Positions 1-64,000 of a stretch of DNA of 64,000 bases are shown here, piece after piece. Below the pieces are notes generated by a model. The model did not search any database and had not been told where the DNA came from. It was given only the letters and a program-made list of their open reading frames with translations. Numbering within the stretch: the stretch's first letter is position 1; each line of letters starts with the position of its first letter. The translations under genes were made by a program, and so were the position numbers. Origin of the DNA: a virus; IMG/VR virus record IMGVR_UViG_3300045988_184160, positions 1-64,000 of that record; one strand, given 5' to 3'.

Positions 1-2
1 AG

Positions 3-272
3 GTTATTAAGATTGACCGTTTCGCACCTACCACTCAAACCTGCTCTATCTGCGGCACACCCAATGGTAAAAAGCCGCTAAACATCCGTGAATGGTCCTG
101 CACCAGCTGCCAGCACCGCGTAGACAGGGACCGGAACGCGGCAGTTAATATTATGCTCGCGGCAGGTCTTGCCGAGAGCCTAAACGAACAATGTGGAGAT
201 GATGTAAGACGCCAGCTTGCTGGTGCTGTTGTTGTTGATGCTGTTCACCCACCGAGAGCAGCTACGTTCTAG
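3..272 (+). CDS. tnpB: TnpB-type (IS200/IS605 OrfB) RNA-guided nuclease, C-terminal fragment cut by the window edge
   Basis: Frame open from the window edge to TAG 270-272. Translation ...DRFAPTTQTCSICG...CTSCQHRVDRDRNAAVNIML carries a CxxC..CxxC zinc ribbon plus the RuvC-III motif DRDxNAAxNI typical of TnpB/OrfB. Confidence 0.8.
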   Translation, partial: VIKIDRFAPTTQTCSICGTPNGKKPLNIREWSCTSCQHRVDRDRNAAVNIMLAAGLAESLNEQCGDDVRRQLAGAVVVDAVHPPRAATF

Positions 273-811
273 TGAATGTGGCTACTAGTAGGAATCTCCG
301 CCTTGAAAGGCGGAGAGGAAGTCAATTTTTCGTTGTTCGCATCAGCTAAACGAACGTAATCATCCAGGAAAGCGAAATTGAGTTTTTTGTTCTCAGGGAG
401 GATAAAACCCTGCGTATTCTCATACCCTCGCTCCTGAATTATTTTCGTTTCCGGGTACCTCTCAGTGAACACAGCACAGTGCACACCAGTGGGGTAATGT
501 TTCTTCTGCAGCTCTTCGAACTCCCCGTACTCTATGGTGGGGAACTTTGTGTTAGCAACAACCCTGCTAGCTGGAACCGTGGGGTGCACGCCACCAACAC
601 CGTAGCACAAGGCGTCTCTGTCGGCACCGTAGTGCGGCCGTATGTCGATCACCTCAGAGTAGGTGAGCAGGTTCTTCCCGTTATCGTAGAAACCATTCAC
701 ACCGGTGAGATGTTTACCAACCTTTGGTAGTGATCCCAACCATATGGTGTTCCCACCTTCTTTACGGTTGTGGTATTCGCAGGTCTCAATGTACATCATT
801 TTTATTGACAT
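269..811 (-). CDS. hypothetical protein
   Basis: ORF track gives 269..865. I prefer the ATG at 811 (GGAAGG about 8 nt upstream) over the GTG at 865, which has no RBS. No motif recognised. The last ~15 codons run through the hairpin at 295-316. Confidence 0.6.
   Translation of the reverse strand: MSIKMMYIETCEYHNRKEGGNTIWLGSLPKVGKHLTGVNGFYDNGKNLLTYSEVIDIRPHYGADRDALCYGVGGVHPTVPASRVVANTKFPTIEYGEFEELQKKHYPTGVHCAVFTERYPETKIIQERGYENTQGFILPENKKLNFAFLDDYVRLADANNEKLTSSPPFKAEIPTSSHIH
295..316. other. Perfect 8-bp-stem hairpin just downstream of the tnpB stop (candidate IS right-end hairpin or terminator)
   Basis: TCTCCGCC-ttgaaa-GGCGGAGA, 23 nt after the tnpB stop codon. Confidence 0.4.
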
Positions 812-947
812 GTGTAGCCAACCTTCCCTAATGTTTTGTGTCCAATATTTTTGGGGGCGTGGCACAAAACTAGGGTGAGCCCCATATTAGAAGAATACTA
901 CTTCCTCGATCAGGGCTCACCCTAACTATAGCACAGGGCAGAAAAAA

Positions 948-1883
948 CTACTCCTTCGGCAATTTATCCTTCGCCCATGCCAAGCGCTCTTTAGTGTCCA
1001 TGCGTAGTATTTCTTGGAAGAAGCTGGGATCCGTTTCCCCCACGATTTTTCCTTGCACCACTTTATAGTAGGTGGCTAGTAGCTCCTCATACGGTGTGCC
1101 TTCTGCGCTCTGGCGCTCCTGCGGTGGGCGCACCCTACTGGTGGGGAGGTAGAACTGGGTTAAGTCGTTGAGCGACCTATACTTCTGTTTGATGATGGAC
1201 ATGACGTACACGTCTTGGAGGTCTTCAACACTAGCGGCTTTCACTACAGCTAGTTTCTGCAGCCCTGAGAATCCTTGCGCGTACACGTTCTCCTTAGTCT
1301 CGTCTCGAAGATCATACGGGAGAAGCGTATTGTACATGATATCCAGCAGGTGCGTCATGGGTAGTGTCTCGTCGCTCAGGTAGAACCTTGGGAAATCAAT
1401 GCCTCCCCACCTGCCTGAAAGCTTGTAGGCACCCTCTAAGGCAGGGAAAACAGGGTCTTCTTCCCTTGGGTTTTCTAGCACGGAGATGGACGAGAAAATA
1501 ACCCGCCCGCTGTCCCGTAGTCTCTCAGCGTCAGCTTTTAGGATGTTGCTGATGACGAGTATGGTGACGATCTTATTGGGGTCAATACCACCCTGCACGC
1601 CGAGCGCATCAGACAGGGGGTCTGAGAGCAGTGTCGGCTTGAGGTCTCCCCTGACCCGCCAAGAATCGTGCTCTAACCTGCTATTACCGTAAATATCTTC
1701 GGGGTACAGGGCGGAGATTTTACGCCTCTTGTTGTGCCCAAGAATAACAGGGAAAAACCCCTCACCTTTGAGACGGTCATATTCTGCCTCGATCTCACCG
1801 ATAGACCCGACTCGCAGCTCCGTTGGTTCCGCGTCAGCCCCTTTGTATATGGCGTACTCGTATCCCCTGGTTTCGTTTCCCAT
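948..1883 (-). CDS. hypothetical protein (311 aa)
   Basis: Long ORF with AGGAGC about 11 nt upstream of the ATG. No motif recognised. Confidence 0.7.
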   Translation of the reverse strand: MGNETRGYEYAIYKGADAEPTELRVGSIGEIEAEYDRLKGEGFFPVILGHNKRRKISALYPEDIYGNSRLEHDSWRVRGDLKPTLLSDPLSDALGVQGGIDPNKIVTILVISNILKADAERLRDSGRVIFSSISVLENPREEDPVFPALEGAYKLSGRWGGIDFPRFYLSDETLPMTHLLDIMYNTLLPYDLRDETKENVYAQGFSGLQKLAVVKAASVEDLQDVYVMSIIKQKYRSLNDLTQFYLPTSRVRPPQERQSAEGTPYEELLATYYKVVQGKIVGETDPSFFQEILRMDTKERLAWAKDKLPKE

Positions 1884-2025
1884 AACGTTCTACCGCTCCT
1901 CTTTTGTTGGTTTCTGGTGGGTATTGTAATCATACAACAAACCCCCTCCGTCACGGGGCGGGTAGGGGGCGTTTACCATATAGGGGCACAAAAACATGCG
2001 CCCCGCAACAGGAAGGAAAACCAAG

Positions 2026-3360
2026 ATGGACAGCATCACCATCACCACAGGAACCTACAAAAAGATCGACAAACTACTTTCCCTAGTAGGTAAAACCAGT
2101 GGGAACGGGAAAACCAGCCTAACACTAGGTGCCACCTATGATAAGGGAAGCGTAGTAGCTAAAATCTGTGTCCCGAACACCGCAGACAACAACAGCACCT
2201 ATGTGGAGGCGCTAATCACTGATAACAGAAACACCTCCTCTGAGCATGCGAGTGTTGAGGTAGATCCGAAAGACTTCACCCACCAAATAAACGAAGGGCT
2301 TGCACAAAACCCCGACTGCCGGACCATCACACTCGAAACAACCGAACCAAACGGGAAAATCTTTGCGCGATTCACCCCAAACAACGGGGAAATCCTAGGG
2401 AACTACATCAACCCAGCACACACAAATGAGCGAAACAGCGAAACAATAACAGAATTTCTCAGGGACAATACGCCACCAACCCACAGTGTCACCCTAACCC
2501 CAACAGAAATACGGACAATGGGGCAAGCCGCCACCATCGCCAACGGCGCATACGAGCACAAGCCCATTGAGGTGTACGGCGTGTACGTGAAACTCACAGG
2601 CAAGGAACGAGTGTATGGTGCCACAGACGAGTACAAGGCAATAAAACACACCTGCCTCACCGACACAGACTTCAAGGGCAAAAACATGAGCGGTAACATC
2701 CGCATCCCCCGCGGCGCAGTCCGAGCAGCTGAAGCACTAACCCCAGGACGCGGAAAAGAACTGTACCCCACCGTCCTGCACCTCAACGCAGGGGACAACA
2801 CCGGCTCCTTCGAAGCCCCCAACGGGACAGTGTATTTCACGTTCTCCACCCTGCAGGGCGAGCCCAAGGCTCGTTCCGTGGAAGAAATCATTTTTGAGAA
2901 AACCAGAGCAGACATGGGGTGGGAAACCATAGACATTGATGGGGTCGCCCTCACCGAGTTCGTGGCAGATATCAAAAAGAAGACCCGCAGCATCAAACAG
3001 GTTTTCGTCACCATCACCCCAGACGACAACAACGACAATAATGATACGGTCACCCTCTCAGCTGACTACCACGACTATGGTAAAACATCACAGAGACTCC
3101 TCACAAGGACAGTGGACACGGCCCCCAGGGACCCAGACCAGTATGTCGGGCACGCCAGCTTCAACCTGCCACCACTGATAACTATCCTAAACACCCTCGC
3201 ACCAACCAAGGGAACTCAACTTGGGGTTGTATCCATCGAGCCACCTAACCATGAGCACCCTAAAAACATCCTACTGTCCCACACAGTACTGGAAGACGGG
3301 AAACCGGTGGTGGATAGTGCGGTTGTGGTGGGTACGCCGTACATCCCGCGTAAACGCTAA
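2026..3360 (+). CDS. divergent DnaN (beta sliding clamp)-like protein
   Basis: ATG at 2026 with AGGAAGGA upstream (ORF track starts at 1996). Segments collinear with DnaN landmarks: VYGATDEYKAIKH (cf. ATDGHRLA), NIRIPRGAVRAAEAL, ASFNLPPLITILNTL (cf. FNxxYLxDxL), C-terminal TPYIPRKR (cf. MPMRL). Size fits three domains. The fold assignment is by eye only. Confidence 0.5.
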   Translation: MDSITITTGTYKKIDKLLSLVGKTSGNGKTSLTLGATYDKGSVVAKICVPNTADNNSTYVEALITDNRNTSSEHASVEVDPKDFTHQINEGLAQNPDCRTITLETTEPNGKIFARFTPNNGEILGNYINPAHTNERNSETITEFLRDNTPPTHSVTLTPTEIRTMGQAATIANGAYEHKPIEVYGVYVKLTGKERVYGATDEYKAIKHTCLTDTDFKGKNMSGNIRIPRGAVRAAEALTPGRGKELYPTVLHLNAGDNTGSFEAPNGTVYFTFSTLQGEPKARSVEEIIFEKTRADMGWETIDIDGVALTEFVADIKKKTRSIKQVFVTITPDDNNDNNDTVTLSADYHDYGKTSQRLLTRTVDTAPRDPDQYVGHASFNLPPLITILNTLAPTKGTQLGVVSIEPPNHEHPKNILLSHTVLEDGKPVVDSAVVVGTPYIPRKR

Positions 3361-3373
3361 GCATTATCATGCT

Positions 3374-3413
3374 GTGGCGGGTATCTGACCCTGACAGTTC
3401 GGATACCCGCCAC
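3374..3413 (+). terminator. stem-loop after the clamp-like gene (12-bp perfect stem, no strong T-run)
   Basis: GTGGCGGGTATC-16 nt-GATACCCGCCAC, 14 nt after the stop at 3360. Confidence 0.4.
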
Positions 3414-3480
3414 CATTGGTTTACGGTGAAACCGTGTCAATAGTTGATAAAACCCCACCTGATGAAGAATAATAAGGAAC

Positions 3481-4281
3481 ATGAAAAAATATGTAGCAAA
3501 CATTGTTCACGAAAACCTTGCAACCGAAAATATTAAGTTCGGATTGAGTGTTTTTAAAGAACACCTCCACCGTGCAGGTGTCGGGTTACGTGTCGTGCAT
3601 GTGACTGATTCTCGTGTAATTTATGAGCCGTTCCCCGTCAGTTGGGAAGCCCCGATCCCACTAGAAACGATTGACGGCAAGGAAACCACTTTAAAACTGA
3701 GCATGCCTATCTACGGGTTACCTTCCGAGCAGAAGAAAGCTATATTGAGTGAAGCGCAGGTCATGCTGAGAACCGGAGAAGTATTCGTCATAGGTGGGGA
3801 CTATTGTTCCTTCTTAGGGATAAGATCTGTGGAGTTCACCCCCAACGCTGGGGAGCAATACCATAGGGTCATGAAAAACGGTACCTTCATGCCGAACAAG
3901 TACCCCACTCCTAAACAGTGGGCGCGGAAAATTAGTAGGACGATAGAAGATACAACGGTAGAATACATTATGTCTCATGAGGGTCCTCGCCCCACGCGAG
4001 AGGAAGCTCTATCTTCGATGGACTACGAGCTGACGACAAGAATGCTTCATGAGGATATCAGAACTCCGAACACCTGCTTTGTAACCCCTAAAGGGAATAC
4101 TACATGTGCATTTGACTTGTTTAGTGAAGAAACCGGTACGTTATTCTCAGAGGCTCCTCTCACGGCTGCGGAGCAGGAGCAGATCTATGAAGGTATCGTA
4201 AATTACATCGAAACCTCGGTTGCTGACGCATGCGACAGGGCATTTATGGAGTGGGAAGCTAACTTGAGGTACGGGTTTTAG
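3481..4281 (+). CDS. hypothetical protein (266 aa)
   Basis: ATG with AAGGA RBS. No motif recognised. Confidence 0.7.
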   Translation: MKKYVANIVHENLATENIKFGLSVFKEHLHRAGVGLRVVHVTDSRVIYEPFPVSWEAPIPLETIDGKETTLKLSMPIYGLPSEQKKAILSEAQVMLRTGEVFVIGGDYCSFLGIRSVEFTPNAGEQYHRVMKNGTFMPNKYPTPKQWARKISRTIEDTTVEYIMSHEGPRPTREEALSSMDYELTTRMLHEDIRTPNTCFVTPKGNTTCAFDLFSEETGTLFSEAPLTAAEQEQIYEGIVNYIETSVADACDRAFMEWEANLRYGF

Positions 4282-4282
4282 T

Positions 4283-4570
4283 ATGGAAACTATTACAGTG
4301 AAACTAGAAGACGATAACCTGCTGATACCACCCAAGTGTAGTGAGGTGGTGGTGCGGATACCTGCCAAGTATGAGCAGAACCTATATGACGCATTGGGTG
4401 GGGCGTATCCAGCTGGGGCAACCGATCAGGAACCGGATGTTGTGTTCACTGAGGAAGAGGCGCGGAACCTCCCATACGTTAGAGAATCCCAGGATGTTCG
4501 TAATGCAATGAACAATATGAACCTGCAATCAAAAGTCAAATACGTGCAGTGGCTCGCGCAGTCCCGCTAA
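4283..4570 (+). CDS. hypothetical protein (95 aa)
   Basis: ATG 1 nt after the preceding stop, so translationally coupled. Confidence 0.6.
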   Translation: METITVKLEDDNLLIPPKCSEVVVRIPAKYEQNLYDALGGAYPAGATDQEPDVVFTEEEARNLPYVRESQDVRNAMNNMNLQSKVKYVQWLAQSR

Positions 4571-4583
4571 CCTGGGCATTATC

Positions 4584-4608
4584 GCCCTCCCGTTTTTACG
4601 GGGGGGGT
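4584..4608 (+). repeat. C-run/G-run hairpin, copy A of a repeated intergenic element
   Basis: CCCTCCCG-ttttta-CGGGGGGG followed by TATTAC. A near-identical element lies at 5151-5176, and each precedes one member of a paralogous gene pair. Confidence 0.7.
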
Positions 4609-4659
4609 ATTACGTATATAGAAGCAAATAAACACGAAAGTCAGGAGAACCATCCCGCT

Positions 4660-5121
4660 ATGACACACGAAGAAAACAGCAACAAGCCAGGGCTCGTATT
4701 ATTCACTCTAGAATACGATCTCTATGATGAATCCTACACCTACATCACCGCACTACCATATAATGGGAAACTCGGGGGATACATCGACCGCATCCACGAA
4801 GAAACCGTGTTGCTAAACAACCTAGCCTACGACGCGGGCTCATTAAGCAGCATCTACCTAGACATATTCGATTTCGACACCTACAAGGAAGCGAAAGCAG
4901 CCGCCCAAGGTGCGACGCTCATGGATGTTGAAGAGAACTCTGGGATGTCACCTATCGGTGAGGTGGATGCAGAGAAGCTGCAGAAGGCTATTGAGATAAT
5001 AGAGCGCGTTAGGGGGAACATCAAATTGACGGGTGACGAATCCCAAGATAAGAAGAACGCGCGGGACGCTGTTATAGCGGTGGCTAGTGAAACTGGGTTG
5101 TGGCTCAACCCCAACGACTAG
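4660..5121 (+). CDS. hypothetical protein, tandem paralogue A
   Basis: ATG at 4660 with AGGAGA 11 nt upstream (the ORF track start at 4549 would cross the hairpin). Shares KPGLxxFT, YTYITxLPYxGK and ETGLW with 5242..5700. Confidence 0.7.
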   Translation: MTHEENSNKPGLVLFTLEYDLYDESYTYITALPYNGKLGGYIDRIHEETVLLNNLAYDAGSLSSIYLDIFDFDTYKEAKAAAQGATLMDVEENSGMSPIGEVDAEKLQKAIEIIERVRGNIKLTGDESQDKKNARDAVIAVASETGLWLNPND

Positions 5122-5150
5122 TGCCACAACCATAAACAGTTTCCCTACGT

Positions 5151-5176
5151 CCCCTCCCCGTTTTCACGGGGGGGGG
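5151..5176 (+). repeat. C-run/G-run hairpin, copy B
   Basis: CCCCTCCCCG-ttttca-CGGGGGGGGG (G9 run) followed by ATTAC. Same architecture as 4584-4608. Confidence 0.7.
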
Positions 5177-5241
5177 ATTACTAATTCAGACACCCACACC
5201 AACCCACCCCGTAAGAGGCAAACAGAGAAAGAAAAGAAAAA

Positions 5242-5700
5242 ATGGCAAACACAGGAAACAACCAACCAGGGCTCGCTAAATTCACAAAAACGATCCCTCA
5301 CAACAACGGGTACGAAGGGTACACGTACATCACAGTGCTACCCTACAGTGGCAAAGTCGCATCATACATCGAAGAGATCAAACAGTTAACACGCACACTG
5401 GACGCGGCGTGCCAAGATAAAGATTTATTATCCATAGAATGCGAAACCGTGACCTTCCAAACATACGCCGAAGCGAAAGTAGCTGGCTCCGGTGCGCACT
5501 TCCTAGGTGGAGAAAATTTTGTTGGCTACGCCGCAATACAGGAAGCTACAGCAGAGTCCCTGCAGAACGCGGTTAAGGTGCTTAAGAATTACATTAACAA
5601 CCTGAATAGTCAGATCCAGGATTATGGGTGCTTAGATGAAGACGATCTTGTTGGTGTCTTGAATGAGGTATCTTTTGAGACTGGGCTCTGGTACGTTTAA
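5242..5700 (+). CDS. hypothetical protein, tandem paralogue B
   Basis: 152 aa. Collinear similarity to 4660..5121 (QPGLAKFT, YTYITVLPYSGK, ETGLWYV). Confidence 0.7.
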   Translation: MANTGNNQPGLAKFTKTIPHNNGYEGYTYITVLPYSGKVASYIEEIKQLTRTLDAACQDKDLLSIECETVTFQTYAEAKVAGSGAHFLGGENFVGYAAIQEATAESLQNAVKVLKNYINNLNSQIQDYGCLDEDDLVGVLNEVSFETGLWYV

Positions 5701-5776
5701 ATAAGAAGGTGCCCACTATCTGAGGTCTTGCTACTAATCATCTAGCGGGGCCTTGGGTAGGGGGTATTGTGATGAT

Positions 5777-6583
5777 ATGACTACTAAAGAAAAAGAATGT
5801 GTACTGTACCCGTCCCTCAAATTCGCTTGGAAGGAAGTATTTCCGGGGAACGAGCTGTTTCATGTGATGAAACCAGGCAGGGTTGTTGTTTCGCCGAGCA
5901 AATTCGGTGTTAGTAGCACGCGCCGTAGTGTTGATGTCGAACCTGTTTTTGGTTCTGCCGAGCAGTTTAATGAGGGGCTTGTGGAGATGTGTAGGATCTT
6001 CGGTAGAAGGTTCGCATTAGTCCTGTATTCAGGGGAGATCCCAAGCGTTGAATCCTTCGGTTCGTTATGTACCTGTGGCACCCATGTTTTATCGGATAAA
6101 ACAATTTATACGGTGGAGGATATGGCTTACGGTAAAATAGGAATCCTCACAGGTGAGCGTCTCCTAACTGACTCAGGTTTGGATATTGTAGCCGTCGACA
6201 GTGAGCTGTCACGCCTATTGACGGAGGCGTTCGAGAAACGAACATATAATCATGGAGGCCCGTCAGCCGTAGGCACAGCTATCCTGTTCTCCTACCTGCG
6301 TGACATGTATTCGGCGCTTACTCTAACTGGGCGAATCGTTTTTGATCCTAAAGCTGATAGGGCTCTTGACTTGGGGTGCGGTCTTTATGTTACGGTGGGT
6401 GACTCTAACCTGAGGGGTTCTTCTGGGGATTGGGTTCTTAGTGTTGCGCATTTACATGTTAATCGTTCATCCGATCAGGTTTCCTTGATTATTGGGGATA
6501 TGACTATGCCTTTAGGTGTTAGCCGTTCATTATCTGAGGCGCTTCAGTATTTGCACGATGAGGTTAAGCGTATATTTTCTTAG
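5777..6583 (+). CDS. hypothetical protein
   Basis: ATG at 5777 inside the track ORF 5753..6583. No motif recognised. Confidence 0.65.
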   Translation: MTTKEKECVLYPSLKFAWKEVFPGNELFHVMKPGRVVVSPSKFGVSSTRRSVDVEPVFGSAEQFNEGLVEMCRIFGRRFALVLYSGEIPSVESFGSLCTCGTHVLSDKTIYTVEDMAYGKIGILTGERLLTDSGLDIVAVDSELSRLLTEAFEKRTYNHGGPSAVGTAILFSYLRDMYSALTLTGRIVFDPKADRALDLGCGLYVTVGDSNLRGSSGDWVLSVAHLHVNRSSDQVSLIIGDMTMPLGVSRSLSEALQYLHDEVKRIFS

Positions 6584-6622
6584 CCCACCAAGAGCTATTA
6601 TTTCCATTATATGGGTTGGGTT

Positions 6623-6651
6623 TTGTGAAACGCTGTCTGGTGTTATAGAAT
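6623..6651 (+). promoter_or_regulatory. candidate sigma70-type promoter upstream of tRNA-Met
   Basis: TTGTGA, 17-nt spacer, TAGAAT, about 80 nt upstream of the tRNA. Confidence 0.35.
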
Positions 6652-6733
6652 AGTGATTACGTGAGGGGCTGGGGAAGAGAGTCAACATTAGACACTGCAT
6701 CCAAACACCTCTTTTCTTGCCCCTCTCGTGTTT

Positions 6734-6810
6734 GGGCTGTTAGCTCAGCCGGTCAGAGCAGATGACTCATAATCATCCGGTCGTGGGTTCAAGTCCCACA
6801 CAGCCCACCA
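6734..6810 (+). tRNA. tRNA with CAT anticodon (elongator Met type, or Ile2 if lysidine-modified), CCA encoded
   Basis: Cloverleaf folded by hand: acceptor GGGCTGT/ACAGCCC, D stem GCTC/GAGC, anticodon stem GATGA/TCATC, loop CTCATAA, T arm GTGGG-TTCAAGT-CCCAC. G1-C72 is paired, so it is not initiator-like. Confidence 0.9.
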
Positions 6811-6820
6811 AAAAATTTTT

Positions 6821-6870
6821 ATTGGGTGGAGCATGTAAATTCCGTTGCACATGTTCCACCCAATATTTTT
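6821..6870 (+). terminator. rho-independent terminator after tRNA-Met
   Basis: 16-bp stem ATTGGGTGGAGCATGT / ACATGTTCCACCCAAT (1 mismatch) followed by ATTTTT. Confidence 0.7.
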
Positions 6871-7144
6871 ATGCCCAATACTTGGGGTTAGTCCTCCTGG
6901 TCTTTTATGATTCCTTCGTCTTTGCCACCGATCTCCCCGAGGCGGGACAGGAACTCTAAGACGTTCCCAATGATTTCTATGAAACCACCAATAGCTTCTA
7001 TAGCGTCCACGGGATAATCATCTCAATCTAACTAATGATTACGACACCCTAATAATAGCAACCCTCTTGCACCCCTTGAGACCACACTGATACCATGTGA
7101 ATCACAGCACCGCATAAACAGAGAAGAGAAGGAGACCCCAAGGT

Positions 7145-7507
7145 ATGCCGCTCTGCCATTACTGGATAGTCACCTACCACCCTAACCCCATACGTGAAGA
7201 CCGCGTGTCCATCGGGGTTATCGCCTCCGACGATCTTACAGTCGAGTGCAGGTTCATTCGCACCCCAGAGGTGCTACCCATCAACCATCCCCCAAAATAC
7301 CTAGCAGAGGGCATCCGGGATCTAGAAAAAACCATACAAAACCTCAACACCACCAACAACCCAGCCCCACCCTACAACCAAATCGAACACTACAGGGCGC
7401 ACCTGAACAACACCTACCAGCTCACAGCACCGAGGATCGCTTCATCTGTTTCGGGTGTGAGTGAGGCTGTGGAGGACTTATACAGGGCTTTCGTAGCACC
7501 AGAATAA
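7145..7507 (+). CDS. hypothetical protein, N-terminus resembles the DUF3037 family
   Basis: AGGAGA RBS. HYWIVTYHPNPIREDRVSIGVIAS resembles the DUF3037 N-terminal pattern (Y.h.h...P...REE..N.GVI) as I recall it. Confidence 0.6.
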   Translation: MPLCHYWIVTYHPNPIREDRVSIGVIASDDLTVECRFIRTPEVLPINHPPKYLAEGIRDLEKTIQNLNTTNNPAPPYNQIEHYRAHLNNTYQLTAPRIASSVSGVSEAVEDLYRAFVAPE

Positions 7508-7520
7508 GGCGAATACTTGT

Positions 7521-7952
7521 TTACTGCAGGGGTGCCGCCCACCGTGTAATAGTCACGCCATTAGCGCCCTCAACAGCAACCCCAGTATCAAAAATACGAT
7601 CAACATCAAACCAGCTCGACACCACACCATACTCCCTAACGCCCAGAGGGAACCTCACCCACCCAGGTTTACTGGGGCTCTTAAGTAGGGACAGGAAATC
7701 GTCGGGGTCAGCGAGCAGCATATACACGGGTATCGGGCGCTCCTCTGGGCCAGGGTAGCAGGACAACTCCGCGTTGATAATGTAATGCCCTGCACTAGAA
7801 GGGTTGTGGAAAACTTCGCCCCAGCTAACACGAACATAAAAAGAGCCTCGCTGCGCATCGGTTCTTCTACCCCACTCAGCGATCCTGTCTGCGATTACTC
7901 CGTGGTATTCTCCTGGGCGTAGCTCGAACGTGTATCGGGGTTGTTGTACCAT
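7521..7952 (-). CDS. hypothetical protein, tandem paralogue 1
   Basis: Track ORF is 7521..7979. The internal ATG at 7952 aligns with the paralogue start. Shared blocks: YTFELRPGEY, FYVRVS, IPVYMLL, GWVRFPLG, FDVDRIF. Confidence 0.7.
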   Translation of the reverse strand: MVQQPRYTFELRPGEYHGVIADRIAEWGRRTDAQRGSFYVRVSWGEVFHNPSSAGHYIINAELSCYPGPEERPIPVYMLLADPDDFLSLLKSPSKPGWVRFPLGVREYGVVSSWFDVDRIFDTGVAVEGANGVTITRWAAPLQ

Positions 7953-7985
7953 TTGTTTTTCTCTTTCTTCATATTCCATATGTGA

Positions 7986-8028
7986 GAATGTCGGGTAGAA
8001 AGTTTATGATTTCTTCTACCCGACATTC
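7986..8028. other. perfect 15-bp-stem hairpin between the two paralogues
   Basis: GAATGTCGGGTAGAA-13 nt-TTCTACCCGACATTC. Lies between the stop of 8054..8464 and the start of 7521..7952. Confidence 0.6.
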
Positions 8029-8053
8029 TTGTTTCTATATTTTTACCCTGTTC

Positions 8054-8464
8054 CTATAGGTAATCCTCAATAACCACATAGTTGTACCGAGAATCGATCT
8101 CTCCACCGTTCAATATAGCGTCTACATCAAAATCACGAGCAGATAGTTTACACACCTCAGGCTTATTCAACGGGAACCGATACCACCCACCTGACCTATT
8201 GGTGCCCCGTGGGCGATCCAGCAGGTGCCCACCATCTACCATAGTTATGTAAATGGGGATAATATCAGACCCGTACCCGTTAGCTTTTACTTTCAGCTCA
8301 CCGTTGTGACTTATAAATTTCATGTTTTCGTGCGTATCAGTAAACCGCACATATATATTCCCCTGAGATTTATCTACTCGCTGCGCTAGGTCATGCATGG
8401 TTTTCAGCTCAGCTAGGTCGTATGCCCCTGGTTGTAGGGCGAACTTGTAGGTTCCGGTGGGCAT
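8054..8464 (-). CDS. hypothetical protein, tandem paralogue 2
   Basis: Track ORF is 8054..8509. ATG at 8464 has GGGAGAA upstream. Shared blocks: YKFALQPGAY, IYVRFT, IPIYITM, GWYRFPL, FDVDAIL. Confidence 0.7.
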   Translation of the reverse strand: MPTGTYKFALQPGAYDLAELKTMHDLAQRVDKSQGNIYVRFTDTHENMKFISHNGELKVKANGYGSDIIPIYITMVDGGHLLDRPRGTNRSGGWYRFPLNKPEVCKLSARDFDVDAILNGGEIDSRYNYVVIEDYL

Positions 8465-8563
8465 GTTTTCTCCCGTTCTGCTTGTTTTCGTGCTGAGTAT
8501 ATAAGGCATCCCACTGGGTTTTATGTTCTGCTATTTAAGCAGGGCATCTACCGCATACAAACA

Positions 8564-8593
8564 TTGACACGCATCAGATGAAGATGCTAAAAT
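8564..8593 (+). promoter_or_regulatory. near-consensus sigma70-type promoter facing the tRNA cluster
   Basis: TTGACA, 18-nt spacer, TAAAAT, about 100 nt upstream of tRNA-Phe. Confidence 0.5.
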
Positions 8594-8692
8594 CTTACTC
8601 GGTAACGTTACCAGCCGGTCCCCCAAGTTACCGGTTTGCAAGAAAACTTGGGCAGTACCCGCCGTAAACAAGAAACAGTTTGTGGCGGGCGG

Positions 8693-8765
8693 GTTTTTGT
8701 AGCTCAGTTGGTAGAGCGTCTGGCTGAAGACCAGAAGGTCCTTGGTTCGATTCCAAGCAGGAACA
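8693..8765 (+). tRNA. tRNA-Phe (GAA)
   Basis: Acceptor GTTTTTG/CAGGAAC (two G-U pairs), D arm TAGCTCAGTTGGTAGAGC, anticodon stem TCTGG/CCAGA, loop CTGAAGA, T arm CTTGG-TTCGATT-CCAAG. No CCA encoded. Confidence 0.85.
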
Positions 8766-8792
8766 CACACCCCCTCATGTGGGGGGGGGCTT

Positions 8793-8866
8793 GCTCTTCT
8801 AGCCCAATTGGCAGAGGCGGCGGACATAAAATTCGCACAGTGTGGGTTCGAATCCCACGGGGAGCA
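8793..8866 (+). tRNA. atypical tRNA-like gene, nominal anticodon TAA, isotype uncertain
   Basis: Acceptor GCTCTTC/GGGGAGC, canonical T arm GTGGG-TTCGAAT-CCCAC, anticodon stem GCGGA/TTCGC. The loop is CATAAAA (A rather than T at position 33), the variable loop is only 5 nt and the D stem only 3 bp. Confidence 0.55.
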
Positions 8867-8907
8867 CGTGGTACGGCACATTCTGTCGAGTGCCGTACCC
8901 CTGTTTT

Positions 8908-8994
8908 GGGTGGTTTGCTGAGTGGACTAAATCGTCAGTCTCGAAAACTGTTGAGGTGTAAAAACTTCCATGGCTTCTACTCCCACACCACCCG
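8908..8994 (+). tRNA. possible degenerate tRNA-Ser(CGA)-like gene or pseudogene
   Basis: Perfect 7-bp acceptor GGGTGGT/ACCACCC, anticodon stem CAGT/ACTG with loop CTCGAAA, 5-bp long variable arm GAGGT/ACTTC, 87 nt as for class II tRNA. D and T stems pair poorly (T loop TTCTACT, only 3 bp). Confidence 0.4.
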
Positions 8995-9010
8995 CACCAT
9001 TTTTTGTAAT

Positions 9011-9042
9011 ATAATTGTTCACAACATGGTGTGAACAATTAT
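9011..9042. promoter_or_regulatory. perfect 13-bp inverted repeat (operator-like) abutting the RBS of the HTH gene
   Basis: ATAATTGTTCACA-acatgg-TGTGAACAATTAT, and AGGAGA begins 2 nt downstream. Confidence 0.5.
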
Positions 9043-9054
9043 TAGGAGAAATAC

Positions 9055-9261
9055 GTGGAAGAAACCAAGGATTCTGTAAGGAAACAACTGCTGACTGTGA
9101 ATGATGCAGCGGAACTGTTGAATGTCACTCCCCAGATGGTGAGGGTGCTTATCAAAAACGGGGATATTCGTTCATATAAGCTTGGGCAGCGCAGTACCCG
9201 AATTTCGCAAGAGCACATAGATGAGTACCTTAAGTCTCGTGAGGTGAAGCAGGGGGCTTAG
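9055..9261 (+). CDS. excisionase-family / MerR-like helix-turn-helix DNA-binding protein (68 aa)
   Basis: GTG start with AGGAGA RBS. LLTVNDAAELLNVTPQMVRVLIKNGDIRSYKLGQRSTRI matches the excisionase-family HTH pattern. Confidence 0.7.
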   Translation: MEETKDSVRKQLLTVNDAAELLNVTPQMVRVLIKNGDIRSYKLGQRSTRISQEHIDEYLKSREVKQGA

Positions 9262-9287
9262 AGGGTTTTTTGCTCGCTCAAACCGCA

Positions 9288-9330
9288 GGGGACTGTTTCT
9301 ATGCACCAGAAACAGCCCCCCCCTTTTTTT
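9288..9330 (+). terminator. rho-independent terminator
   Basis: GGGGACTGTTTCT / AGAAACAGCCCC stem followed by C8 and T7. Confidence 0.8.
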
Positions 9331-9428
9331 GAAGCTTCAACCTAACATTCAGAAAGATGCGTAACCACCCTTTATCTGCTATTTTATTATGAGAAACACA
9401 ATCCTAAACAATATAAGCAAGAAATAGG

Positions 9429-10703
9429 GTGAATATGAAAATTACCATCGGAAGCCGCGAAGAGTTCCTGAAAGCACTAGACTTCGGAGGGCTCGGGCTA
9501 CCCAAAACACGCCCCGTCTACCCCATCATGGCTGCAATTAAACTGACCATCTTAGCCAAAGGAGCACACGGTGGCACCGGTGAACTAGCCGTATCATCCT
9601 ATGATGGTACAACTTGCGCCAAACACACCATCACGGCTGAGAATAGCATGTCTCAAGGCGAGTCAGCTAAGGAAATCCTAGTTAACGGTAACCTGCTTAT
9701 TGATTTGGTAAAGAATTTTCCGCATAAGCACCCCATCATCCTGCAGATAGGGAAAAACTCTAAAGATTTGGAGATGCATTGCGGAAAATATAAATGCAAC
9801 CTTCCCCTGATGCCAGTGAACGAATACCCCAACACCCCCAACGCCCCGTCAAGCATGGCCGGTGTAGTGAAGCAGCACGAATTAGCAAAATTTGTTCAGC
9901 GGCTAACCATATCAGCTGCAAAAGATGAGACGTTCCCTATTCTTACGGGGGCTAACATTACCCTAGGCGAAGACGGGATGCATGGTGTATCCACTGACAG
10001 GTACAGGCTCGTATACACCAAAATACCCTGGTCCGAAGAAGGCAAAAAAGACGCTATTGTAGGAATCCAGCAAGGCTCTTACCTGCTGAAAGCACAAGCA
10101 CTACAAGCTTTGTCTCGCAAAAGCACTGGTTACGAACTAATGGGAATCCACCCGCCAACCAAAAAAGAACAAGTCATTAACTTTACTGTTCGTGAAATTA
10201 ATCAAAATAAAACCAAAGAAAACGATGAAGACACCAACGAGATTGGATCAGCAAACACAACCCTCTTAGAAGGCGAGTATCCTGCTGCCCTTTCCATCAT
10301 TCCTAAAAACCCAGTTGCCACCGCAAGGTTTAGTAAAGAAGATATGATGGAGGCACTGAAATTTGCGAACACGAAGCTACCTCAGAACCAGCCCATCTTA
10401 TTCAAATTCGAGAACGGTGCCGTAAATATCAGCTCTGACGACAGCTCGGGCACAACAACAGAAACCACGGTTGAGGGTGCTATGCTCAATGGCGCAGAAA
10501 CCGTGGAGATAGCCTTTAACCCGCAGTATATTATTGCTGCTATTGATTCTTTCGACACCGAACAGGTTGAACTCAGGTTCGCGGCTCTTGAAGGAGTGAA
10601 ACCAGCCTACTTGGTTGGTGTTCATGAGGACGGTGAAGTGGATGAGTCGTATATTCACCTTCTTATGCCCGTTCGTAGGCAGAACAATCTAGAGGAACGG
10701 TAA
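9429..10703 (+). CDS. dnaN: DNA polymerase III beta sliding clamp
   Basis: VSTDRYRLV (cf. ATDGHRLA), IAFNPQYIIAAIDSF, C-terminal HLLMPVRRQ (cf. MPMRL). About 420 aa. The start may be the ATG at 9435. Confidence 0.85.
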   Translation: MNMKITIGSREEFLKALDFGGLGLPKTRPVYPIMAAIKLTILAKGAHGGTGELAVSSYDGTTCAKHTITAENSMSQGESAKEILVNGNLLIDLVKNFPHKHPIILQIGKNSKDLEMHCGKYKCNLPLMPVNEYPNTPNAPSSMAGVVKQHELAKFVQRLTISAAKDETFPILTGANITLGEDGMHGVSTDRYRLVYTKIPWSEEGKKDAIVGIQQGSYLLKAQALQALSRKSTGYELMGIHPPTKKEQVINFTVREINQNKTKENDEDTNEIGSANTTLLEGEYPAALSIIPKNPVATARFSKEDMMEALKFANTKLPQNQPILFKFENGAVNISSDDSSGTTTETTVEGAMLNGAETVEIAFNPQYIIAAIDSFDTEQVELRFAALEGVKPAYLVGVHEDGEVDESYIHLLMPVRRQNNLEER

Positions 10704-10709
10704 AGGGGA

Positions 10710-11531
10710 ATGCAGGATAGTAGTACTAGTTGGGTTGATAACCCAATAGCTGTTTTTGATTTAGAGACAACAGGGTTGAATGTTAGGGAAGACCGTATTG
10801 TCACTGCGTCTTTCGGTGTCCTGTCGCCTTCTGGTGAGGTGATGTGTGACGCTACAGGTGTGCCGATCATACGGGATTGGTTGATCAACCCTGGGGTTAT
10901 TATCCCTAAACAGGCTTCGGATATTCATGGTGTGACGACGCTCCGCGCGCAGAAAGAAGGTATGGAGGCGTCTGAGGGTGTTGCCCAGGTTGCGGCAATG
11001 GTTGGTTGGGCGTTGCGGCATGGCATCCCTGTGGTTGGGTACAATGTGCGGTATGATTTGTCGATGCTGGTTCACGAGACTGAGCGTCACCCAGTTGAAC
11101 GGCATGAGGTTGAACCGCTCCCCGAACTATTCCCCATCCTTGACCCGTACCCGATCTTCAAACACCTCTACAAATACAGGAAAGGCAGCAAAACCCTAAC
11201 GAAAGCCGCCGATTTCTACGGCATCAACCTAGACAACGCCCACAGCTCCCACGAAGACGCCCTAGCCGCTGGTCGGGTTCTGCAAGCTATCGGTGCGCAG
11301 GACCCGGTTTTCAGGAACATGACAGCTGGTGAGCTGCACGAAACCATTATTGGGTTGTACGATGAGCAGGACAGGGACTACCAGGAGTACCTGATGCGTA
11401 ACCACGTGGAGAAACAGACACCGCTACGGGTTGTGGAACGCGGGTTCCCAACATATCTGCCAGAGTCACAGCAGTACACGCTCACCGAGTTACGCGCATT
11501 GTGCCTAGAGAGAAGCACACCGCCTAGCTAG
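10710..11531 (+). CDS. DEDDh 3'-5' exonuclease (DnaQ/epsilon-like)
   Basis: Exo I AVFDLETTGL, Exo II VVGYNVRYDLSML, Exo III HSSHEDALAAGRV. Starts 7 nt after the dnaN stop. Confidence 0.85.
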   Translation: MQDSSTSWVDNPIAVFDLETTGLNVREDRIVTASFGVLSPSGEVMCDATGVPIIRDWLINPGVIIPKQASDIHGVTTLRAQKEGMEASEGVAQVAAMVGWALRHGIPVVGYNVRYDLSMLVHETERHPVERHEVEPLPELFPILDPYPIFKHLYKYRKGSKTLTKAADFYGINLDNAHSSHEDALAAGRVLQAIGAQDPVFRNMTAGELHETIIGLYDEQDRDYQEYLMRNHVEKQTPLRVVERGFPTYLPESQQYTLTELRALCLERSTPPS

Positions 11532-11632
11532 AGAAACATTAGGTCTCTTCGCGGGGTGCTTGCACTGGTCTTCAATGGCTGGTGCGGCACCCCAAATTTA
11601 TTGTGAATAAACGTTTTGAGTAAGGAAAGAAT

Positions 11633-12055
11633 ATGGTTTTAGATAATCTTGACGGTTTATATGACCGCGTGAAGGAAGCCTTCGACACCATCCAAGCGGG
11701 TGCTACTGAGAGGGCATGGTTTAATGGGCGTATTAACGCGCTACGTCTAGCTGAGGGCAGGGTCAGTGAAGAGGATAATGGAGAGCCGCAGGTAGCCCAG
11801 GATCTTGTCGCGGTTACCCTCGGAGGGCTGTCACTCGACGAGCTGAAACAAGCTGTTGAAGATGCCCGCTGGTCCGCAGACAACCTAGACGAAAACACCC
11901 TAGTGTACTGGGTTGCTTTCCACACCCTAACCCACCTGCTGCAGGTGCTCGGCACCCCAGAATACCCGCGCCACAAAATGCTCCTGCTGAAACTCAACAA
12001 AACCGCTACAACCCCGCTATCGCGCACAACCGTGAACGGCAGAGTGAAACAGTGA
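11633..12055 (+). CDS. hypothetical protein (140 aa)
   Basis: ATG with AAGGAAAG RBS. The overlapping minus ORF 11572..12105 looks like junk. Confidence 0.6.
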   Translation: MVLDNLDGLYDRVKEAFDTIQAGATERAWFNGRINALRLAEGRVSEEDNGEPQVAQDLVAVTLGGLSLDELKQAVEDARWSADNLDENTLVYWVAFHTLTHLLQVLGTPEYPRHKMLLLKLNKTATTPLSRTTVNGRVKQ

Positions 12056-12147
12056 ATGTGACACAATTCTCCGTAAACGGTTTTGTGTAAACAGCCACCA
12101 ATCATGTATGCTTTATATGTGTCCGAAACACAGCGGGCAACATATAA

Positions 12148-12222
12148 CGGAGTGTGGCGTAGCTTGGCTAACGCGCCTGCTTTGGGAGCAGGAGATCGCA
12201 GGTTCGAATCCTGTCACTCCGA
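12148..12222 (+). tRNA. tRNA-Pro (TGG)
   Basis: Acceptor CGGAGTG/CACTCCG, D stem GCGT/ACGC, anticodon stem CCTGC/GCAGG, loop TTTGGGA, T arm GCAGG-TTCGAAT-CCTGT. Confidence 0.9.
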
Positions 12223-12338
12223 CGAAACACCAGAAATGGTGTTTCCGTATGATGTTCTTTGCGAAGAGAATACGACCCCCACCCTGTGGGGGGTCTCATT
12301 GGTTGAGATGAATACGATGTGATGTGTGTGAATAAAAG

Positions 12339-12391
12339 ATACGGGGTTTCTCAAACGGGGCGGAAAACAGTTTGAGAATCCCCGTATTTTT
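12339..12391. terminator. bidirectional rho-independent terminator between tRNA-Pro (+) and folA (-)
   Basis: 18-bp stem ATACGGGGTTTCTCAAAC / GTTTGAGAATCCCCGTAT (1 mismatch) with T-runs on both strands. Confidence 0.75.
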
Positions 12392-12402
12392 GCGCCTAAT
12401 TT

Positions 12403-13089
12403 TTAGGTGCGGGCTAGGGTTTGGAACGAATATTTCATGGGGTGTTTCTTGCCTTGCGATCCTAGTAGATACCCGTTTTCGCTTCTCTCCCAAATGCTCT
12501 GGTTGAGGGCACCCCATTGCACTGGTTTATTTGTCCTAGAAAGTTCTTCTGTGGTGAGTTTAGGGGCGTAGGTGTCACCCGTAATCTCGGCATCTTCTAG
12601 GGAAGCTAGGAGGGTACGTTCAATAATCTCAACGCGCCCAAATACTGGTAAATCCTCGCGGGAAAGCGCTTCCACATAGATGGAGCCGCCACCAATGATC
12701 CAAGCAGTAACTCGCTGATGTGGTGAATCTGGGTGCTGGGTAGCGTTGGGTGCTAAAGGCGTGTTGCCTGCGAGGGTGAGAGCCGCATCTAGCGAAGACA
12801 CCCAAAACGCACCATCACGCTCAACAGGCTTTGAATCCAACGGGGCGCTGCGGCTAATCACAATATTGGTTCGCTCAGGTAAGGGACGGAAACACGATGG
12901 AAAAGACTCCCAAGTGCGCCGCCCCATAATAACAGGCTTACCCACAGTAACAGCTTTGAAATGCGCAAGATCCTCAGGGGCATACCAAGGCATAGTGCCG
13001 TCACGCCCAATAACACCTGCACTGGTTTGCGCCCAGATAGCGCCAAGACACGGGATTGCTGCGGGTAGCTGATGATCCTGTTTACTCAT
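12403..13089 (-). CDS. folA: dihydrofolate reductase (long form, 228 aa)
   Basis: VIGRDGTMPW, GKPVIMGRRTWESFP, NIVISR, WIIGGGSIYVEAL. Extra N-terminal residues and internal insertions relative to the ~160-aa enzymes. Confidence 0.85.
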   Translation of the reverse strand: MSKQDHQLPAAIPCLGAIWAQTSAGVIGRDGTMPWYAPEDLAHFKAVTVGKPVIMGRRTWESFPSCFRPLPERTNIVISRSAPLDSKPVERDGAFWVSSLDAALTLAGNTPLAPNATQHPDSPHQRVTAWIIGGGSIYVEALSREDLPVFGRVEIIERTLLASLEDAEITGDTYAPKLTTEELSRTNKPVQWGALNQSIWERSENGYLLGSQGKKHPMKYSFQTLART

Positions 13090-13098
13090 TGCACACCC

Positions 13099-13974
13099 CT
13101 ATACTGCCACAGGCGCAGTGATTTTAGGATGGTGCTTATAATCGACGAGTTCAAAGTCTTCGTACTCGTACTCAAAGATAGACGGTTTCTGTGTTTTGAT
13201 AACGAGTTTGGGGTACGGGTAGGGTTCACGCGGGGGATAGGGGTTACCTTCGGTGTCAGTCCCGTAGCCGAGCTGCTTTTTCACCTGTTCTAGGTGGTTG
13301 GAGTAGATGTGGCAGTCGCCGCCTGTCCAGACGAAATCCCCAGGGGTCATGCCAGCCTCGTGGGCGATCAGGTAGGTCAGCAGGGCGTAGGAGGCGATAT
13401 TGAAGGGTACACCCAAGAACATGTCGGCGCTACGCTGATACAGCTGACATGACAGTTCCTTCACCCCGTCAGGACGCTCGCTCACATAGAACTGGAACAT
13501 GGTATGACATGGGGGGAGAGCCATATCATCAACCTCAGCAGGGTTCCATGCCGAAACAATATGCCGGCGGGAGAATGGTGCAGTTTTTAGCGATTCAATA
13601 ACCCTGCTGATCTGGTCAATCGTACCCCCATCAGGTGCAGCCCAGGAGCGCCACTGCTTCCCATACACGGGACCGAGGTCACCGTTCTCATCAGCCCACT
13701 CATCCCAGATAGTCACGCCGCGCTCCTGCAACCAGCGAACATTCGTGGAGCCACGCAGGAACCACAGAAGCTCCACCGCCACCGATTTGAAATGCACGCG
13801 CTTAGTAGTGATCAGAGGGAAAGAATCACGCAGATCGAAACGCATCTGCCGCCCGAAAATACCAATGGCTCCTGTCCCAGTCCGGTCTTGGCGTTGCACA
13901 CCCGCCTCTAAAGCATCCTTGTTTTCATCCAGGATTTCACGTAGCAGGTTCTCGTAAGGGGTGGGTACTCTCAT
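13099..13974 (-). CDS. thyA: thymidylate synthase
   Basis: Aligns nearly full length by eye with E. coli ThyA: [68 protein letters not shown]. Confidence 0.95.
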
Positions 13975-14140
13975 TAGGGTTTCCTTCCAATGTGGTGTTT
14001 TTGTAGTTGCACACTACATTATAGGGTAATGCGAACAGGTTTAAGGTGAACAGACTCGGGGGCACCTGTACCAGCCGTAAGAGGGGTATTGTTGCATATA
14101 ACAAATCATGCCCAGCAAGCAGTGAAGGATTCATGAAACC

Positions 14141-14923
14141 ATGAGTAAAACCACGACCGTATATCTGAAAAACTGTGCTACCAGCCGCAAAGAAGACCAA
14201 TTAGATATCCCTATCATCCTGGAACACGCAACCATAAATCCAGACGCAACGTACCTGCTCGCAATCGAAGAAGCTGGTTGCAATGAATACTTAGGATTCG
14301 ATGAAGGGTATATAGTTTGCAAAAGCAGCATTTGGATATTCGGAGGAAACTATTTCTACCGCGCCGACACAGAAAAGCAAAGCTCAGTGATTTGCCCCCA
14401 CGATCTGCTGATACCGGTTAGTGACCTACCTACGCAGGGTGGGTGGTTTATGGTTGATGGGCGCACCTTCAAGGAGGGTGCGGACGGTACGTTAGAGTTT
14501 CAGCTCAAAATCCCTAAGAGCGAAGAAGAATACCAGCCTCTTTCCCTAGAGCGTGAAATGCCGAAATCCACCCCGCATGACGCACAGGATTGGGCTGTCG
14601 GTGACGTACTCTATTCGAGTAGCGGGTGGCAACGAACGAACGCTGATTTCGCGGTTGTTTCCGGTAAAACTGATAAAACAGTATGGTTTGTGATGCTTGA
14701 TAATGGTGGAACTCTCGGCATGTCCTATGGGTTTGTATCCCCGAATAAGGCGCATTATAAGTTTGTGATGGGTGCTGTCGAAGCAGTCAGGAAGCAGCGG
14801 GGGAATCGTAGGACGAAAGGTCATGTGGGAAGGATGTCCCGTATTAATAATAAGAACGGGATATCTGCAGATAGTATGCATTTCTGGGGCTGGGATGGTG
14901 AACGGAAAATGTTCACTGGGTAA
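14141..14923 (+). CDS. hypothetical protein, paralogue of 16598..17377
   Basis: C-terminal halves align: MPKSTPHDAQDWAVGDVLYSSSGWQRTNADFAVVSGKTDKTVWF versus MPAATPTKAEHWEIGSVLHSRNGYDQTNADFAIVVRKTDYYAWF. Confidence 0.7.
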   Translation: MSKTTTVYLKNCATSRKEDQLDIPIILEHATINPDATYLLAIEEAGCNEYLGFDEGYIVCKSSIWIFGGNYFYRADTEKQSSVICPHDLLIPVSDLPTQGGWFMVDGRTFKEGADGTLEFQLKIPKSEEEYQPLSLEREMPKSTPHDAQDWAVGDVLYSSSGWQRTNADFAVVSGKTDKTVWFVMLDNGGTLGMSYGFVSPNKAHYKFVMGAVEAVRKQRGNRRTKGHVGRMSRINNKNGISADSMHFWGWDGERKMFTG

Positions 14924-15001
14924 TAGGGGTAGTGAGGATATGAAAGGGTGTGAAGCCGTGAAAAGCTTCACACCCCTTGTTCATAGGTGAATCTTACTAC
15001 T

Positions 15002-15754
15002 TTAATGTGTTCTTTCCCATAACCAGTATGATTGGGTTGTTTCACCAAATATTCGTGGCGGGTATGTCTCGTACCAGAACTCGTAGATTTTTCCTCTCAA
15101 CCATTCCACGCCGGTGATAGCGGCGCTTTCCACGTTTTTTGATGCTCCTGTTTTGCGTGGGTGGAGTGTTATGGGGCTGGTTCGTGATGCACTGTTTAGG
15201 GATTCTAAAAACTGTTCTATGGTGTCTAAGCGCCCTCCAGCTTCCATAGTGTTTTCCAGTATGGTGGTGAACATGTCTGTGCGTGCATCCGTTTCACCTG
15301 TGAGCCACGGGTTGATGTGCTCGTGTAGTTCCTCAAGGTTTATTGTCCCGTTTTCTTGCAGTAGCCCTGGGTTGCTGGTGAGCCCGTACACGTCTTCCCC
15401 GTACTCGGCGCAGGCCCGTAGCGCGTCATACCCAGTTGCTAGTTGGCACATCTCACTGATGCCCTCTGTTTCTATGACTATGCTTTCAACGCCATGTAGG
15501 GAAGCAAAAATCTCCCCCTTACCGCCACCGATAACCCGCTCACCAACGAGTAAATCCTGGTCAAGGCGGAGAGCTAACTCGCCTTTAGAAACTAAGACAC
15601 GTTTCACTTTCACCGGACCAACAATGGGGATATAAACCTCATTTGGTTTCAGTTTATGCACCGACAGGCGTGCGCCCCTGTACGCGAAAGGTAGCTTCAG
15701 GAAAATACTTGGGTCATGCGTTGTCAAAGTAAAAAGTGTGCCCTCGGGTGACAC
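15002..15754 (-). CDS. hypothetical protein (start uncertain)
   Basis: GTG at 15754. The frame stays open upstream to 15901 without another ATG/GTG/TTG. No motif recognised. Confidence 0.6.
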   Translation of the reverse strand: MSPEGTLFTLTTHDPSIFLKLPFAYRGARLSVHKLKPNEVYIPIVGPVKVKRVLVSKGELALRLDQDLLVGERVIGGGKGEIFASLHGVESIVIETEGISEMCQLATGYDALRACAEYGEDVYGLTSNPGLLQENGTINLEELHEHINPWLTGETDARTDMFTTILENTMEAGGRLDTIEQFLESLNSASRTSPITLHPRKTGASKNVESAAITGVEWLRGKIYEFWYETYPPRIFGETTQSYWLWERTH

Positions 15755-15955
15755 TCCAGCTAGTAGTTTCGGGGCGCAGGTGAGGATGATCGTTCCGGGT
15801 TGGGTGAGTTTCCGTAGCGCCGTGTATGTGTTGACTGTTATGGCTCCGCTCCTAGCTGTGTTTATTTCCCTCCCATCATAAAGGGAAACCGCCAGCTGGT
15901 GCTAGAATTACAGTCGTAACCCATAAAAACAAGCAAATACCCAAAGGAAAAACCA

Positions 15956-16531
15956 ATGCGTGAACCAGCACACCCCCAGAAACGGTGGGGCGCACCGAAA
16001 GTCACCATCAGAACAAACCAGCAGCACCAAAAAATATGGGGGATCGAATACTCGGACCCTGCCACAGGCACAGTATTCACCGCAGTAGAATCCGCGTCCG
16101 CCCTCCCAGTGTTCATAAACACACCCGAAAAGCTCGGGGAGTACTGGGGTGCTTTCACCCGCTACAACCCCGCAACGCACCAGACCATCAACGAAATACA
16201 CGAGCTCACCAAGCGCCCTGACCCGCAGCGGCTCAACGAGCTGCACTATGACCTGCTCACCAGCTTCGGGCGTTTCCTCACCACCGCAGCAACAGCTATA
16301 AACCACCCAGAGAACCCCCAAGACAAGGGCGGGCACCGGAGAATCGACTACGAGGATGTACAAAGAAACTTCCTGCACGCCTTCCGAAACAAGGGTACAC
16401 AAGAACCTCTCCCCCGCACCCCCGCACCAGTGAGAGTTTCCCACACTGACGCATACGACAGGTACGCCGCGTACACGATTGAAGGGAAACGGTATTTACC
16501 TGGGCACAGGGTGCAACCCATGTTCGACTAG
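15956..16531 (+). CDS. hypothetical protein (191 aa)
   Basis: ATG with AAGGAAAAA RBS. Preferred over the antisense ORF 15908..16444. Confidence 0.6.
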   Translation: MREPAHPQKRWGAPKVTIRTNQQHQKIWGIEYSDPATGTVFTAVESASALPVFINTPEKLGEYWGAFTRYNPATHQTINEIHELTKRPDPQRLNELHYDLLTSFGRFLTTAATAINHPENPQDKGGHRRIDYEDVQRNFLHAFRNKGTQEPLPRTPAPVRVSHTDAYDRYAAYTIEGKRYLPGHRVQPMFD

Positions 16532-16597
16532 AAAGGGATATGCGGGGTTTGTTATAGGAGTAGACAAAGAAAAACCCAAGCGAAAGGGACAACCACT

Positions 16598-17377
16598 GTG
16601 GCGCAAGAAACATGGACAGTGACCATCGCGACCCACCCGCACGACCCTGAAAACATCCTCAAAAGGATCCACGCCTACGAGGACTCAACACCGATTCTGC
16701 TAGGGGTAAGCAGACCGCTATCAGCATGGGATGGATCATTACCCCCAGAAACACCCAACAGGTGCGGCATCTACATATTCTACGAGGCAAGGTTTTACCC
16801 CATCAGGCACGACGGTGGGGAGCAACTACATTTCACGCCATATGAGCTTAATACACCACCCAGCATGCTCGTACCCGCAGGGTGGATAGTGTGCACCAAA
16901 GAACAATTCACGCTCAACATGCACGGGGATATAGAAGTCACAATACCCACCAGCTCCGAGGTGACCCCCTTCGAACCAGAGAAACCCATGCCAGCGGCAA
17001 CACCCACGAAAGCGGAACACTGGGAAATCGGGAGTGTCCTGCACTCACGGAACGGGTACGACCAAACAAACGCCGACTTCGCTATCGTTGTCAGGAAAAC
17101 CGACTACTACGCATGGTTCATCGAATCCCCCACCCAACTATGGGACGAAAAAGCCTACCACACCGTAGTACCAGACGAACGATTCTGGAAAGTCGCCACC
17201 ACCGCAGCCCAAGCCGTTAACCGCCACTACGAGCGCACCAAGAAAAGGCTACAGGTAGGCATGCGCAGGAAAATAATCACACTCAACAATCATGGTGAAG
17301 AAGACATTATACAAGACAGTGTCTACCGCATATACCACGGGTGGAACGGGTCACCAGCACACCAAAACTGGAACTAA
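16598..17377 (+). CDS. hypothetical protein, paralogue of 14141..14923
   Basis: GTG start with AAGGGA RBS. Shares the TNADFA(V/I)V-containing C-terminal domain. Confidence 0.7.
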   Translation: MAQETWTVTIATHPHDPENILKRIHAYEDSTPILLGVSRPLSAWDGSLPPETPNRCGIYIFYEARFYPIRHDGGEQLHFTPYELNTPPSMLVPAGWIVCTKEQFTLNMHGDIEVTIPTSSEVTPFEPEKPMPAATPTKAEHWEIGSVLHSRNGYDQTNADFAIVVRKTDYYAWFIESPTQLWDEKAYHTVVPDERFWKVATTAAQAVNRHYERTKKRLQVGMRRKIITLNNHGEEDIIQDSVYRIYHGWNGSPAHQNWN

Positions 17378-17637
17378 ACAAGAACAAGAGAGCAGGAGAA
17401 TAATAATGGGTTATTACTCACAAAAGGAAGTATCCACAATTAGGATCAACTAAGAACACGAAAAAGAAATAGTGGAGCAACTACTCAAATACAAAGCTGG
17501 TAAACCCATAAAAACATGGGCTTACAACCCAAAGACCAAGAGGCTAGACGGCTGTTGCCCAACTTATTGATATTGCAAACATCCTTCAATATTGATAATA
17601 TTAGATACATACAGAACACTTGAGGGGAGAGGGCGTA

Positions 17638-19191
17638 TTGGCAAAGAACCAGACCTATAAAGCTTTCGTTGCGCGCCCTTCTAACGTCCTAGATATGAAT
17701 GGCGAGTTACTGGAAGTCGTACTCGTCATGGGACAGCTTGTCTCTGAGGTTCGTGACATTTCGGCGTATGCCACCTATGTGGCGCGTAATGACACTATTT
17801 TAGGGGCTGAACTGGCTCAGGTTACCACCACCGCCCCTGCGGAGGCTGGTCGTCAGGCAGGTGTTGCCATGCCGGATTTTCTTGCGTCTGGGCGTGGCAG
17901 GTCACGTAAAGAACGCCTATTTAGGCATCGTGTGGTTTCCGAGTATCGCTCATGGCAAGAGCGTATTAACGCGGTGACTGGCGAAAACTCTAAGTACGTT
18001 AGCCAGGGTTGGAGACGCACGGTGGATGGTTCCGTGCCATCATACGGCGAGGATTACATTAACCTAGGTGCTGTCGATAAACAGTACGCTGTGATTGAGA
18101 ACAACCCGTTTATTGACGGTGAGATTGTCCTTAAAATGGTCATCCGTGGTGAGTGGTATCGGCTGATTTTCAGCTTCGATAATGCCCGCTTTCGTGAAGG
18201 TAAGGTCACCTTACCTTTAGTGAAAGTTGAGAATAACCAGCCTGTTTTCATCTTCACGGTCGTTACCGATAACCCTATCGTCCAGTTCTCAGGTGACTAT
18301 GTTATTGGCGTGGACGTGGGTATCCGCAATTATGCTACCGTTGTGGTTCGCAACAGTTCAACGGGGCGGGTGGTTCATGAAAGTGCGCTCTCCCAGCGCG
18401 CCCATTCGCTGTGGAACTCCGTCCGCGCGTCTGAGAGGCAAGTTTGCGCCCTCAAAAAGAAGGCTGACTTGCTTCTTTATCGCCGTCAGGCTCGTATGGC
18501 GGCTCTGGACGAGGCTCAGCTTCACAGGGAAGCGGCATCCCGGAAGAAACGTGAATTAGCTATTCTTGCGGCGCAAGAGATAGCACACCTGTCCCACATT
18601 TACGATAATGCGACTGTCGCCGTGGAAGACCTGAGCTGGGTGCGAAATACGATGCAAAATGGCAGGTGGAATAGGGGTGAACTGGTTAAGTGGCTCACCC
18701 ATTATGTTTCACAGAATGGTGGTTGGGTCGTTGCCGTGAACTCTGCTAACACGTCACAGCTCTGCCACCTTTGTGACTCTAAGGTAAGCCATCCTGTGCA
18801 TGAAGTCTCATTCTGTACGGAACATGCCGCACTGGACAGGGATATTAACGCCGCCGCGAACATTGCCGCCCGTGCTGTTCCAAAGGTTGAAAAAGCGAGG
18901 AGGACTCGCGCGAAGAACCGGAAACTCCAGCGTCAAACAGCCCTTAAAACCCCTATAGCTAGGGGTTCTTTGAAGCACCCTGGGCGCGACAGGACTAAGG
19001 GTGTCCCCACACCGAAGAGGAAGAACCACCACCGCACTGTTAGGGAGGTGATTCTTCCTTCTAGCCCCGCTAGGGTAATTATGACCAGCGTACTAGCGGA
19101 CTGCGGCGCATACGGTGCCACAGGGACTTCTCAAGCGGCTATCAAACAAGGTAACACCACCTACAAATGTAGGGTATACAGCCTTAATTGA
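17638..19191 (+). CDS. tnpB: TnpB-type RNA-guided nuclease, intact, no adjacent tnpA
   Basis: RuvC-I VIGVDVGIRNYATV, RuvC-II TVAVEDLSWV, zinc ribbon CHLCDS...C, RuvC-III LDRDINAAANIA. The TTG start at 17638 is inferred from alignment with the paralogue start at 43265 (track start is 17620). About 110-aa basic tail after RuvC-III. Confidence 0.85.
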   Translation: MAKNQTYKAFVARPSNVLDMNGELLEVVLVMGQLVSEVRDISAYATYVARNDTILGAELAQVTTTAPAEAGRQAGVAMPDFLASGRGRSRKERLFRHRVVSEYRSWQERINAVTGENSKYVSQGWRRTVDGSVPSYGEDYINLGAVDKQYAVIENNPFIDGEIVLKMVIRGEWYRLIFSFDNARFREGKVTLPLVKVENNQPVFIFTVVTDNPIVQFSGDYVIGVDVGIRNYATVVVRNSSTGRVVHESALSQRAHSLWNSVRASERQVCALKKKADLLLYRRQARMAALDEAQLHREAASRKKRELAILAAQEIAHLSHIYDNATVAVEDLSWVRNTMQNGRWNRGELVKWLTHYVSQNGGWVVAVNSANTSQLCHLCDSKVSHPVHEVSFCTEHAALDRDINAAANIAARAVPKVEKARRTRAKNRKLQRQTALKTPIARGSLKHPGRDRTKGVPTPKRKNHHRTVREVILPSSPARVIMTSVLADCGAYGATGTSQAAIKQGNTTYKCRVYSLN

Positions 19192-19195
19192 TACG
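17638..19195 (+). mobile_element. tnpB-only IS derivative (IS607-family-like); right end mapped, left end not determined
   Basis: Similarity to the inverted copy at 41656..43265 stops after TTGATACG, 4 nt past the stop codon, in both copies. Confidence 0.6.
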
Positions 19196-19400
19196 CTCGT
19201 ACCATATGATCTCGGGGTATATGCTGTATGCCTTCCCGTCTTGAATAACTACCCTCCAACGATCCCCATCTTCAACTAGGTACTCAGCGTACCCTAAAGC
19301 GAGTAACATCATAGGTAGGCGTATTTAGATGCAGCTGATTAGCGCATAAAAAGAGGAGGGTGTCACCACCAATGATTTAGTGTGGTGCTCCCCTGTTTTG

Positions 19401-19473
19401 AGCCCCCTACCGGGTTTGAACCGGTGGCCTTCGGTTTACAAGACCGACGCTCTGCCAGCTGAGCTAAGGAGGC
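19401..19473 (-). tRNA. tRNA-Thr (TGT)
   Basis: Minus strand: acceptor GCCTCCT/AGGGGGC (one G-U), D arm TAGCTCAGCTGGCAGAGC, anticodon stem TCGGT/ACCGA, loop CTTGTAA, T arm ACCGG-TTCAAAC-CCGGT. Confidence 0.9.
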
Positions 19474-19627
19474 GGGGTGTCCACCAGTCGGGGTTGGTGT
19501 GGAGTGCCTTGTGGCTGGTGGACTTCTCATAGTTTAGCAGGTGGTTTCTTGGTTTCGCAAATCGTGGGGTGGGTGGGGATGTTAGAATTTTAGTGTATTG
19601 TTCTAATTGTTTTGGAGGATGGTTTAT

Positions 19628-19906
19628 ATGTTGCCTGATTTATCGTTGCTGATGTGGCTTGCGTGGGGTGTTGGGGGTGCCCTGATTGCGTTGATTATTG
19701 TTATTGTCCGGTTGGCTTATAAGGGTAAGCTCACGTCTGGTAATAAGACGCATGATAGGTTGGAGAAGAGCACCCCGTATTTGGTGAATGTTCTTAAGGT
19801 TTTTGCTTTACTGCGTATCCCGTTAGGGTTTGTCTTTAGGGGGTTGAAGTCCGTGTTTGGATTTTTCCGGTCTTCGAAACCGAGTGGGGGGTCAGCTCGG
19901 GGGTAG
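19628..19906 (+). CDS. small membrane protein (92 aa)
   Basis: ATG at 19628 with GGAGGA 8 nt upstream. One clear TM segment, LLMWLAWGVGGALIALIIVIV. Confidence 0.6.
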   Translation: MLPDLSLLMWLAWGVGGALIALIIVIVRLAYKGKLTSGNKTHDRLEKSTPYLVNVLKVFALLRIPLGFVFRGLKSVFGFFRSSKPSGGSARG

Positions 19907-20052
19907 TTTACTCGGTTCCATCTTTTCACATGGTGGGTTTACGGCGTCTTATAACACTGTAAACCCACCTATTTTCGTGTAATCACCCCTATTCGTGTTA
20001 CACTGGTTTTCAGATAAAACAACACAACCCAGACGAGGTAAACCATACAACC

Positions 20053-21132
20053 ATGAGCAATTACAGCAAACCACGCACCACTAAAAAAGAGGTAGAAGAC
20101 CTGCAAAAATATGTGGGCATATACCTAGATAACTGCCATAAGCACGGGGTTGATCCGACTTGGGATGGGCTGATCAGGCAAGCTTCTATCGTGGTAAAAA
20201 TCCCCGAATCAAGAATCCGAAGCGATAAGCTCCTGCAGGAGGCGCTTATTCGGGGTGTCGAAATATACTATCGGATGAACAAAGTCCACAACAGGCTAAA
20301 CCCGCCACCGAAACCCAAGAAAAAACCAGCACCAAAACCAGCCACACAAGAAAAGCTTGTTCCCACCAAGGAACAAAAACCAGAAACACAGAAGCAACAG
20401 CTTCCCAAACCAGAAACCAAGAAGGAAGAAGGAAAACAAATGGTACAGCCCGAAAAGAACGACACCCAGGCCCTCAAAAACGCGCAGCAGTCTATCCAAG
20501 CATTCGTGGACTCCAAACCTGACGGGTTTACCCGCGCGGCTTACCGTGAGTTCGTCAAGAACCGTGCTAATGGTGCGGAGCCGGTTCTTAGTGAGGGGAA
20601 GCTCCGCAATTTCTTCTCGACGTGGGGTGAGGCTGCTGCTTACGCTAAGAAGTATGAGGAGCAGGGTGCTACTAAGCAGGAGAAGAAGGCGGCACAGGAG
20701 AAGGCTCGCCCTGCCGCTAAGAAGCCCGTGAACAAGCCTGCGGTAGAGAAACCTGCACCGAAGAAGCCCGCCAAGAAGCAGGATAAGCCCGCATCGAAGG
20801 CAACTAAACCCACCCAGCCCAAGGGCACCACCACCGAACCGCTATCAGAGTCCGTTGCGGAAGCCTTCAAGAACATGCGCACCGAAGGCTCCCCACTTCA
20901 CAAGTTCGCACAGTTTACCGCTGATCTGTTTGCGGGTGGGTACCTTCTCCGTGATCTTCTGTTGGTCTTCGAGCAGAACGAGATCAGTGAGGATAAGGGC
21001 TCCTGGGCGCGGTACGACGCGATCATCAAGCACCTAGATGAAAACCCGCAGGATGCGCTTCAGCTTAAGCTGCTGCTCGCTGAGGTTCTGCATGATGTCT
21101 CTCTGCAGGGTTCTCTCAACGCATCCAAGTAG
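20053..21132 (+). CDS. lysine/proline/alanine-rich protein (PAKK-type low-complexity repeats)
   Basis: PPPKPKKKPAPKPATQEK... and AAKKPVNKPAVEKPAPKKPAKKQDKPASKATKP tracts flanked by ordered-looking N- and C-terminal parts. Confidence 0.7.
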   Translation: MSNYSKPRTTKKEVEDLQKYVGIYLDNCHKHGVDPTWDGLIRQASIVVKIPESRIRSDKLLQEALIRGVEIYYRMNKVHNRLNPPPKPKKKPAPKPATQEKLVPTKEQKPETQKQQLPKPETKKEEGKQMVQPEKNDTQALKNAQQSIQAFVDSKPDGFTRAAYREFVKNRANGAEPVLSEGKLRNFFSTWGEAAAYAKKYEEQGATKQEKKAAQEKARPAAKKPVNKPAVEKPAPKKPAKKQDKPASKATKPTQPKGTTTEPLSESVAEAFKNMRTEGSPLHKFAQFTADLFAGGYLLRDLLLVFEQNEISEDKGSWARYDAIIKHLDENPQDALQLKLLLAEVLHDVSLQGSLNASK

Positions 21133-21296
21133 CCCCTAGCATAGGGAGGTTAAGGTATACGCCGCCTCCCCTAGTCTAGTAGGTTCGGGGAGCGACCCCA
21201 CAAAATAAGCCCACCATAAACAGGTGGGCAAGGGGGTTGCTCCCCGTTCCTATCACCACCCCAAGAAGGTACAGACAATAAGAAAACACTCGCTGA

Positions 21297-22826
21297 CTAG
21301 GTTGGGGATTCTCTAGGGTCTAGAGTTTCTTTCACCATCATCAGCGTCGCCTCCAAGCTGTTGTTGGAGGTACCGGTGTGTCCCTGGATTCCACTCAGGG
21401 CAGTGACCGGCTTCGACTGCCGTGTAGCAGCCGAACTTTGCTTTAGTGTTCTCTGGCGAAGCAGGGAACGCATTTTGTTTCGGTTTCTTGAGTTTGAGAC
21501 AGCACGTAATCCTATTTCACGACTGGCGCTCACGTCTCGGTTTAACCTAAAACCGCATTTAGTGCAGGAAGCAACTCGTGTTTTTGAGTTACTGGATGCC
21601 TTACCGCCGCAGCGAGAACATGTCCTAGAAGTGTCCTTGGCACGTACTTTGATCGTCTTCAATCCGTAGCGCTTAGCTGTTCTCTCGATGCGGGACTGTA
21701 TCTCTGCGTGAGGCCAGCGCCCTCCCAGGGAATCCAGCCAGGACAGGTTCTCCACCGCTATGTGAGCGTCATTTTTGTTAGCCACGGAGACGATTTGATT
21801 GGCGATACACTGATTGATTTCGTGCTTGATTCTAGTGGACTTAGCGCTGACGCGCTTAGCTTCGATGCGCAGCACATCAGCATGGTCTGTCCTGTTGTGT
21901 CTTTCGCATAATTCTGCTCGCTTATACAAGTGGGCGGCTAGATCGCGGCGTTTCTTCTCAGCCTTAACTAGGGAACCGAGTCGTCTCTTATACCGAGCAT
22001 GATACGGGGCGGACCTCTGGTTGGTCCTTGGGTCTATGACTGTGGCAATAAACGGCTCTACCTTGCCTAGGTCTATACCAACAACCTTGTTTGTTTGTCT
22101 TTCGTTGGTCTTGTGCTCGATGGTGAGGTCAAAAACTATCTGTCCTTTGCTGCTCAGGCGAATTGTGGGTCTACAGACCTTACCATCGCCAAAACGTCCT
22201 GGGTTGTCTGGTAGTCTGAGATGGAGCCTAGTGAGACCGTAAGTAGGGGTCTTCACTTGAACAGTGACACTCAGTGGATCGTTTTCGCTCCTGGATGCTT
22301 TGGGTGCGAAGTGAATGTCGCAGACTGCAAGATTAAGTTTAGCGCTCACCCCAGGAAGAGAAGCCTTCCGTTGACCTTTCTTGTGGTACCTAGTGAGGTG
22401 AGCACGAACCATGCCGCTGGGTGGTTGCGGGGCATCAGGGTAGGTGTCCCTGTAGTAAGATAGAATACGGTCTGGTTTTGTTGTGCTTGGATGAGTACTC
22501 ATCACCTGAAACAGTCCAACACTCATGGCGTACAGTTCCAGAGTGCCCACCACGTTTGAGACCAGTATCTCGTTCATGTTGTGCTTCTGAAACGAGAAGT
22601 CGTAGCGAGACAGCCTCCTTCTACCCCAAGAGTTCAATGAGCCAGTCGGTCTATCTCCCCGCAAAACCTTCAACGCCAGATCATGAAACTCCTGACTAGC
22701 AATCACCTCCCGCTCCGCCTCAGCCAACCAAGTGACCATCTGAACCAGATCACAACCAACCCGCCCCATGTCAACACCATTATCAGCAGTGAACCTGCGC
22801 CTAGTCACCGTGTCATATAACCTCAC
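21297..22826 (-). CDS. tnpB: TnpB-like RNA-guided nuclease (509 aa), distinct lineage, no adjacent tnpA
   Basis: RuvC-I VVGIDLGKVEPFIATV, RuvC-II HIAVENLSWLD, zinc ribbon CSRCGG...CTKCG, RuvC-III LNRDVSASREIG. Confidence 0.8.
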   Translation of the reverse strand: MRLYDTVTRRRFTADNGVDMGRVGCDLVQMVTWLAEAEREVIASQEFHDLALKVLRGDRPTGSLNSWGRRRLSRYDFSFQKHNMNEILVSNVVGTLELYAMSVGLFQVMSTHPSTTKPDRILSYYRDTYPDAPQPPSGMVRAHLTRYHKKGQRKASLPGVSAKLNLAVCDIHFAPKASRSENDPLSVTVQVKTPTYGLTRLHLRLPDNPGRFGDGKVCRPTIRLSSKGQIVFDLTIEHKTNERQTNKVVGIDLGKVEPFIATVIDPRTNQRSAPYHARYKRRLGSLVKAEKKRRDLAAHLYKRAELCERHNRTDHADVLRIEAKRVSAKSTRIKHEINQCIANQIVSVANKNDAHIAVENLSWLDSLGGRWPHAEIQSRIERTAKRYGLKTIKVRAKDTSRTCSRCGGKASSNSKTRVASCTKCGFRLNRDVSASREIGLRAVSNSRNRNKMRSLLRQRTLKQSSAATRQSKPVTALSGIQGHTGTSNNSLEATLMMVKETLDPRESPT

Positions 22827-22873
22827 AGCCCCACCCCCTGAAACGAGTTGACCTACAATAAAAATATGTATGC

Positions 22874-22902
22874 ATTATAATACAGAGCGTGCACTGCTAC
22901 AA
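22874..22902 (-). promoter_or_regulatory. candidate sigma70-type promoter for the 21297..22826 tnpB-like gene
   Basis: Minus strand: TTGTAG, 17-nt spacer, TATAAT, about 45 nt upstream of the start codon. Confidence 0.4.
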
Positions 22903-22947
22903 ACCAAAGAAATATAACGGATTTACGCGAATGCAAGCAACAGTAAA

Positions 22948-23199
22948 ATGGGTAAGAAAAAAACCGAACGAAATGGTGGGCCCCTAGACTCCGCCCTGTG
23001 CCCAGTGTGTGGGAAAATAGGTTACAGGTCACGGGCAATAGCCAAGCAAGAACTCAGGAAACAGCAGACGAAAGGAGTGGGAGTCAAATCCTACTACAAG
23101 GACGAAATGTGCGACCCGCCCTACCAGTGGCATCTGACAAGTCAACCGTCAATCGTCCAGAAAACGTGGAGGAAACACACCAATGACTACCGAATCTAG
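22948..23199 (+). CDS. small zinc-ribbon-like protein (83 aa)
   Basis: CPVCGKIGYRSRAIAKQEL...YYKDEMCDPPYQWHLTS. Cys pair plus a distal Cys/His. Family not recognised. Confidence 0.55.
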   Translation: MGKKKTERNGGPLDSALCPVCGKIGYRSRAIAKQELRKQQTKGVGVKSYYKDEMCDPPYQWHLTSQPSIVQKTWRKHTNDYRI

Positions 23200-23530
23200 T
23201 GACACTCGAATTATCGAATATGAGGGTGGCACGATCTGCCGTAGCCTCACACGGGTATCAACTTCACCAACTATTGAGCAGCAGATCCGGTTCGGGGATA
23301 AAACCTTGGGACTATCCCCAGAAGAGTTCTGTAGCATCATTACGCGGTTCGTCTTCGAGCATGTACCTGAGGTGTTCCCTGTGAGGCACTTATTTGTGAC
23401 TGCAACGCAGAGGGCATCGTTTTTCAGGGGTTTGACGGGGTTTGAGGCTGGGGCGTTTCTCAATGACTATTGGGATGCGCAGCCACCAGTGGAAGAACAA
23501 GAGAACAATCTAGTGAATACAGGAGAATAA
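23183..23530 (+). CDS. hypothetical protein (115 aa)
   Basis: ATG with GGAGGA RBS. Overlaps the previous gene by 17 nt. Confidence 0.6.
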   Translation: MTTESSDTRIIEYEGGTICRSLTRVSTSPTIEQQIRFGDKTLGLSPEEFCSIITRFVFEHVPEVFPVRHLFVTATQRASFFRGLTGFEAGAFLNDYWDAQPPVEEQENNLVNTGE

Positions 23531-23535
23531 AGAAC

Positions 23536-23787
23536 ATGAGTAATCTACCATCAGAAGTTGATAACAACACCGCAGTCGGTGGTATCGTTTTCGAGCAAAC
23601 AACCTTCCGTGACTGGTGCAACAACAACGGACTGGAATCAGACGAGCTGAACGGGTATGCTTTCTTCAACGAAGTGTACGACCTATCCCAAGAAGACGGA
23701 CGCGCGACCCTCAAACAGGATTACTCTCTTGAAGAGCTGATCACCATCGCAAAAAGGAACACATACCCAGACACGGAACACCACTAA
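23536..23787 (+). CDS. hypothetical protein (83 aa)
   Basis: ATG at 23536 with AGGAGA upstream (track ORF starts at 23470). Confidence 0.6.
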   Translation: MSNLPSEVDNNTAVGGIVFEQTTFRDWCNNNGLESDELNGYAFFNEVYDLSQEDGRATLKQDYSLEELITIAKRNTYPDTEHH

Positions 23788-23913
23788 AAAACAAGATTTG
23801 GTGCGCACCCCAAATGTATGTTAAACTCTTCCTGTGGCTGCCTGACGCGCGCACAACAAAAACGAATACTCATATTAGTTGCCTCACTGGCATACCAGTC
23901 AGGTAGCCCACAC

Positions 23914-23986
23914 GCCCCCGTAGCTCAGGGGATAGAGCACTTCTCTCCTAAAGAAGGTGTCGGACGTTCGAATCGTCTCGGGGGCA
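23914..23986 (+). tRNA. tRNA-Arg (CCT)
   Basis: Acceptor GCCCCCG/CGGGGGC, D arm TAGCTCAGGGGATAGAGC, anticodon stem CTTCT/AGAAG, loop CTCCTAA, T arm GGACG-TTCGAAT-CGTCT. Confidence 0.9.
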
Positions 23987-23996
23987 CTTGTGATAA

Positions 23997-24890
23997 TTGA
24001 ACAATGATTTTTGCCCTATAATTGGGGTATTCACTCGACGGGGGTGGTTGGCGCATGACGAGTGTCGCGCATCAGCCACCCTTCGTGTTTTTAGGAGGCG
24101 TGACGTGGTTGAATGTTTGGGGTGGGAAGATTGTTTAGATTCGCTGCTAGGTACCCTAGATCAGAGTGCTTTGAGAGCGAAAGAGAACAAAAGCGCTGTG
24201 GGGTTCACTAGGAAATATTTAGCGTCCCTCAACCCCAGTATCGCTGAGGCGTGCCTGCGGAGCATCCACCTAGCAGATTCGGTTAGTACGCGGGGACTGG
24301 AAGACAGGTCAGAATCGCTGATAGATACCCTGGATTCACTGCCGTTCATTGTTTCAACAGTGGAGAAAATAACCTGTGACAGTAGGATAGAACAGACCCT
24401 AGTAACAACCTGTTTCCTGCTCACAAAAGCCATGTTGGGGCACGAAACCATCTTAAGCAACTTATCATACATGGATCCCTCGTCAGGCGACTACGCAACC
24501 CACCAAGCCTACCAACGGTACAGGGCAGACCCTAGGTCACAACAGTCCGCGCCGCAGCGCATAGCGGCAGCATTGAACAGTGCTTTCGGGTTTGAGGCGG
24601 TTAACCCCAGTGATAGCACCCAGTTGGAGGAATGGTGCACGCGGTGGAACCTGTGGAACACCTACGGTCCAGCTGTACTATGGTGCCTTACTCTAGCCAC
24701 CGATAGCGACAACACCCCTAGGAGGGACGGGGCGTTCCTACGGATCCTATGCTTCTGGGCTAGACGCCACAATACCCAAGCAACCCGAAAACAGTGTGCC
24801 CCTCACAGGATTAAGGATTTTTTTGAGTCCTCAGGATACAGGACACTCGAAGAATACGAGAAATACTACGCCCCGCTATACCTCGTATGA
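23997..24890 (+). CDS. hypothetical protein (297 aa, TTG start uncertain)
   Basis: Long ORF starting 11 nt after tRNA-Arg. No early in-frame ATG. No motif recognised. Confidence 0.55.
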   Translation: MNNDFCPIIGVFTRRGWLAHDECRASATLRVFRRRDVVECLGWEDCLDSLLGTLDQSALRAKENKSAVGFTRKYLASLNPSIAEACLRSIHLADSVSTRGLEDRSESLIDTLDSLPFIVSTVEKITCDSRIEQTLVTTCFLLTKAMLGHETILSNLSYMDPSSGDYATHQAYQRYRADPRSQQSAPQRIAAALNSAFGFEAVNPSDSTQLEEWCTRWNLWNTYGPAVLWCLTLATDSDNTPRRDGAFLRILCFWARRHNTQATRKQCAPHRIKDFFESSGYRTLEEYEKYYAPLYLV

Positions 24891-24951
24891 TCACAAGGCG
24901 GGGAAAGTTTCACAACAGACAGAACAAATTCACGAGCAAAGGAACAACACA

Positions 24952-25398
24952 ATGTCCCCACTACTTACCCCACCAATCACCCCAGTAACCATCATCTCAC
25001 CAGCCAGTAAAGAATATTTCAGTGAGTTCCAGGAAGTCGTGCGGAGGGTACACAAAGAAGGTAAAGGGCTGACACTCGCCACCCCCAGAACCTACGAAAC
25101 ACACGATAGGCTGCCGCTACCTGAGGGGTACGAACGAAGCTGGGGCACAAGCTTCAACACTGTAGCCATACTCCCAGCGGGGAACAGGAAAACGAAAGAG
25201 GTGCCCGTGCTGGTTCTGCTGCAGGAAGCATCCCCTCTCACTGTTGCGGATGCTGATGCTAAGCACATGTCTTTCACCCTCACCATTGATGAATACGATG
25301 AGATAGCAACCGAATACATCAACGGGGATAGGCAGCCGTTCGAGAAACTGGTTTTTGCACCAACCCTGAGGCAATTCAAAAAGCCTTCTAAGGATTAG
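24952..25398 (+). CDS. hypothetical protein (148 aa)
   Basis: ATG at 24952 within the track ORF 24796..25398. The upstream part overlaps the previous gene. Confidence 0.6.
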   Translation: MSPLLTPPITPVTIISPASKEYFSEFQEVVRRVHKEGKGLTLATPRTYETHDRLPLPEGYERSWGTSFNTVAILPAGNRKTKEVPVLVLLQEASPLTVADADAKHMSFTLTIDEYDEIATEYINGDRQPFEKLVFAPTLRQFKKPSKD

Positions 25399-25497
25399 CG
25401 AAACACCCCTCATGTAGGTAGAATTACATACAGGGAAACATTAGAGCCCCAGCCTCACACCCTAACCCAGTGTTAAGGTGGCAGCTGGGGCTCCATT

Positions 25498-26487
25498 ATG
25501 CGCACAAACAATAAAGAAAGGAAAACTGCAGTGGGTGAACCAACCCAGAAAATAAGTGCCCTAAACCCCCAGAGAATCATGGTTGCGGGCGACTGGCACG
25601 GCAACGAAACATACGCACTGGAAGCACTCAAGCACGCCCACAGTGAGGGTATTGAAGTCATTGTCCATGTCGGGGATTTCGGGGCGTGGCGGGATATTAG
25701 GTGCAGGTACGACAGAGCTGTGGGGATGATGGTCCCGTACCTGATCGGGGATCATGCGTCTAAGCCGTCTTGGGGTGACTACATGGGGGACACACCTATT
25801 CGGGGTAGTAGCAGGCCCGCGCATAAGCATCATATGAGTATGCTGTCCCTCAACAGTTTCCTTGAGGAAACAGGGATGGATCTGGTTATCATCCCAGGGA
25901 ACCATGAGGATTATGATGCGCTCTACAGTTTCCCCGTCGAGGAGGATGACGCTAACACGCAGAAGTTCCACCAGGCAACGGGGGAAGCAGCAGACAGCAT
26001 GCCCTACAGGTGGGGCCTGAGGCGTCCCCGCAGCAGAATATGGGTCATCCCAGCAGGGTACACGTGGAGTTGGGGCGGTAAAAAAATCATGGGGTTCGGG
26101 GGCGCGGTATCCGTCGATAAGCACTACCCGATCCGTGTACCCCACATAACATGGTTCCCCCAGGAAACCCCCACCGCCCTAGAACACGAATGGGCTGCAC
26201 GCGCAGGAAACCCAGTGGATGTGCTCATAACCCACGACTGCCCCGATAAGGGTATTGTCCTGCCACCTAACCCTGGGTTCCCCGAGGACGTTATCGCTGA
26301 GTCTAATACATTCAGGAGGAAACTAGACGATATAGTCACCGCAACCTCACCTAGGACGGTTTTCTATGGGCACCACCACGAGAACGTACAGGACAGGACA
26401 GTGAATGGGGTCAGGTACTATGGGCTGGGTGGTGACAGGCAGGGGGCGCAGAGTAACCTTCTGCTGCTCAATATTGAAGATTTATAG
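25498..26487 (+). CDS. calcineurin-like metallophosphoesterase
   Basis: IMVAGDWHGN (DxH), VHVGDFG (GD), IPGNHEDY (GNHE), ITHDCP, YGHHHEN (GHxH). Confidence 0.8.
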   Translation: MRTNNKERKTAVGEPTQKISALNPQRIMVAGDWHGNETYALEALKHAHSEGIEVIVHVGDFGAWRDIRCRYDRAVGMMVPYLIGDHASKPSWGDYMGDTPIRGSSRPAHKHHMSMLSLNSFLEETGMDLVIIPGNHEDYDALYSFPVEEDDANTQKFHQATGEAADSMPYRWGLRRPRSRIWVIPAGYTWSWGGKKIMGFGGAVSVDKHYPIRVPHITWFPQETPTALEHEWAARAGNPVDVLITHDCPDKGIVLPPNPGFPEDVIAESNTFRRKLDDIVTATSPRTVFYGHHHENVQDRTVNGVRYYGLGGDRQGAQSNLLLLNIEDL

Positions 26488-26587
26488 AGATAATAAAAAC
26501 AATCACCGAGACATAGGCACCACAATGCTATACAGCCACAGAATATGTGCTACCATTAGCATCAAGTTCACATAACGTAACTTACTA

Positions 26588-26608
26588 TTGAAAACACCCT
26601 GTTTTCAA
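26588..26608. promoter_or_regulatory. 9-bp inverted repeat upstream of the HU gene
   Basis: TTGAAAACA-ccc-TGTTTTCAA, 44 nt upstream of the hup start. Confidence 0.35.
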
Positions 26609-26651
26609 AAGCACATAACATGTTAAACAAATAAGGAAGAAGGTAACCCGT

Positions 26652-26966
26652 TTGGCTAAGGCAATTGAAGTAAAAGGCAACGCAGTAAACCAGGGCGATC
26701 TCGTTGAGATTGTTGCAAAGAAGACTGGGCGTAGCCAGAATGAAGTACGTGAAGTCGTATCCGAGCTGTTTGAGACAATCGGTGAGCGCATTGTGGCGGG
26801 AGATAGGGTGGTTATCCGCAACGTCGCTTCCTTCCACACCATTGATAAGGGCCCGCGTAAGGGGCGTAACCCGAGGACCGGTGAGGAAATTGATGTTCCC
26901 GCGAAGAAGGTTGTTAAGGCTCATGTCTCCGACTCCCTGCAAAATAAGGTAAACCCTGAGAAGTAA
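26652..26966 (+). CDS. hup: HU/IHF-family nucleoid-associated DNA-binding protein
   Basis: DLVEIVAKKTGRSQNEVREVV helix and GRNPRTGEEIDVPAKKVVKAHVSDSL beta-arm signature. TTG start with AAGGAAGAAGG RBS. About 13-aa N-terminal extension. Confidence 0.9.
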   Translation: MAKAIEVKGNAVNQGDLVEIVAKKTGRSQNEVREVVSELFETIGERIVAGDRVVIRNVASFHTIDKGPRKGRNPRTGEEIDVPAKKVVKAHVSDSLQNKVNPEK

Positions 26967-27009
26967 ACCCTTTTTCGTAAGGGATATTTCACTCGATCAG
27001 GTGAAATCA

Positions 27010-27063
27010 AGGGGCGTTGTATTCACTCATTATCTTGTGTGGATGCGACGCCCCTTTTTTTAT
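27010..27063 (+). terminator. rho-independent terminator after hup
   Basis: AGGGGCGT...ACGCCCCT stem (long, partly paired loop) followed by T9. Confidence 0.65.
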
Positions 27064-27120
27064 TTATGCATGAGTGGGTATTAATAATCATGAGAACAGA
27101 CTATTCGGAAGGATGGGGCA

Positions 27121-27795
27121 TTGGCTGATTTCAGTAAAAATCTTCATAAACTAATAGACGGGTACCAAACTAAACCTGAGCAGCAAGCTTACGCGGCGCA
27201 TTGTAACCAAATGAGGGCGATGCGTGAGAACTCTAGTAATCTAGCATATGTGGGCGACAGTGATGTTGTGAATAAGATCATAGGCAAGCAACAGTCACCT
27301 GAGGATAAAGTGTATAAGCTGAACCGAACCTATATGGTGCACGCTAATGCTTTGGGTAGACATTTCACCCTGAAGATTGAGGTGGCTGAGCTTCTGTCTT
27401 TCCGCCAGGACATGTTTATTTTCACGTCCTTATACGGCAAAAATGATCGTAGGAGCATGCCAGAAGGTTTCTATAACTGCGGGTGGGGGTACGCCCCATG
27501 GCCCGAAGAATGGTTGCAAGGCGGGACTAAAAACCGCGCAGAGGTGAAGCAGCAGCTTCTCGGCGTGGTATCCAGTTTATGTGCAGGTATCATCAACGAA
27601 GGAATCAAAAACCTGAGCGAATACAGGCAAACAAACCCAGAAACTATGCAGGCGGCACAGCAAATAATTGCGGACTGCACAAACATCATCATCACCCGAG
27701 AAGTAGCCCCCAACTATCGTAACCTGCACGACATGCAAGAACTATGGAACCAAATATTCTCAGAAATACTGAGCGGTATATATGTTAGCGCCTAA
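27121..27795 (+). CDS. hypothetical protein (224 aa)
   Basis: TTG start with AAGGATGGGG RBS. No motif recognised. Confidence 0.6.
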   Translation: MADFSKNLHKLIDGYQTKPEQQAYAAHCNQMRAMRENSSNLAYVGDSDVVNKIIGKQQSPEDKVYKLNRTYMVHANALGRHFTLKIEVAELLSFRQDMFIFTSLYGKNDRRSMPEGFYNCGWGYAPWPEEWLQGGTKNRAEVKQQLLGVVSSLCAGIINEGIKNLSEYRQTNPETMQAAQQIIADCTNIIITREVAPNYRNLHDMQELWNQIFSEILSGIYVSA

Positions 27796-27837
27796 AAATA
27801 ATGCGGTGACTGAGGAAAAAACGTTATCATATTTACC

Positions 27838-28686
27838 ATGAGCAACAGCAGTAAAGAACGTAGACAGCAGAGGCTTGAAGCAAGAAAAGCACGACGTAAA
27901 ACACGCCTTGAGAAAGGTGAGACGAAACAGAAAAGCACTCGCACCAACGGGTGGTCCCCAACATCTTGGAAGATGATCCGCCCGTGGCATTGGCTTAAAC
28001 CAAAGAACCGGAGGGAAACCAGCTCCGTTGAAGGTTTTGGTATGTTCACTCAGGGTTCAGCGATCTCGAAATACGAGCGAGCATGTAGCCAACAAGAATT
28101 TAATAGGCTAGAGAACGAGGGTGAAAACTCGAATGTTCACCCCATGCTCAAATATTCCAAAGCTAAACGCGGGCTGATCCTGTACTGGGTGGGTGGTTTA
28201 GCGTCCCTCGGGTATGTTTGGATCGTCCTGCTGAACCTACTAATCATCGGGTTGAACCTAGTCTACGCGAGCGAACAGTTGAGTAACGCGCTGGAACTTG
28301 ACCTCGTGCAGAAAGTAGCTGCTGTTGGTGGGGACCATTCCCTAGTCCTAGCTGATAACGATCACACCACCCTGCCACCAGGTTCTTTCGAGACAACAGT
28401 ACCAGTGTCCCGGACGTTCAGTGGGCCTTTCTATTATGAGGCGCAGAAAGTTCTCTGCGTCCCACTGGATCTGGGGTCTATTATTGGTTCACAGATCATG
28501 GCTTACATTGGGCTGGTTCTCCCCATCTTCTTCGTCACCACGTGGGGTATCAGGGCTTTCAATAACCAGCGGATCAAAGTTGCTTCCTTGGAGTGGCTGA
28601 CGTTCCCTATGAAAGCACTATATGGGTTGAATACTTTCTCCCTGCTACTTGTGCCTGTGGCGTTTCTTATCCTGTACAACATCTAA
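27838..28686 (+). CDS. membrane protein with highly basic N-terminus
   Basis: N-terminal KERRQQRLEARKARRKTRLEKG, then several hydrophobic helices (LILYWVGGLASLGYVWIVLLNLLIIGL and others). Confidence 0.7.
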   Translation: MSNSSKERRQQRLEARKARRKTRLEKGETKQKSTRTNGWSPTSWKMIRPWHWLKPKNRRETSSVEGFGMFTQGSAISKYERACSQQEFNRLENEGENSNVHPMLKYSKAKRGLILYWVGGLASLGYVWIVLLNLLIIGLNLVYASEQLSNALELDLVQKVAAVGGDHSLVLADNDHTTLPPGSFETTVPVSRTFSGPFYYEAQKVLCVPLDLGSIIGSQIMAYIGLVLPIFFVTTWGIRAFNNQRIKVASLEWLTFPMKALYGLNTFSLLLVPVAFLILYNI

Positions 28687-28774
28687 AAAGATTGGGGTAT
28701 TTGGTGAATGCGATAGCCGTGGGATATGATTCTCATGAGAATAAAACACAGCCCACAGAAAGGAAAACGCGGCG

Positions 28775-29455
28775 GTGGACGATAAAACCCTGAATAAAAC
28801 AATCAAATACGTTTCCGTAGGGCTAGTTGTGATCCTAGCCGCCGCGTTAATCGTCGCGTTCTTCTTCGGTAAAGACGCAGCTAACAAAGGCTACCAGGCA
28901 CAGGAAGCCCAAGCGTCAGCATCCGCCTCAGCCAACAAATCAACCCCCGCACCCCAGAGGACAAGCAGCACACCCTCAGGTGGTGAAGAAACACCCACCC
29001 CAACCGCGACCCAAACCCAGAAAGACGGGATGGACGACATCACCAGCGGTAAGCTCGATAAACCAGAGCAAGAATTGGGGCCTTTCACTGGGGTGCCAGA
29101 GAAAGTTAAAAACAACCTCACCGCCTTCTCTGACACATTCACAACCGTGACCGACCTAGACCAGCTGATCGGTGTGCAAGGGCAAACATTCAACCCGAAA
29201 CAGTGTGACTACACCACCAAAAACTATCTGGTCTGCTCGTCAGTGAACAAAGAATACGCTGTCATCCTTAACCCGAACAATATGATCCCGGTAGGTGTTG
29301 TAAACTTAAAGAACGAAAGTTTCAGTATTGAACAGGTTGAGAAATTCAGTAAAATATCCCAGCACGGGGCGCAACAAACCTTCCTGACCGGGACATGGGG
29401 CGGGAAATATGTTCTCCTAGCAGGGGACTTGAATGGGCTGAATTTCCTTGGCTAA
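28775..29455 (+). CDS. membrane-anchored protein with Ser/Thr/Pro linker
   Basis: GTG start. One N-terminal TM (VSVGLVVILAAALIVAFFF), a low-complexity linker, then a ~130-aa C-terminal domain. Confidence 0.65.
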   Translation: MDDKTLNKTIKYVSVGLVVILAAALIVAFFFGKDAANKGYQAQEAQASASASANKSTPAPQRTSSTPSGGEETPTPTATQTQKDGMDDITSGKLDKPEQELGPFTGVPEKVKNNLTAFSDTFTTVTDLDQLIGVQGQTFNPKQCDYTTKNYLVCSSVNKEYAVILNPNNMIPVGVVNLKNESFSIEQVEKFSKISQHGAQQTFLTGTWGGKYVLLAGDLNGLNFLG

Positions 29456-29470
29456 AAACATAAGAGAAGC

Positions 29471-30802
29471 ATGCGTAGACTCACAAAAAAAATAGCACTA
29501 ATTTTATCCACATTATTCCTTTTGGTAGGGGCACCCTTGGTTGTGGGTGCCCCTACGGGGCGTCCAGGGTTAGTCACGCCGTTTAGTGTCCCCGTCGCGC
29601 ATGCTGGTGCTAACGAGTGGAAGAACCTGAAACCCACCCGCTCCCCTGAGGAAATTGACGCTATTAAACGGGCTATCAAACAAATGTCCGACATGGGTGT
29701 GCATAAGGGCGCTATCTGCGGGATTCTAGGTAACTCTTCCCAGGAGTCAGGTTTTAACCTGTCAATCATGGAAGGCGACCCAGGTAGTAACTCTAACAGT
29801 ATCGGCGCGTGGGGTGCCGTGCAGCTTCTTGGTGTGCGTAAAGAGGCATTCCTGAACTGGACGAACAGCGAGAATGGCGGCTCCCTGAAAACCGAGGCTC
29901 AGATGCGTTATATTTTTGAGATTGAGCCTGGGATCGCTGGTTTAGGTGACTCGTTCAAGCAGCCTGTCTATTATGGGAATGTTGCGGTCAAGGGCGCGAT
30001 GGTGCCGCACGTGAAACAGTACACTTTCGAAGAAATCGGTAGTATTGATGGGTACAAAAAACTTGATGACCCACGCGCTGCAGCCCTAGTTTTTGAGGCC
30101 GTGTGGGAGCGCGCGGGTGTGGGTGAGGCTGAGCTGTCCACCCGCACTGAGTCTGCCGCGCAGATTTGTGAGGACGAAGAGCTTTTCAAGGATCTACCGA
30201 ACCTGCAAGGTGCTGGGAGCACTGGTGGCGGTGAGAAGAAAGATGGGGAGAAAAAAGAAGAAGGCAACAAGAACCACGACACCACCCAGGCTGGGGCTAA
30301 CGCAACCCCGAAAGAGGAACTTGACCTAGATGGTATGGAGGGGCGTAAAGCCTATGAGTCACGCCGAGCAACGAACCGTGCGGAGTTCCCCACTAAGGAT
30401 GAGTTGTCTAGGAAAGATCAGGTTGCGCTCGGACGCGCTAAAACATCCACCGAAGAAACTAAAGAATACCCGATGTCGAACATTATTGGTCTGATAATCG
30501 CGGCGGGTGTGGTCATGATCTTCTATTCCCTACTCCTTTTCCTAGCAACCGTCGTGGAGAAGGGTGGGTCTTTCATCCCAGGACCGTGGGTTACTTTCGT
30601 TACTCTCGGTAAGTACAAGCTCGCTGTCGAGGACGATATGGTCACTAACGACCGGTCCGTGAAATACGGTGGGTATTACACGAGCGGGCAGCTTTACGGG
30701 CGTTGCATCATTATTTTCGTGACTGGGGCGCTTCTAGTTAGTGGTTCCTTGACTGCAGCATTCGGTACAATAATTAATGTTTTACAGTTCTATATTCACT
30801 AA
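29471..30802 (+). CDS. secreted/membrane-anchored peptidoglycan hydrolase-like protein (lysozyme-like 'phage tail lysozyme' type motif)
   Basis: Sec-type signal (..PVAHA/GA). ICGILGNSSQESGFN...GAWGAVQL resembles the GNxxxESGFNP...G(I/L)xQW motif. C-terminal EELDLDGMEGRKAYE block plus two TM helices, shared with 36100..37473. Confidence 0.6.
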   Translation: MRRLTKKIALILSTLFLLVGAPLVVGAPTGRPGLVTPFSVPVAHAGANEWKNLKPTRSPEEIDAIKRAIKQMSDMGVHKGAICGILGNSSQESGFNLSIMEGDPGSNSNSIGAWGAVQLLGVRKEAFLNWTNSENGGSLKTEAQMRYIFEIEPGIAGLGDSFKQPVYYGNVAVKGAMVPHVKQYTFEEIGSIDGYKKLDDPRAAALVFEAVWERAGVGEAELSTRTESAAQICEDEELFKDLPNLQGAGSTGGGEKKDGEKKEEGNKNHDTTQAGANATPKEELDLDGMEGRKAYESRRATNRAEFPTKDELSRKDQVALGRAKTSTEETKEYPMSNIIGLIIAAGVVMIFYSLLLFLATVVEKGGSFIPGPWVTFVTLGKYKLAVEDDMVTNDRSVKYGGYYTSGQLYGRCIIIFVTGALLVSGSLTAAFGTIINVLQFYIH

Positions 30803-30824
30803 ACCATAGAAGAAAGCATTTATT

Positions 30825-31367
30825 GTGTCTAAAAAAATTTCTCGCAGGGGGCTACTCATCGGTGGTGGCGCAGCAACAGCCCTAGTAGTCGGTGGCGCAT
30901 TCGGTTTAGAGCACATCAACGTCCCCTGGGTGCCCTCTAACGGCTTCACGGGGCATATCCAGAACATCATCAGAGCAGACTCAGCTGTCGTGGACTCAAC
31001 CGTCACCGGTAAATACGGTGAGTCTTTCCTGAACCACACCAAAAAAATGGAGATCACAGGGAAAATCACGTTCACCAAAGACCTCGACAAAGACAGGCTG
31101 CACCGCACATACCAGCAGCTAACAATGCGTGTAGCTAAGAACATGGTTTCCTCCGCAGAGCTGCAGGGCGGGATTATAAATATTGCAGCAGAATCCGGGG
31201 GCACCCAGATCGACACGCTAGACACACTGAAATACCTTGTCGAAATGGGGCGTGCCCCTGAGGATCAGCTCAAAAAAATCAGAGAAGAAATACAACGCGC
31301 GGAGTCGGATAACAAACGGGTTGACCTGAAATTCTATTCGACTCTGACACCAGATAAAGGCTATTAA
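30825..31367 (+). CDS. Tat-signal secreted protein (180 aa)
   Basis: GTG start. N-terminus MSKKISRRGLLIGGGAATALVVGGAFG is a twin-arginine motif plus an h-region. Confidence 0.65.
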   Translation: MSKKISRRGLLIGGGAATALVVGGAFGLEHINVPWVPSNGFTGHIQNIIRADSAVVDSTVTGKYGESFLNHTKKMEITGKITFTKDLDKDRLHRTYQQLTMRVAKNMVSSAELQGGIINIAAESGGTQIDTLDTLKYLVEMGRAPEDQLKKIREEIQRAESDNKRVDLKFYSTLTPDKGY

Positions 31368-31374
31368 AAGGTTT

Positions 31375-32142
31375 ATGTCAGGGAAACAACAGGATATAGG
31401 GTTCACAAGAGAACTCACCATAGAGGAATACATCATATTCACCGCCTGCTGCGCAGGCCCAGATAAGCTGGAATGGTTGGAGCGCGGTATTTTCTGGTGT
31501 TTCGACTACCAGGACTATAACGCTGAGCTGGACATGAGAGCAGTATATGAGGAATACGAACGCGACACTGATGCTTTCCCTCACATGGACATGTGGGAGA
31601 TCGGTGGCAGTGAAGCAGGCGGGTACCTAGTACACCCCAAATCGTGGTTCTACCCCGCGCAACTGTTAGCTGAGTCTTCTGGGTGTAAGTTCAAAGACGA
31701 CGAGCTTTCCACTAGCCCCGTGCAAGTTTCTGGGCATAATATTTTCAACTTTGAGGGTGCTGCCGTGAAGGCGGGGAATGAAATTAAGCGTTCCCGAGAA
31801 ATTTTTATGGATGCTCTTAAGAGGGTTGATAGCACCGGGGCTCGGGTGCCTCAAACTATTTGTGTGAATTTCACGGGTGTGCCTGGGTGGACGAGCACAA
31901 GGATCAATGGTGTAGTTTACCGTTTCCCTGCGGTGGGTGTCCCAGTGAAGGATGCTTTGAAATACTTCATGAAGAAACAATATAGGGTGAGCGTATATCA
32001 AGGGGAAACACTAGTTAACATTCTCGCTAGTGAAGCATTGGATAAGATGCCTGCCTTTATGAAATCACTTAAAAAAGCACCCAACGGCAATGGGTTAATG
32101 CTGCGCGTCGTCCCTGAGGAGCTTGTGGAAATACGGAAGTGA
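31375..32142 (+). CDS. hypothetical protein (255 aa)
   Basis: ATG 8 nt after the previous stop. No motif recognised. Confidence 0.65.
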   Translation: MSGKQQDIGFTRELTIEEYIIFTACCAGPDKLEWLERGIFWCFDYQDYNAELDMRAVYEEYERDTDAFPHMDMWEIGGSEAGGYLVHPKSWFYPAQLLAESSGCKFKDDELSTSPVQVSGHNIFNFEGAAVKAGNEIKRSREIFMDALKRVDSTGARVPQTICVNFTGVPGWTSTRINGVVYRFPAVGVPVKDALKYFMKKQYRVSVYQGETLVNILASEALDKMPAFMKSLKKAPNGNGLMLRVVPEELVEIRK

Positions 32143-32201
32143 GGGGCGTTGTTTGATAGTTAAAAGAGTTTTTCAGTTTTATTATAAGGTGATATTTTCT
32201 C

Positions 32202-32645
32202 ATGAATAACTATCAGATGCCCCCCTACGGACAGCAGCAGATGGGGTGGATGTCAGGTATGGGGGGTGTCACCAACCCCCCACATGGGCAGCAATTTAAT
32301 CAGGAATACCCACCACCCCAAGCACGCCAACGGTTCCCTCCTAAACAGGAAATTGTGGATTATATTCGGGGTAACCTGTTTGGGGATGAGCCTGTGACTG
32401 TAAACTTGATTGAGCGTGACTGGGACAGGGATTATATTCCGCATTTTTGTTGCCTACCGTTTTTTGAGCACCGGTTGCAGAAGAATTTTTTCAGGATTGA
32501 TATACCAGGGTGGGGTCCCTATAACGTGGATTTTTATATGCACCGTGGGTACCACCAGGTTTTTGGGTTCTGCAATACTTTAACGATTGTTGATGACACT
32601 ATCCCCACCAGAGATACTGCTAGCGGGTATTCGACGTTTATGTAA
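32202..32645 (+). CDS. hypothetical protein with Gln/Pro/Gly-rich N-terminus (147 aa)
   Basis: ATG with AAGGTGA RBS. Confidence 0.6.
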   Translation: MNNYQMPPYGQQQMGWMSGMGGVTNPPHGQQFNQEYPPPQARQRFPPKQEIVDYIRGNLFGDEPVTVNLIERDWDRDYIPHFCCLPFFEHRLQKNFFRIDIPGWGPYNVDFYMHRGYHQVFGFCNTLTIVDDTIPTRDTASGYSTFM

Positions 32646-32704
32646 AATTCCTTATAGTATGATAAAGACAACAAGTTCATTATTGTACTATAAGGATTTT
32701 TTAT

Positions 32705-35209
32705 ATGTCACCAGCAGGGTTTGGTTTAGGCGCTGTGCATGTCCCAGCAGAAGAGCCAGTAGAAGAGATTGAAGAGCAGGAAAAGATTACCCCCGCACCT
32801 GTGGATGAGGACTCCCCCACAGATGTTGAGTCTGAAGAAGACACTGAGGTTCTAGGGGAAGAAACTCAAGACGAGGAAACCATCTCAGACGACGAGTCAG
32901 AAGACGCCCCCAGCGACGACAGTGCACTCATAGAAACAAGGCTCACCAAAGAAGAGCTGCTAGAGAAACTAGCAGGAGAAGACGCCGAGCACATCGCCAG
33001 TAGCGACGGCGAAAAGCACACTGTGGCGCGAGAAGGAGAAGACCGGTTATACCTCGAAGACCTGTCCCCCGTTTTCGCTAGAGAAAAAAATGATGGGGAA
33101 TGGGAATACTATCGCCTGATCGAAGAAACGAACACTACGCCCCTTTCTTTCAAAGCCCAAAATAATTTGGTGCCCAGCAAAGAAGGGGAGCCAGTCAAGG
33201 AACGTGGCGAAGATGAAGCTGTTGCCTACACTGACGATAAGACGGGTGACTTCCTGTACCATGACGGGCGGCAGGTCTTCTATCTGGGGGATGAGGACAA
33301 CAAAACCCTAGTCACTTTCTCCACCGAAACCAGTATTAGTGTGCTACCCGAGGATACCGAATATCACACGGCCAAAGATTTCTTAGGTGAAGATTACTTA
33401 GCTCAAATCTCTAAATATCTGCAGGGGAAACAATCAGTTCTGTATAAGGACACTGACGGCAATATCCAAGAAACAAACACCGCTGCCGCCCGCGAGGAAG
33501 AAACACTCGCCACACCACCAGAAGGAACCAGTGCCAAGCCTACGACCTTAGAAAACGTAGAAGTCGCTAACGCCTACATCCGGCACGTGAACATGGATGA
33601 GGTGGGTATCCCGCCCATCAAAACGAAATCCAGGACAGCGGAATCGTTGGACGGGCTTAAAAACAGTATGCAGCAGAACGGGATGCTTGTCCCTATCCTA
33701 CTCGTTGAGTCTGACGCATATAGGGAAAACAAAAACATGGAAGAGGTTTTCTCTACTGGCCCGAAATACTGGCTGGTGGACGGTTTACGTCGCCTACACG
33801 CCCACAATATGTTGCACGGCAAGAAAGACTTCCTCGCAATCGTCCGAAGCTACGACGCGGATGTGGAGCACCTGCTGCCGCAGATCATTAGGCGTGTCCA
33901 AACCACCCGCCCCATGAACGTCCTTGAGAAATACGCGACCGCTAAAATACTGCTCGCCCAAGAAGGGCTTACCCTCGAAGCAGTGGAGTTCCTGTGCGAG
34001 CTGAGCATCGGCGACTACACGCGACTTCAAGCGATCCTAGAGGCACCCGAGAAACACTCGGAGGCTAGAGAGAAGCTTCTAGAGGGGAAGCTCGATAAGT
34101 CCGCTATAGCTGCAGCATATAACATTCTGGTGAAGCTGCAGAAAGAAGAAGAGCTTAGTGAACTGGATAAGAGCACGGGTGACACTGAGGAAGCTATAGA
34201 ACCTAAGAGTGATAGCGGTGACGAAGAAGAGGGTATGTCCTCTGTGGAGTCGCTAGAAAGCCTTGGTATGACATTCGCTGAGACCCCTGAGGATGTGAAG
34301 GCGTTCGATGATGCTGTGGAAGCATACCATAACGGGGCAGAGGAAGCCGAGTCAGACGATGAACCTGTAGACTCGCGTCACGCGAAACGAGACGAACTGC
34401 AGAAAGTTGGTGACCGTAAACTACTCGATCCAGCGCTCAAAGCTGAAGTGGTTGAACGTGACGGGCACCGGTGCCGTGGCTGCGGTGTTCACCTCACAGG
34501 GTTCTATGCGAGCGCGAACCGGGAAATCCACCACACCTTCCAGGTTGCTAACCAGCTTGAAGAGTCCCGTGACAGTATTGGTAAAGCGGACTATGTTTTC
34601 ACAACCGTTGATAGTAATGGTGAAACCATCAACCATGCTGGGCAGGAAGATATTCTTGTAACGTTCTGCAAGAACTGCCACTCCCTGACACACGTTCTGC
34701 ACTGCTCGGGCGGTAAGACCGGTATCTCCAAAGAAGAGTTCGAGAAATACGAGCCGTGGCAGAAGGAGCAGTTGAAGAAATGTCTCTACTTCTCGAAGAT
34801 CCTGCAGTACGCTCAAGACAAATCTGGGCGTAAGGGTAGGCAGCAGTACACGAACCACGCTTTCTGGCAGACTGTGAGTGAAAACAAGGCTGTGGATGAT
34901 GCCTTGTTGAGCAAGCGTGAGGAGGCTTCTGCGGAGTCCGTGGAGACCCCAGCTGAGGAGCTGGAATCTGCTACGGTTGAGGCGGAGTTGGAAGCTGACA
35001 CCGACCTGTCAGTTGCGGTAGACGAATCAAATGTTGAAAATGAAGATTCTGAGGATGAAACCCAGTCAGACACTAGTGGACTAGTGGGCGAAGAATCACC
35101 CGAAGAAGACACTGAAACACTTGACCTAGACAATGACTTTACTGGCGAAAATGACGATAATACCGATAATGAAGAAGAAGATAATGGGGGCACCACCTCA
35201 TTGCTCTAA
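32705..35209 (+). CDS. ParB/Srx-like N-domain + HNH endonuclease fusion with polyacidic tails (834 aa)
   Basis: ParB-like: LKNSMQQNGMLVPILLV ... YWLVDGLRRLHA (GxRRxxA box). HNH: DGHRCRGCG ... EIHHT ... CKNCHSLTH. N-terminal ~75 aa and C-terminal ~100 aa are Asp/Glu-rich. Confidence 0.8.
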   Translation: MSPAGFGLGAVHVPAEEPVEEIEEQEKITPAPVDEDSPTDVESEEDTEVLGEETQDEETISDDESEDAPSDDSALIETRLTKEELLEKLAGEDAEHIASSDGEKHTVAREGEDRLYLEDLSPVFAREKNDGEWEYYRLIEETNTTPLSFKAQNNLVPSKEGEPVKERGEDEAVAYTDDKTGDFLYHDGRQVFYLGDEDNKTLVTFSTETSISVLPEDTEYHTAKDFLGEDYLAQISKYLQGKQSVLYKDTDGNIQETNTAAAREEETLATPPEGTSAKPTTLENVEVANAYIRHVNMDEVGIPPIKTKSRTAESLDGLKNSMQQNGMLVPILLVESDAYRENKNMEEVFSTGPKYWLVDGLRRLHAHNMLHGKKDFLAIVRSYDADVEHLLPQIIRRVQTTRPMNVLEKYATAKILLAQEGLTLEAVEFLCELSIGDYTRLQAILEAPEKHSEAREKLLEGKLDKSAIAAAYNILVKLQKEEELSELDKSTGDTEEAIEPKSDSGDEEEGMSSVESLESLGMTFAETPEDVKAFDDAVEAYHNGAEEAESDDEPVDSRHAKRDELQKVGDRKLLDPALKAEVVERDGHRCRGCGVHLTGFYASANREIHHTFQVANQLEESRDSIGKADYVFTTVDSNGETINHAGQEDILVTFCKNCHSLTHVLHCSGGKTGISKEEFEKYEPWQKEQLKKCLYFSKILQYAQDKSGRKGRQQYTNHAFWQTVSENKAVDDALLSKREEASAESVETPAEELESATVEAELEADTDLSVAVDESNVENEDSEDETQSDTSGLVGEESPEEDTETLDLDNDFTGENDDNTDNEEEDNGGTTSLL

Positions 35210-35229
35210 AGGGGTATAAAACCCTGGGG

Positions 35230-35279
35230 TAGCCGAGTATTCAACCCACATATTAGGTTGGGTGCTCGGCTATTTCTTT
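35230..35279 (+). terminator. rho-independent terminator (+ strand specific)
   Basis: 17-bp stem TAGCCGAGTATTCAACC / GGTTGGGTGCTCGGCTA. Three G-U pairs work only in the + strand RNA. Followed by TTTCTTT. Confidence 0.7.
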
Positions 35280-35495
35280 GCCTGCAATACACCTCTTTTC
35301 CTTACCAGCTTTGGTGAATAAACCTCCAAGAAATATTCATGGTTCACCGAACTAAATACACGCCTGACCATGAAACCCTTACAGTGGCTAAGAATAATGT
35401 TACGCACCCCAGTTTGCATATGCGAATAAAAATGCTATCCTGTTCTTGTATTCATAAATTAGTGAACCGTTAGGAACTGGAAAAGAGGAAGAAAA

Positions 35496-35948
35496 ATGAG
35501 GGCAATTTTTAAGGCTATCAAGTTTGGTATGGGCGGTACTATTGTTACCGTTTTCGCCGCAATCGTGGGTTTCACCCAGGGTCTTAGCTTTGTGAGCATA
35601 TTCAATATGGGAATGGTGGGGACTACGGTATTCTGCGTAGGATACCTCGCTTACCGCATGTACCGTGCCGTGACTGGCGCGACCGCAGACGCTATCCGTT
35701 GGGCAACCGGAACCGACGGTGCACCCCGTACCAGCCGCAGCAGCTACTCCACCAAGCACGAAACCACCCACTACCATGACTACGACTACTCCGTCAGCAA
35801 GGACGACGAGCCCGTTGCGATCTGGGTGAACGCCGCAGATAACCGTGTTTTGGACGCGACCTTCTCTAGTGGGCACGGTAGCGCCGCGAAGAAGCGTGCC
35901 GATAATGCTCTGGCTTACGCACGTAGCCAGAACCGTTTCGCCTACTAG
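35496..35948 (+). CDS. small membrane protein (150 aa)
   Basis: ATG with AGAGGAAG RBS. Two N-terminal TM helices. Preferred over the antisense ORF 35400..36206. Confidence 0.6.
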   Translation: MRAIFKAIKFGMGGTIVTVFAAIVGFTQGLSFVSIFNMGMVGTTVFCVGYLAYRMYRAVTGATADAIRWATGTDGAPRTSRSSYSTKHETTHYHDYDYSVSKDDEPVAIWVNAADNRVLDATFSSGHGSAAKKRADNALAYARSQNRFAY

Positions 35949-36099
35949 TAGGTAGGGTCTGCCCGTCTTTATCGTTCCTGGGTTCTCTAACAACTGAATA
36001 CAAGCATGAGAGGTGCTGTTAAGAGTTTTTGTACTCTTAATGGCACCTTTTCCTATATCATGGAGAGGTGTAAATATTAAAGGGGTCTTTCTAAGAAAA

Positions 36100-37473
36100 A
36101 TGAGTGAAAAAACAACAGAAAAACCATTCCAGATATCCCGCCGGCAGGCATTTAAAACCGCTGTAGCCCTGTATTTAGGGGCTACTTTCAGCACCATAAC
36201 AACCACTATTGCGCGCGCCTACGACAAGGACGGCAACGACGCATATGACTGGATTCAGCCACTTAATACGCCTGGGGTGCCAAGGTCTTTTTCTCAGTCT
36301 AATAAGGGTAAAGAGAACGCCGAGAAAGTCCCTGACTATTACACTATTTCTCTCGGGTCTAACGGTATCAATGTTTTGTATGGTGGGCAGCCCTGTAGTG
36401 TTGGTTTAGCTGGTTGCACCACTTTCGCTTTCTATAACCTTTTCCTTAAAGCTGGTGTGATCGACGGGAAAATGCGTTACGCATCAACTGATGCAGGTGA
36501 AGACACCTACCATAAACGCTACATTCTCACAGATAAGCTAGTGACCTCAGAAGGGGCAGCCTTGTGGAACGCCCCAGCCGACCACTCCGACGGTAAAATT
36601 AAATACAAGGGCTGGGCGGATGGACAAGCTGGTATCGCTGCGGCGCTCAAAAGCGACCCGTCATCACTCGCTATAATCCACATCGAATCCCCCCTTGGGA
36701 TGCACTGGGTGTACGGTGAAGATGTTACAGACGACGGGAAAATCGTTATCGTGGACTCCGGGTGGGGGCACCACTTCCTGCCAGCGCCCTCATACTCTGT
36801 GGTCTACGGTGCCCACATGTACAGCATGGAGGGTAAGAAACGGTCAGACGTTGAGTCTTTCGCCAACATAGGCCCAGACGGTCAGCTCAGTGGCGGCGGC
36901 GGTGGTGGGGAGAATAAGGACAGCGACCCGAATGCTGGGGAGCATGACACAACCACTGCTGGGGAAAACGCTAAACCCATTGAAGAGCTAGACCTTGACG
37001 GGATGGAAGGACGTAAAGCCTACGAGCTGCGTGCTGAACGCCCCAACGATGGGCAACCCAATGACGGGCGCGGGTTCATTAGACCCGATGCTTTGGATGT
37101 CCCGAGGAAAGAACGGGACACCCTCGCTAGAATGAAAGAGGACCAGAAGGCTACTCGTGAAGGGGAGATAGATTCAGGGTTCCGGTCTATTGGCACATTG
37201 GCTGGTATCCTTGGGAGCCTATATGCTCTAGCTGTCATGCTGACGTATGTTTTCGACAAGAACGGCGGCGCGGGCATGACGTTCTCCGACCGGATAGCAC
37301 CCAGAAAATTCGTCAACCCAGAGGACGAAGAGCATGGCACAGGCAGGATGTTCAAGTTCGTGATCGTGGTGTTCATCATATCGGTTCTGCTGGTGACGGG
37401 TCTTCTGCCTAGTATCATGGGGAACATAGTGAATGTTTTGGGTGACATCTGGAAAAACATAGGAGGACGATAA
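36100..37473 (+). CDS. Tat-signal protein with papain-fold-like (Cys..His..Asp) putative peptidase/amidase domain and C-terminal membrane module
   Basis: ATG at 36100 gives MSEKTTEKPFQISRRQAFKTAVALYLG (S-R-R-x-F-x-K Tat motif). Candidate triad: GLAGCTTFAFYN ... GMHWVYG ... VDSGWG. C-terminal EELDLDGMEGRKAYE plus two TM helices, as in 29471..30802. Confidence 0.5.
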   Translation: MSEKTTEKPFQISRRQAFKTAVALYLGATFSTITTTIARAYDKDGNDAYDWIQPLNTPGVPRSFSQSNKGKENAEKVPDYYTISLGSNGINVLYGGQPCSVGLAGCTTFAFYNLFLKAGVIDGKMRYASTDAGEDTYHKRYILTDKLVTSEGAALWNAPADHSDGKIKYKGWADGQAGIAAALKSDPSSLAIIHIESPLGMHWVYGEDVTDDGKIVIVDSGWGHHFLPAPSYSVVYGAHMYSMEGKKRSDVESFANIGPDGQLSGGGGGGENKDSDPNAGEHDTTTAGENAKPIEELDLDGMEGRKAYELRAERPNDGQPNDGRGFIRPDALDVPRKERDTLARMKEDQKATREGEIDSGFRSIGTLAGILGSLYALAVMLTYVFDKNGGAGMTFSDRIAPRKFVNPEDEEHGTGRMFKFVIVVFIISVLLVTGLLPSIMGNIVNVLGDIWKNIGGR

Positions 37474-37477
37474 GAGC

Positions 37478-37936
37478 ATGAGAGAAGGAAGAACAGAGCA
37501 TATCCTGTTGACTGTGGGTACACACGGCTGGGTTATCCTGCAGAACGAGGCAGTTGCCCGCACGCACGCTGGTGTACCAGCTGAAGGTAGGAAGCGTATC
37601 AGTAGCCGTGGGGATGCCTTGGACGCGCTCTGTGAGGGGCTGGGGGTGTTCCCGTCCCTCATGCTGCCCGAGTACGGGGAGGACGGGGAGAGGATCAGGT
37701 ACACTCTCACCCTTGAAACAAAGTACAGTATCGTTGAGAAGAATCTGTCTCGCACACCGGATAAGGCTAGTAGTGATGAGAGTAAATATTTGAGAATCAA
37801 AGACCTTAAAGACAGGTGCGACGCACTGGTTATCACAAACACGACCGCTTCACCGTTCGCAGACGTTTACCTTGCGTCCACCCCCAAGGCAGAGAAGCCC
37901 ATATCAGCAGCAGATTACCTATCTGAGTTAGGGTAA
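37478..37936 (+). CDS. hypothetical protein (152 aa)
   Basis: ATG with AGGAGGA upstream. Confidence 0.6.
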   Translation: MREGRTEHILLTVGTHGWVILQNEAVARTHAGVPAEGRKRISSRGDALDALCEGLGVFPSLMLPEYGEDGERIRYTLTLETKYSIVEKNLSRTPDKASSDESKYLRIKDLKDRCDALVITNTTASPFADVYLASTPKAEKPISAADYLSELG

Positions 37937-37943
37937 GGTTATC

Positions 37944-38630
37944 GTGGATTTTTTTGCTTTCGCTGTTGACCCTGAGAAGCTTGGTGACACTCTAGCGCGC
38001 ATGGGTGACCTTGGTAGGGAGGAGTACCGGAACCGCGTGTTTGTTGGCGGTAAGAGTGGTGCTCCTGCTACGGATAGTCAGGATGTTACACATGTTTTGG
38101 AGATTCTGATGCTTGCTACGCAGCGGGGGTCTTCTTTGTCTAAGAACCTGAATATTCTTGCGTATTCTCATCGGGCTAAGGAGAATGATCGTAAGAATCA
38201 GCATAAGGTGGACCAGAAAACTTTCTACATCAACAATTCTGAGAAGAGCGAAGACGGGGAACCGCTCTACGACGCATTCACCCAGCACACCCTACCCTCA
38301 CACGTCCTATCCACCAGTGAAGGCGGGTACGAAGAAGTGGAAATGTCCAGCACCACCAGAGCAGCCGTGCGGTGGGTACTAGACAACAGGCGCAGACTAT
38401 TCCTGGAACACGGTGTTGATGTGGTGCGCGCCCTCTCAGTTATGGGCGAAAACGAAGATGCACAGAACAACCTGCGGGTTGTGTGCTGCAGCGACCAGGA
38501 GTTCCGTGAAATCCTGGATGATATTAGGAAACTATCAGCAGTCAGGTGCCTCAACATGTCCGTAACCGACCTGTTCAAATCCCATGTGAACGACCTGTTC
38601 CTCCACGAGAGGGGGCTGACCTGCGCATGA
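37944..38630 (+). CDS. hypothetical protein (228 aa)
   Basis: GTG start with AAGGT RBS. No motif recognised. Confidence 0.6.
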   Translation: MDFFAFAVDPEKLGDTLARMGDLGREEYRNRVFVGGKSGAPATDSQDVTHVLEILMLATQRGSSLSKNLNILAYSHRAKENDRKNQHKVDQKTFYINNSEKSEDGEPLYDAFTQHTLPSHVLSTSEGGYEEVEMSSTTRAAVRWVLDNRRRLFLEHGVDVVRALSVMGENEDAQNNLRVVCCSDQEFREILDDIRKLSAVRCLNMSVTDLFKSHVNDLFLHERGLTCA

Positions 38631-39682
38631 CAACCAAACTACCGTCACCACGGAAGATAGTGCAGAAAACCCCTGTCGTTCGGGATATTAACTACTTGAG
38701 TAAGCCGCGTAACCTAGACGAGGACGATAAAAAGTACGCCCAGAAATATTTGACGAAGATAATTATTTGGTGTCTTGCTATTATCGCCGTACTCAGTGTG
38801 GCATCGTTGATGCTTTTCACCAGCATCAACGATGACGCGAAAATCGACAAAGAAACACAGAAAGAACTACTGCAAAACCCCACCGCAACCACCACCCCAT
38901 CATACGACCGAGCATCCGCATACCCATCCGTCGCATCCAACGGATCAACCTACACCGTGCCTGACGTGTCCAACAAACCATACGTGGACAAGTCCAGTAT
39001 CACCACCCACGGGTTCACCCTCTACAAGGCAGGGGAGAAAAAAGACTCCCTCATCTCCGAGAGGCTAACACGGTCACTCATCCAAAAATACGGTGACGCA
39101 ATGCCAAGCGCCGCATCAGTCGCAGCATTCCCTATCGTCGGTGAAGACACCACTAACTCCGCTTACCTCATGTTCGACCCGCAGAAACAGTTCGTGTTCT
39201 CCATCAAAGAAACCCCCGATTCAGTGGAAGACAACTACTACACCGCCACCACAGGCGCAGAACAAGACTACCAACGCTGGGTAGACATCTACAAGACATC
39301 CCACGAAGTAGTAGACATCCTCAGGGACACCCCCACAGGGCTCATCAGCGACCACACCCAAGCAACTAACCTAGACGCACTGCAAGCCAACACGGGCACC
39401 ACGGTTGTGATGATCCTAGACCCCAACAAAACCACTGTAGGGGACAAAAAACAAGCCCTAGAGGTGGCACGGAAACTAGCTGCACAAATCAAGCCACGCA
39501 AAGACTTCGATATTGAAATCCGGTGGGCGACCAGCAGGGACGAATGGGTAAAAACCAAAGCCCACAAAATCAGCAAAAACGAACACTTAGGCGTTGATGA
39601 AACCCTCCGCAGGCTAACACCAGCCCTGCAGGGCGATACGATCACCATCACCACAACCCCCAAAACTGTCCGCACCCAATAA
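38627..39682 (+). CDS. membrane-anchored protein (351 aa)
   Basis: ATG at 38627 overlaps the previous stop (ATGA). Single TM IIIWCLAIIAVLSVASLMLF, then a Thr/Pro linker and an extracytoplasmic-looking domain. Confidence 0.65.
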   Translation: MTTKLPSPRKIVQKTPVVRDINYLSKPRNLDEDDKKYAQKYLTKIIIWCLAIIAVLSVASLMLFTSINDDAKIDKETQKELLQNPTATTTPSYDRASAYPSVASNGSTYTVPDVSNKPYVDKSSITTHGFTLYKAGEKKDSLISERLTRSLIQKYGDAMPSAASVAAFPIVGEDTTNSAYLMFDPQKQFVFSIKETPDSVEDNYYTATTGAEQDYQRWVDIYKTSHEVVDILRDTPTGLISDHTQATNLDALQANTGTTVVMILDPNKTTVGDKKQALEVARKLAAQIKPRKDFDIEIRWATSRDEWVKTKAHKISKNEHLGVDETLRRLTPALQGDTITITTTPKTVRTQ

Positions 39683-39811
39683 AAGTTATGACGAAACAAT
39701 TTGCGGACACCAACCCGCGACGTGTAACCTTGAAGAGCAATGTCACCACGGTAGCGAAAACCAGCCACCACAATGGTGACAAGCAAATCAAGAACCACGA
39801 AAGAAAGAACC

Positions 39812-41611
39812 ATGAACCAAGAAAACAGCCCAGGAACAGCACTAGCAAACGCGAAATTTCGTGCCCTTAACGCGCGTTTAAACGCCGCCGAGAAGGCGAA
39901 GGAATACTTGTTGGAGCGTCCCACGGACAAGAAGCGCACCTTCTTTGAGGAATATTCCAACTGCGGCATCCCTCAAGCTAAACTTGCGAACGACCCTAAA
40001 GCTTCCATGCTGGTCTATATCCCAAAAATTGTTCTTAACCCCGAATGGTTCAAGAAACCTGTTGTGGAGATGCAGGATAACTACGACAACCTGTCACTTG
40101 CGGCGTATCTTCTGCATAAGGTCACTGATCCTGAGAAGCAAGTCAAAGGTAAAAACGGTAAGAAATTCCCTGCGAAGGTAGCTAATATCCGCTGCACAGC
40201 GCACACAAAAAAGGAAAAGCTGCATAAGATTTTTGCAGATTTCAAAGCTGAGGGGATAGATCTAGGGTATCCCGAAGATTTTGAGGGTTGTCTAGTCTGC
40301 GAGGAGGGCAAGAAGCTTCAAAAAACTTTCTGGGGTACGGTAGATGACACTGGCGTGGTTTATTCCGACCCGAAGGTTTACCCGTATCTAGAGCAGTGGA
40401 CAGCTGAATTTGTCATGAATAAGCTCAACGGTGAAGAGCTTGACCTTAAAAACCCTGAACAAAAGGGCGCGTTGCACAGTTATATAGGTGCCAAGATTAA
40501 AGGGGTAGATCCTAATCTAATCAAGACTCTTGGAAATGCGCATGGCGGTTCAGTTCGCCCCATTAAGAGTGCTAAAACATCAGAAGGTTTCCCAGCTTCC
40601 CGCTTCGTCGTCCCAGTTTTCGTGATTACGGCAAAGCAGGAAAAAGTCACTAGGAAGAGCGCAGCGGGTCTTGAGCGCACCTTCATTGAAGACGTCCCTG
40701 TCTATAATGAGGATGGGACCCCCGCCGTTCAGCTGATGTTCCTTGATTTAACCGGCAAATTCTTGATTAATAATTTCGTCAAGAAGTACGCTAAAACTGT
40801 TGCTAGTGAGTCATCCTCAATGAACCAAGAAACCGAGGCTGATTTCATCATCGGGAAAGCCTATAGGCATGCTCTTGAGCGCGGAGATAGTGAGGAAGAA
40901 GCGAAGGAATACTCGAACAAGATTTGGGAACTTAAGAAGACGCTCCCTAATTCTTTTGGGGTTATTTCGCATAGTTCAGTCTCAGATAATGGAGTGGAAT
41001 TTAAAGAAGGATACACCTTTGATCGCCATAACTGGGATAGGGAATTAGATGATGTTTCTGGTTTCAATAACCCAGAGATCGTGAAGATCCGCGAATACTG
41101 CAACCATATTGCAGAAAATTTCTCTATACCTGGCGATGAGAGCGGCAAGACTTGGGCGCTGACCGGTAATATTGTGCAGATGCTTGTGAATGACGCAAAT
41201 CTTAAGCATTACAATGAGATCAAACAGCTCATTAAGCCTGTTGTGGATTATTGGGAAAAGCACCATCTTGAGGTTATTCAGAAGAATCGCGCATCTTATG
41301 GTGCTGGCTCTACTGTTGTGGAGCCTGAACCTAGGAAGGGTGTCATGTTCTCTGCTCGTCGCCAGAATGTGGAGGAGTCTAGCGCCCCTGCCCCTGAGGT
41401 TACCGAAGCCCAGTGGCTACCTCTTGAGCCTCCGGTTCCCGCGACACCAGCTGCCCCTGTTATTCAGGCGCAACCCGAGCCTGCAGCAGTGGCTTCTGCT
41501 AGTGTGCAACCTGTACAGCAGGTGGAAGACCCGATCCCTGCCGCCCAGAGTAACCCAGTAAGTAAACCTGAAACCACCAAAAAATCAGGTGAAGACCCTT
41601 TCCCCTTTTAA
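39812..41611 (+). CDS. hypothetical protein with Pro/Ala/Gln-rich linker and acidic ...EDPFPF C-terminal tip
   Basis: Track ORF starts at 39773, and the alternative ATG at 39812 is used here. The last ~75 aa are low complexity and end in SGEDPFPF, reminiscent of the SSB C-terminal D-D-D-I-P-F tip. Confidence 0.65.
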   Translation: MNQENSPGTALANAKFRALNARLNAAEKAKEYLLERPTDKKRTFFEEYSNCGIPQAKLANDPKASMLVYIPKIVLNPEWFKKPVVEMQDNYDNLSLAAYLLHKVTDPEKQVKGKNGKKFPAKVANIRCTAHTKKEKLHKIFADFKAEGIDLGYPEDFEGCLVCEEGKKLQKTFWGTVDDTGVVYSDPKVYPYLEQWTAEFVMNKLNGEELDLKNPEQKGALHSYIGAKIKGVDPNLIKTLGNAHGGSVRPIKSAKTSEGFPASRFVVPVFVITAKQEKVTRKSAAGLERTFIEDVPVYNEDGTPAVQLMFLDLTGKFLINNFVKKYAKTVASESSSMNQETEADFIIGKAYRHALERGDSEEEAKEYSNKIWELKKTLPNSFGVISHSSVSDNGVEFKEGYTFDRHNWDRELDDVSGFNNPEIVKIREYCNHIAENFSIPGDESGKTWALTGNIVQMLVNDANLKHYNEIKQLIKPVVDYWEKHHLEVIQKNRASYGAGSTVVEPEPRKGVMFSARRQNVEESSAPAPEVTEAQWLPLEPPVPATPAAPVIQAQPEPAAVASASVQPVQQVEDPIPAAQSNPVSKPETTKKSGEDPFPF

Positions 41612-41659
41612 CAAGTAAACCCCAATAAACAACCCCGTGGGGCAGAACATGAAACCGTA

Positions 41660-43265
41660 TCAAATAAGGCTGTATAACTTACGTTTGTAAGCCGTGTTTC
41701 CTTGTTTGTGTGCCGCCTTACTGGTCTCCGGGGTGCCGTGTGCACCCCGGTCCGCTAGTACGGTGGTCACCAAGTAAGTTGCTTGTACCCTAGCGGGGCG
41801 AGGAGGAAGAATCACCCCCTTAATATTGTGGTGGTTCTTCCTTTTTGGTGTTGCTGTGTGTTTAGTCCTGTCGCGACTGGGATATTTCAGAGAAGCCCGC
41901 GCGGGCGGGGTTTTCAAGGCAACCTGTGGTTGGAGTTTACGGTTCTTAGCACGGGTTTTCCTAGCTTTCTCAACCTTGGGCACAGCACGGGCAGCGATAT
42001 TCGCGGCTGCGTTCACATCCCTGTCCATTACACCATGCATCGGGCAGTCCGAGACTCTATGAGTAGGATGCGCAACACGAGAATCGCAAGCATGACACAC
42101 CTGTGAGGTGTTTGCCGCGTTTACCGATACAACCCACCCGCCGTTCTGTGACACATAATGGGTAAGCCAGTTAATGAGTTCACCGCGATTCCACCGCCCA
42201 TTCTGCATTGTATTAGTGACCCAGCTGAGGTCTTCCACCGCAACAACCGCGTTACCCCACAGGTGAGATAAATCAGCTATCTCCTGGGCGGCTATAATGG
42301 CTAGTTCCCGTTTCTTACGGGAACTAGCTCCACCGCGAAGCTAGTTCCCGTTTCTTACGGGAACTAGCTTCGCGGTGGAGCTGTGCTTCATCCAGTGCTG
42401 ACATCCGGGCTTGTCTCTGGTAGAGGAGACTGTCTGCTTTCTTTTTAAGGAATCGTACCTGTTTCTCAGAAGCTCTGACACTGTTCCAGAGTGAATGAAC
42501 ACGCTGAGCAAGCGTGCCTTGGTAGACTATCTGCCCTGTCTTAGTGTTGCGAACGACGACGGTGGCGTAGTTATTAATACCAGCATCCACACCGATAACG
42601 TAATCACCTGAGAACTGGACGACAGGGTTATCTGTTGCTACTGTGAAGATGAATACGGGCTGGTTATTCTCGACTTTCACCAAAGGTAGGGTTACTTTTC
42701 CCTCCGGGAAACGGGTGTTATCAAAGCTGAAAATCAGTCTGTACCGTTCACCTTGGATAACCATCTTAAGAACGATTTCCCCATCAGCAAAAGGGTTGTT
42801 CTCAATCACAGCATATTGCTTGTCTACGGCACCAAGGTTAATGTAATCCTCGCCATATGACGGCGCAGATGCATCCACAGTGCGTTTCCAGCCTTGAGAA
42901 ATATATTTAGATGAGGAGCCGTTTACGGCTTTGACACGCTCCTGCCATGAACGATACTCAGTAACTACGCGATGTCTAACTAGCCACTCTTTACGTGATT
43001 TGCCTGTCCTCCCAGTTGCTAGGAAGTCAGGCATGGTCACACCTGCCCGACGACCCGCAACGGCAGGTTGGGTGACGGTAACCTGGGACAGTTCAGACCC
43101 TAAGGTGGTGTCGTTACGAACCACGTAGGTGGCGTAAGCAGAGATACCCTGAACCTCAGAGACAAGCTTAGCTAAAACAGGGGTGCTATCCAGTAGTTCA
43201 CCGTTCAGATTCAGGACGTGAGAAGGGTGCGCCACGAAAGCCTTATAGGTCCGATTCTTAGCCAA
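41660..43265 (-). pseudogene. tnpB: tnpB disrupted by a 40-bp insertion/duplication (frameshift)
   Basis: Track ORFs 42324..43265 and 41660..42238 are the N- and C-terminal parts of one TnpB collinear with 17638..19191. Deleting 40 nt (42329-42368) restores ...LHREASSRKKRELAIIAAQEIADLSH...VAVEDLSWV. Confidence 0.85.
42300..42379. repeat. duplicated 29-nt palindrome plus an inverted 11-mer (composite hairpin) inside tnpB
   Basis: GCTAGTTCCCGtttcttaCGGGAACTAGC at 42300-42328 and 42340-42368. TCCACCGCGAA (42329-42339) and its reverse complement TTCGCGGTGGA (42369-42379). Confidence 0.9.
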
Positions 43266-43281
43266 CGCACCCCACCTTTCC

Positions 43282-43902
43282 TTACTTATCGTCTAGTTTC
43301 TTGGACACATCATCAATGAGTTTACGCTGCTGCTCCCAGCCCCTCAAACGGTAAAACTTGCCGCTAAAGGACGCGAGAAGCGCCATGAAATCCTCCATCA
43401 GAACCGCGTGGGGCTCACGGGTTTCAGGGCTATCCAGGACAGTCACCTCAGCACCATAAGCTGTAAGAAGCTCCGTCAAATAGGTGAAACCAAACCTAGT
43501 GAGCCTAGCCTGATTGGTCACAAATACCCTGACTTTACCCTCCTCAGACTTTACGTCCCTGATGAGAGCTTTAAGACCTTTACGTTTCTCGTTAAGACCA
43601 GAGGCTTTATCTTGAAAAACCTTGTCCGGCTCACCATAAGCCGCCTTCAGCTTCTCCAACTGAGTTTCAATGAGGACATCATCACCGTTAGAAGACCTTA
43701 CATAGAAAAAAGTCTTACCAGCATCAGGCTCAAGCCCCAGCATCTCCCTCTTGAAATCTTCAAGCTCAGACGGGTAGAAAACCTTTTCCCCCGTAATTGA
43801 TACATGGTAACCCAACTTACCGCGCTGACACCAGGCCCTAACAGTAGAAGGCGATATACCTAGAAACTTAGCAGCTTGCCCTACTCTTAGATAATCCTTC
43901 AA
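43282..43902 (-). CDS. tnpA: IS607-type serine recombinase transposase
   Basis: N-terminal MerR-like HTH LRVGQAAKFLGISPSTVRAWCQRGKL. Catalytic region FFYVRSSNGDD (R-x-S) and DKASGLNEKRKGLKALI. Confidence 0.8.
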   Translation of the reverse strand: MKDYLRVGQAAKFLGISPSTVRAWCQRGKLGYHVSITGEKVFYPSELEDFKREMLGLEPDAGKTFFYVRSSNGDDVLIETQLEKLKAAYGEPDKVFQDKASGLNEKRKGLKALIRDVKSEEGKVRVFVTNQARLTRFGFTYLTELLTAYGAEVTVLDSPETREPHAVLMEDFMALLASFSGKFYRLRGWEQQRKLIDDVSKKLDDK

Positions 43903-44049
43903 GACAACCCCCTGTATAAGTAATGCATTGCATACTATCTATATTATAATATATAAATATTACTAACAAAATCTACAACAGCTGTCCACCCTTATCGGGT
44001 GGCTTGTTCTGCTACTACTCAAGAACAATAGAATCGCACAGTGCAAATA

Positions 44050-44829
44050 ATGTCCACGATAGATAAATTCACACAAAAAACAGTTTTCAGGCCCGAGCAG
44101 GATTATTTCTACCGTCTACCCCCACCAGTTTTCTCTGATGATGTTGCGGTTTTCATGGGCGGTGTCCTGCAGCATAAGGACGACCTCACCGCTTATGACC
44201 GTGAGCTTCTTCGAGGGTACCAGCCGGATAGTGAGCCTGATGAGCCGGTTTTGACGATTGTGAAGGACGGTGACGGGTATTTGTGGTCTTTACTGAAAAT
44301 CTTGATGGTTCCGGTGTTGTCCACGCTACTGTTTCCCGCGTTGAGGTGGGTTGGGGTGGATTTGACTGTTGGTCCGCTTCTGTGGGTCCTGTCGCTGTGT
44401 TTCATCTGGGTTGTGACTGGGTTGTATGCTCTATGGTTTTTGCAGGGGTATACGCAGAAGCATCTTGCGTCGCTTTATGTTTATTCTGTGGCTGAGGATG
44501 CGGAGGTTATGGAGCGCCGGCGGTTCCTTATTGGTGAGTGTGAGCGGTTGAGTAAGGAAATTGAGGGGTTGGAGTATCAGCGGGATAAGGTTCTTGAGGT
44601 GCGTAAGGCTGAGTTGGAGGCTTTGCCTATTAGTGTGGTGACTGTTGGTTCTCGCGTGGTGAGTAGGGACGCGGCGGTTGCTGATGTTGTGGGTGAGATT
44701 GGGCGTGTTGGTGCTGAGATTGAGGTTTTGAGGGGTAGGTTGTCGGGGTTGCAGGATTCGTTGGCGTATTCTGCTTTGGCGTTTTTGTCGTCTGATGAGG
44801 GGAGCCGTAGAGCGTATCTTGCGAAGTGA
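44050..44829 (+). CDS. membrane protein with C-terminal coiled coil
   Basis: Track start is GTG 44041, with an ATG at 44050. TM helices (LLKILMVPVLSTLLFPAL, LLWVLSLCFIWVVTGLYALWFL), then a heptad-like region. Confidence 0.6.
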   Translation: MSTIDKFTQKTVFRPEQDYFYRLPPPVFSDDVAVFMGGVLQHKDDLTAYDRELLRGYQPDSEPDEPVLTIVKDGDGYLWSLLKILMVPVLSTLLFPALRWVGVDLTVGPLLWVLSLCFIWVVTGLYALWFLQGYTQKHLASLYVYSVAEDAEVMERRRFLIGECERLSKEIEGLEYQRDKVLEVRKAELEALPISVVTVGSRVVSRDAAVADVVGEIGRVGAEIEVLRGRLSGLQDSLAYSALAFLSSDEGSRRAYLAK

Positions 44830-44843
44830 GTTAGCGACCTTTT

Positions 44844-44885
44844 GGGGTGTCACCAGTGTTTATTCATGGTGGCACCCCTTATTTT
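44844..44885 (+). terminator. rho-independent terminator
   Basis: GGGGTGTCACCA / TGGTGGCACCCC (one G-U) followed by TTATTTT. Confidence 0.7.
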
Positions 44886-44979
44886 ATGTGCTGGCGACGA
44901 AAGCATTTGCAAAACAGGAAGAACCTAATATAGACTCTAGAATAAATGACAGGAAAACTAGGTAGGAGTCTATAAGCGC

Positions 44980-46074
44980 ATGAGTACATACTCAAAAATC
45001 AGGTGTATACGCCTCGAAAATTTTATGGGGTACCCCGACCAGATAATAGACTTCAAAAGTAAACCTATCCTGCACATCACGGGTGACAACGGCACCGGAA
45101 AATCAAGTGTCATACGCGCCCTAGAAGTTGCTTTCTGTGGGCGGCATAGTAGACACAAGAATAAGCTGATCCGCAAAGGGCAGACGAAAACAACTATCAC
45201 CCTCACCCTAGAAGACGGCACCCATGTAGAATACCTTCGTCAAGCAAGCGAACTAGCCCGCAAAGGCAGAACAGCCGCCTTGAAAGGTACCGAATCCTAC
45301 ACGATCTACCGCTACCTAAACAAGGATGGTGGGGTGGTGACCTTTGAGGGGGACACCACCCCAGACCCCACAGGTGTTACGAAGGAAATTCTGTTCACCA
45401 CACGGGACGGTGACACTCTCATCCCCGTAACGGGCATACCCCTAGAGGTAGAGAAAATCACGGGGTTCCTTTTCTCGTCACTCAACGACCAGGATGTTCC
45501 GTTGAATGTGGGCACAAGGAACGATCCCACGTTCTTGGTTGAAACCGCTGGTAGAGACAACTATAAGACAATGATGCTCCTCGGTGGGGGCGCTACCGTC
45601 ATAGAGGCCCAACAGAACATTCATGAGAGGATCCTCAAACAGAGGCGCGAAGATAAGGACGCGACCTCCAAACTTGAGTTTCTGTACGGGAACATCACCG
45701 AAGGCAGCATCCTATCAGATGAGGTGCCCAGCAAGCTCAACGACCTCATAACCAAGTTAGAGGCCCAGCAGGCGAACTATGAGCAGGTGAAAAGGTTAGA
45801 AGCCGCACTGAGGAAGATCGTCTCAATCAAGGTGCCGCCGAAACCACCGGAGCTGCCAGATATTGAGTCCCTGAAAATGGTTCTACGGCTCAAGAAGGCA
45901 GTGGAAACACTCATGCACTGGGAAGCGCAGGTGGAAGCCCGCACCCAGAACATGGTGGCAGAAAAACAGCGGATGCAAGGAATCCAGGACGCCATGAGAC
46001 AAGCAGGGGTACACGCCCTAGACTGCTGGAACTGCGGGGCGACAAACACTCTCAGCCTCACACAACACGCCTAG
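44980..46074 (+). CDS. SbcC/Rad50/SMC-type ATPase, N-terminal half only (Walker A head + coiled coil ending in CxxC)
   Basis: IRLENFMGYP...ILHITGDNGTGKSSVIRALEVAF. Long helical region. ...LDCWNCGATN lies 12 aa before the stop. No Walker B or signature motif in this ORF. Confidence 0.75.
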   Translation: MSTYSKIRCIRLENFMGYPDQIIDFKSKPILHITGDNGTGKSSVIRALEVAFCGRHSRHKNKLIRKGQTKTTITLTLEDGTHVEYLRQASELARKGRTAALKGTESYTIYRYLNKDGGVVTFEGDTTPDPTGVTKEILFTTRDGDTLIPVTGIPLEVEKITGFLFSSLNDQDVPLNVGTRNDPTFLVETAGRDNYKTMMLLGGGATVIEAQQNIHERILKQRREDKDATSKLEFLYGNITEGSILSDEVPSKLNDLITKLEAQQANYEQVKRLEAALRKIVSIKVPPKPPELPDIESLKMVLRLKKAVETLMHWEAQVEARTQNMVAEKQRMQGIQDAMRQAGVHALDCWNCGATNTLSLTQHA

Positions 46075-46095
46075 AAAAACATTGAGACAACGAGT

Positions 46096-47259
46096 ATGAA
46101 ACACAGAGAACATAAAACATTCAACGGGTCAGCCCTCATATTCGGTGACCTGCACCTATTCGTGAAACAAGACCACCGCCGCCCCACAGGGTTAAGCTCA
46201 CACAAAGACTACAACGCCAACAGTAGGCACAACATGCGGATGGTTCTGCGGCAGATCGAAGAGTTCCAAGGCGCGCACCCTGGGGAGCCTCTGATGGTGT
46301 TCTTCCTCGGGGACCTGTTCGGTGTGGATCAGCACGTGCTGACCGATAACACGCAGAGGTCAGAGGCAGCAGAGTTCCTGTCCACCATCAAGAACCTTAC
46401 GGGGCACCCCGCTCAGATGGTGTGGGGTAACCACGACCGCAGTTCACAGCAGGTCTCCGAGTCTGATCTTTTCATGCAGCTTGGGTTACTGGAAAACCCG
46501 TCGTGGGTTGATTTCACTGATGCTGACGGTAATATTCATTGGCGCTGGCACCTAGTGAACAATAACGACTATGAGCAGCCTATCCCCACGGTCAGGCACG
46601 GGGCACCGTCCGACATGGGCACCAAACCTGATGGTGGTAAGGCGCGCCGGAAAACCCTGCCTACGGTTGAGCATGTGGCGAACGGTGTGCTTGGGCATAA
46701 CCATTATTATGCGGGTGAGGATATGCGCCCGCATCCTGGGGGTGGCTGTATTGATTTGACGACTCTCGAATCTTTCAAGGATGTTATCGCTGTTATTTAT
46801 GGGGATACGCATGAGCCGTCTAGTGACGGGTTCTACCCGTACACCTTGAACTCTGCTGGTGCTGGGCATGAGCGTTACGCTATGGGGCTTGGTTCACCTG
46901 CACGTACTTCACGAGCACAGGATTATGAGGATGCTTATGTGATGTGGTTCTTGTCCCCTGCTGTGTCGGGTGGTGAACGGTTTGATTTTGAGGTTCACCG
47001 GTTTGGTGCGCGCCCTGCGTCTGAGGTTTTCCTTCCTGAGGAGAGGACTTTGCTTAGGGATGTGGGTGGCGTGGTTCGTGAGGCTACGGATGATGAGCGT
47101 CGGACGATGCGGGGTATTCTGCAGGGTTTGAACGGGAAAACGTTTGATGGGGAAAATATTTCTTCTGCGATAGACGAGGTTCTAGCCGACGACCTGCTAG
47201 CTGCGCGAGTAGCTAAAGCCCACATACAAGCAGTACGGGACACCCACGCCGCCGGATAA
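46096..47259 (+). CDS. SbcD/Mre11-like metallophosphoesterase nuclease
   Basis: ALIFGDLHLF (DxH), FFLGDLFG (GD), VWGNHDRS (GNHD), LGHNHYY, IYGDTHEP. Sits between the two ATPase halves. Confidence 0.7.
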   Translation: MKHREHKTFNGSALIFGDLHLFVKQDHRRPTGLSSHKDYNANSRHNMRMVLRQIEEFQGAHPGEPLMVFFLGDLFGVDQHVLTDNTQRSEAAEFLSTIKNLTGHPAQMVWGNHDRSSQQVSESDLFMQLGLLENPSWVDFTDADGNIHWRWHLVNNNDYEQPIPTVRHGAPSDMGTKPDGGKARRKTLPTVEHVANGVLGHNHYYAGEDMRPHPGGGCIDLTTLESFKDVIAVIYGDTHEPSSDGFYPYTLNSAGAGHERYAMGLGSPARTSRAQDYEDAYVMWFLSPAVSGGERFDFEVHRFGARPASEVFLPEERTLLRDVGGVVREATDDERRTMRGILQGLNGKTFDGENISSAIDEVLADDLLAARVAKAHIQAVRDTHAAG

Positions 47260-47310
47260 ACCAATAAGTTTTACATAAAAACCTTTTGAACGGAAGAAGA
47301 AGAAGAGAAA

Positions 47311-48015
47311 ATGACCCCAGGAAACACAGGACAGGACATCCTGAAAGAATACGCCGCCACCCAAGCGAAGCTCAAAGAAATCGAACGTGAACGCGACCTC
47401 GCGGCACGGGACTTGGAACGAGCTAAGGCTGAGCTGCAGCAGATCGACCAGGAAATGAGGGATGCTAAAAACTACTCCCCCCTCGATGACATGCAGGAAA
47501 GAGGCGGGGCAGAGGCTTACCTAGCTTTCGTTATAAACTGGGTATCCCGCATGGAAGAAGCAACCCGCGAATCCATCACAGAAGCTAACCAGATCCTCGA
47601 AGCCTACAGGAGCGGTAACCTGACCGCGCTGAACGAGCTGCTGGGGGTTGAGGCGTCTGGCGAGATACCTGTTGAAGGACCGAGCGTTGAGGTTGCTGAC
47701 GGCACCGTACCAGCTGTGAAGTTTGAGGATGTTGCACCTGCTGGGTACAGTGCACCGGAAGAGCCTGTTTCCCCTGCCGTGGTTGCGGTGGAGGAGCCAG
47801 TAGCAGCGAAGCCGGAGCCCAGCCAAGCCGCGAGCGCACCCGCCCTCAACTGGGGAAACAGCAAAAACGACAGCACCAGCAACAACCATAACGGCACCCA
47901 AGACCCTTGGGAAAACTCAAATAACAACGGGTGGGGGTCTAACCTCTTTAATGACGGGGAAATGGGTGACCCAAGCGGATTCTTCTCCGAAGGGAATGAG
48001 CAGAACCATGAATAA
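47311..48015 (+). CDS. coiled-coil protein with disordered Asn/Gly/acidic C-terminus
   Basis: N-terminal KLKEIERERDLAARDLERAKAELQQIDQEMRD. The stop overlaps the next start (ATGAATAA). Confidence 0.65.
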   Translation: MTPGNTGQDILKEYAATQAKLKEIERERDLAARDLERAKAELQQIDQEMRDAKNYSPLDDMQERGGAEAYLAFVINWVSRMEEATRESITEANQILEAYRSGNLTALNELLGVEASGEIPVEGPSVEVADGTVPAVKFEDVAPAGYSAPEEPVSPAVVAVEEPVAAKPEPSQAASAPALNWGNSKNDSTSNNHNGTQDPWENSNNNGWGSNLFNDGEMGDPSGFFSEGNEQNHE

Positions 48016-48934
48016 CACACTCAGCAGGGAACTAACAACCACCCTCAACAACCTACGCGCCACCCAAGCAGCATACGCCGAGAAACTAAACACCCACCAC
48101 ACCAACATCAGCACCTACAAGCAAATCCAACGGGACAGGGCATACAAGCGTGAAGTGACCCGTGTACTCAGTGCAGCGAAGCAGGGGCTTCACAAGGTGC
48201 AGGAGCAGACGGGGGTTGAGGTACGGGAGTTCGTGACCGATGTTATCAATAAAGCTATCCAGAACCTCTTCCCCAAAGAGAACCTGCGCATCTCCATTGT
48301 TGCCAACGACGAGAAACCAACCAAAACCAGGGCACGCAAGACCAGTAGCACACCCGCGATGGTTTACAAGCGACTAGATCTTGAGGTTGCTGGCACTGAC
48401 GGTGAGCCTATGAATGTCGCTATCCAGGTTGGTTCTGGGTTGCAGGACCTTATTTCTTTCCTGTACCGTGTCGCCTTGATTTCTGTGTCGTCGGGCAGGA
48501 AGCTTCTTGTGAGTGACGAGCTGCTGCACGGTTTGGCGGTTGATCGTTTCAAAGATATTGTGGGTATCCTGGATTTGTTCACTGAGGAAGGTTTTCAGTT
48601 CATCATCATTGAGCACGGGCTGGACCCGTCTCTGTGGGGTGGTAACGCCCGTGTCCTTGAGACGGTCAGGTCTAATGGGTGCTCAAGTTTGGTTGATGTG
48701 ACTGGGGAGTATTCGGGTGGCAACAGGGTTCTTGAAGAGCTCAAAGAATCTGTTGAGAATGCAGTGAAACAGGCTAAGGAGGCGCATGAAGCTAACCCCG
48801 TTGAAGATTCTGAGCCACTAGAAACTATAACCACCACAACTAAACCCGATAAGCAAGCAAAAACAAAGGCAGATAAAGAAAACCCTGCTCAAGAAGAATT
48901 AAACATGGCACCACCCAACATGTTTCAAGACTAA
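48008..48934 (+). CDS. SbcC/Rad50/SMC-type ATPase, C-terminal half only (signature-like motif, Walker B, H-loop)
   Basis: ATG at 48008 (track start is 47951). About 60-aa helical region, then QVGSGLQDLISFLYRVAL (signature-like), KLLVSDELLHG (Walker B/D-loop), FQFIIIEHG (H-loop). No Walker A. Confidence 0.7.
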   Translation: MNNTLSRELTTTLNNLRATQAAYAEKLNTHHTNISTYKQIQRDRAYKREVTRVLSAAKQGLHKVQEQTGVEVREFVTDVINKAIQNLFPKENLRISIVANDEKPTKTRARKTSSTPAMVYKRLDLEVAGTDGEPMNVAIQVGSGLQDLISFLYRVALISVSSGRKLLVSDELLHGLAVDRFKDIVGILDLFTEEGFQFIIIEHGLDPSLWGGNARVLETVRSNGCSSLVDVTGEYSGGNRVLEELKESVENAVKQAKEAHEANPVEDSEPLETITTTTKPDKQAKTKADKENPAQEELNMAPPNMFQD

Positions 48935-48938
48935 AAAA

Positions 48939-48993
48939 TATTCGGTTCACCAGTAAAAGCGGAAGTTATACTACTAGTGAACCGAGTATTTTT
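48939..48993 (+). terminator. rho-independent terminator
   Basis: TATTCGGTTCAC / GTGAACCGAGTA (one G-U) followed by T5. Confidence 0.65.
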
Positions 48994-49026
48994 ATGCCCA
49001 AAAAACAGGGAAGGGAAGGACACAGA

Positions 49027-51009
49027 ATGCCGCAACTCAAAGACACCCTAAAAAAGGCGCTGGGAGGTGAGCTCCTAGAAGGTGAAGATGGGATGAACTA
49101 CGGGGCTTACTCCCCTAACGGTGTGCGAGCAATAATTATTCTGAAAGACCTCATTTTCATTGACTACCACAGGGGGTACCCTGGGAACCACACTATCAAA
49201 GAAGTAGCGGGATGGTCACCAGCTGCTTGGCGTCTCAACCCTTCCCAAGTGATGCTTGAGCTACCCAAAGGGAACGCGCTACCTAATGGTGCAGCGTATG
49301 ATCCAGTGGAGCGTTACTACTACCAGAACACTGGTGAAGAGAAAATGATTGTTGCCGCACCCCAGTCGGACGGTGTACTATGCGATTTTCTGGACAGGGA
49401 ACCTGTGGGTTCATCCTATTCTAAGCTGCTGAGGCTCTTGACAGATTACAAGAATTTCTTCACTCTCGAAGAAATACTAGTTGACGAAAACCTAGGCATC
49501 AACATCAATGATTATAAGCGCCCCGAGGGGAGCAGGCTACGCAGGATAGGTTACGTTTCTCGGGACGCCTACAATTCTGGTATCGACAATGAAACGCTGG
49601 GGAACATGCTCACTCAATACCGCAAAGAATCCGAGCAAGTTACCCCTTATGAGTCACTGTTCTCAGATTTTTTCACTGATAAGTCATGGGAAGCGAGTAA
49701 CCCCCGCGCCACGGATCAGCAGGTTTACAATACGGAGGGTGAAGGTGAGTGGTTCAGGAAACATATTTTAGCCCCTAAACACTACTCGTCCGATATTGTT
49801 GGTGGTAAGCTATACAAGCATTTCCTGGAAGCCACCAAAACCCTGAGTGCAAAGCACGGTGGGTCTAATGCATCAGCTGACGTGTCCCCTGAGCAGGTGC
49901 AGGTCTTGGAGACGTATGCCTCCGCTATCCAGAAGGACACCAAGGTTTACGGTGAGGTTGAAGAGCTATTCACCGTGCTTCAACGAGACTCCCAAAACAA
50001 CGGTGAGTCAGAGGTCAAGCACCTGTACGCCACCCATGTCCTCAACGTCCTAACCGGTGGGAACCACGGGCGACTGTCCCCTAAATACGCTAACACACCC
50101 ATACCGATGCTCAGGTGGGCTGTCGAACAATGCTTAGGCAGGGAATACTATGCCACCCAAAACCAGGGAAACAACGACACCGCGAAACTGCAAGAAAAAT
50201 ACGGTGCCCTAGATCAAACCTACAGCCAGTTAGGTTTATACAACCCAGCCGACGCTGATAAAAATGGTGCTAGCTTCCCCAGCCTCAACGAAAACCCCGC
50301 GATCCTCAAAGCAGAAAAAGAGAAAACCGGTATCCTGCACACCGTGATCTTTGAAGCACTCTACGGGGGTATTATCCTGATCGTTGAAGACGCACGGCAG
50401 AAAGGGGTGCAGGTCCAAGCAACAGACATCATAGCGGAAGCCCACCCGTCCCAGTTCGTCCCAGCATACGAGTCGTTCCTGAAACGAATCAGCAACGTGT
50501 GGGACGACCCCACCAACCTAATCATCAACCAGCTCAACGAGGCACTGCGGGGTATCATCACCCCAGCGGAAGCACGAGAAGTTGCGGGTATCCTGAAACG
50601 TCTACCTGAAGATGTCCAAGTATACCTGAAAGACCGCGTATCCATAGAAATGGATGGCAATAAACTCCCTTACATTGACAGGTTGGAACCCTTTAAGAAC
50701 CATGAAACATGGGCTACTTTCAAAGAATATAACTACGGTGAGACAACACCTAAAAACCCTGCAACGCAGGGCATCCCACCAGCTGAAACACTCGCTTACT
50801 TATCCCCTGGGATGATTCTCGCTAGGGCGGCAATGAAAACATCCCCCAGTGAGGTATACAACAAGTCCAATATTGGGCGCTGGGTGGATGAGTCAGCGGT
50901 TGGGAGCGAAGAGAAAACCAAGCGGATCCGCAAGATAGGGGAACTTATAAATAAAGGAATCCAGCTACGCCAAGGAAACTATGCAGCCAACACAGGGGAG
51001 GGGCAGTAA
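49027..51009 (+). CDS. hypothetical protein (660 aa)
   Basis: ATG at 49027 with GGGAAGGGAAGGA RBS (the track start at 48994 abuts the terminator). No motif recognised. Confidence 0.7.
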   Translation: MPQLKDTLKKALGGELLEGEDGMNYGAYSPNGVRAIIILKDLIFIDYHRGYPGNHTIKEVAGWSPAAWRLNPSQVMLELPKGNALPNGAAYDPVERYYYQNTGEEKMIVAAPQSDGVLCDFLDREPVGSSYSKLLRLLTDYKNFFTLEEILVDENLGININDYKRPEGSRLRRIGYVSRDAYNSGIDNETLGNMLTQYRKESEQVTPYESLFSDFFTDKSWEASNPRATDQQVYNTEGEGEWFRKHILAPKHYSSDIVGGKLYKHFLEATKTLSAKHGGSNASADVSPEQVQVLETYASAIQKDTKVYGEVEELFTVLQRDSQNNGESEVKHLYATHVLNVLTGGNHGRLSPKYANTPIPMLRWAVEQCLGREYYATQNQGNNDTAKLQEKYGALDQTYSQLGLYNPADADKNGASFPSLNENPAILKAEKEKTGILHTVIFEALYGGIILIVEDARQKGVQVQATDIIAEAHPSQFVPAYESFLKRISNVWDDPTNLIINQLNEALRGIITPAEAREVAGILKRLPEDVQVYLKDRVSIEMDGNKLPYIDRLEPFKNHETWATFKEYNYGETTPKNPATQGIPPAETLAYLSPGMILARAAMKTSPSEVYNKSNIGRWVDESAVGSEEKTKRIRKIGELINKGIQLRQGNYAANTGEGQ

Positions 51010-51015
51010 ACAGGC

Positions 51016-54000
51016 ATGAGTGAAAACAACACAAACGAGAACCTGCGGAAACTAGGTGTGAACCTGATCCAGCAGGCGCTACAAGAAGACAAGCTAAAGG
51101 ATCCCAACAACACTGCGCTCTCCCCGAACAATGTGCGTGGCATAGAGTTCCTTGGTGCTGACGGCATCAAAATCGTTGAGCACGTGAGCGGCGGATACTC
51201 AAAATCAATAAGCTCAGCAATGGACGATTTTGACTTGAACGCAACCAACGCACTCACCAAAGAGGACATACGAAGCATCTTCGGTAGCAGGAAATACGGC
51301 AACCTGGAATACGTGCACGTCGCCGACAACATGCAGATCATGGGTGCCACAGGGAAACCAGCTGCAGCAGGTATAGCGGCAGTACTGAAAACCATCACCA
51401 GCAGCAACGGCGCGCCTTGGTACGGGCGGCTCCACCAAATAAACGGTGAAGAAATCCCCGACACCGCAGGGTGGGAGAACCACAAGTCCCTAGAACCTGA
51501 AGCATACGCCTTCGACGCGAAAAGCCAGCTCGGGAAAAAACTCAACATAGAAACCACACCAGCACCCGAAACTGAGACTACCGTACCCGAAGCAGAGAAA
51601 CCAGAACAAGAAAAAACACCCCAAGAACTCGAAGTAGAACAACGAGTCGCAAAGATCAATAAGCATTTCAAAACCCAGATTAATGGGGCGATCAAGTTTC
51701 TTCTTCAAAAATATAAGATGATGTTCGCGTCAGGGTTTGATTTGGTCCAGCCCGCAGGCGTCCCGTTCCCAGATGATACGGGAACGGTCATTCTGCGCAC
51801 TATTAAAGACGGGAAGCTCACCTATGCAGGTGATGATCCTGTTGCAAAAGGATACTTCCGTGAAATAGAGAAACTATATGAGAATATCACTGACGCATCA
51901 GGTATCAAAGTAGCAAAAGCACGTAGTCATCATGAAATCATTAACCTAGCCATTCAAGGGGTAGACGTTGATCCAAACACTAAACTGGGAATCCCAGGTA
52001 GAAACCTTCGTGTCACACTCCCCTACAAAATGCTGGAATATGCATACGGTACACAAGGGGCTATCTCACAAACCCGCACACTGACAGATGAAGAGAGGAT
52101 AAAATACACCCCCTCAAGCATTAATGCTTGGGAAGAATACAGTACCCATGTAATCAGGAAAGACCTAAATACTCTTTTCTCATCCCTAGGTTACACTGCA
52201 CTTGTAAACGAAAAGATGCAGGATGTCTATGATGATAACCGCCGCAGTACAAGGAAAGAAAAAGATAAAGCTAGCAAGATTATTTCCACACATATTGAAA
52301 CCCTGAAATGTATGTTAGCTAGCACAATTATCATCCCAATCTTCCAGCAGATAGACAACGAAACTATCGCTGTTAAAGCACGTGTGCTTGATAACTACAC
52401 GGACTGGTCTAAGATCCGACAAGATCAGATTCGGCGAGCTATAAAAGACACGGATGTTGAGCTTGATAACAGTGACGTGAAATCGTATCCACCTGTGTAC
52501 GATGGGGAGTCTTTTAGTGAGTACCGTATAGACCTGAATACAACGCTTGCTAATGCTGAACCAGTGTTTGCTTATAAGGCTCTGCAGCTGCTCCTCGCGA
52601 AGGGGGAGAAGCTGACGTTTGAGAACGCCCCTTTAGGTGTTGATACAGACGGGAATATTGTCCGAAACGGAACACATTTCAGTTTAAGCACCTACCTTTC
52701 CCATCTTGTGCTTGCAGCTTCCCGTTCAGGTAAAGGCGTGTGGACTTCCAATATTCTTGCTGCCTGCATCATCTCTGGACGCCCAATATTTTACCTAGAT
52801 AATAAACCAGATATTGGTGATAAAGTAGCTGACGCATCAAAAATCAACGGATCGCCAACTGCTTTCGTTGTAAACGGGGGTAATCTAAACCCGCAAAGCC
52901 GTGACTCTGGGACACATTTCTTTGGGAACTGGAATGATGCTAACAGCTGGATTAACACCGATCATATCCCTAGCTATTTAAGAAGCCTCAACATAGATAC
53001 GAGGACTTACAACGGTACTGTGGGAACGCTCGTATATCTCCGTGGCATGCTTCTTTTCCTTGGAATCATTGCTGCCCGTATCGTCTACGGGCAGGGTGAA
53101 GTATATGAGAAGCTTGGCGGTAAAACAGGCATCGTTGGCGTGTTCGATGAGATGGCCATTTTCTCTAAAGAGTTCCTTGCCCTATTGAAAGAACTCGGGA
53201 AGAAATACCCAAACCTCAAATATTGGCAGGCATACCAGCAAGATCCGAACATTGAAGGCACCAAACCCCCAGCTGAGAGCTATTGGTCTTACCTGCTAGT
53301 GAAAGCCATTAGTGAAACAGCGACTAGAATATTCAATCTGAATAACGCGGGTGGACAGAACGGAGAGAATAGGGTCAGTGATATATTCATCATCTCACAG
53401 GACTTTTTTGCCCTATCAGATGGTGGAAATAGTACGCCTGGGGAAAGGGCTGAGATTGCTAGGCGTCCTGGGCAAATTTCCAGCGTCAGCATGAACGCTA
53501 CTGACAAAAAAGGGAACACGGGTGCGTTGATCCCAATTCATCAAGACATTATTTTTAATATGCTAATGGCTCTTGGAGGAGACGCCTACCTTGGTGTGCA
53601 TAATGAGGTGAACCATCTTGGGCACAAGAATCCAAACGGGAAAACTAGTAACTACATTAATACACAAGCTCGATACTTTGGACGAATAGCACCATATCCT
53701 GTTGATGGGGTCAGGGAAACTAGGGCTGCTATCAGCTCAGAGGATCAGAAAATGACGCTCTATAAGCCTGGGCTTCTAGTAGCAGATTCTAGTGTGGAAA
53801 ATGGCGAAGGCTATAACGCGAAATACACTTATTTCTTAGATAACCTCTCTTCCTATGTTAAAGCTGCTGGCGCGGATCTGCCAGATATTATTAGCCGGAA
53901 TGAAGATCCTATTAGGAAAGGTACTTTCCACCGTGCTACTGCATTGAGTGAGTACCTAGAAATGGCGGGTGTCAGCAGGGAAGAAACAGCTAAAAGACTG

Positions 54001-55569
54001 TCAAAATCTGGTAACATCGCCCAGTTTGTTGTTGAAGCCTTAGGTTACAAGGGTACTTGGCGTGATTTCCTCCTAGATTTCCGTCCACAATGGATTTTTA
54101 GTGCGGAAGACATTATAAATGCGCTCGACTCAAACGATGCGATAACCCTACCTGTCTCATACACTGTTGATGGTGCAACCACCAAAGCAGAACTTATTAA
54201 GGAGATCAGGACTCTTCACCCTGACTTTTTTGGTGACGAGAACAGTGGTTTCGGTTCATCTGCTTCTGGTGAGGGGTCTGAGGTAGATGGTGGTATGGTG
54301 TATATCGCTGGTTATGGGATGTCCCAGGATGGTGTGAAAGTTGGGGGTTCCACTAATCCTGTGGGTATTGAGGATACCGAGCTCTCCGAGGACATGGAGG
54401 AGCCCGAAAATAGCAACTACGGCGATAATGATATAGAAGACGTATCATACACCAAACCAGACCATGAACCAGAGGAAGACACGGCAGAAGAACCAGAGGT
54501 TCATGCTGAAACCATACCGGAAGAGCCGATAGTGGAAGATATTGCCGCACCCATCTACGAGAACGCCAAGAACAGCATCAACGCCGATCCTGACGAGTGG
54601 GAAACCGCCAACCAACCCAGCGAGGAATACACGGAGACCGCGCCTCTGGAACCTGTACCCCAGTATTCGGACGGCTCAACAACCGACGAGTACGGGGACA
54701 GGGTTTTTGGTGCATCCACTCGCGCCCCAGAAGGGTATGCTGGCTCTGATACTGATTACCGCGAACGGGCTCAGCAGTCCCAGTCTTTCAAGAATCCGCC
54801 TAAGCACTCTAAAGGGTTTGACCTGCCGCCTATGGGGTTCGACCCGTACAGCATTGAGTCTTTCGACAAAGTGTATGACACGGTTACTGACGCTATTATT
54901 CGTGCCGCACTGGGTAAGAATAGTCAGGGTATTATCGCCTTGTCCATTAAAGATGGGGATGTGATCGTGAACGGGCTCCAAGTGCAGGTGAACACTCAAC
55001 CTGGTGACCTGATGTCGATGCAGGATTCTTTACGGAACCAGCTCACGACTGGGAAAATTGGTGGGCTTATCAACTGGAAGAAGCTCATTACATACATGCG
55101 CTCGGTTGAGGCTTTGGAGTTCTCCGATCTTCCTGATGCTAGGGCGGCTGCTAAAGCAATGCTCAAGGATAAGGATATTTCGGTTGAGCATTTCTTTACC
55201 CGCGTGAGGTCTCTGCAGCTTTTGACGCTGGTTACGAAGACTTACACGAGGCAGGATTATCGGGAGCAGCTTGAGTCTACACCGCAGTTCTATAACCGGA
55301 CCGCTTTTGAGAGGGTTGAGAAGAAGTTCCGGGAGGGTACACTCTTTGGTGCTTCGAAGAGTTTCGCTTATGCGCGTGATCGTTTCAGGCGTAAGGGCGG
55401 AATAAATAAGGTTGTTGGTGTGGGTGCTGGTGCTTTTGGCGCTTTACTGAGGTCTGTTGCTGCGGCTTCTAGGCTGTCGAAAGGGACTGCTAATTTGGGT
55501 GCGCGTATTGCTGTCGCCAATAGGATGGATCGGAGGTCTAGGAGTTATTCTGAGGGGCGTGATATTTAG
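51016..55569 (+). CDS. giant protein (1517 aa) with FtsK/HerA-like P-loop NTPase segment
   Basis: HLVLAASRSGKGVWTSNILAACIISGRPIFYLDNKPD parallels the FtsK/TraB-type Walker A region (..GxTGSGKS..N..I.S.....P.....IDPK) but has GKG. Walker B-like GIVGVFDEMAIF. Acidic low-complexity stretch around aa 1115-1190. Confidence 0.6.
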   Translation: MSENNTNENLRKLGVNLIQQALQEDKLKDPNNTALSPNNVRGIEFLGADGIKIVEHVSGGYSKSISSAMDDFDLNATNALTKEDIRSIFGSRKYGNLEYVHVADNMQIMGATGKPAAAGIAAVLKTITSSNGAPWYGRLHQINGEEIPDTAGWENHKSLEPEAYAFDAKSQLGKKLNIETTPAPETETTVPEAEKPEQEKTPQELEVEQRVAKINKHFKTQINGAIKFLLQKYKMMFASGFDLVQPAGVPFPDDTGTVILRTIKDGKLTYAGDDPVAKGYFREIEKLYENITDASGIKVAKARSHHEIINLAIQGVDVDPNTKLGIPGRNLRVTLPYKMLEYAYGTQGAISQTRTLTDEERIKYTPSSINAWEEYSTHVIRKDLNTLFSSLGYTALVNEKMQDVYDDNRRSTRKEKDKASKIISTHIETLKCMLASTIIIPIFQQIDNETIAVKARVLDNYTDWSKIRQDQIRRAIKDTDVELDNSDVKSYPPVYDGESFSEYRIDLNTTLANAEPVFAYKALQLLLAKGEKLTFENAPLGVDTDGNIVRNGTHFSLSTYLSHLVLAASRSGKGVWTSNILAACIISGRPIFYLDNKPDIGDKVADASKINGSPTAFVVNGGNLNPQSRDSGTHFFGNWNDANSWINTDHIPSYLRSLNIDTRTYNGTVGTLVYLRGMLLFLGIIAARIVYGQGEVYEKLGGKTGIVGVFDEMAIFSKEFLALLKELGKKYPNLKYWQAYQQDPNIEGTKPPAESYWSYLLVKAISETATRIFNLNNAGGQNGENRVSDIFIISQDFFALSDGGNSTPGERAEIARRPGQISSVSMNATDKKGNTGALIPIHQDIIFNMLMALGGDAYLGVHNEVNHLGHKNPNGKTSNYINTQARYFGRIAPYPVDGVRETRAAISSEDQKMTLYKPGLLVADSSVENGEGYNAKYTYFLDNLSSYVKAAGADLPDIISRNEDPIRKGTFHRATALSEYLEMAGVSREETAKRLSKSGNIAQFVVEALGYKGTWRDFLLDFRPQWIFSAEDIINALDSNDAITLPVSYTVDGATTKAELIKEIRTLHPDFFGDENSGFGSSASGEGSEVDGGMVYIAGYGMSQDGVKVGGSTNPVGIEDTELSEDMEEPENSNYGDNDIEDVSYTKPDHEPEEDTAEEPEVHAETIPEEPIVEDIAAPIYENAKNSINADPDEWETANQPSEEYTETAPLEPVPQYSDGSTTDEYGDRVFGASTRAPEGYAGSDTDYRERAQQSQSFKNPPKHSKGFDLPPMGFDPYSIESFDKVYDTVTDAIIRAALGKNSQGIIALSIKDGDVIVNGLQVQVNTQPGDLMSMQDSLRNQLTTGKIGGLINWKKLITYMRSVEALEFSDLPDARAAAKAMLKDKDISVEHFFTRVRSLQLLTLVTKTYTRQDYREQLESTPQFYNRTAFERVEKKFREGTLFGASKSFAYARDRFRRKGGINKVVGVGAGAFGALLRSVAAASRLSKGTANLGARIAVANRMDRRSRSYSEGRDI

Positions 55570-55589
55570 GCTTCTTGGCTTTTTTGGAT

Positions 55590-55621
55590 GGGGTTTACCT
55601 ATTTGGTAGGCCCCATTTTTT
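55590..55621 (+). terminator. rho-independent terminator (+ strand specific)
   Basis: GGGGTTTACC / GGTAGGCCCC (two G-U pairs valid only on + RNA) followed by ATTTTTT. Confidence 0.7.
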
Positions 55622-55869
55622 ATGCTGCCTGGTTTTTTGGTGGGGTTTTGGGTGTGGTGTTTTTGTTTTATGGGTGTGGTGGGGTTTGTTACCCAATATA
55701 ACTGTCCCCCTAAGTTGGGGGTAACATTATGATACTACTACTTTGTTTTAGTGTTCCTGGGACGCCCCACAACCGCACGAACACGGTGCCCAGCCAAAAA
55801 AGAACAATAAACACGCCCCACCCAGTAAAATATAAACTATATAACACACCAAAAAAGGGGGACACGAAA

Positions 55870-56622
55870 ATGGAAGAAAAAAACGAAAAAAAACAAACCT
55901 ACACCATACTCAAAATACGGGAACTAATCACCCAAATACCCCACACCCCCAACAACCAGAACACCCTAAAACGCCTCGAAACCATCCAACAATTCATCCT
56001 TAATAACACCATAAAAGGATCCCTATCCTCAGCAGATGAAGTAGCAAAAACCCTATTCCAAAACCCAGAAACACCCATCACAGAAATACTGCTCAGCAAC
56101 AAAACCACCCTCACCAGAGACAACTTTTACAAGGCAATCGGTAGGTATGACAAGCATTTCATCCGCGCCGCAGGCGGAAACTTTATCGAAAGCTTCATCT
56201 CCGCACACCAAAAATCAGTACAAGGAGACCCCGAAGCTTTCAAAAACATCGACAGGGTAATAAGCTCACTACCCCAAATGTTTAGGCCCGACAAAGAAGA
56301 CTTCGCACCAGAATCACTGAAACACCTGTTTTACGAGGTTCCCACCAACCCCAATCTGACACTGGAAGACTGTGTGCCGGAGCTTCTTTTCTTTGCCAAG
56401 CACAGCAAAATGATGCTAACCGCTGTCGCAGAGGGCCTAAATCAGGAGAAAATGATGTATATTTACCGGCTACTGCGCGGGGTAAATGTGCCTGAAAAGA
56501 GAACTACCACTGGTGAACGCCTTGAATTTAGTGATGAAGAGGTGGGTACGGCGCGTAGAATCATTAGTCGTTACGCAGAGAATAACGCGGATAAGGAGAT
56601 TGAGGAACTTAATGGACGCTAA
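55870..56622 (+). CDS. hypothetical protein (250 aa)
   Basis: ATG at 55870 with AGGGGGA RBS. The track ORF extension back to 55729 is probably non-coding A+C-rich leader. Confidence 0.65.
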   Translation: MEEKNEKKQTYTILKIRELITQIPHTPNNQNTLKRLETIQQFILNNTIKGSLSSADEVAKTLFQNPETPITEILLSNKTTLTRDNFYKAIGRYDKHFIRAAGGNFIESFISAHQKSVQGDPEAFKNIDRVISSLPQMFRPDKEDFAPESLKHLFYEVPTNPNLTLEDCVPELLFFAKHSKMMLTAVAEGLNQEKMMYIYRLLRGVNVPEKRTTTGERLEFSDEEVGTARRIISRYAENNADKEIEELNGR

Positions 56623-57703
56623 ACGATATATTGACGCGGGGGATATTACGCTAGAGAGCGATAAAGATTACCTTTTCTGGTGCACAGTTAAAGCTTATTT
56701 AGGTACGAAATCGGTTGATTTTTTCAGTAAAAATAATGGGCTTGATAATGCACCAAATAGTGTGATTCTTGAGGTGAGCCAAGAAGTTTCTGACCCTAAC
56801 ATTATTTTTCTTTTAGAAGACGCACCCAATAATTACTTACCACACCTTTATCTAAGTGAAATACAGGACAGGAACCGTGCGGGGGAGGATATTCCGGTAG
56901 GTTTCTCTGATTACCTCTTCCAGGAATACACCTCCACCTACAGGTGGCTAATGGCGCGGGCGGCAGGTAATCACCTACTAGGCGACGATTCTGCCTATAA
57001 CCTGAAAATTATTCTCGACGAAGATAAGGATGTTGCACAGATTCTAAGGATGTACCTTATTTCTGGCGCAAAGAATCTGCATATTAACCTTGAAGATGAC
57101 AGCTCCGCGAATATTGCTTTGCACCTACTTATGGCTGGCGAGTTCACTAAAGGCGACTGGGTTTCACCTGCCCAGAAGAAGGAATATATGAAGGAAAACC
57201 TGCGGGTTCCTGGGTTTTATCAGGTGGTTGAGCGGCATTCTAGGGACGGTGAGCTGCTGTCCAAGCCTTTGTCACGGCTTCTGGTTTATGTTGATTCCCT
57301 TGAGAACACTGGGTTTTCGGGGCTGGTTATTGATGAGCCGTTTAGTTTAGCTGAGCGTCGCCGCATGTTTAGCAAGGCTGACTCTGATGTTCAGCATCTT
57401 TATAGGGGTCTTCTTGAGCCGTCGGATACCTATCGTAGGGTGTCGTTTTCTTTTGTGGACACTGGGGTTTTGGGGTGCATGAATGTGCTTGAGGATCGTT
57501 ATATGTTGAGTAGATTGGAGGGTTCTGCTGAGCGTAGGGTGTCTTGTGTGGGTGCTGATGGGGGGCTTGTTGAAGTAGTGGATAGTTTTTCTGCTTCTGA
57601 GTTTGTGTATTGGTGCTTGAGGGAGCGGGATTCTTCGTTGGATTTGTCGTCTTTGAGTTCTTCGGCGTGGGATCGACTGAATGGTGGCATTATTAAGGGG
57701 TAA
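56612..57703 (+). CDS. hypothetical protein (363 aa)
   Basis: ATG at 56612 overlaps the previous stop. No motif recognised. Its stop codon overlaps the first TGATGTCAT repeat. Confidence 0.65.
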   Translation: MDAKRYIDAGDITLESDKDYLFWCTVKAYLGTKSVDFFSKNNGLDNAPNSVILEVSQEVSDPNIIFLLEDAPNNYLPHLYLSEIQDRNRAGEDIPVGFSDYLFQEYTSTYRWLMARAAGNHLLGDDSAYNLKIILDEDKDVAQILRMYLISGAKNLHINLEDDSSANIALHLLMAGEFTKGDWVSPAQKKEYMKENLRVPGFYQVVERHSRDGELLSKPLSRLLVYVDSLENTGFSGLVIDEPFSLAERRRMFSKADSDVQHLYRGLLEPSDTYRRVSFSFVDTGVLGCMNVLEDRYMLSRLEGSAERRVSCVGADGGLVEVVDSFSASEFVYWCLRERDSSLDLSSLSSSAWDRLNGGIIKG

Positions 57704-57969
57704 TGATGTCATTACTGGGGCACATGATTGCATAATCCTAGCTAGGTGACTGCATTTTCAGGAATAATGGTGGCATATTCACATGGTATGCCACCATTTT
57801 TATAGGTTGATGATGTCATTACCAACTTCCTTGATGTCATATTTGGATAGCATGATGTCATTTTTTACTATCAACACCATCACTCTAGGCACCTCTTGAT
57901 GTCACAATAACAGCCCATGATGTCATAATAAGCGGGTGATGGTATCATTTTAGAGTCCAATGATGTCAT
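57704..57969 (+). repeat. iteron-like array: 8 direct copies of TGATGTCAT on a ~21-bp lattice
   Basis: Copies start at 57704, 57811, 57832, 57853, 57897 (TGATGTCAC), 57918, 57937 (variant TGATGGTATCAT) and 57961. All are in the same orientation. Confidence 0.9.
57766..57801 (+). terminator. rho-independent terminator inside the repeat region
   Basis: Perfect 12-bp stem AATGGTGGCATA / TATGCCACCATT with T-run. Confidence 0.8.
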
Positions 57970-57991
57970 TTTAGAGCTAGAGAAGGGCAAA

Positions 57992-60079
57992 ATGACCCAC
58001 CAGAACACCACTGCACCGCAATCCGCACTGCTCGCGTTAGGTCAATACCGCCCAAAAAACCAAGAAAACGAAATATTCGAAACACTAAAACGTGAAGGAT
58101 ACGACCTCACCGAACTACAACCAGCCGTCGAACAAGACGGAAACAAACTCGTCATCACCTGCGCAGGCTCCGGTAAAACCACAATGCTCTGCATCAACAT
58201 CCTCAACGACCTCAAAAACGGCGAATACCAAACCCAAGCAACCACCAAAAACGGGATACCCATCACCCAAACAACCAAAGTATGGGTAGGAACCTTCTCA
58301 GCATCAGGCGCAAAATCACTCAAAAACTCCCTCAACAACTACGCCCGCATGCTAGACATCAACAACAGCAGAGACAACATCACCATCTCAACCCTGCACG
58401 CAGAATTTAAAAAAGTCATCGAAGAAGCAGGAGACCAGCTCCTCGGACGAGAAGGCACCAGCCTTAACATGATCGACGACCAAACCAACGAAAAAATCCT
58501 AAAGAAAGTCCTCACCAAAAAACACGAAATACACCTACAACAAGAAGACTTCAAAAAACTCTACACCGCCCTCATGTACACGCGGGCATCCCTTAAACCC
58601 GACAAAAAATACTCCCACGAAGGGTACAGGGTACTCAAAGACAAAGAAACCCCTGAAACAATCGAAGCGATCCTGGACAACTGGGCGCAAGCAAGAGAAC
58701 ACTGGAACGACGTGGGCGGGTACGACTTTGAGGACTTGCAGGACATCCTCTACGTGCGGCTTGCATACCCCGAGAGTTTCCCAGAATACGACTGGCAGAA
58801 AGCAATCAGTGGACGCTACACCCGCATCTTCATGGACGAATTTCAGGACACCAGTGACAAGCAGCTGTACATTTTGAAGCACTACGCAACCGACCCTGGG
58901 TTCAAGAAAATCGTTGCTGTGGGTGACGACGACCAGATGATTTACTCTTGGCGTGGCTCCTCCACAACGGTTATCACCAAGGACTTCAAAGAGCATTTCA
59001 ACCCCACCGTGGTTGCGCTCTCCAAAAACCGCAGGTGCGCTCGCGGTGTCCTCATGCCCGTTATCCCCTCAATCGAGAGGAACACGGATCGGTACGAGAA
59101 ACTGATTACCAGTGATATTGAGGGCGGCAGGACAGAGCTCGCAGGGTACAGCTCATTCGACGCTATGGGGCAAGACCTGATCCGCCGAGCCCAAGCAGAT
59201 GTGAGGGTTGGGCGTAGCGTCGCTGTGCTCTGCAGGGATAACCGGAGCGGTATCATACCAGCCTTGTTTTTCCAGTCTGCTATCAGTAGCAAAGGTACGG
59301 GCGTGAATTTCAGGATTTCTGGTTTCGGCATGTCCCTCGCATCTAGGACGGGTAAGGACGCGATATCTGTTTTGTCACTTATCGACCAGACGGGGGAAGA
59401 GCTGTACCGCCCATTGTCGAACCTTGTTGGTGGTTACATGCGTTCCCCTGAGGTGGGTGCGGTGGTTGATCGGTGCCGTGAGACTGGGCAGACTGTTTGG
59501 GAGCTCATGGATTCTGAGCCTGCGGGGTTCAAGTACACTGCTCTTAAACTGTACGGCAAGCTCCTGCCTTTACGGGAAGCTAAAGAGAAAAGCTCTTCTG
59601 ACACTGATTTTGCGCTCGCTATCTGTGACTATTTCATGCACGACATTTGGGGTAGCGCCACCAGTGACAAGCAGTTGCAGCTGCAGGCTTTATGCCAGGC
59701 TTTGAAGTCTCTTATCGCGGCTTCGGGTAGCTACCGTGAGGCGGTTAAAACATTGTATGGGCTTGGGTCTGATATTCGTGAGAGGGTGGATAACCTTGGT
59801 GCCCCGATTAGTGTAGCTACTGTCCATGATTTCAAGGGTAAGGAAGCAGATTCGGTTTATTTGTGGGATGATACGCTGGGTGTTTTCCCGAAGGATGATG
59901 CTTTGGAGCTTGAAGAAGAGAGGCGTCTGCACTATATTGCGTGCACCCGTGCTAGGGATAATCTGGTGATTATGTACCGTGACGGTGAGGGTTTCGGGCC
60001 TGGGCGTTTTGTGCGTGAGATGGATTTATCTCTCATGGAGCGGCGTGACCGTGACGTTAGTGGTTTAACGTTGCTCTAG
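57992..60079 (+). CDS. UvrD/Rep/PcrA-like superfamily 1 DNA helicase
   Basis: Motif I VITCAGSGKTTML, II IFMDEFQDTS, III VGDDDQMIYSWRGS, IV LSKNRRCA, V VATVHDFKGKEADSVYL, VI EERRLHYIACTRARDNLVI. Confidence 0.9.
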   Translation: MTHQNTTAPQSALLALGQYRPKNQENEIFETLKREGYDLTELQPAVEQDGNKLVITCAGSGKTTMLCINILNDLKNGEYQTQATTKNGIPITQTTKVWVGTFSASGAKSLKNSLNNYARMLDINNSRDNITISTLHAEFKKVIEEAGDQLLGREGTSLNMIDDQTNEKILKKVLTKKHEIHLQQEDFKKLYTALMYTRASLKPDKKYSHEGYRVLKDKETPETIEAILDNWAQAREHWNDVGGYDFEDLQDILYVRLAYPESFPEYDWQKAISGRYTRIFMDEFQDTSDKQLYILKHYATDPGFKKIVAVGDDDQMIYSWRGSSTTVITKDFKEHFNPTVVALSKNRRCARGVLMPVIPSIERNTDRYEKLITSDIEGGRTELAGYSSFDAMGQDLIRRAQADVRVGRSVAVLCRDNRSGIIPALFFQSAISSKGTGVNFRISGFGMSLASRTGKDAISVLSLIDQTGEELYRPLSNLVGGYMRSPEVGAVVDRCRETGQTVWELMDSEPAGFKYTALKLYGKLLPLREAKEKSSSDTDFALAICDYFMHDIWGSATSDKQLQLQALCQALKSLIAASGSYREAVKTLYGLGSDIRERVDNLGAPISVATVHDFKGKEADSVYLWDDTLGVFPKDDALELEEERRLHYIACTRARDNLVIMYRDGEGFGPGRFVREMDLSLMERRDRDVSGLTLL

Positions 60080-60127
60080 CTATACTTTTTTCTACTAGCA
60101 GTATTTTTGTTGAGAATTTAAGGACTG

Positions 60128-61966
60128 GTGAGCACAATTTTGGAAGAAGAATACCCAGATTATGAGGATGAGTACGTATATGATGACTACCCAGATGATT
60201 ATGATGAAGAAGAAGAAGAGGAATACGACAGCGCCAATGAAGAAGCGCCAGGCGCAACAGCCTTCATCCAACAGCAAAACCATGTAGCATCAGCAGACAA
60301 AAAATACTCTTCACCCAAACCAGAAGAACACGACTTCCCGCCCCTAAAAGGCACAGACATCGTTTCCCGAATCCTCGACAAAACCGAGACAGGGAAAGCG
60401 CTCGTCATCTTCGACCCCGACATTGATGGTGCCATAGCTGGGCTATTCTTCTGCTGGGAACTACATAAACGCGGCATCACGTTCAAAACCTACGTTAACC
60501 CTGGGCGTGAACACGGGTTCCTACTCGGGGAGAAAGAAGCTAAAACACTCGCAGGCGGCACAGTGTTCGCGGGGGATTTCACGGTAACACGTGAACAGGT
60601 GAAAATGCTCACCAGCAACAATGTTTCCATCGTGTGTATCGACCACCACGAGTTTGAGGCTGGGGCTAAGGACACTGCGTTCATTCACTACACTGACGGG
60701 GAACCAGTCGTGGGTGGCACCCCACCAGAGGGGTGCACTGCTGAGGGTGTGGTAGTGAACACCCAGTATGAGTGGGAGCCGGAAGGTAACCGGTTCCAGT
60801 CCGGGGCGGGCGCGGTGTGGGAGGTACTAAGGAGGATCAGCCCAACCATGTATGACACATCCGACGCTAAAGCACTCGTCGGGTGGACTCTGCTCTCAGA
60901 TATCCGTGACATATCCGCACCTGCAGCGAAGATTTTCCTGTGGGAGCTTTTCAACCAGCCATACGATGGGTGGCTCAAAAAGTATGCGGATATCCTTCCC
61001 CGTAACCCTTTCGAGCCTTTCGGGGTGCCCCGCGCTTCTAGGCAGTGGGTGGACTATAGCCTGTCACCTAAAATAAACTCCCTGTTCAGGTTCGGGTTGG
61101 AACGTGAAGCTGTCGCATTCACACTAGGGGGCTTGTACCCTTATGCTGATGCGCAAAAAGACCAGCGTAAACTAGTTGACCTTCTGCAGGAGATCGCGCA
61201 TGTGAAAGATTACGGTGCGTTGACTGTGGTGGCTATCCCCAGGTTCCACCCTAAGATTCCGTCTGATGTGAGGAAACACATCTCAAACTTTGTGGGGCTT
61301 GTAGCATCAAACCACACGGAGAAAGGTAAAGGGTGCCTCGGTTTCGTGTATGACGGGTTCGGTAACGAGTTGGAGGACGGCACCCCTTACCACCAGTTAG
61401 ATGGGGTGGGGCGCGCATCGTTCCGTTCAAACATCACAGGCTACCCGTACCGCGAGAATTTCAGAGGACAGGGGGTTGATGCTAGGGGGCATAGTATGGC
61501 TTTCGGTATCAAAAACCTGAAACCATCTAATGATTTGTTTGAGAACCTGAACAGTATTTGCGTGGAAGCTAAAACCAAGTACCCAAATATTCTGAAAGTA
61601 AAAGTTCTCAAAACCCTAGACTGGGATACCCTACGTGACATAGCCGAACACAACGACTACTCCCCCACAAAAGACCAGATCCTAGTGAAATACAACCCGT
61701 GGGCAAACACTGAGGAGGAAGTGCTAATACCCGCAGATGATGCATCCAAGTTCCATGCGGAACACAACATTCTGCACCGCTACGATGATGGTGAATCATC
61801 CTCCAAGATGCCGTGGGTAACTGAGGATCAGTCCGAGAAATTCATTAAATACCGTGTGGAAGGGATTCAGATTCTTTCCTACGGTGAGAAGTATTCACCA
61901 GTGGACAGGTTCTTACAGGTCTTCACTGTAAAAAACACTCTCGGGGTAACCTGCAAGGACTTTTAG
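60128..61966 (+). CDS. DHH/DHHA1-family phosphoesterase (RecJ-like) with polyacidic N-terminus
   Basis: GTG start. DHH motifs IFDPDIDGAIAG, FAGDFTV, VCIDHHEF. DHHA1-like ARGHSMAFGI. The first ~45 aa are EEEYPDYEDEYVYDDYPDDYDEEEEEEYD. Confidence 0.75.
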   Translation: MSTILEEEYPDYEDEYVYDDYPDDYDEEEEEEYDSANEEAPGATAFIQQQNHVASADKKYSSPKPEEHDFPPLKGTDIVSRILDKTETGKALVIFDPDIDGAIAGLFFCWELHKRGITFKTYVNPGREHGFLLGEKEAKTLAGGTVFAGDFTVTREQVKMLTSNNVSIVCIDHHEFEAGAKDTAFIHYTDGEPVVGGTPPEGCTAEGVVVNTQYEWEPEGNRFQSGAGAVWEVLRRISPTMYDTSDAKALVGWTLLSDIRDISAPAAKIFLWELFNQPYDGWLKKYADILPRNPFEPFGVPRASRQWVDYSLSPKINSLFRFGLEREAVAFTLGGLYPYADAQKDQRKLVDLLQEIAHVKDYGALTVVAIPRFHPKIPSDVRKHISNFVGLVASNHTEKGKGCLGFVYDGFGNELEDGTPYHQLDGVGRASFRSNITGYPYRENFRGQGVDARGHSMAFGIKNLKPSNDLFENLNSICVEAKTKYPNILKVKVLKTLDWDTLRDIAEHNDYSPTKDQILVKYNPWANTEEEVLIPADDASKFHAEHNILHRYDDGESSSKMPWVTEDQSEKFIKYRVEGIQILSYGEKYSPVDRFLQVFTVKNTLGVTCKDF

Positions 61967-62075
61967 GTACCGGAGCACCATAAAACCAGTCCAGATTAGG
62001 GTTTCGTTACCAAAAATATGGTATCCTTTGAATACTAGTGAACCTTCGTAAAGAAAACAGGAAAAGCAGGTAAAA

Positions 62076-63512
62076 TTGTCTAACTTTATTAACCGAGGAC
62101 CGTTTAAAGGTATCCGTGGTACCGCCCGCGCAGACGGCACTTTCCTCCTAGAAGAAGTCGGTGTTTCTATCGACATCGGCAACTCTGAAACTAAGGCTGT
62201 TGTTGTTCTTCAGACGATTGATGGGCCTATAAAGCCTATTTATATCCCCATTACGCTGCCCAATACTTTCATTCGTGAATCCACTATCCCACTCGGTGAT
62301 GAGGTCTTCCCGGATGAAAATAATGAAGAGGTGCGTTCGTGGCGTTTCTATCCTTGTGGTGTCTACACTGCAAAGAACGGACAAGAAATAGATCTATCCC
62401 AAGAAAATAATCAATACGGCAAGCAGGCGTACTGGGATGCTGGGCTTAACGTCGAGATCAACGAATCATCGGGCAACGGGACAGCTCTCCCTGCAGGGAG
62501 TTTCACCCCGAAGGTAAACACTATGACCACCGTACTAACCCTTAACCTTGTTTTCGGTGAAGTGTACCGCCGTATTAGCAAAAAATTCGGGGTCTCTATT
62601 GAGAATTTTGATATTGTCTTCGCTAAAGTGGGCGCAATGTTGCCTCCCAAGGAGTTTAGGGATGAGGAGACTCCCAACAGTGGGCAGATGCTCCTCAAGA
62701 AGATGATCCTGTCAGTCAAAAACATTGAGTTTGCGTACCCACAGATCAGTAAACCAATTATTCTTAAAGACGGTATCAATAGTTTAGATATCAAGCGAGA
62801 AGGATACCCAGGTTTCTACTATACCCTGTTTGAAAGAATGGGTAAGGGGGTTTCTAAGCAGCGCAAGTTCTACTTTGAAGAGGACAAAAAGACTGGACAG
62901 AGAAGCAGTATCCTCCTCAGGCGTTTGTGTGTAATCATCGACGTTGGAAGTGGAACCTCTGATATCCTCATTTTCAAGGACGGTAAAATCACAGGTAGTC
63001 GCGGTACCGTTCCTTATGGTGCTAAAAATGTTGCTCTACATGTGCAGGGTAAGCTTGGGCTTGATGCGGTCTCCGAAGAGGACGTTAAAAACGGTTACGT
63101 GACTATGGGCAACGACCATAATATTGATATTAGTGCCGCAATTAATGATGGACGCCGAGTTGTTGCTGGGAAGATCATGTCTAAACTCTCGGATATTATC
63201 ACAAGCTCCGGTTTCAGTCTTGATAATGTTGCCTCTGTCCTAGTGATTGGTGGAGGGGCGATGACTTTTGAATCTTCCCGAGCTTATGAGGAGTCCACCC
63301 CTCACAGTGGTGAAGTGAAGGTGAAGATTCTCCCCATTAGCAAGTTCTTCAAGACAGAGTTCTCCCAAGTCGCGCAATATGCTAAGGTTCTAGACCTTCC
63401 TCTAGAGTCCTACCAGGATTCCGGGGTTCGTCCAACCGACCCGCGTATGATGAATGTTTGTGGCATGGCTTTCATCCTGCATCATCGCATCACCACTGAG
63501 AGCACAGAGTAA
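62076..63512 (+). CDS. actin-like ATPase (ParM/Alp family-like)
   Basis: Phosphate-1 SIDIGNSETKAVV, phosphate-2 VIIDVGSGTSDILIF, adenosine motif VLVIGGGAMTF. TTG start. Confidence 0.75.
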   Translation: MSNFINRGPFKGIRGTARADGTFLLEEVGVSIDIGNSETKAVVVLQTIDGPIKPIYIPITLPNTFIRESTIPLGDEVFPDENNEEVRSWRFYPCGVYTAKNGQEIDLSQENNQYGKQAYWDAGLNVEINESSGNGTALPAGSFTPKVNTMTTVLTLNLVFGEVYRRISKKFGVSIENFDIVFAKVGAMLPPKEFRDEETPNSGQMLLKKMILSVKNIEFAYPQISKPIILKDGINSLDIKREGYPGFYYTLFERMGKGVSKQRKFYFEEDKKTGQRSSILLRRLCVIIDVGSGTSDILIFKDGKITGSRGTVPYGAKNVALHVQGKLGLDAVSEEDVKNGYVTMGNDHNIDISAAINDGRRVVAGKIMSKLSDIITSSGFSLDNVASVLVIGGGAMTFESSRAYEESTPHSGEVKVKILPISKFFKTEFSQVAQYAKVLDLPLESYQDSGVRPTDPRMMNVCGMAFILHHRITTESTE

Positions 63513-63531
63513 TAATAGTGGGAACATGATC

Positions 63532-63572
63532 GGGGTGCACTATATCCAGCATATAGGGCACCCCTATCTTTC
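63532..63572 (+). terminator. stem-loop terminator after the actin-like gene
   Basis: GGGGTGCACTATAT / ATATAGGGCACCCC (1 mismatch) followed by TATCTTTCC. Confidence 0.5.
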
Positions 63573-63621
63573 CGTAGGGAGAACCTGCACACATTTTGGG
63601 TATTGAACATAGTAGGGGAAC

Positions 63622-64000
63622 GTGAATAACAGTCATTACATTGGGTGGGTTTCAAAAGGTTTTTACGAGAGCTACCGGAACCATTATGAAGCTATCAAAA
63701 CTTTCTTACTTAATGAGGCTAGTATTGAACTGAACATCATTGACGACAGCGTTTTAAGCTCAGTGGCGCGCACTACTATACTCAGCCTTGACTCTGACAC
63801 GGTTCTAGTGGTTTTCACCGATGCAGAAAAAGCAGATGGGCGGCAGATTTACGGCAACTCCCTATACAAAAGCCAAATCTTTTACTCCGTCCCCTCCAAC
63901 GAGAGTGACGGCATACCAGCCCTAGTAAAAATTATTCACGGGCTTGTGAACAGCGCTCGCGTGAATGTGGAAGATATAGAGAATCTTTTTGAGGTTCATA
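63622..64000 (+). CDS. hypothetical protein, 5' part only (runs off the window)
   Basis: GTG at 63622 with AGGGGAA RBS. Open frame for 126 codons to the window end. Not in the ORF track, presumably because it has no stop codon within the window. Confidence 0.5.
   Translation, partial: MNNSHYIGWVSKGFYESYRNHYEAIKTFLLNEASIELNIIDDSVLSSVARTTILSLDSDTVLVVFTDAEKADGRQIYGNSLYKSQIFYSVPSNESDGIPALVKIIHGLVNSARVNVEDIENLFEVH

What the first reader, a model, noticed from the sequence alone, without database searches (positions are those of the whole stretch)
44980..48934. Rad50/SbcC-type ATPase split at the zinc-hook position into two genes bracketing the Mre11/SbcD-type nuclease
44980..46074 carries only the N-terminal Walker A head and a coiled coil, and ends ~12 aa after a CxxC (LDCWNCG), the position of the Rad50/SbcC zinc hook. 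48008..48934 carries only a short coiled coil plus a signature-like motif, Walker B (KLLVSDE) and H-loop. Between them lie an SbcD/Mre11-like phosphoesterase and a separate coiled-coil protein whose stop overlaps the start of the C-terminal half. The operon has terminators at 44844 and 48939 on either side. A four-subunit, hook-split SbcCD-like machine is not an arrangement I know from characterised systems. It could act in recombination or end processing for the element, or as an SMC-type sensor-nuclease.
Basis: partly seen in the sequence, partly recalled or inferred. Interest (0 to 1): 0.65.

Follow-up and report, generated by a model that had tools for sequence, protein, structure and literature searches.

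The report
Two-gene Rad50/SbcC-like ATPase in huge phages
A large uncultured gut phage encodes its DNA-end-processing nuclease complex with the ATPase motor in two separate genes, on either side of the nuclease gene. Hundreds of related phages do the same, so this is a stable natural variant of a universal repair machine and not a broken gene.

Summary
Four co-oriented genes lie between two strong terminator hairpins:
- A (44980-46074): Rad50-type Walker A lobe, a helical arm, and CWNCG 12 residues before the stop.
- B (46096-47259): phosphoesterase with all the metal-binding motifs. Its family profile matches SbcD/Mre11 best.
- C (47311-48015): small helical protein with a disordered tail. 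Its stop overlaps the start of D.
- D (48008-48934): N-terminal helix of about 85 residues, then a signature-like motif, Walker B and H-loop.

A and D match non-overlapping N- and C-terminal parts of the same ABC-ATPase models. The split is not recent:
- 25 fetched loci keep A, B and D as separate genes in that order.
- All 92 distant D relatives are 346 aa or shorter.
- The 120 best A relatives are 381-426 aa.
- No fused form was found.

"Split at the zinc hook" is only partly supported. CxxCG is universal near A's C-terminus. However, 72 of 120 relatives add HxH ten residues later, which makes a possibly self-contained zinc site. D's helix is also much shorter than A's arm.

Most likely function: a phage SbcCD/gp46-gp47-type recombination nuclease whose ATPase head assembles in trans. 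I found no published description of this arrangement.

The parts
44844..44878 (+). Upstream terminator-like hairpin (12+2 bp stem, then TTATTTT). It closes the preceding gene (44041-44829).
   Evidence: -24.7 kcal/mol, z -4.4; sequence
44980..46074 (+). Gene A: N-terminal half of the ATPase (364 aa). It holds the Rad50-type Walker A lobe, a helical segment of about 95 residues, one degenerate Pro-initiated repeat, a helix of about 49 residues, then CWNCG and a 12-residue tail.
45082..45105 (+). Walker A / P-loop GDNGTGKS (A residues 35-42). G35, G40, K41 and S42 are invariant in the family.
46024..46035 (+). CWNC (A residues 349-352), followed by G353. The CxxCG motif is conserved in every A-family protein examined.
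46096..47259 (+). Gene B: SbcD/Mre11-like metallophosphoesterase (387 aa). Invariant residues are D18, H20, G72, D73, G111, N112, H113, D114, H201, G236 and H239. It has a beta-rich middle part and conserved C-terminal helices.
47311..48015 (+). Gene C: accessory protein (234 aa). It has two N-terminal helices of about 45 residues each, a conserved SG(D/N)...LLG motif, then an acidic and Pro-rich disordered tail with an aromatic tip. Its stop overlaps the start of D.
48008..48934 (+). Gene D: C-terminal half of the ATPase (308 aa). It has an N-terminal helix of about 85 residues, then the ABC C-lobe, then a low-complexity tail ending in PPNMFQD.
48425..48445 (+). Signature-like motif QVGSGLQ (D residues 140-146). 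G142 is invariant and G144 nearly invariant in the family. The motif is degenerate compared with LSGGQ/E.
48500..48520 (+). Walker B KLLVSDE (D residues 165-171). D170 and E171 are invariant. It is followed by LLHGLA in the D-loop position.
48602..48619 (+). H-loop IIIEHG (D residues 199-204). E202 is nearly invariant. H203 is replaced by Tyr in many distant relatives.
48934..48993 (+). Downstream terminator-like hairpin (long interrupted stem, then TTTTTAT) directly after the stop of D.
   Evidence: -26.0 kcal/mol, z -8.4; sequence

Best explanation
The four genes form one operon. It encodes the phage's Mre11-Rad50 / SbcCD-type ATP-dependent DNA-end and hairpin nuclease, the counterpart of T4 gp46/gp47.

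Shown:
- A supplies the Walker A lobe and D supplies the signature, Walker B and H-loop lobe.
- B is an SbcD/Mre11-like two-metal nuclease.
- C is a small helical protein with a disordered tail.
- The split is ancient and conserved.

Inferred:
- The helical segment of about 95 residues that leaves A's lobe pairs antiparallel with D's N-terminal helix of about 70-85 residues. This gives a short coiled coil that holds the two lobes together as one head.
- Two A:D heads sandwich two ATP molecules, each between the Walker A of one head and the GxG signature of the other, and clamp DNA.
- A B dimer is docked through its conserved C-terminal helices at the base of the coiled coil. It cuts the DNA that the heads present.
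- The rest of A (about 30-residue repeats, a helix of about 45 residues, and the CxxCG zinc site) projects beyond D. It either dimerises like a Rad50 hook or is a zinc knuckle that docks a partner.
- C binds this distal part or recruits other factors through its tail.

Likely role: processing DNA ends and secondary structures for recombination-dependent replication and genome maturation.
For: A lobe:
- Pfam AAA_23 4e-14, with SMC_N and AAA_15 also hit.
- PHROG SbcC-like 1e-12.
- PDB Rad50 with the single sequence at 2e-4, and with the family profile at 5e-8, ahead of SMC1 at 3e-5.
- NCBIfam Rad50 3e-13.

D lobe:
- Walker B to H-loop aligns to UvrA, SMC3 and ABC C-lobes.
- 11 of 25 family members hit Pfam AAA_21, best 7.6e-7.
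- hhalign places D 121-195 on E. coli SbcC 930-1008 and D 165-211 on T4 gp46 499-545.
- All 50 best Foldseek PDB hits of the (poor) model are SMC/Rad50-class heads. They include the separately expressed C-terminal chains 1f2u_B (TM 0.57) and 3kta_B, and E. coli SbcC. The significant viral hits (E <= 0.05) are mostly Rad50/SbcC/gp46-like.

Complementarity: A and D-family proteins hit non-overlapping N- and C-terminal parts of the same models, namely mad3, Old, AriA, PbeC and NsnB.

B:
- All the metallophosphoesterase motifs are invariant.
- The family profile's top PDB hits are T. maritima SbcD/Mre11 at 9e-6 and S. aureus SbcD.
- E. coli SbcD by hhalign at 5e-5.
- Relative's B: Mre11_Halo 3e-8 and PHROG SbcD-like 1.4e-7.
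- Foldseek includes SbcD and Mre11.

Conservation:
- Same four genes at 48-65% identity.
- The three core genes A, B and D are co-linear in 25 fetched loci, and C is detected in most of them. A and B often overlap by 1-26 nt.
- The D-profile search of 1.84 billion representatives gave 92 hits, all 346 aa or shorter.
- The A-profile search gave at least 357 clusters. The top 120 are all 381-426 aa.
- 93% nucleotide identity to the nearest relative, with all ORFs intact.

Helix lengths: the first Pro break in A falls 88-99 residues after the GSEN motif in the lineages outside the window's own group (82 in one locus; the window's group has an extra Pro at 55). D's helix runs 69-81 residues to its invariant Asn.

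Context: DnaN clamp, DnaQ-like exonuclease, thymidylate synthase, UvrD-like helicase and RecJ-like nuclease in the same window.

Background: SbcCD is near-universal in jumbo phages (PMC7824862), and SbcC was shown to be essential in SPN3US (PMC5105663).
Against: - No physical evidence that A and D associate.
- D's sequence matches are to generic or OLD/AAA_21-type ABC C-lobes, not specifically to Rad50.
- The D model has mean pLDDT 42 and the B model 59, so the fold matches are only indicative.
- The window's own B has no Pfam or PHROG hit.
- The arm is asymmetric and partly built of repeats, unlike any characterised Rad50.
- The zinc site may be a self-contained C2H2 site in most relatives.
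- I could not check whether the rest of the roughly 243 kb genome also carries a canonical full-length sbcC.
Confidence: 0.7

Rival explanations
1. Same complex, but the CxxCG end of A is not a Rad50-type intermolecular hook. It is a small self-contained zinc knuckle (C2H2 or C2C2) at the tip of a non-canonical arm. It would dock A onto DNA or onto C, D or another partner. The gene break is then not 'at the hook', and the two arms are not bridged through shared zinc.
For: - 72 of 120 A-family representatives have CxxC-x10-HxH, and 5 have CxxC...CGC. Only 9 have no further His or Cys.
- The motif is 8-19 residues from the C-terminus, with no coiled coil returning after it.
- CPxCG is also a general zinc-knuckle signature (my own knowledge).
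Against: - The only universally conserved ligands are the two Cys.
- The window protein has one His after the motif, and several lineages have none. In those proteins a four-ligand site needs a second chain, as in a Rad50 hook.
- CP(G/N/S)CG preceded by a long helix and a basic Gly-containing turn resembles Rad50 hooks (my own knowledge of the P. furiosus sequence).
Confidence: 0.45
2. The module is a conflict system, not a core recombination nuclease. It would be a Lamassu- or OLD-like SMC-type sensor coupled to a nuclease effector, used by the phage against competing elements or host DNA.
For: - A's best PADLOC hit is LmuB at 3.8e-14, over residues 6-341.
- D-family proteins hit the Old, AriA and mad3 models and AAA_21.
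Against: - Only the N-half of LmuB is matched, and no LmuA- or LmuC-like partner is present.
- B and D of the window have no PADLOC hit.
- The module has fixed synteny with the same downstream genes at the 52% level and recurs in distant lineages. It sits in a replication region. That is the behaviour of a core gene set, not of a variable defence island.
- Best hits outside PADLOC are Rad50 and SbcD/Mre11.
Confidence: 0.1
3. The split is a recent disruption, a pseudogene, or an assembly or frameshift artefact of a once single sbcC gene.
For: None found. In the window's own lineage only, A's TAG stop and B's ATG are in the same frame, 7 codons apart.
Against: - Two complete genes (B and C) lie between the halves.
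- The same organisation is seen in independent assemblies from many samples, at identities from 20-27% to 97%.
- No fused relative was found in exhaustive searches.
- All three stop codons are in normal use: TAA 23, TAG 13, TGA 6.
- The A/B frames differ in other lineages.
Confidence: 0.01

Closest known systems
Phage T4 gp46/gp47 and E. coli SbcCD (bacterial/phage Mre11-Rad50 complexes)
   Same: - A Rad50-type Walker A lobe.
- An ABC C-lobe with signature, Walker B and H-loop.
- An adjacent, often translationally coupled SbcD/Mre11-type two-metal nuclease with conserved C-terminal helices.
- CxxCG at the far end of the arm.
- Location among replication and recombination genes.
   Different: - The ATPase is two polypeptides, not one (SbcC is 1048 aa, gp46 is 560 aa).
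- Gene order is N-half, nuclease, accessory protein, then C-half.
- The descending arm is only about 70-85 residues.
- The ascending arm carries about 30-residue repeats and ends at the zinc motif.
- There is an extra subunit, C.
- The signature is degenerate (GxG), and the H-loop His is often Tyr in relatives.
Engineered two-chain Rad50 and SMC head constructs (P. furiosus Rad50cd 1F2T/1F2U; Pyrococcus SMC 3KTA/1XEW)
   Same: The N- and C-terminal head segments, made as separate chains, assemble into a functional ABC head. D's model matches the C-terminal chains best when the score is normalised by target length (1f2u_B TM 0.57, 3kta_B 0.47). A matches the N-terminal chains 1f2t_A and 1ii8_A.
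   Different: Those are laboratory truncations that lack the arm and the hook. Here the two-chain state is natural, keeps part of the arm, and is conserved across a phage clade.
Split core enzymes of jumbo phages (RNA polymerase beta/beta', minimal Pol III alpha in two proteins; PMC7824862)
   Same: A universal multi-domain enzyme is encoded as separate polypeptides in large phage genomes, sometimes with other genes in between.
   Different: That survey treats SbcC as a single ABC ATPase and does not report a split form.
Lamassu LmuB and OLD/AriA/PtuA-class ABC ATPases
   Same: SMC/Rad50-derived ABC ATPases with short helical insertions, paired with nucleases. They give the best PADLOC hits for A (LmuB) and for D-family members (Old, AriA, mad3).
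   Different: They are single-chain ATPases in defence islands, with different effectors (Cap4/Mrr-type, TOPRIM, HNH). None has an SbcD/Mre11-type partner or a terminal CxxCG (my own knowledge for the effectors; for the hits).

Membership tests
Rad50/SbcC (ATPase of the Mre11-Rad50 complex) | N-terminal Walker A lobe with Rad50/SbcC-type sequence | tested here: met
   AAA_23 4e-14. The family profile's top PDB hits are P. furiosus Rad50 at 5e-8. NCBIfam Rad50 3e-13. PHROG SbcC-like 1e-12.
Rad50/SbcC (ATPase of the Mre11-Rad50 complex) | C-terminal lobe with signature motif, Walker B, D-loop and H-loop | tested here: met
   All are present in D (QVGSGLQ, KLLVSDE, IIIEHG). D170 and E171 are invariant. 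They align to the equivalent positions of SbcC and gp46. The signature is degenerate.
Rad50/SbcC (ATPase of the Mre11-Rad50 complex) | C-lobe specifically closer to Rad50/SbcC than to other ABC ATPases | tested here: inconclusive
   Sequence hits are generic: UvrA, AAA_21, Old, mad3. SbcC_Walker_B was hit by only 1 of 25 members, at 0.054. Foldseek gives only SMC/Rad50-class heads, but the model has pLDDT 42.
Rad50/SbcC (ATPase of the Mre11-Rad50 complex) | Both lobes in one polypeptide, joined by a long antiparallel intramolecular coiled coil | tested here: not met
   They are two genes separated by B and C. No fused relative among 92 D-family or 120 A-family proteins or in 25 loci. A's arm is 154-247 residues; D's helix is about 70-85.
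Rad50/SbcC (ATPase of the Mre11-Rad50 complex) | Zinc hook: CxxC at the apex between the two coiled-coil strands, with zinc shared between two protomers | tested here: inconclusive
   CxxCG is found in all 25 + 120 family members. However, it is C-terminal, and 72 of 120 add HxH at +10/+12. Zinc stoichiometry cannot be tested here.
Rad50/SbcC (ATPase of the Mre11-Rad50 complex) | Genetically linked Mre11/SbcD nuclease partner | tested here: met
   B lies directly downstream of A and often overlaps it in relatives. See the Mre11/SbcD rows.
Rad50/SbcC (ATPase of the Mre11-Rad50 complex) | ATP-dependent stimulation of DNA end or hairpin cleavage | not testable with these tools
   Needs biochemistry.
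Mre11/SbcD nuclease | Calcineurin-like phosphoesterase motifs (DxH, GD, GNHD/E, H, GxH) | tested here: met
   D18, H20, G72, D73, G111, N112, H113, D114, H201, G236 and H239 are invariant across 19 diverse family members.
Mre11/SbcD nuclease | Closer to SbcD/Mre11 than to other metallophosphoesterases | tested here: met
   The family profile's top PDB hits are T. maritima SbcD/Mre11 at 9e-6 and S. aureus SbcD at 6e-4. Mre11_Halo 3e-8 and PHROG SbcD-like 1.4e-7 for the L007 orthologue. The window protein alone gives no Pfam hit. Foldseek does not separate SbcD from LpxH or 5'-nucleotidase.
Mre11/SbcD nuclease | Capping domain and C-terminal helix-loop-helix that binds the Rad50 coiled coil | tested here: inconclusive
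   The model has a beta-rich region at 246-330 and helices at 332-344, 355-363 and 367-385, and the C-terminal helices are conserved in the family. Mean pLDDT is only 59, and no complex model was possible.
Lamassu (LmuA/LmuB/LmuC) | Full-length LmuB SMC-like ATPase with LmuA effector and LmuC, in a defence context | tested here: not met
   Only A's N-half matches an LmuB model. B, C and D match no Lamassu model. The context is a conserved replication module.

The most novel reading that the evidence does not exclude
A large clade of uncultured huge phages has replaced the single-chain Rad50/SbcC with a multi-piece machine. These phages have contigs up to about 590 kb and are binned with Clostridia MAGs.
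- The ATPase head is assembled from two polypeptides.
- The returning strand of the arm is largely dispensed with.
- The ascending strand has become a repeat-containing stalk tipped by a CxxCG(-HxH) zinc module.
- At least one dedicated extra subunit, C, has been added. In most lineages there is also a fifth gene, possibly clamp-like.

This would be a natural experiment showing that covalent continuity from hook to head is not needed for Mre11-Rad50 function.
Probability: 0.55. Interest if true: 0.72.

Novelty: new variant of a known kind. Interest (0 to 1): 0.62.

Why it matters
How the Rad50 coiled coil and zinc hook communicate with the ATPase head and control Mre11 is a long-standing question. 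So far it has been studied with engineered truncations and hook mutants.

This family is naturally evolved and conserved. Its head is split between two chains, only the ascending strand reaches the zinc motif, and the returning strand is cut to about 70-85 residues. That gives a ready-made system to test three things:
- which arm functions are essential;
- whether zinc-mediated bridging survives without a closed coiled-coil loop;
- what an extra small subunit contributes.

It also corrects annotation. A is at present labelled as an incomplete 'SbcCD ATPase subunit' or AAA protein. D, B and C are labelled hypothetical, and structurally similar 215-219 aa entries in the viral structure library are labelled 'Chromosome partition protein' or uncharacterised. 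Surveys would therefore score these phages as lacking an intact SbcCD.

Tried and rejected
- DNA searches of the 4.1 kb region against GenBank phages and PLSDB plasmids found nothing.
- tblastn searches against GenBank phages all found nothing, so no cultured relative could be used. The queries were D, two distant D-family proteins, a relative's B and the downstream 1517-aa protein.
The D model is poor (pLDDT 42) and the B model mediocre (pLDDT 59).
- Single-sequence and close-family profile searches of B against PDB sequences gave nothing. Only the 19-member profile reached SbcD/Mre11.
- hhalign of the D family against single SbcC and gp46 sequences aligned the right motifs, but with low probability.
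- The guess that the roughly 385-aa gene between C and D in relatives is a sliding clamp got no Pfam hit and no hhalign support against the window's DnaN. It got only weak PDB hits to beta clamps, E 0.014-0.16.
- Stop-codon recoding, with TAG read-through fusing A to B, was considered and rejected.
- Literature searches for a split Rad50/SbcC found nothing. The ABC-ATPase classification paper of Krishnan et al. 2020 is not held in the library and could not be checked.
- The first genome-contig scan, with the D alignment, failed for lack of a conserved stretch. The A alignment worked.

Full report
**What the window is.** The region lies in a large phage-like genome.
- The nearest relative is IMG/VR contig UViG_3300045988_183278 (243 kb). 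Its A and D proteins are 96% and 93% identical to the window's, and the DNA is 93% identical and colinear over 43989-49500.
- The window also encodes a DnaN-type clamp, a DnaQ-like exonuclease, thymidylate synthase, a tail-lysozyme domain protein, a UvrD-like helicase, a RecJ-like nuclease and a ParM/actin-like protein.
- No cultured phage or plasmid matches at DNA or protein level.
- All three stop codons are in normal use.

- A (44980-46074, 364 aa) has the P-loop GDNGTGKS. It has no signature, Walker B or H-loop. It ends 12 residues after CWNC.
- B (46096-47259, 387 aa) carries FGDLH, LGDLFG, WGNHD, LGHNH and YGDTH.
- C (47311-48015, 234 aa) is helical for about 110 residues and low-complexity after that.
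- D starts at 48008 (308 aa, the length of all its relatives). It carries QVGSGLQ, KLLVSDE and IIIEHG, and has no P-loop.
- C's stop overlaps D's start by 8 nt.
- Two strong hairpins, each followed by a T-run, bracket the four genes (z -4.4 and -8.4). The simple scanner missed them because of its loop limit.

**What each part is.**
- A is closest to Rad50/SbcC.
  - Pfam AAA_23 4e-14.
  - PHROG SbcC-like 1e-12.
  - PDB Rad50 at 2e-4 with the single sequence, and 5e-8 with a 16-member family profile, ahead of SMC1.
  - NCBIfam Rad50 3e-13.
- The window's B has no Pfam or PHROG hit, and close-family profiles found nothing in the PDB.
  - In a 19-member family alignment all the metal ligands are invariant.
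  - That alignment's profile hits T. maritima SbcD/Mre11 first (9e-6), then S. aureus SbcD and archaeal Mre11s.
  - It aligns to E. coli SbcD at E 5e-5.
  - The L007 orthologue hits Mre11_Halo at 3e-8 and PHROG SbcD-like at 1.4e-7.
  - The AlphaFold model (pLDDT 59, pTM 0.62) matches metallophosphoesterases including SbcD and Mre11, but does not separate them from LpxH or 5'-nucleotidase.
- D is an ABC C-lobe.
  - Its Walker B to H-loop stretch aligns to UvrA, SMC3 and ABC transporters.
  - 11 of 25 family members hit Pfam AAA_21, best 7.6e-7.
  - hhalign puts its signature and Walker B on SbcC 930-1008 and gp46 499-545.
  - The D model is poor (pLDDT 42). Even so, all 50 best PDB matches are SMC/Rad50-class heads. 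These include the separately expressed C-terminal chains 1f2u_B and 3kta_B, and E. coli SbcC. The significant BFVD matches (E <= 0.05) are mostly viral Rad50/SbcC/gp46-like proteins, plus a few proteins of 215-219 aa.
- A and the D family are complementary. They hit non-overlapping N- and C-terminal parts of the same PADLOC models: mad3, Old, AriA, PbeC and NsnB.

**The split is old and general.**
- A relative whose four proteins are 48-65% identical has the same four genes, at 364, 388, 227 and 306 aa.
- An exhaustive profile search with D returned 92 proteins at E <= 1e-3. All are 346 aa or shorter, and each aligns from near its own N-terminus.
- A profile search with A returned at least 357 clusters. 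The best 120 are all 381-426 aa.
- In 25 fetched loci from viral and metagenome collections, A, B and D lie on one strand in that order, 1.8-5.9 kb apart. They are never fused. In one locus C comes before B.
- A and B often overlap by 1-26 nt. In some lineages insertions push the genes more than 8 kb apart.
- In reference genomes the family occurs only in MAG bins, mainly of Clostridia: Lachnospiraceae, Oscillospiraceae and Mogibacterium.
- Recent disruption, pseudogenisation and misassembly are therefore excluded.

**The hook reading needs a caveat.**
- CxxCG lies 8-22 residues from the C-terminus in all 25 locus-derived and all 120 database A proteins. The commonest form is CP(G/N/S)CG. The two Cys are the only universally conserved potential ligands.
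- However, 72 of 120 have His at +10 and +12 (…CPGCGQIFDPEQQHVH), and 5 have a CGC. That is a complete four-ligand set within one chain. Nine have no further His or Cys, and the window has one His.
- The arm is not a canonical Rad50 coiled coil.
  - After the conserved G(S/R)(E/D)N motif there is a helical segment of about 95 residues. Its first Pro break falls at residue 88-99 in the lineages outside the window's own group (82 in one locus); the window's group has an extra Pro at 55.
  - Next come one to four tandem repeats of about 30 residues (…PE..ϕD..RLS…). Only one degenerate copy survives in the window.
  - Then come a helix of about 45 residues and the zinc motif.
- D's N-terminal helix is only 69-81 residues up to its invariant Asn.
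- The proximal A segment and D's helix are therefore matched in length, and I infer that they pair. Everything distal belongs to A alone.
- Whether the tip dimerises like a hook or is a docking knuckle cannot be decided with these tools.

**C and other neighbours.**
- C-family proteins share two N-terminal helices, an SG(D/N)…LLG motif, and an acidic/Pro-rich tail with an aromatic tip. I found no family match for them.
- In most distant lineages a conserved gene of about 385 aa lies between C and D. Its only PDB hits are beta sliding clamps, at E 0.014-0.16. It has no Pfam hit and no homologue in the window.

**Mechanism I commit to (confidence 0.7).** This is a phage SbcCD/gp46-gp47-type nuclease whose ABC head is assembled in trans from A and D through a short coiled coil.
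- B is the nuclease, docked by its C-terminal helices.
- C is an accessory subunit.
- A's distal stalk with its zinc module mediates bridging or docking.
- Shown: domain identities, complementarity, conservation, operon structure.
- Inferred: A:D pairing, stoichiometry, and the roles of C and of the zinc tip.
- A Lamassu/OLD-like conflict role is less likely (0.1). A does hit an LmuB model. Against that, the module is syntenic, sits in the core replication region, and lacks Lamassu partners.

**Novelty.**
- SbcCD is described as near-universal in jumbo phages, and as a single ABC ATPase (PMC7824862; PMC5105663).
- Searches for a split Rad50/SbcC found no paper. One key classification paper could not be read.
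- I rate this a new variant of a known kind.

Noticed in passing
window 41660-43902 (minus strand): An IS607-like unit: a serine recombinase (43282-43902; Resolvase + HTH_17) next to a TnpB-like gene that is broken into two ORFs (42324-43265 and 41660-42238, the latter with the Cas12f1-like TNB domain). It sits just upstream of the operon. The closest relative (L001) has only about 110 nt between the flanking genes there, and DNA colinearity resumes at 43989.
   Followed up: partly
window 17620-19191 (+) and 21297-22826 (-): Two more full-length TnpB/Cas12f-like ORFs (523 and 509 aa, Cas12f1-like_TNB domain). This phage region therefore carries at least three TnpB copies.
   Followed up: no
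window 25498-26487 (+); L007 552-1352; L055 15188-16213: A second, ordinary metallophosphoesterase (Pfam Metallophos 1e-11; phrog_1649 2e-34), distinct from B. Its orthologue lies directly upstream of gene A in L007 and a few kb downstream of A in L055.
   Followed up: partly
L007 4829-5971, L025 5339-6505 and about 30 other loci; no homologue in the window: In most distant relatives a conserved gene of about 385 aa sits between C and D. It has no Pfam hit. Its only PDB sequence hits are beta sliding clamps (E 0.014-0.16, N-terminal 84 residues). The window lineage lacks it at this site and has a recognisable DnaN-like gene at 9429-10703 instead.
   Followed up: partly
A-family proteins, e.g. 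L041 3109-4389, L021 2324-3556, L053 916-2118; window A residues about 284-300: Tandem repeats of about 30 residues (ϕPEϕ..ϕD..RLS.ϕ..ϕ…), 1-4 copies, lie between the proximal helix and the last helix of the A arm. In the window protein they are reduced to one degenerate copy (VPPKPPELPDIESL…). No known repeat family was identified.
   Followed up: partly
window 46072-46098: A's TAG stop and B's ATG are in the same reading frame, 7 codons apart, so read-through would fuse A to B. This is true only in the window's close relatives. Other lineages have different frames or overlaps, and TAG is a normal stop here (13 of 42 genes).
   Followed up: yes
window 48994-51009 and 51016-55569 (+): Two large genes (671 and 1517 aa) with no confident family match (only two sub-threshold hits for the 671-aa one) are syntenic downstream of D in the 52% relative. 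Sequences that look similar by eye lie downstream of D in more distant loci. The 1517-aa protein contains a P-loop-like AASRSGKG and a hhhhDE stretch (seen by eye), which suggests a large translocase-type ATPase.
   Followed up: no
C-terminal tails of C (window 47311-48015) and D (48008-48934) and their relatives: Both proteins end in acidic or low-complexity tails tipped by short hydrophobic or aromatic motifs (C: …GSNLFN…GFFSEG; D: …APPNMFQD, relatives …LPTNLFV, …RVISL). These look like short linear docking motifs such as clamp- or SSB-type tails. This is untested.
   Followed up: no
BFVD hits A0A6J7XLB5 (215 aa), A0A8S5ME05 (219 aa), Q0E500 (153 aa, ascovirus '16.8 kDa Rad50-like protein'): Short stand-alone viral proteins resemble the D model. 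The two phage entries are uncharacterised or auto-named 'Chromosome partition protein'. The ascovirus entry hints that Rad50-like half-proteins may also exist in eukaryotic viruses.
   Followed up: no
L057-L060 (genome contigs): A-family genes occur in reference genomes only on contigs binned into MAGs. The four full-length matches are in Lachnospiraceae (2), Oscillospiraceae and Mogibacterium bins, which is a weak hint that the hosts are Clostridia. Two short, partial matches are in Porphyromonas and Neomarinimicrobiota bins.
   Followed up: no

What the first reader, a model, noticed from the sequence alone, without database searches (positions are those of the whole stretch)
55729..60079. 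Kilobase-scale alternation of A+C-rich and G+T-rich blocks on one strand, even within single ORFs
By hand count, G+T is 22/120 (18%) at 55861-55980 and 90/120 (75%) at 57481-57600, both inside + strand genes. Within the single helicase ORF it is 32/120 (27%) at 58201-58320 and 77/120 (64%) at 59401-59520. The pattern recurs across the window. A+C-rich stretches include ~1900-3300, 4660-4900, 5120-5450, 7145-7430, 47820-48200 and 57992-58900. G+T-rich stretches include 5500-5700, 6350-6700, 10400-11100, 44250-44830, 46400-47150, 48380-48720 and 56900-57700. Many genes run A+C-rich at the 5' end to G+T-rich at the 3' end, including the minus-strand genes 7521..7952 and 8054..8464 on their own coding strand. 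Some block edges ignore gene borders (e.g. 48008), and the tnpB at 21297 and folA show the opposite polarity. A coupled GC- and AT-skew flipping every ~0.5-1 kb is not what replication-strand bias produces. It also explains the many long spurious antisense ORFs, because a G+T-rich antisense strand lacks the A needed for stop codons. Possible causes are strand-specific deamination-type mutation (C to T and A to G) tied to transcription or single-strandedness, selection for unstructured A/C-only mRNA 5' regions, or modular amino-acid composition.
Basis: seen in the sequence. Interest (0 to 1): 0.65.

Follow-up and report, generated by a model that had tools for sequence, protein, structure and literature searches.

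The report
Strand-composition dyads at transcription-unit boundaries
An uncultured ~250-kb gut phage-like element carries sharp switches from G+T-rich to A+C-rich sequence at some gene-unit boundaries; they sit mostly at silent sites, and recent mutations erode them, so something other than local mutation pressure (probably weak selection) keeps them in place.

Summary
All four hand counts are exact. 17% of the window lies in extreme A+C or G+T blocks, against 1.3% in shuffles. The signal is strongest at third codon positions (helicase: G+T 0.13 → 0.74; z = 23.6 against synonymous shuffles).

The recurring unit is a junction, not a general gene gradient. A G+T-rich arm abuts an A+C-rich arm, and this reads the same on both strands. 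Junctions are enriched at strong terminators. The window-wide metagene is nearly flat, and 7 genes show the opposite polarity.

Amino-acid composition, replication skew, a decaying relic and degenerate palindromes are rejected. Recombination hotspots get no support. The junctions sit at the same positions in two clades whose silent sites are ~90-95% saturated. More distant syntenic relatives lack them.

Polarised recent substitutions occur at similar per-site rates inside and outside blocks. In the blocks they run against the local alphabet (87 vs 30; replicated 73 vs 41). A steady local mutation bias therefore cannot maintain the blocks. What remains is a fixation bias, most likely weak selection on nucleic-acid composition near transcript ends, or rare hypermutation bursts.

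The function is unknown. Reduced RNA folding explains the A+C arms only. I rate this a new variant of local strand asymmetry, of moderately high interest.

The parts
55305..55761 (.). G+T-rich arm (G+T 0.70). It covers the 3' end of the 1517-aa gene (stop at 55569), the terminator hairpin 55586-55618 with its T-run, a G+T-rich spacer 55619-55697, the conserved hairpin CCCCC-TAAGTT-GGGGG at 55706-55721, and a -10-like TATGAT at 55728-55733.
   Evidence: HMM segment; terminator scan; hairpin and -10-like element conserved between clades A and B.
55762..56326 (.). A+C-rich arm (G+T 0.27). It starts in the non-coding leader ~108 nt before the ATG at 55870 and covers the first ~150 codons of gene 55870-56622. 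This is the sharpest junction in the window (step -0.51 at 55762).
   Evidence: gene start from public gene calls; conserved leader block ~55822-55860.
55870..57703 (+). Two-gene operon (55870-56622 and 56612-57703, overlapping by 11 nt; no family match). G+T rises from 0.23 to 0.72 across both genes, with a ~600-nt plateau near 0.50. There is no reset at the internal gene junction.
57201..57720 (.). G+T-rich arm (G+T 0.70; third positions 0.88) at the 3' end of the operon. It ends ~40 nt before the terminator hairpin.
57721..57987 (.). Spacer of ordinary composition between the two arms. It holds the terminator hairpin 57763-57801 with its T-run and about 8 TGATGTCAT repeats (57702-57970).
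57988..58661 (.). A+C-rich arm (G+T 0.28; third positions 0.13). It starts 4 nt before the helicase ATG and covers the conserved N-terminal UvrD helicase domain.
57992..60079 (+). UvrD-family helicase gene. Third-position G+T goes 0.13 -> 0.46 -> 0.74 (slope z = 13.1, block variance z = 23.6 against synonymous shuffles).
59753..60185 (.). G+T-leaning arm (0.63) at the helicase 3' end, abutting a short A+C block at 60186-60391. That block is partly driven by amino-acid content, being the acidic N-terminus of the RecJ-like DHH gene 60128-61966.
19487..20109 (.). Another abutting junction (19952/19953) at a terminator hairpin, upstream of gene 20053-21132.
15763..16429 (.). Abutting junction (15867/15868) in a divergent intergenic region.
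44247..44872 (.). G+T-rich arm (0.72; third positions up to 0.94). It ends at a terminator hairpin and is followed by mildly A+C-rich sequence.
48427..48920 (.). Abutting junction (48766/48767) inside gene 47951-48934, ~230 nt before the next gene start.
10959..11262 (.). Abutting junction (11112/11113) in the middle of the epsilon-like exonuclease gene. Unexplained.
7432..7665 (.). Abutting junction (7534/7535) between convergent gene ends.

Best explanation
The alternation is built from strand-symmetric composition dyads. A G+T-rich arm of 0.1-0.6 kb is followed directly, or after a short regulatory spacer, by an A+C-rich arm of 0.1-0.7 kb. A dyad reads the same on either strand. The dyads sit at a subset (about a quarter) of transcription-unit boundaries in a clade of uncultured ~240-260-kb gut phage-like elements. 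In tandem units this looks like a 5' A+C to 3' G+T gradient.

Shown: the signal lies at silent sites and in non-coding leaders. It is position-conserved across clades with saturated silent sites. Present-day substitutions do not generate it; they erode it.

Inferred: the dyads are held by a fixation bias, most likely weak selection on the base composition of the transcript or transcribed DNA near unit ends.

My best guess at function is speculative. It is composition-encoded control of nascent nucleic-acid structure in tightly packed units. At the start of a unit the RNA would be C-rich, G-poor and unable to pair with itself, which keeps it open for ribosome loading and unfavourable for RNA-DNA hybrids. 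In the last few hundred bases before an intrinsic terminator the RNA would be G/U-rich with strong positive GC skew, which would favour pausing or hybrid formation and so aid termination.
For: - Silent-site location. Helicase third-position G+T runs 0.13 to 0.74. 4-fold sites are ~88-91% within the local alphabet, and leaders and spacers are equally biased.
- Excess over synonymous shuffles in 28 of 51 genes.
- Junction anatomy. 7 of 10 G+T-to-A+C transitions abut (median gap 0), whereas the reverse order has a median gap of 1519 nt. The step statistic is skewed at -0.57 (CI -1.00 to -0.12), with 24 sharp drops and 4 sharp rises.
- Anchoring on units. Large steps occur at 4 of 16 strong terminators, 2 of 50 other gene ends (p = .027) and 7% of random positions. 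G+T arms end at terminator hairpins and A+C arms start near the promoter or ATG. One pair of arms is separated by a 267-nt spacer of ordinary composition. There is no reset at the operon-internal gene junction.
- Persistence. The positions are the same in clade A (9 sequences) and clade B (68% aa identity). Their 4-fold p-distance is .65-.71, against .73-.75 for independent draws.
- Not mutation-driven. Singleton per-site rates are similar in all block types. Changes away from versus towards the local alphabet are 58:22 and 29:8 in clade A and 48:29 and 25:12 in clade B, while neutral blocks are balanced at 212:217 and 374:358. The G+T equilibrium predicted from recent changes is ~.47-.53, against .25 and .81 observed.
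- In G+T blocks, older polymorphisms at 4-fold sites shift to the ratio expected under selection (predicted .77, observed .82).
- A+C arms are far less folded than shuffles.
Against: - The function is not demonstrated.
- Reduced RNA folding explains only the A+C arms. G+T arms fold as much as or more than shuffles, and whole-gene folding is unchanged.
- The window-wide metagenes at unit starts and at terminators are not significant.
- Seven genes, including thyA, folA and tnpB, show the opposite polarity.
- Two junctions are intragenic.
- In A+C blocks the older polymorphism class still shows away >> towards (34:7), so the decline with age expected under selection is not seen there.
- The deficit of fixed differences vanished after controlling for gene.
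- The G+T spacer 55619-55697 lies beyond a terminator T-run.
- Promoters, transcript ends and the host are all unverified.
Confidence: 0.42

Rival explanations
1. Episodic, strand-specific hypermutation. Rare events, such as a deaminase or damage acting on DNA that is single-stranded near unit boundaries, rewrite one strand by C>T and A>G. The blocks then decay slowly between events, which would explain why recent changes run against them.
For: - The composition coupling (G with T, A with C) is exactly that of deamination of one strand.
- Away >> towards the local alphabet is seen in both young and older classes in A+C blocks, as expected for relaxation after a burst.
- Clade B has lineage-specific clusters of same-direction transitions towards the local alphabet, for example 5 C>T plus 2 A>G within 120 nt in L045.
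- The amplitude of the A+C arms differs between clades A and B.
Against: - No restoring cluster was found among 1613 singletons in the nine clade-A genomes. Runs of same-strand transitions there go against the blocks or lie in neutral sequence.
- Bursts would have to recur at the same positions in both clades over a time in which silent sites became saturated.
- No deaminase was detected in the window.
- The 267-nt spacer of ordinary composition between the arms argues against a process centred on a break or nick.
- The polarity of the clade-B clusters is unresolved.
Confidence: 0.2
2. A DNA-level function with two-fold symmetry. The strand whose 3' end points to the junction is G+T-rich on both arms. 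This could suit recombinase loading on 3' tails, which is known to prefer G+T-rich DNA. It could also provide structure-free A+C-rich tracks for helicases or lagging-strand templates if replication or recombination starts at the junctions.
For: - The dyad is strand-symmetric, and G+T arms are usually paired with an A+C arm (8 of 13).
- The element encodes end-processing enzymes: SbcCD-like, RecJ-like, a UvrD helicase and an exonuclease.
- One G+T stretch extends beyond a terminator.
Against: - Four-gamete failures are not enriched at junctions (.16 vs .165).
- Arms stop at terminators and start at promoters or ATGs, and can be 267 nt apart.
- Many A+C blocks are solitary (9 A+C-to-A+C neighbour pairs).
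- The sign is opposite to that expected at a replication origin, where the leading strand is normally G+T-rich.
Confidence: 0.13
3. A continuous local mutation bias tied to transcription or to single-strandedness, as the first reader's leading idea proposed and as in animal mitochondrial DNA.
For: The coupled skews resemble the A+C-rich and G+T-rich strands of vertebrate mitochondrial DNA (PMC1794132). The blocks are anchored on transcription units.
Against: - For any stationary process the flux between the two alphabets must balance. It does not: 87 vs 30 in clade A and 73 vs 41 in clade B.
- Per-site rate ratios are ~1.15, against the 3.0-4.2 required.
- Synonymous divergence is not raised in blocks.
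- The coding strand is A+C-rich at 5' ends, which is the wrong sign for non-template-strand deamination.
Confidence: 0.07
4. A translational cause. A/C-ending codons are read by exact pairing with G34/U34 anticodons, and G/U-ending codons by wobble, so the blocks would encode a gradient of decoding speed.
For: Third positions carry the strongest signal. The same logic is discussed for mitochondrial codon usage (PMC1794132).
Against: - Non-coding leaders and spacers are as biased as 4-fold sites.
- First and second codon positions shift as well.
- The operon-internal gene does not reset.
- A fast-to-slow gradient runs against the usual ramp model (my own knowledge).
Confidence: 0.05
5. A by-product of amino-acid composition (disordered linkers, hydrophobic segments), or an assembly artefact.
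For: A few blocks are driven by amino-acid content. Examples are the acidic linker of the giant protein around 54400 and the acidic N-terminus of the DHH protein at 60186-60391.
Against: - Synonymous shuffles keep the protein unchanged yet lose the pattern.
- 4-fold sites and non-coding DNA are the most biased.
- The pattern is present in more than 13 independent assemblies from different samples and assemblers.
Confidence: 0.03

Closest known systems
[quoted passage not shown] 2013, PMC3787257)
   Same: A local strand asymmetry sits at the ends of transcription units, not at replichore scale. Positive GC skew occurs at 3' ends in closely packed genes. The skew is read as a functional signal encoded in composition, not in a motif.
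   Different: Here the 5' arm has strongly negative GC skew (about -0.5), where the human case is positive. An equally strong AT skew is coupled to it. The magnitude is far larger, with silent sites ~90% in a two-letter alphabet. The setting is a prokaryotic virus-like element. R-loops were not tested.
A+C-rich versus G+T-rich strand asymmetry of animal mitochondrial DNA (summarised in PMC1794132)
   Same: The same pairing of bases (A with C, G with T), strongest at third codon positions, and strong enough to shift amino-acid usage.
   Different: In mitochondria one sign holds for the whole genome and the cause is a strand-biased mutation spectrum. Here the sign flips every 0.5-2 kb, and the recent mutation spectrum is not biased in the blocks.
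Replication-associated GC/keto skew of bacterial and phage genomes
   Same: G and T excess coupled on one strand.
   Different: Replication skew switches once or twice per replicon and is weak. This window has 33 extreme blocks in 64 kb with skews of 0.4-0.6, and distant relatives of the same element show only a uniform mild bias.
Reduced mRNA folding at gene starts through codon choice (established for bacteria; my own knowledge)
   Same: The A+C arms abolish local folding of the leader and early coding region.
   Different: The known effect covers roughly the first 10-20 codons of most genes. Here it spans ~200 codons, occurs at a minority of units, and comes with a mirror-image G+T arm upstream.
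Weak selection on synonymous sites detected as an excess of unpreferred changes among young variants (Akashi-type tests; universal AT-biased mutation against higher genomic GC; my own knowledge)
   Same: The same logic and the same signature. Recent changes run against the standing composition, which is nevertheless conserved over long times.
   Different: The preferred state here is not a codon set or GC content. It is a position-dependent two-letter alphabet that switches at junctions.

Membership tests
Replication strand asymmetry | Sign changes only at the origin and terminus, at replichore scale | tested here: not met
   33 extreme blocks and 10 G+T-to-A+C switches in 64 kb.
Replication strand asymmetry | Modest skew shared by related replicons | tested here: not met
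   Skews are about 0.4-0.6 in the blocks. Distant syntenic relatives have no blocks.
Mitochondrial-type single-strand deamination gradient | Coupled enrichment of G and T on one strand, strongest at silent sites | tested here: met
Mitochondrial-type single-strand deamination gradient | The substitution spectrum itself is strand-biased, so that composition is at mutational equilibrium | tested here: not met
   Away vs towards the local alphabet is 87:30 (clade A) and 73:41 (clade B). Rate ratios are ~1.15 against 3.0-4.2 needed.
Transcription-associated mutational asymmetry | Excess of G+T on the non-template strand along the whole unit | tested here: not met
   The coding strand is A+C-rich (G+T 0.23-0.29) over the first ~600 nt of the strong units.
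R-loop-type GC skew at gene ends | GC skew localised at unit ends, positive before terminators in closely spaced genes | tested here: met
   G+T arms have G .34-.38 vs C .13-.15 and end at terminator hairpins. They are associated with strong terminators.
R-loop-type GC skew at gene ends | Positive GC skew downstream of the promoter | tested here: not met
   The 5' arms have C .32 vs G .11-.15.
R-loop-type GC skew at gene ends | RNA-DNA hybrids actually form there | not testable with these tools
   Needs hybrid mapping in infected cells.
5' mRNA structure avoidance | Weaker folding near the start than synonymous controls | tested here: met
   Helicase -14 to -17 vs about -25 kcal/mol per 120 nt. 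The first operon gene -3 to -10 vs -6 to -12.
5' mRNA structure avoidance | Confined to the first tens of codons and general across genes | tested here: not met
   It spans ~200 codons, and the metagene over 34 unit starts is nearly flat.
Selection on silent sites (Akashi-type) | Excess of changes away from the favoured state among young variants, with balance in unbiased sequence | tested here: met
Selection on silent sites (Akashi-type) | The excess declines with variant age or frequency | tested here: inconclusive
   Seen in G+T blocks at 4-fold sites (11:8, predicted equilibrium .77 vs .82 observed). Not seen in A+C blocks (15:5; 34:7 over all synonymous sites).
Degenerate long inverted repeat / palindrome | Sequence complementarity across the junction beyond what composition gives | tested here: not met
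   z about 0 at 6 of 7 junctions and z = 3.4 at one.

The most novel reading that the evidence does not exclude
These elements use a composition-encoded, motif-free cis signal. It is a strand-symmetric [G+T | A+C] dyad written into hundreds of silent sites on either side of selected transcription-unit boundaries. Weak selection maintains it against a uniform mutation spectrum, and it insulates neighbouring units by shaping nascent RNA or R-loop behaviour (termination upstream, open and hybrid-averse RNA downstream). This would be a new class of regulatory feature in prokaryotic viruses, and an unusually clear case of selection on kilobase-scale strand composition.
Probability: 0.25. Interest if true: 0.8.

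Novelty: new variant of a known kind. Interest (0 to 1): 0.62.

Why it matters
Strand-composition skews are normally read as passive footprints of replication or transcription mutagenesis, and are used that way to find origins. Here a very strong skew flips at kilobase scale, and recent substitutions do not produce it. It is nevertheless conserved in position over saturating divergence.

If selection is confirmed, base composition over hundreds of silent sites can itself be a functional signal at gene-unit boundaries in a large phage-like element. That would matter for gene finding, for codon-usage models, for recoding and synthetic-genome design, and for understanding termination and insulation in densely packed viral genomes.

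It is also a practical warning. Composition-based tools such as skew plots, gene callers and horizontal-transfer detectors will misbehave on these elements.

Tried and rejected
- Megablast of the region against the plasmid and phage collections found no match. Protein-level searches found only distant relatives. The genome-collection scan gave only two probably mis-binned Treponema MAG contigs at 36-37% identity, so the host is unknown.
- A fixed-priming Okazaki model, and an origin at the centre of each unit, were rejected on sign and shape. They predict sharp rises; sharp drops are what is seen.
- True inverted repeats and specific 5'-3' complementarity were rejected.
- G-quadruplex motifs are not enriched at junctions.
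- The conserved leader motif is not a recurrent promoter; it occurs once in the window.
- Recombination hotspots at junctions are not supported.
- Lower 4-fold divergence in blocks, and a deficit of fixed differences in blocks, both disappeared after controlling for gene identity. I do not use them.
- My first terminator finder was too strict, with 7 hits. The relaxed version gave a non-significant metagene with a heavy tail.
- Polarising the clade-B mutation clusters with clade A failed because the sites are saturated.
- Palindrome and restriction-site avoidance: palindromes are only 30-45% rarer in blocks, and the blocks cover only 17% of the DNA, so this is not a convincing driver.

Full report
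**What the DNA is.**
The window is part of a 157,880-bp metagenome contig (ENA ERZ772952). Near-identical and related contigs of 243-264 kb come from many human-gut-style samples, and one of them is listed in IMG/VR as a viral contig.

The window encodes:
- a beta clamp, an epsilon-like exonuclease, ThyA and FolA;
- SbcCD-like and RecJ-like nucleases and a UvrD helicase;
- a ParM-like protein and a phage-tail lysozyme;
- seven tRNAs and several insertion elements.

Most other proteins match no family. There are no close cultured relatives, and the host is unknown.

Yes. The four hand counts are exact. A+C blocks have A .39-.46 and C .32. G+T blocks have G .34-.38 and T .34-.38. GC content stays roughly constant.

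A three-state HMM puts 17% of the window in extreme states, against 1.3% in chunk shuffles. Shuffling synonymous codons within each gene keeps the protein and the gene's codon usage. Against that control, third-position block variance is at z>3 in 28 of 51 genes, and at z = 23.6 in the helicase.

Helicase third-position G+T is 0.13, 0.46 and 0.74 in successive thirds. The last third of the preceding gene reaches 0.88. 4-fold sites are about 88-91% within the local alphabet. Non-coding leader and spacer DNA is just as biased. Amino-acid composition is therefore not the cause, although first and second codon positions are dragged along.

**What the pattern actually is.**
A unit that reads [A+C][G+T] is its own reverse complement in composition. 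'Polarity along the gene' therefore cannot be separated from 'rise inside a unit, drop at its borders'.

Without using gene calls, the extreme blocks are ordered non-randomly. Ten G+T-to-A+C transitions have a median gap of 0, and seven of them abut directly. Ten A+C-to-G+T transitions have a median gap of 1519 nt. The step statistic is negatively skewed (-0.57, CI -1.00 to -0.12), with 24 sharp drops against 4 sharp rises.

The element is thus a [G+T | A+C] junction. Junctions occur at tandem (55761, 19952, 57720/57988), convergent (7534) and divergent (15867) gene boundaries, and twice inside genes (11112, 48766).

G+T arms end at terminator hairpins. A+C arms begin near a promoter-like element or at the ATG. 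At 57721-57987 a 267-nt spacer of ordinary composition lies between the two arms. It holds a terminator and an array of TGATGTCAT repeats. The two-gene operon 55870-57703 shows one continuous rise with no reset at its internal junction.

Large steps are found at 4 of 16 strong terminators. They occur at 2 of 50 other gene ends (p = .027) and at 7% of random positions.

The rule is not general, however. Metagenes over 34 unit starts and over 28 terminators are nearly flat. In addition, 7 genes have the opposite, weaker polarity, including the real genes thyA, folA and tnpB.

**Comparative evidence.**
The same junctions are present in all nine clade-A genomes (88-97% nucleotide identity). They are also present, more weakly, in four clade-B genomes (68-69% helicase identity, GC 41% against 49%).

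Between the two clades, 4-fold sites differ at .65-.71, where independent draws would give .73-.75. Silent sites have therefore been almost fully randomised while the blocks stayed in place. Almost every substitution changes alphabet class, so a relic would relax with a half-life of roughly 0.35 substitutions per site (my inference). The blocks must be continuously restored.

More distant syntenic relatives have a uniformly mildly G+T-rich coding strand and essentially no blocks (L008-L011, L018, L047; GC 29-41% where measured). The feature is clade-specific.

**Mutation or selection?**
For any stationary process, the flux from A/C to G/T states must equal the reverse flux. I polarised changes by parsimony, using singletons among nine sequences and clade-A2 polymorphisms rooted by A1.

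| Site class | Away from local alphabet | Towards local alphabet |
|---|---|---|
| A+C blocks, singletons | 58 | 22 |
| A+C blocks, older polymorphisms | 34 | 7 |
| G+T blocks, singletons | 29 | 8 |
| G+T blocks, older polymorphisms | 21 | 10 |
| Clade B, A+C blocks | 48 | 29 |
| Clade B, G+T blocks | 25 | 12 |

Neutral stretches are balanced, at 212:217 in clade A and 374:358 in clade B.

Per-site rates of the four transitions are similar in all block types (0.05-0.13). The ratio of 'towards' to 'away' rates is 1.15 (CI .70-1.88) where 3.0 is needed, and 1.16 (CI .53-2.5) where 4.2 is needed (my calculation from the counts).

Across all 1613 clade-A singletons, the share of transitions that are C>T or A>G falls smoothly with local G+T. 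It is .83 in the most A+C-rich DNA and .17 in the most G+T-rich. Mutation simply follows what is available.

Synonymous divergence is not raised in blocks once gene identity is controlled (.146 vs .174, n.s.). A steady local mutation bias, whether deamination or anything else, is therefore rejected.

What remains is a fixation bias (selection) or rare restoring bursts. In favour of selection, at 4-fold sites in G+T blocks the older class moves to the ratio that would maintain the observed composition. The population also recombines freely, which makes weak selection efficient (my inference). Against a clean selection story, A+C blocks show no such decline with age. In favour of bursts, clade B has a few lineage-specific clusters of same-direction transitions, but their polarity cannot be resolved. 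Clade A shows no restoring cluster.

**What might it do?**
Compared with synonymous shuffles, A+C arms are almost structure-free as RNA. G+T arms fold as much or more, and whole-gene folding is unchanged. 'Unstructured 5' mRNA' therefore explains one arm only.

The arms are not degenerate palindromes, and the 5' and 3' arms of a unit are not specifically complementary. Junctions are not recombination hotspots. Palindromes and stop codons are only modestly depleted, and antisense ORFs are not concentrated in blocks.

The arms are anchored on transcript ends, carry very large GC skews of opposite sign, and are associated with strong terminators in a tightly packed genome. On that basis I favour a role in shaping nascent RNA and RNA-DNA hybrid behaviour at unit boundaries. 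This is loosely analogous to the terminal GC skew of closely spaced human genes (PMC3787257). It remains an inference, not a result.

**Verdict.**
- Amino-acid composition is rejected.
- Ongoing deamination-type mutation is not supported.
- Selection-like maintenance is supported, but not specifically, or only, for unstructured 5' mRNA.
- The claimed general gene polarity and the antisense-ORF explanation do not hold.

To my knowledge, and in the literature searches I could run, a kilobase-scale, junction-centred, two-letter-alphabet asymmetry has not been described in a prokaryotic element. The nearest known things are mitochondrial strand asymmetry (PMC1794132) and GC skew at human gene ends (PMC3787257). 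I class it as a new variant of local strand-compositional asymmetry, with moderately high interest.

Noticed in passing
window 57702-57970: About eight copies of TGATGTCAT (near-palindromic TGAYRTCA) lie between the operon terminator and the helicase start. Clade B carries TGRTNTCAC variants at the same places, so a binding-site array is co-evolving with its protein. It could be an operator, iterons, or a centromere for the nearby ParM-like gene.
   Followed up: partly
window 55706-55721 and ~55822-55860: The hairpin CCCCC-TAAGTT-GGGGG and a ~35-nt leader block (GGTAAAATAKAAACTATATAACACACCWAAAAAGGGGGA) are conserved between clades whose silent sites are saturated. The leader motif occurs only once in the window.
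   Followed up: partly
window 6734-6810, 8693-8995, 12148-12223, 19400-19473(-), 23914-23987: Seven scattered tRNA genes: Met-CAU, Phe-GAA, Leu-UAA, Ser-CGA, Pro-UGG, Thr-UGU and Arg-CCU. Several read codons typical of the two alphabets (ACA, CCA; UUY, UUR, UCG, AGG). The Ser tRNA was not confirmed by Rfam.
   Followed up: no
window 51016-55569 and 62076-63512: Within clade A, the giant 1517-aa protein and the ParM-like protein are far more divergent than their neighbours. Their aa identity is .81 and .75 and their 4-fold divergence ~.46-.51, against ~.95 and ~.18 for neighbours. This suggests diversifying selection or tracts imported from other lineages.
   Followed up: no
window 17620-19191, 21297-22826(-), 41660-43902(-): Insertion elements: a transposase, a TnpB gene, and an IS607-like serine recombinase next to a TnpB-like gene that may be split.
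   Followed up: no
window 12403-13974(-): The thyA-folA pair lies on the minus strand. Each gene shows the opposite, weaker polarity (third-position G+T ~.65-.70 at the 5' end to ~.40 at the 3' end).
   Followed up: partly
clade A vs clade B loci (L001 vs L005): GC content is 49% in clade A, 41% in clade B and 29-41% in distant relatives. At 4-fold sites clade A differs from B by T>C in A+C blocks, by A>G in G+T blocks, and by both in neutral DNA. The GC shift has respected the local alphabets.
   Followed up: partly
window 19607-19906: An ORF with third-position G+T of 0.94/0.88/0.74. It may be no more than the G+T arm of the 19952 junction, and its coding status is unverified.
   Followed up: no
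L045 (L005 coordinates 417-536); L005 10327-10465: Lineage-specific clusters of same-direction transitions towards the local alphabet: 5 C>T plus 2 A>G within 120 nt in L045, and 5 T>C within 140 nt in L005. They could be hypermutation events or imported tracts. Their polarity is unresolved.
   Followed up: partly
L001 20709-22088 (just downstream of the window): A PP2C-type phosphatase gene and a Ser/Thr protein kinase gene lie next to each other. They are conserved in clades A and B.
   Followed up: no

What the first reader, a model, noticed from the sequence alone, without database searches (positions are those of the whole stretch)
57704..57969. Iteron-like array: eight same-orientation TGATGTCAT boxes phased at ~21 bp upstream of the helicase gene
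Boxes (consensus wTGATGTCATwwt) start at 57704, 57811, 57832, 57853, 57897, 57918, 57937 (variant TGATGGTATCAT) and 57961. Successive spacings among the last seven are 21, 21, 44, 21, 19 and 24 nt, a ~21-22-bp lattice (two helical turns), so the sites face one side of the helix. The first box overlaps the stop codon of 56612..57703, and a perfect terminator (57766-57801) separates it from the rest. The other seven fill the ~190 bp directly before the helicase ATG at 57992. The last two units extend to TCATTTTAGAG. Direct, phased short repeats like this are the hallmark of plasmid or phage replication iterons, parC-type centromeres (an actin-like ATPase gene lies 4 kb downstream in the same orientation), or a cooperative repressor array. 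No initiator or adaptor protein is identifiable by motif, so the binding protein is likely one of the neighbouring unknowns.
Basis: partly seen in the sequence, partly recalled or inferred. Interest (0 to 1): 0.7.

Follow-up and report, generated by a model that had tools for sequence, protein, structure and literature searches.

The report
Phased protein-binding array before helicase operon
A 290-bp stretch in front of a helicase gene of an uncultured ~243-kb phage-like element holds 14 short palindromic boxes spaced exactly two DNA turns apart; it is conserved under selection across a whole family of such elements and is most likely a docking and control site for a DNA-binding protein (centromere-like or origin-like), but which one is not settled.

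Summary
TGATGTCAT occurs six times in 64 kb, all within 57704-57969 on one strand (0.42 expected). A weight matrix shows that the eight boxes belong to a lattice of 14 positions (57682-57969). The period is 21.45 bp and residuals stay under 0.8 bp. Each box is an imperfect 10-bp palindrome (ATGAnnTCAT).

Nine strain variants show no indels. Only 10% of box positions vary, against 39% of spacer positions (p=1e-8).

The window is part of a ~243-kb element catalogued as viral. Ten further lineages, with helicases only 35-69% identical, keep the same arrangement: a ~200-250-aa gene, a ~360-430-aa gene, a 21-22-bp phased array, then the helicase. The repeat sequence changes between lineages (mostly TTAGA/T).

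The array lies between a hairpin terminator and the first gene of a co-directional block. That block encodes a helicase, a RecJ-like protein, an actin-like ATPase, a coiled-coil protein and a small protein that looks ribbon-helix-helix.

The best reading is a cooperative nucleoprotein array that acts as operator and parC/alpS-like anchor for the actin-like system (~0.4). An iteron origin (~0.3) and a pure operator (~0.2) remain open. No binding protein was identified: family searches and structure prediction failed.

The parts
57682..57969 (+). Whole array: 14 lattice positions, period 21.45 bp, each an imperfect 10-bp palindrome (consensus ATGATGTCAT, followed by T/A-rich bases)
   Evidence: Boxes conserved against spacers in 9 strains.
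57682..57690 (+). Site 1, weak box TGGTGGCAT, inside the last codons of gene 56612-57703
   Evidence: Weight-matrix score 11.9 bits. Invariant in 9 strains.
57704..57712 (+). Site 2, perfect box TGATGTCAT, directly after the TAA stop
   Evidence: Invariant.
57725..57733 (+). Site 3, weak box TGATTGCAT
   Evidence: 8.9 bits. Invariant.
57747..57755 (+). Site 4, weak box TGACTGCAT (TGATTGCAT in several strains)
   Evidence: Lattice position. Strain variants.
57768..57776 (+). Site 5, weak box TGGTGGCAT; also the left arm of the hairpin
   Evidence: 11.2 bits.
57789..57797 (-). Site 6, the same box reversed (TGCCACCAT on +); also the right arm of the hairpin
   Evidence: Invariant.
57766..57803 (+). 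Hairpin (14-bp stem, 5-nt loop) followed by TTTTT: intrinsic-terminator-like, ending the upstream gene pair
   Evidence: dG -19.1 kcal/mol, z -4.2, 0 of 200 shuffles. The consensus terminator scan did not list it.
57811..57819 (+). Site 7, perfect box
57832..57840 (+). Site 8, perfect box
   Evidence: Altered in 1 of 9 strains.
57853..57861 (+). Site 9, perfect box
57874..57883 (-). Site 10, degenerate reversed box (reverse complement TGATGGTGT); the most variable site
   Evidence: Read from the sequence. Lattice fit. Variable in strains.
57897..57905 (+). Site 11, TGATGTCAC; variable between strains (TGCTGTCAT, TGACGTCAC)
57918..57926 (+). Site 12, perfect box
57940..57948 (+).
   Evidence: 11.8 bits. 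Invariant.
57961..57969 (+). Site 14, perfect box followed by TTTAGAG, 22 nt before the helicase ATG
57901..57948 (+). Two overlapping sigma-70-like promoter matches built from boxes 11-13 (GTCACA-17-CATAAT and ATGTCA-17-TATCAT, both with TG). These are only consensus matches.
   Evidence: 3 matches found, 4.6 expected in the region, so not above chance
55870..56622 (+). Conserved upstream gene 1 (250 aa; ~200-213 aa in other lineages); function unknown; carries a helix-turn-helix-looking segment (read by eye)
   Evidence: No family hit. Only a weak sigma-region-4 match in a relative, E=0.12. AlphaFold2 pLDDT 47.
56612..57703 (+). Conserved upstream gene 2 (363 aa, acidic; ~390-430 aa in other lineages); always ends at the array; function unknown
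   Evidence: No hit in Pfam, PHROGs, NCBIfam or PDB. Library-wide profile search found nothing informative.
57992..60079 (+). UvrD/PcrA-type superfamily 1 helicase, first gene after the array
   Evidence: PF00580 7e-30, PF13361 1e-15; phrog_1967
60128..61966 (+). DHH/RecJ-like protein
   Evidence: phrog_2484 1.5e-12; TIGR00644 recJ 3e-6, below cutoff
62076..63512 (+). Actin-fold ATPase (ParM/Alp-like candidate)
   Evidence: PF21522 1e-7; phrog_691 'partition protein' 2e-14
63622..64000 (+). Start of a 576-aa coiled-coil protein gene, cut by the window end. The RHH-like 167-aa gene follows about 1.4 kb beyond the window (L022 17381-17884).

Best explanation
The array is a scaffold for cooperative binding of a dimeric sequence-specific DNA-binding protein. 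One dimer sits on each 10-bp imperfect palindrome. The centres are two helical turns apart, so all dimers face the same side of the DNA and can polymerise along it into a wrapped nucleoprotein filament. Seven strong sites would nucleate the filament and seven weak sites would fill in.

The array runs from the terminator of the upstream genes to 22 nt before the helicase start codon, and it covers the only promoter-like hexamers. Occupancy must therefore also set transcription of the helicase / RecJ-like / actin-like / coiled-coil / small-protein gene block.

The most likely specific role is a centromere-like anchor, analogous to parC of ParMRC plasmids and to alpS of prophage CGP3. The small protein encoded after the actin-like and coiled-coil genes would bind the array and couple the 243-kb genome to actin-like filaments, while autoregulating the block. 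That protein has a ribbon-helix-helix-like N-terminus, an acidic disordered tail and a short conserved C-terminal peptide.

Shown here: the lattice, its conservation under selection, its fixed position across the family, and the gene content. Inferred: protein binding, the identity of the binder, and the coupling to the actin-like protein.
For: - **Lattice.** There are 14 sites with period 21.45 bp and residuals under 0.8 bp; 0 of 5000 random site sets are phased as well.
- **Selection.** In 9 strain variants, 14 of 140 box positions vary against 58 of 150 spacer positions (p=1.2e-8). There is not one indel among 72 variable positions in the array.
- **Family-wide conservation.** A 21-22-bp phased array occupies the same place in 10 further lineages whose helicases are 35-69% identical, although the repeat sequence differs.
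- **Uniqueness.** This is the only clustered short word in the 64 kb. It is also the only place in the 243-kb IMG/VR contig that matches two boxes at this spacing.
- **Gene block.** An actin-fold ATPase lies in the same co-directional block in 8 of the 10 other lineages.
- **Candidate adaptor.** In all seven lineages where the locus reaches that far, the coiled-coil gene is followed by a small protein whose N-terminus fits the strand-helix-helix pattern and whose tail is acidic.
- **Extra arrays in relatives.** Phased mini-arrays of the lineage's own motif lie directly upstream of the actin-like gene (L112 14455-14573) and of the RHH-like gene (L109 17793-17864).
- **Precedents.** parC is a set of tandem repeats upstream of the operon; it is bound by ParR, which has an N-terminal RHH domain and a C-terminal tail that binds ParM, and ParR also represses the promoter (PMC5016525). 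[quoted passage not shown]
- **Not an RNA element.** The region shows no RNA structure signal (z -0.07). Palindromic boxes and strict helical phasing point to recognition of duplex DNA.
Against: - The ribbon-helix-helix fold is not confirmed. There is no Pfam, NCBIfam or PDB hit. The only hint is an Arc-like PHROG match at E=0.37. The AlphaFold2 model has pLDDT 51 and Foldseek gave nothing.
- The array is 4 kb from the actin-like gene, with two genes in between. A canonical parC abuts parM.
- L107 and L114 keep the array but have no actin-like gene within 8-9 kb downstream.
- The tightest conserved neighbours are the two unknown upstream genes and the helicase.
- In four lineages, mini-arrays also lie upstream of that unknown gene pair. 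That pattern fits an iteron and initiator layout, or a general regulator, equally well.
- The promoter matches inside the array are no more frequent than chance.
- The RHH-like gene lies outside the window.
Confidence: 0.4

Rival explanations
1. Iteron-type replication origin or copy-control region. One of the two conserved upstream gene products (250 aa or 363 aa) is the initiator. It binds the 21.5-bp phased iterons, distorts the DNA and loads replication proteins. The arrays on either side of the gene pair in some lineages would correspond to the origin iterons and incompatibility iterons of P1 and F.
For: - Direct repeats of 17-22 bp are the signature of iteron plasmids such as RK2, F, P1, R6K and pPS10 (PMC4980987); that they are typically phased about 22 bp apart is stated from general knowledge. 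The 21.45-bp lattice matches this.
- The array always starts at the 3' end of the ~400-aa gene. It stays there in L116, where an extra gene separates it from the helicase.
- L107 and L114 keep the gene pair, the array and the helicase without a nearby actin-like gene.
- L116, L115, L109 and L108 carry a second phased array 0.4-1.3 kb upstream of the gene pair, so the pair is flanked by arrays.
- L107 has two iteron blocks flanking a ~200-bp unique core.
- The neighbouring genes are DNA-metabolism genes.
Against: - No AT-rich unwinding element is present. The longest A/T-only run is 9 nt and GC content is 33-47% across the array.
- No DnaA box lies within 1.8 kb.
- Neither upstream protein matches any Rep, initiator or winged-helix family in Pfam, PHROGs, NCBIfam or PDB. 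The 363-aa protein is acidic (pI 4.8).
- Cumulative GC skew rises smoothly through 57.8 kb. Its minimum in the window is near 8-10 kb, although skew follows gene orientation here.
- The adjacent helicase is UvrD/PcrA-type, not a replicative hexameric helicase.
- Fourteen sites are more than the 3-7 typical of origin iteron blocks.
Confidence: 0.3
2. Purely transcriptional control array. A regulator encoded by the element coats the phased boxes and switches the helicase operon on or off as a timing or lysogeny-type switch. The regulator could be the ~205-250-aa protein with the helix-turn-helix-like segment. The same regulator would control other operons of the module in relatives, with no role in replication or segregation.
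For: - The array fills the whole gap between a terminator and the first gene of a long co-directional block, and it overlaps the promoter-like hexamers.
- All strong boxes have the same orientation as transcription.
- In relatives, mini-arrays of the same motif lie upstream of several different genes of the module.
- In L116 a consensus extended -10 (TGTTATAAT) follows the last unit (read from the sequence).
- A relative of the 250-aa protein matches sigma-factor region 4, though only at E=0.12.
Against: - Fourteen phased sites over 290 bp are far more than repression of one promoter needs.
- The lattice begins inside the upstream gene and upstream of the terminator, well away from any promoter.
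- The helix-turn-helix assignment is by eye only. The AlphaFold2 model is unusable (pLDDT 47).
- This reading is not exclusive: centromere-binding proteins such as ParR also act as operator-binding repressors (PMC5016525).
Confidence: 0.2
3. Other roles: a packaging (pac/cos-type) recognition site for a small terminase, an array of RNA-level binding sites in a 5' leader, or intrinsically bent DNA with no specific binder.
For: Packaging sites can contain phased short repeats (general knowledge). The phased T/A-rich flanks after each box could bend DNA.
Against: - No terminase gene is nearby, and no contig ends at the array.
- The RNA fold is not better than shuffles (z -0.07).
- Palindromic boxes, conservation of sequence-specific cores and strict duplex phasing argue for a specific double-stranded DNA binder.
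Confidence: 0.07

Closest known systems
parC centromeres of type II (ParMRC) plasmid partition loci (R1, pSK41)
   Same: Both are tandem same-orientation repeats upstream of an operon that encodes an actin-like ATPase and a small adaptor. Both overlap the operon promoter, so the binder also autoregulates. The repeats are continuous in pSK41 and split around the promoter in R1 (PMC5016525). pSK41 repeats are about 20 bp long (general knowledge), close to the 21.5-bp unit here.
   Different: - Fourteen units here, against 4 in pSK41 and 10 in R1.
- A helicase gene and a RecJ-like gene sit between the array and the actin-like gene, and a ~600-aa coiled-coil protein sits between the actin-like gene and the putative adaptor.
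- The adaptor fold is unconfirmed.
- The actin-like protein matches only PF21522 and phrog_691, not a ParM family.
- The host replicon is a ~243-kb element catalogued as viral, not a plasmid.
alpS repeats / AlpA / AlpC of Corynebacterium prophage CGP3
   Same: A phage-borne actin-like protein works with a co-transcribed DNA-binding adaptor. The adaptor recognises many short conserved repeats (24 copies of TTAAnnG) in the promoter region of its own operon, and the system is needed for efficient phage DNA replication (PMC4446434). The family-wide core motif here, TTAG(A/T), is similarly short and is embedded in an array.
   Different: No sequence relationship was tested or seen. For alpS no strict two-turn lattice is stated in the passages read. 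The gene order differs (alpA precedes alpC). In the window's clade the motif is a 10-bp palindrome.
Iterons of theta-replicating plasmids (P1, F, R6K, RK2, pPS10) and lambda ori
   Same: Both are direct repeats of 17-22 bp phased at about two helical turns, next to a gene that could encode the binder. Some relatives have arrays on both sides of that gene, like the origin and incompatibility iterons of P1 and F (PMC4980987; the layout comparison is from general knowledge). Lambda iterons are also individually palindromic (general knowledge).
   Different: No AT-rich unwinding element, DnaA boxes or recognisable Rep or winged-helix initiator were found. There are more sites than usual, and no skew inflection was seen.
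Operator/centromere arrays of ribbon-helix-helix proteins (omega of pSM19035, ParG of TP228)
   Same: In those systems one small RHH protein binds arrays of short repeats upstream of several operons and serves as both global repressor and centromere-binding protein (general knowledge; reviewed in PMC5016525). This matches the several mini-arrays seen in relatives.
   Different: Those repeats are contiguous 7-8-bp units, not 10-bp boxes on a 21.5-bp lattice. Their partner is a Walker-type ATPase, not an actin-like protein.

Membership tests
Type II partition locus (parC / ParM / ParR) | Tandem direct repeats in one locus upstream of the operon | tested here: met
   14 phased boxes at 57682-57969, at the head of a co-directional gene block.
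Type II partition locus (parC / ParM / ParR) | Actin-fold ATPase (ParM) encoded next to the centromere | tested here: inconclusive
   An actin-fold protein is present (PF21522 1e-7; phrog_691 'partition protein' 2e-14). It lies 4.1 kb downstream with two genes in between, has no PDB or ParM-family sequence match, and is absent within 8-9 kb in L107 and L114.
Type II partition locus (parC / ParM / ParR) | Small adaptor with an N-terminal ribbon-helix-helix domain and a C-terminal motor-binding tail | tested here: inconclusive
   The 167-aa protein (L022 17381-17884) and its counterparts show the sequence pattern and an acidic tail. There is no Pfam, NCBIfam or PDB hit. The Arc-like PHROG match is only E=0.37. 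The AlphaFold2 model has pLDDT 51, with an extended segment followed by two helices. Foldseek found nothing.
Type II partition locus (parC / ParM / ParR) | Adaptor binds the repeats; the locus stabilises a replicon and exerts incompatibility | not testable with these tools
   Needs EMSA or ChIP and plasmid-stability assays.
Iteron-type theta replication origin | Direct repeats of 17-22 bp, typically phased about 22 bp apart | tested here: met
   Period 21.45 bp. Repeat lengths for comparison from PMC4980987; the ~22-bp phasing of plasmid iterons is from general knowledge.
Iteron-type theta replication origin | Adjacent gene for a Rep initiator (winged-helix domains) | tested here: inconclusive
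   Two conserved genes abut the array, but neither hits any Rep or initiator family. AlphaFold2 on the 250-aa protein gave pLDDT 47. The 363-aa protein was not folded.
Iteron-type theta replication origin | AT-rich DNA unwinding element beside the iterons | tested here: not met
   The longest A/T-only run is 9 nt. GC content is 0.33-0.47 in 30-bp windows, and coding sequence lies on both sides.
Iteron-type theta replication origin | DnaA boxes (optional in many plasmids) | tested here: not met
   The nearest matches with up to one mismatch are at 53793 and 59785.
Iteron-type theta replication origin | Strand-composition switch at the origin | tested here: inconclusive
   Cumulative GC skew rises through 57.8 kb with no inflection. 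Skew follows gene orientation here, and only 64 kb of ~243 kb was available.
Iteron-type theta replication origin | Autonomous replication of the fragment together with the initiator | not testable with these tools
   An experiment is needed.
Rho-independent terminator (57766-57803) | GC-containing hairpin followed by a T run, downstream of a stop codon | tested here: met
   14-bp stem, dG -19.1 kcal/mol, z -4.2, followed by TTTTT. The arms are conserved in 9 strains, with changes mostly in the loop. The arms are also lattice boxes, so a dual role is possible.

The most novel reading that the evidence does not exclude
The array is the centromere of a previously undescribed genome-positioning machine of large gut phage-like elements. 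An adaptor that looks ribbon-helix-helix polymerises on 14 phased boxes and, together with a ~600-aa coiled-coil protein, couples the 130-265-kb genome to actin-like filaments. This would be an actin-based counterpart of the tubulin (PhuZ) spindle of nucleus-forming jumbo phages, or the partition system of a plasmid-like prophage. The rapid turnover of the box sequence on an unchanged 21.5-bp lattice would then set incompatibility or exclusion groups between related elements sharing a host.
Probability: 0.25. Interest if true: 0.75.

Novelty: new variant of a known kind. Interest (0 to 1): 0.55.

Why it matters
The element is common in metagenome assemblies: the helicase cluster alone has 222 member sequences, on contigs of 235-265 kb. 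It belongs to a broad, uncultured and almost wholly unannotated family; about 90% of the window's proteins match no family.

This array is the one non-coding feature shown here to be conserved across that family. It is therefore the best entry point for experiments. A ~300-bp fragment and three small candidate proteins would be enough to test for origin, centromere or master-operator function.

If it is an origin or centromere, it gives a handle for building replicons or vectors for the (unknown) hosts, for inferring lifestyle (lytic or plasmid-like prophage), and for defining incompatibility groups. The pattern of a fixed lattice with changing boxes is also a clean natural example of co-evolution between a DNA-binding protein and a multi-site target.

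Tried and rejected
**Searches that found nothing useful**
- Megablast of 55-64 kb against plasmids and phages: no match.
- tblastn of the actin-like protein and of a ~400-aa family member against cultured phages: no match.
- Species-representative genomes: only distant helicases, none from this family.
- Tandem Repeats Finder on the array: nothing, because the units are too divergent.
- IMG/VR scans with the 363-aa protein and two family alignments: only the same contig and one relative.
- Pfam, PHROGs, NCBIfam and PDB sequence or profile searches on the 250-aa, 363-aa, 167-aa and 576-aa families: no significant hit.

**Homologue collection and structure prediction**
- The last homologue search used a fused two-family alignment to feed structure prediction. 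It returned only 22 proteins.
- Both AlphaFold2 models were low confidence (pLDDT 47 and 51), and the Foldseek results were meaningless.
- A library-wide profile search with the 363-aa family gave one true distant relative and one spurious saposin-repeat protein.

**Explanations rejected**
- Chance: ruled out.
- Coding or peptide repeat: no + strand ORF of 40 aa or more lies within the array, and the alternating 21/22 spacing breaks the reading frame.
- Structured RNA: z -0.07.
- A second array at 60.08-60.3 kb: this signal is a Glu/Asp-rich coding tract.
- Relationship to other IMG/VR hits carrying TGATGTCAT pairs: these are 102-bp tandem units that look like baculovirus hr regions.

**Idea left untested**
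- The ~205-aa protein might be a phage sigma factor and TTAGA a promoter element, recalling the SPO1 late -35 sequence CGTTAGA (from memory). This rests on one E=0.12 match.
Full report

Yes. TGATGTCAT occurs six times in the 64-kb window. All copies are on the + strand, between 57704 and 57969, against 0.42 expected; none of 100 shuffles reached six. Allowing one mismatch adds only 57897 inside the region, and elsewhere the count is at chance (14 found, 13.5 expected). A scan of every 7-, 8- and 9-mer for local clustering finds this word family and nothing comparable anywhere else in the window.

**2. The array is larger and more regular than described.**

I built a weight matrix from the seven clear boxes. 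It also picks up same-orientation boxes at 57682 (TGGTGGCAT), 57725 (TGATTGCAT), 57768 (TGGTGGCAT) and 57940 (TGGTATCAT).

Three more lattice positions are also filled:
- TGACTGCAT at 57747, which reads TGATTGCAT in several strains.
- A reversed copy at 57789 (TGCCACCAT).
- A degenerate reversed copy at 57875.

In all, 14 consecutive lattice positions are occupied. A straight-line fit gives a period of 21.45 bp with no site more than 0.76 bp off. For the 11 sites called objectively by the matrix, none of 5000 random site sets is phased as well. Alignment-free autocorrelation of the region peaks at lags 21, 43 and 64.

Each box is an imperfect 10-bp palindrome (ATGA-nn-TCAT). This suggests a dimeric binder, and the two-turn spacing puts all sites on one face of the helix.

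The 'perfect terminator' is real as a hairpin (dG -19.1 kcal/mol, z -4.2, followed by T5). Its two arms are lattice boxes 5 and 6 in inverted orientation. The first lattice site lies inside the last codons of the upstream gene, and the first strong box abuts its TAA stop.

**3. What replicon is this?**

- The helicase protein is encoded, residue for residue, on 14 metagenome contigs of up to 158 kb.
- At 99% identity it is found on a 243,430-bp contig catalogued as viral in IMG/VR.
- Its 90% cluster holds 222 sequences, on contigs of 235-265 kb.
- The window carries seven tRNA genes, a sliding clamp, a DnaQ-like exonuclease, thymidylate synthase, TnpB-type genes, an IS607-like unit, an SbcC-like ATPase and a tail-lysozyme domain.
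- Most proteins match no family, and no virion gene was recognised. 'Phage' therefore rests on the catalogue entry.
- Nothing similar exists in the plasmid, cultured-phage or species-representative genome collections.

**4. Selection within the clade.**

Nine distinct strain versions of the array were recovered using an anchor in the helicase start, which puts no constraint on the boxes. They align without a single gap. Within the 290-bp array, 14 of 140 box positions vary against 58 of 150 spacer positions (Fisher p=1.2e-8).

Nine of the 14 boxes are invariant, including the weak ones at 57682, 57725, 57789 and 57940. The variable boxes are the degenerate ones at 57747, 57768, 57875 and 57897, plus one strain at 57832. 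The spacers change faster than the adjacent coding sequence. The boxes and the spacing are what is conserved.

**5. Conservation across the family.**

Helicase homologues at 35-69% identity fall into about nine groups. I fetched a long contig for each. Every one has the same core arrangement:
- a ~200-250-aa gene,
- a ~360-430-aa gene (both families homologous across lineages),
- a non-coding gap,
- the helicase.

In every gap there is a phased array with period 21-22 bp (autocorrelation and sliding scans; unit alignments).

The repeat sequence is not conserved. The closest other clade (L104, helicase 69% identical) again has 14 sites, at period 21.6 bp, with boxes of the TGGTnnCAC type in both orientations (these site calls are partly by eye). 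The eight more distant lineages share a short core, TTAG(A/T), once per unit, together with a lineage-specific element. Examples are ATTTAGAAATTA in L116, TTAGGTTTTCYGAAAC in L113, ATTAGAnnnnnGAGTAGT in L108 and GTTAGTT in L107. In the window only the last two units keep TTTAGAG. Unit numbers range from 5 to 16.

In L116 an extra gene lies between the array and the helicase, and the array stays next to the ~400-aa gene. L107 has two blocks of units around a ~200-bp unique core.

A fixed lattice with changing boxes is what co-evolution with a cognate binding protein predicts.

**6. Context downstream.**

After the array, all genes run in the same direction with short gaps. The order is:
- UvrD/PcrA-type helicase,
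- DHH/RecJ-like protein,
- actin-fold ATPase (PF21522; phrog_691 'partition protein'),
- a ~600-aa coiled-coil protein,
- a small protein of 167 aa, just beyond the window end,
- further on, FHA, PP2C and Ser/Thr-kinase genes.

The helicase ... DHH ... actin-like ... coiled-coil ... small-protein order recurs in most lineages. In all seven lineages that could be checked, the small protein begins with a basic arm, a short strand-like segment (TVRIP, or VxIxxxV) and two helices. It continues into an acidic, disordered tail and ends in a short conserved peptide. That is the architecture of ParR-type centromere-binding adaptors (PMC5016525).

The tools did not confirm this fold:
- There is no Pfam, NCBIfam or PDB hit.
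- The only hint is an Arc-like repressor PHROG match at E=0.37.
- The AlphaFold2 model has the expected extended-helix-helix order but a pLDDT of 51.
- Foldseek returned nothing.

**7. Further arrays in relatives.**

Phased mini-arrays of a lineage's own TTAG motif occur at other intergenic sites of the module:
- directly upstream of the actin-like gene (L112 14455-14573),
- directly upstream of the RHH-like gene (L109 17793-17864),
- 0.4-1.3 kb upstream of the unknown gene pair (L116 4440-4660, with ten units, and weaker ones in L115, L109 and L108).

The window has no second site: there is none in the 64 kb, and only one place in the 243-kb contig matches two boxes at this spacing.

**8. How it most likely works.**

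The following is shown:
- an array of 14 palindromic sites on a strict two-turn lattice,
- conservation under selection,
- a fixed place at the head of a gene block,
- coverage of the stretch from the upstream terminator to 22 nt before the start codon.

The following is inferred. A dimeric protein binds each box and polymerises cooperatively from strong to weak sites into a wrapped filament. Any promoter for the helicase block must lie within the last units. The only sigma-70-like matches are built from boxes 11-13, and they are not above chance. Occupancy therefore also controls transcription.

For the specific role I favour a centromere-like anchor and operator for the actin-like system (about 0.4), for three reasons:
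- The gene block contains the motor and a ParR-like candidate adaptor.
- In relatives the same motif sits in front of those two genes.

**9. Rivals.**

*Iteron origin or copy-control region (about 0.3).* This is supported by the iteron-like period (PMC4980987), by the invariable contact with the two unknown upstream genes, by persistence of the array in L107 and L114 where no actin-like gene is nearby, and by arrays flanking the gene pair in four lineages. It is weakened by four negatives:
- No AT-rich unwinding element.
- No DnaA boxes nearby.
- No recognisable initiator.
- No skew inflection in the window.

*Purely transcriptional operator array (about 0.2).* This fits the position and the multiple mini-arrays, but it does not explain 14 sites that start inside the upstream gene. 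It is also not exclusive of the other two readings.

*Packaging site, RNA element or plain bent DNA (under 0.1).* No contig ends at the array, and the RNA fold is no better than shuffles (z -0.07).

**10. Comparison with what is known, and novelty.**

The array works like parC, alpS or iteron arrays. It cannot be filed as a member of any of those systems, because the defining protein partners are unconfirmed. It fails two origin criteria (unwinding element and DnaA boxes) and meets the repeat criteria of both families.

I rate it a new variant of a known kind. It is a family-wide, 21.5-bp-lattice array at the head of an operon that combines helicase, RecJ-like, actin-like, coiled-coil and RHH-like genes, in uncultured elements of 130-265 kb. 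The binder's specificity turns over while the geometry stays fixed.

Interest is moderate (0.55). The kind of element is familiar. Its value is that it is the first conserved cis-element defined for this abundant, unannotated group, and that it makes origin, centromere or operator function directly testable with a 300-bp fragment and three small proteins.

Noticed in passing
window 41660-43902 (- strand); also 17620-19191 (+) and 21297-22826 (-): An IS607-like unit interrupts the + strand gene block. It consists of a serine recombinase with an HTH domain (43282-43902) plus TnpB-like ORFs carrying a Cas12f1-like TNB domain. Two further TnpB-like ORFs lie upstream.
   Followed up: no
window 6734-23987: Seven tRNA genes (Met, Phe, Leu, Ser, Pro, Thr, Arg) are scattered among a sliding-clamp gene (9429-10703), a DnaQ-like exonuclease (10710-11531) and thymidylate synthase (13099-13974). 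The minimum of cumulative GC skew in the window lies here, at ~8-10 kb.
   Followed up: partly
L030, L036, L039, L043, L064, L089 (IMGVR_UViG_2595698789_000001, 133 kb): The IMG/VR scan for paired TGATGTCAT boxes hit one 133-kb contig many times. There the boxes sit in 102-bp tandem units around a GCTTTACGAGTAGAATTCTACTCGTAAAAC palindrome. These look like baculovirus hr regions with CRE-like sites (recognition from memory). This is an unrelated coincidence of motif.
   Followed up: partly
window 55569-55870: The gap before the 250-aa gene holds a strong terminator-like hairpin (55586-55618) and a G/T-rich tract with repeated TTTTGG(G/T)TGTGGTG (55624-55690). It contains no TGATGTCAT box.
   Followed up: no
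window 60150-60260: The Glu/Asp/Tyr-rich low-complexity N-terminus of the DHH/RecJ-like protein gives a false lag-21 periodicity signal, also seen in L103. It is not a second array.
   Followed up: yes
L108 3630-5921; L109 4659-6015; L112 6231-7397; L115 6059-6964; L116 4422-5779: Gene-free gaps of 0.9-2.3 kb lie upstream of the ~205-aa gene in distant relatives (in L112 between the two conserved genes). Except in L112 they hold TTAG mini-arrays. No Rfam family matches there; the only hit in these loci is a tRNA in L113 at 6195-6266.
   Followed up: partly
L022 19831-22088 (about 67.8-70.1 kb in window coordinates, beyond the window): An FHA-domain protein, a PP2C phosphatase and a Ser/Thr protein kinase are encoded in a row downstream of the module.
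   Followed up: no
L114 ~20-900 and ~12240-12700: Strong repeats of 26-31-bp period lie in two intergenic regions of a distant relative. They differ from the 21.5-bp arrays.
   Followed up: no
L103 8001-8060; window 55729-55869: Gene-start ambiguities. In a 96%-identical strain the helicase was called 20 codons longer (715 aa), from a GTG inside box 13 of the array. The 250-aa gene is called as 297 aa in some assemblies, from the ATG at 55729.
   Followed up: partly
L113 5871-6149: An HU/IHF-type DNA-binding protein gene (PF00216) lies about 1 kb upstream of the conserved gene pair in one relative. It could be an architectural partner for the array.
   Followed up: no
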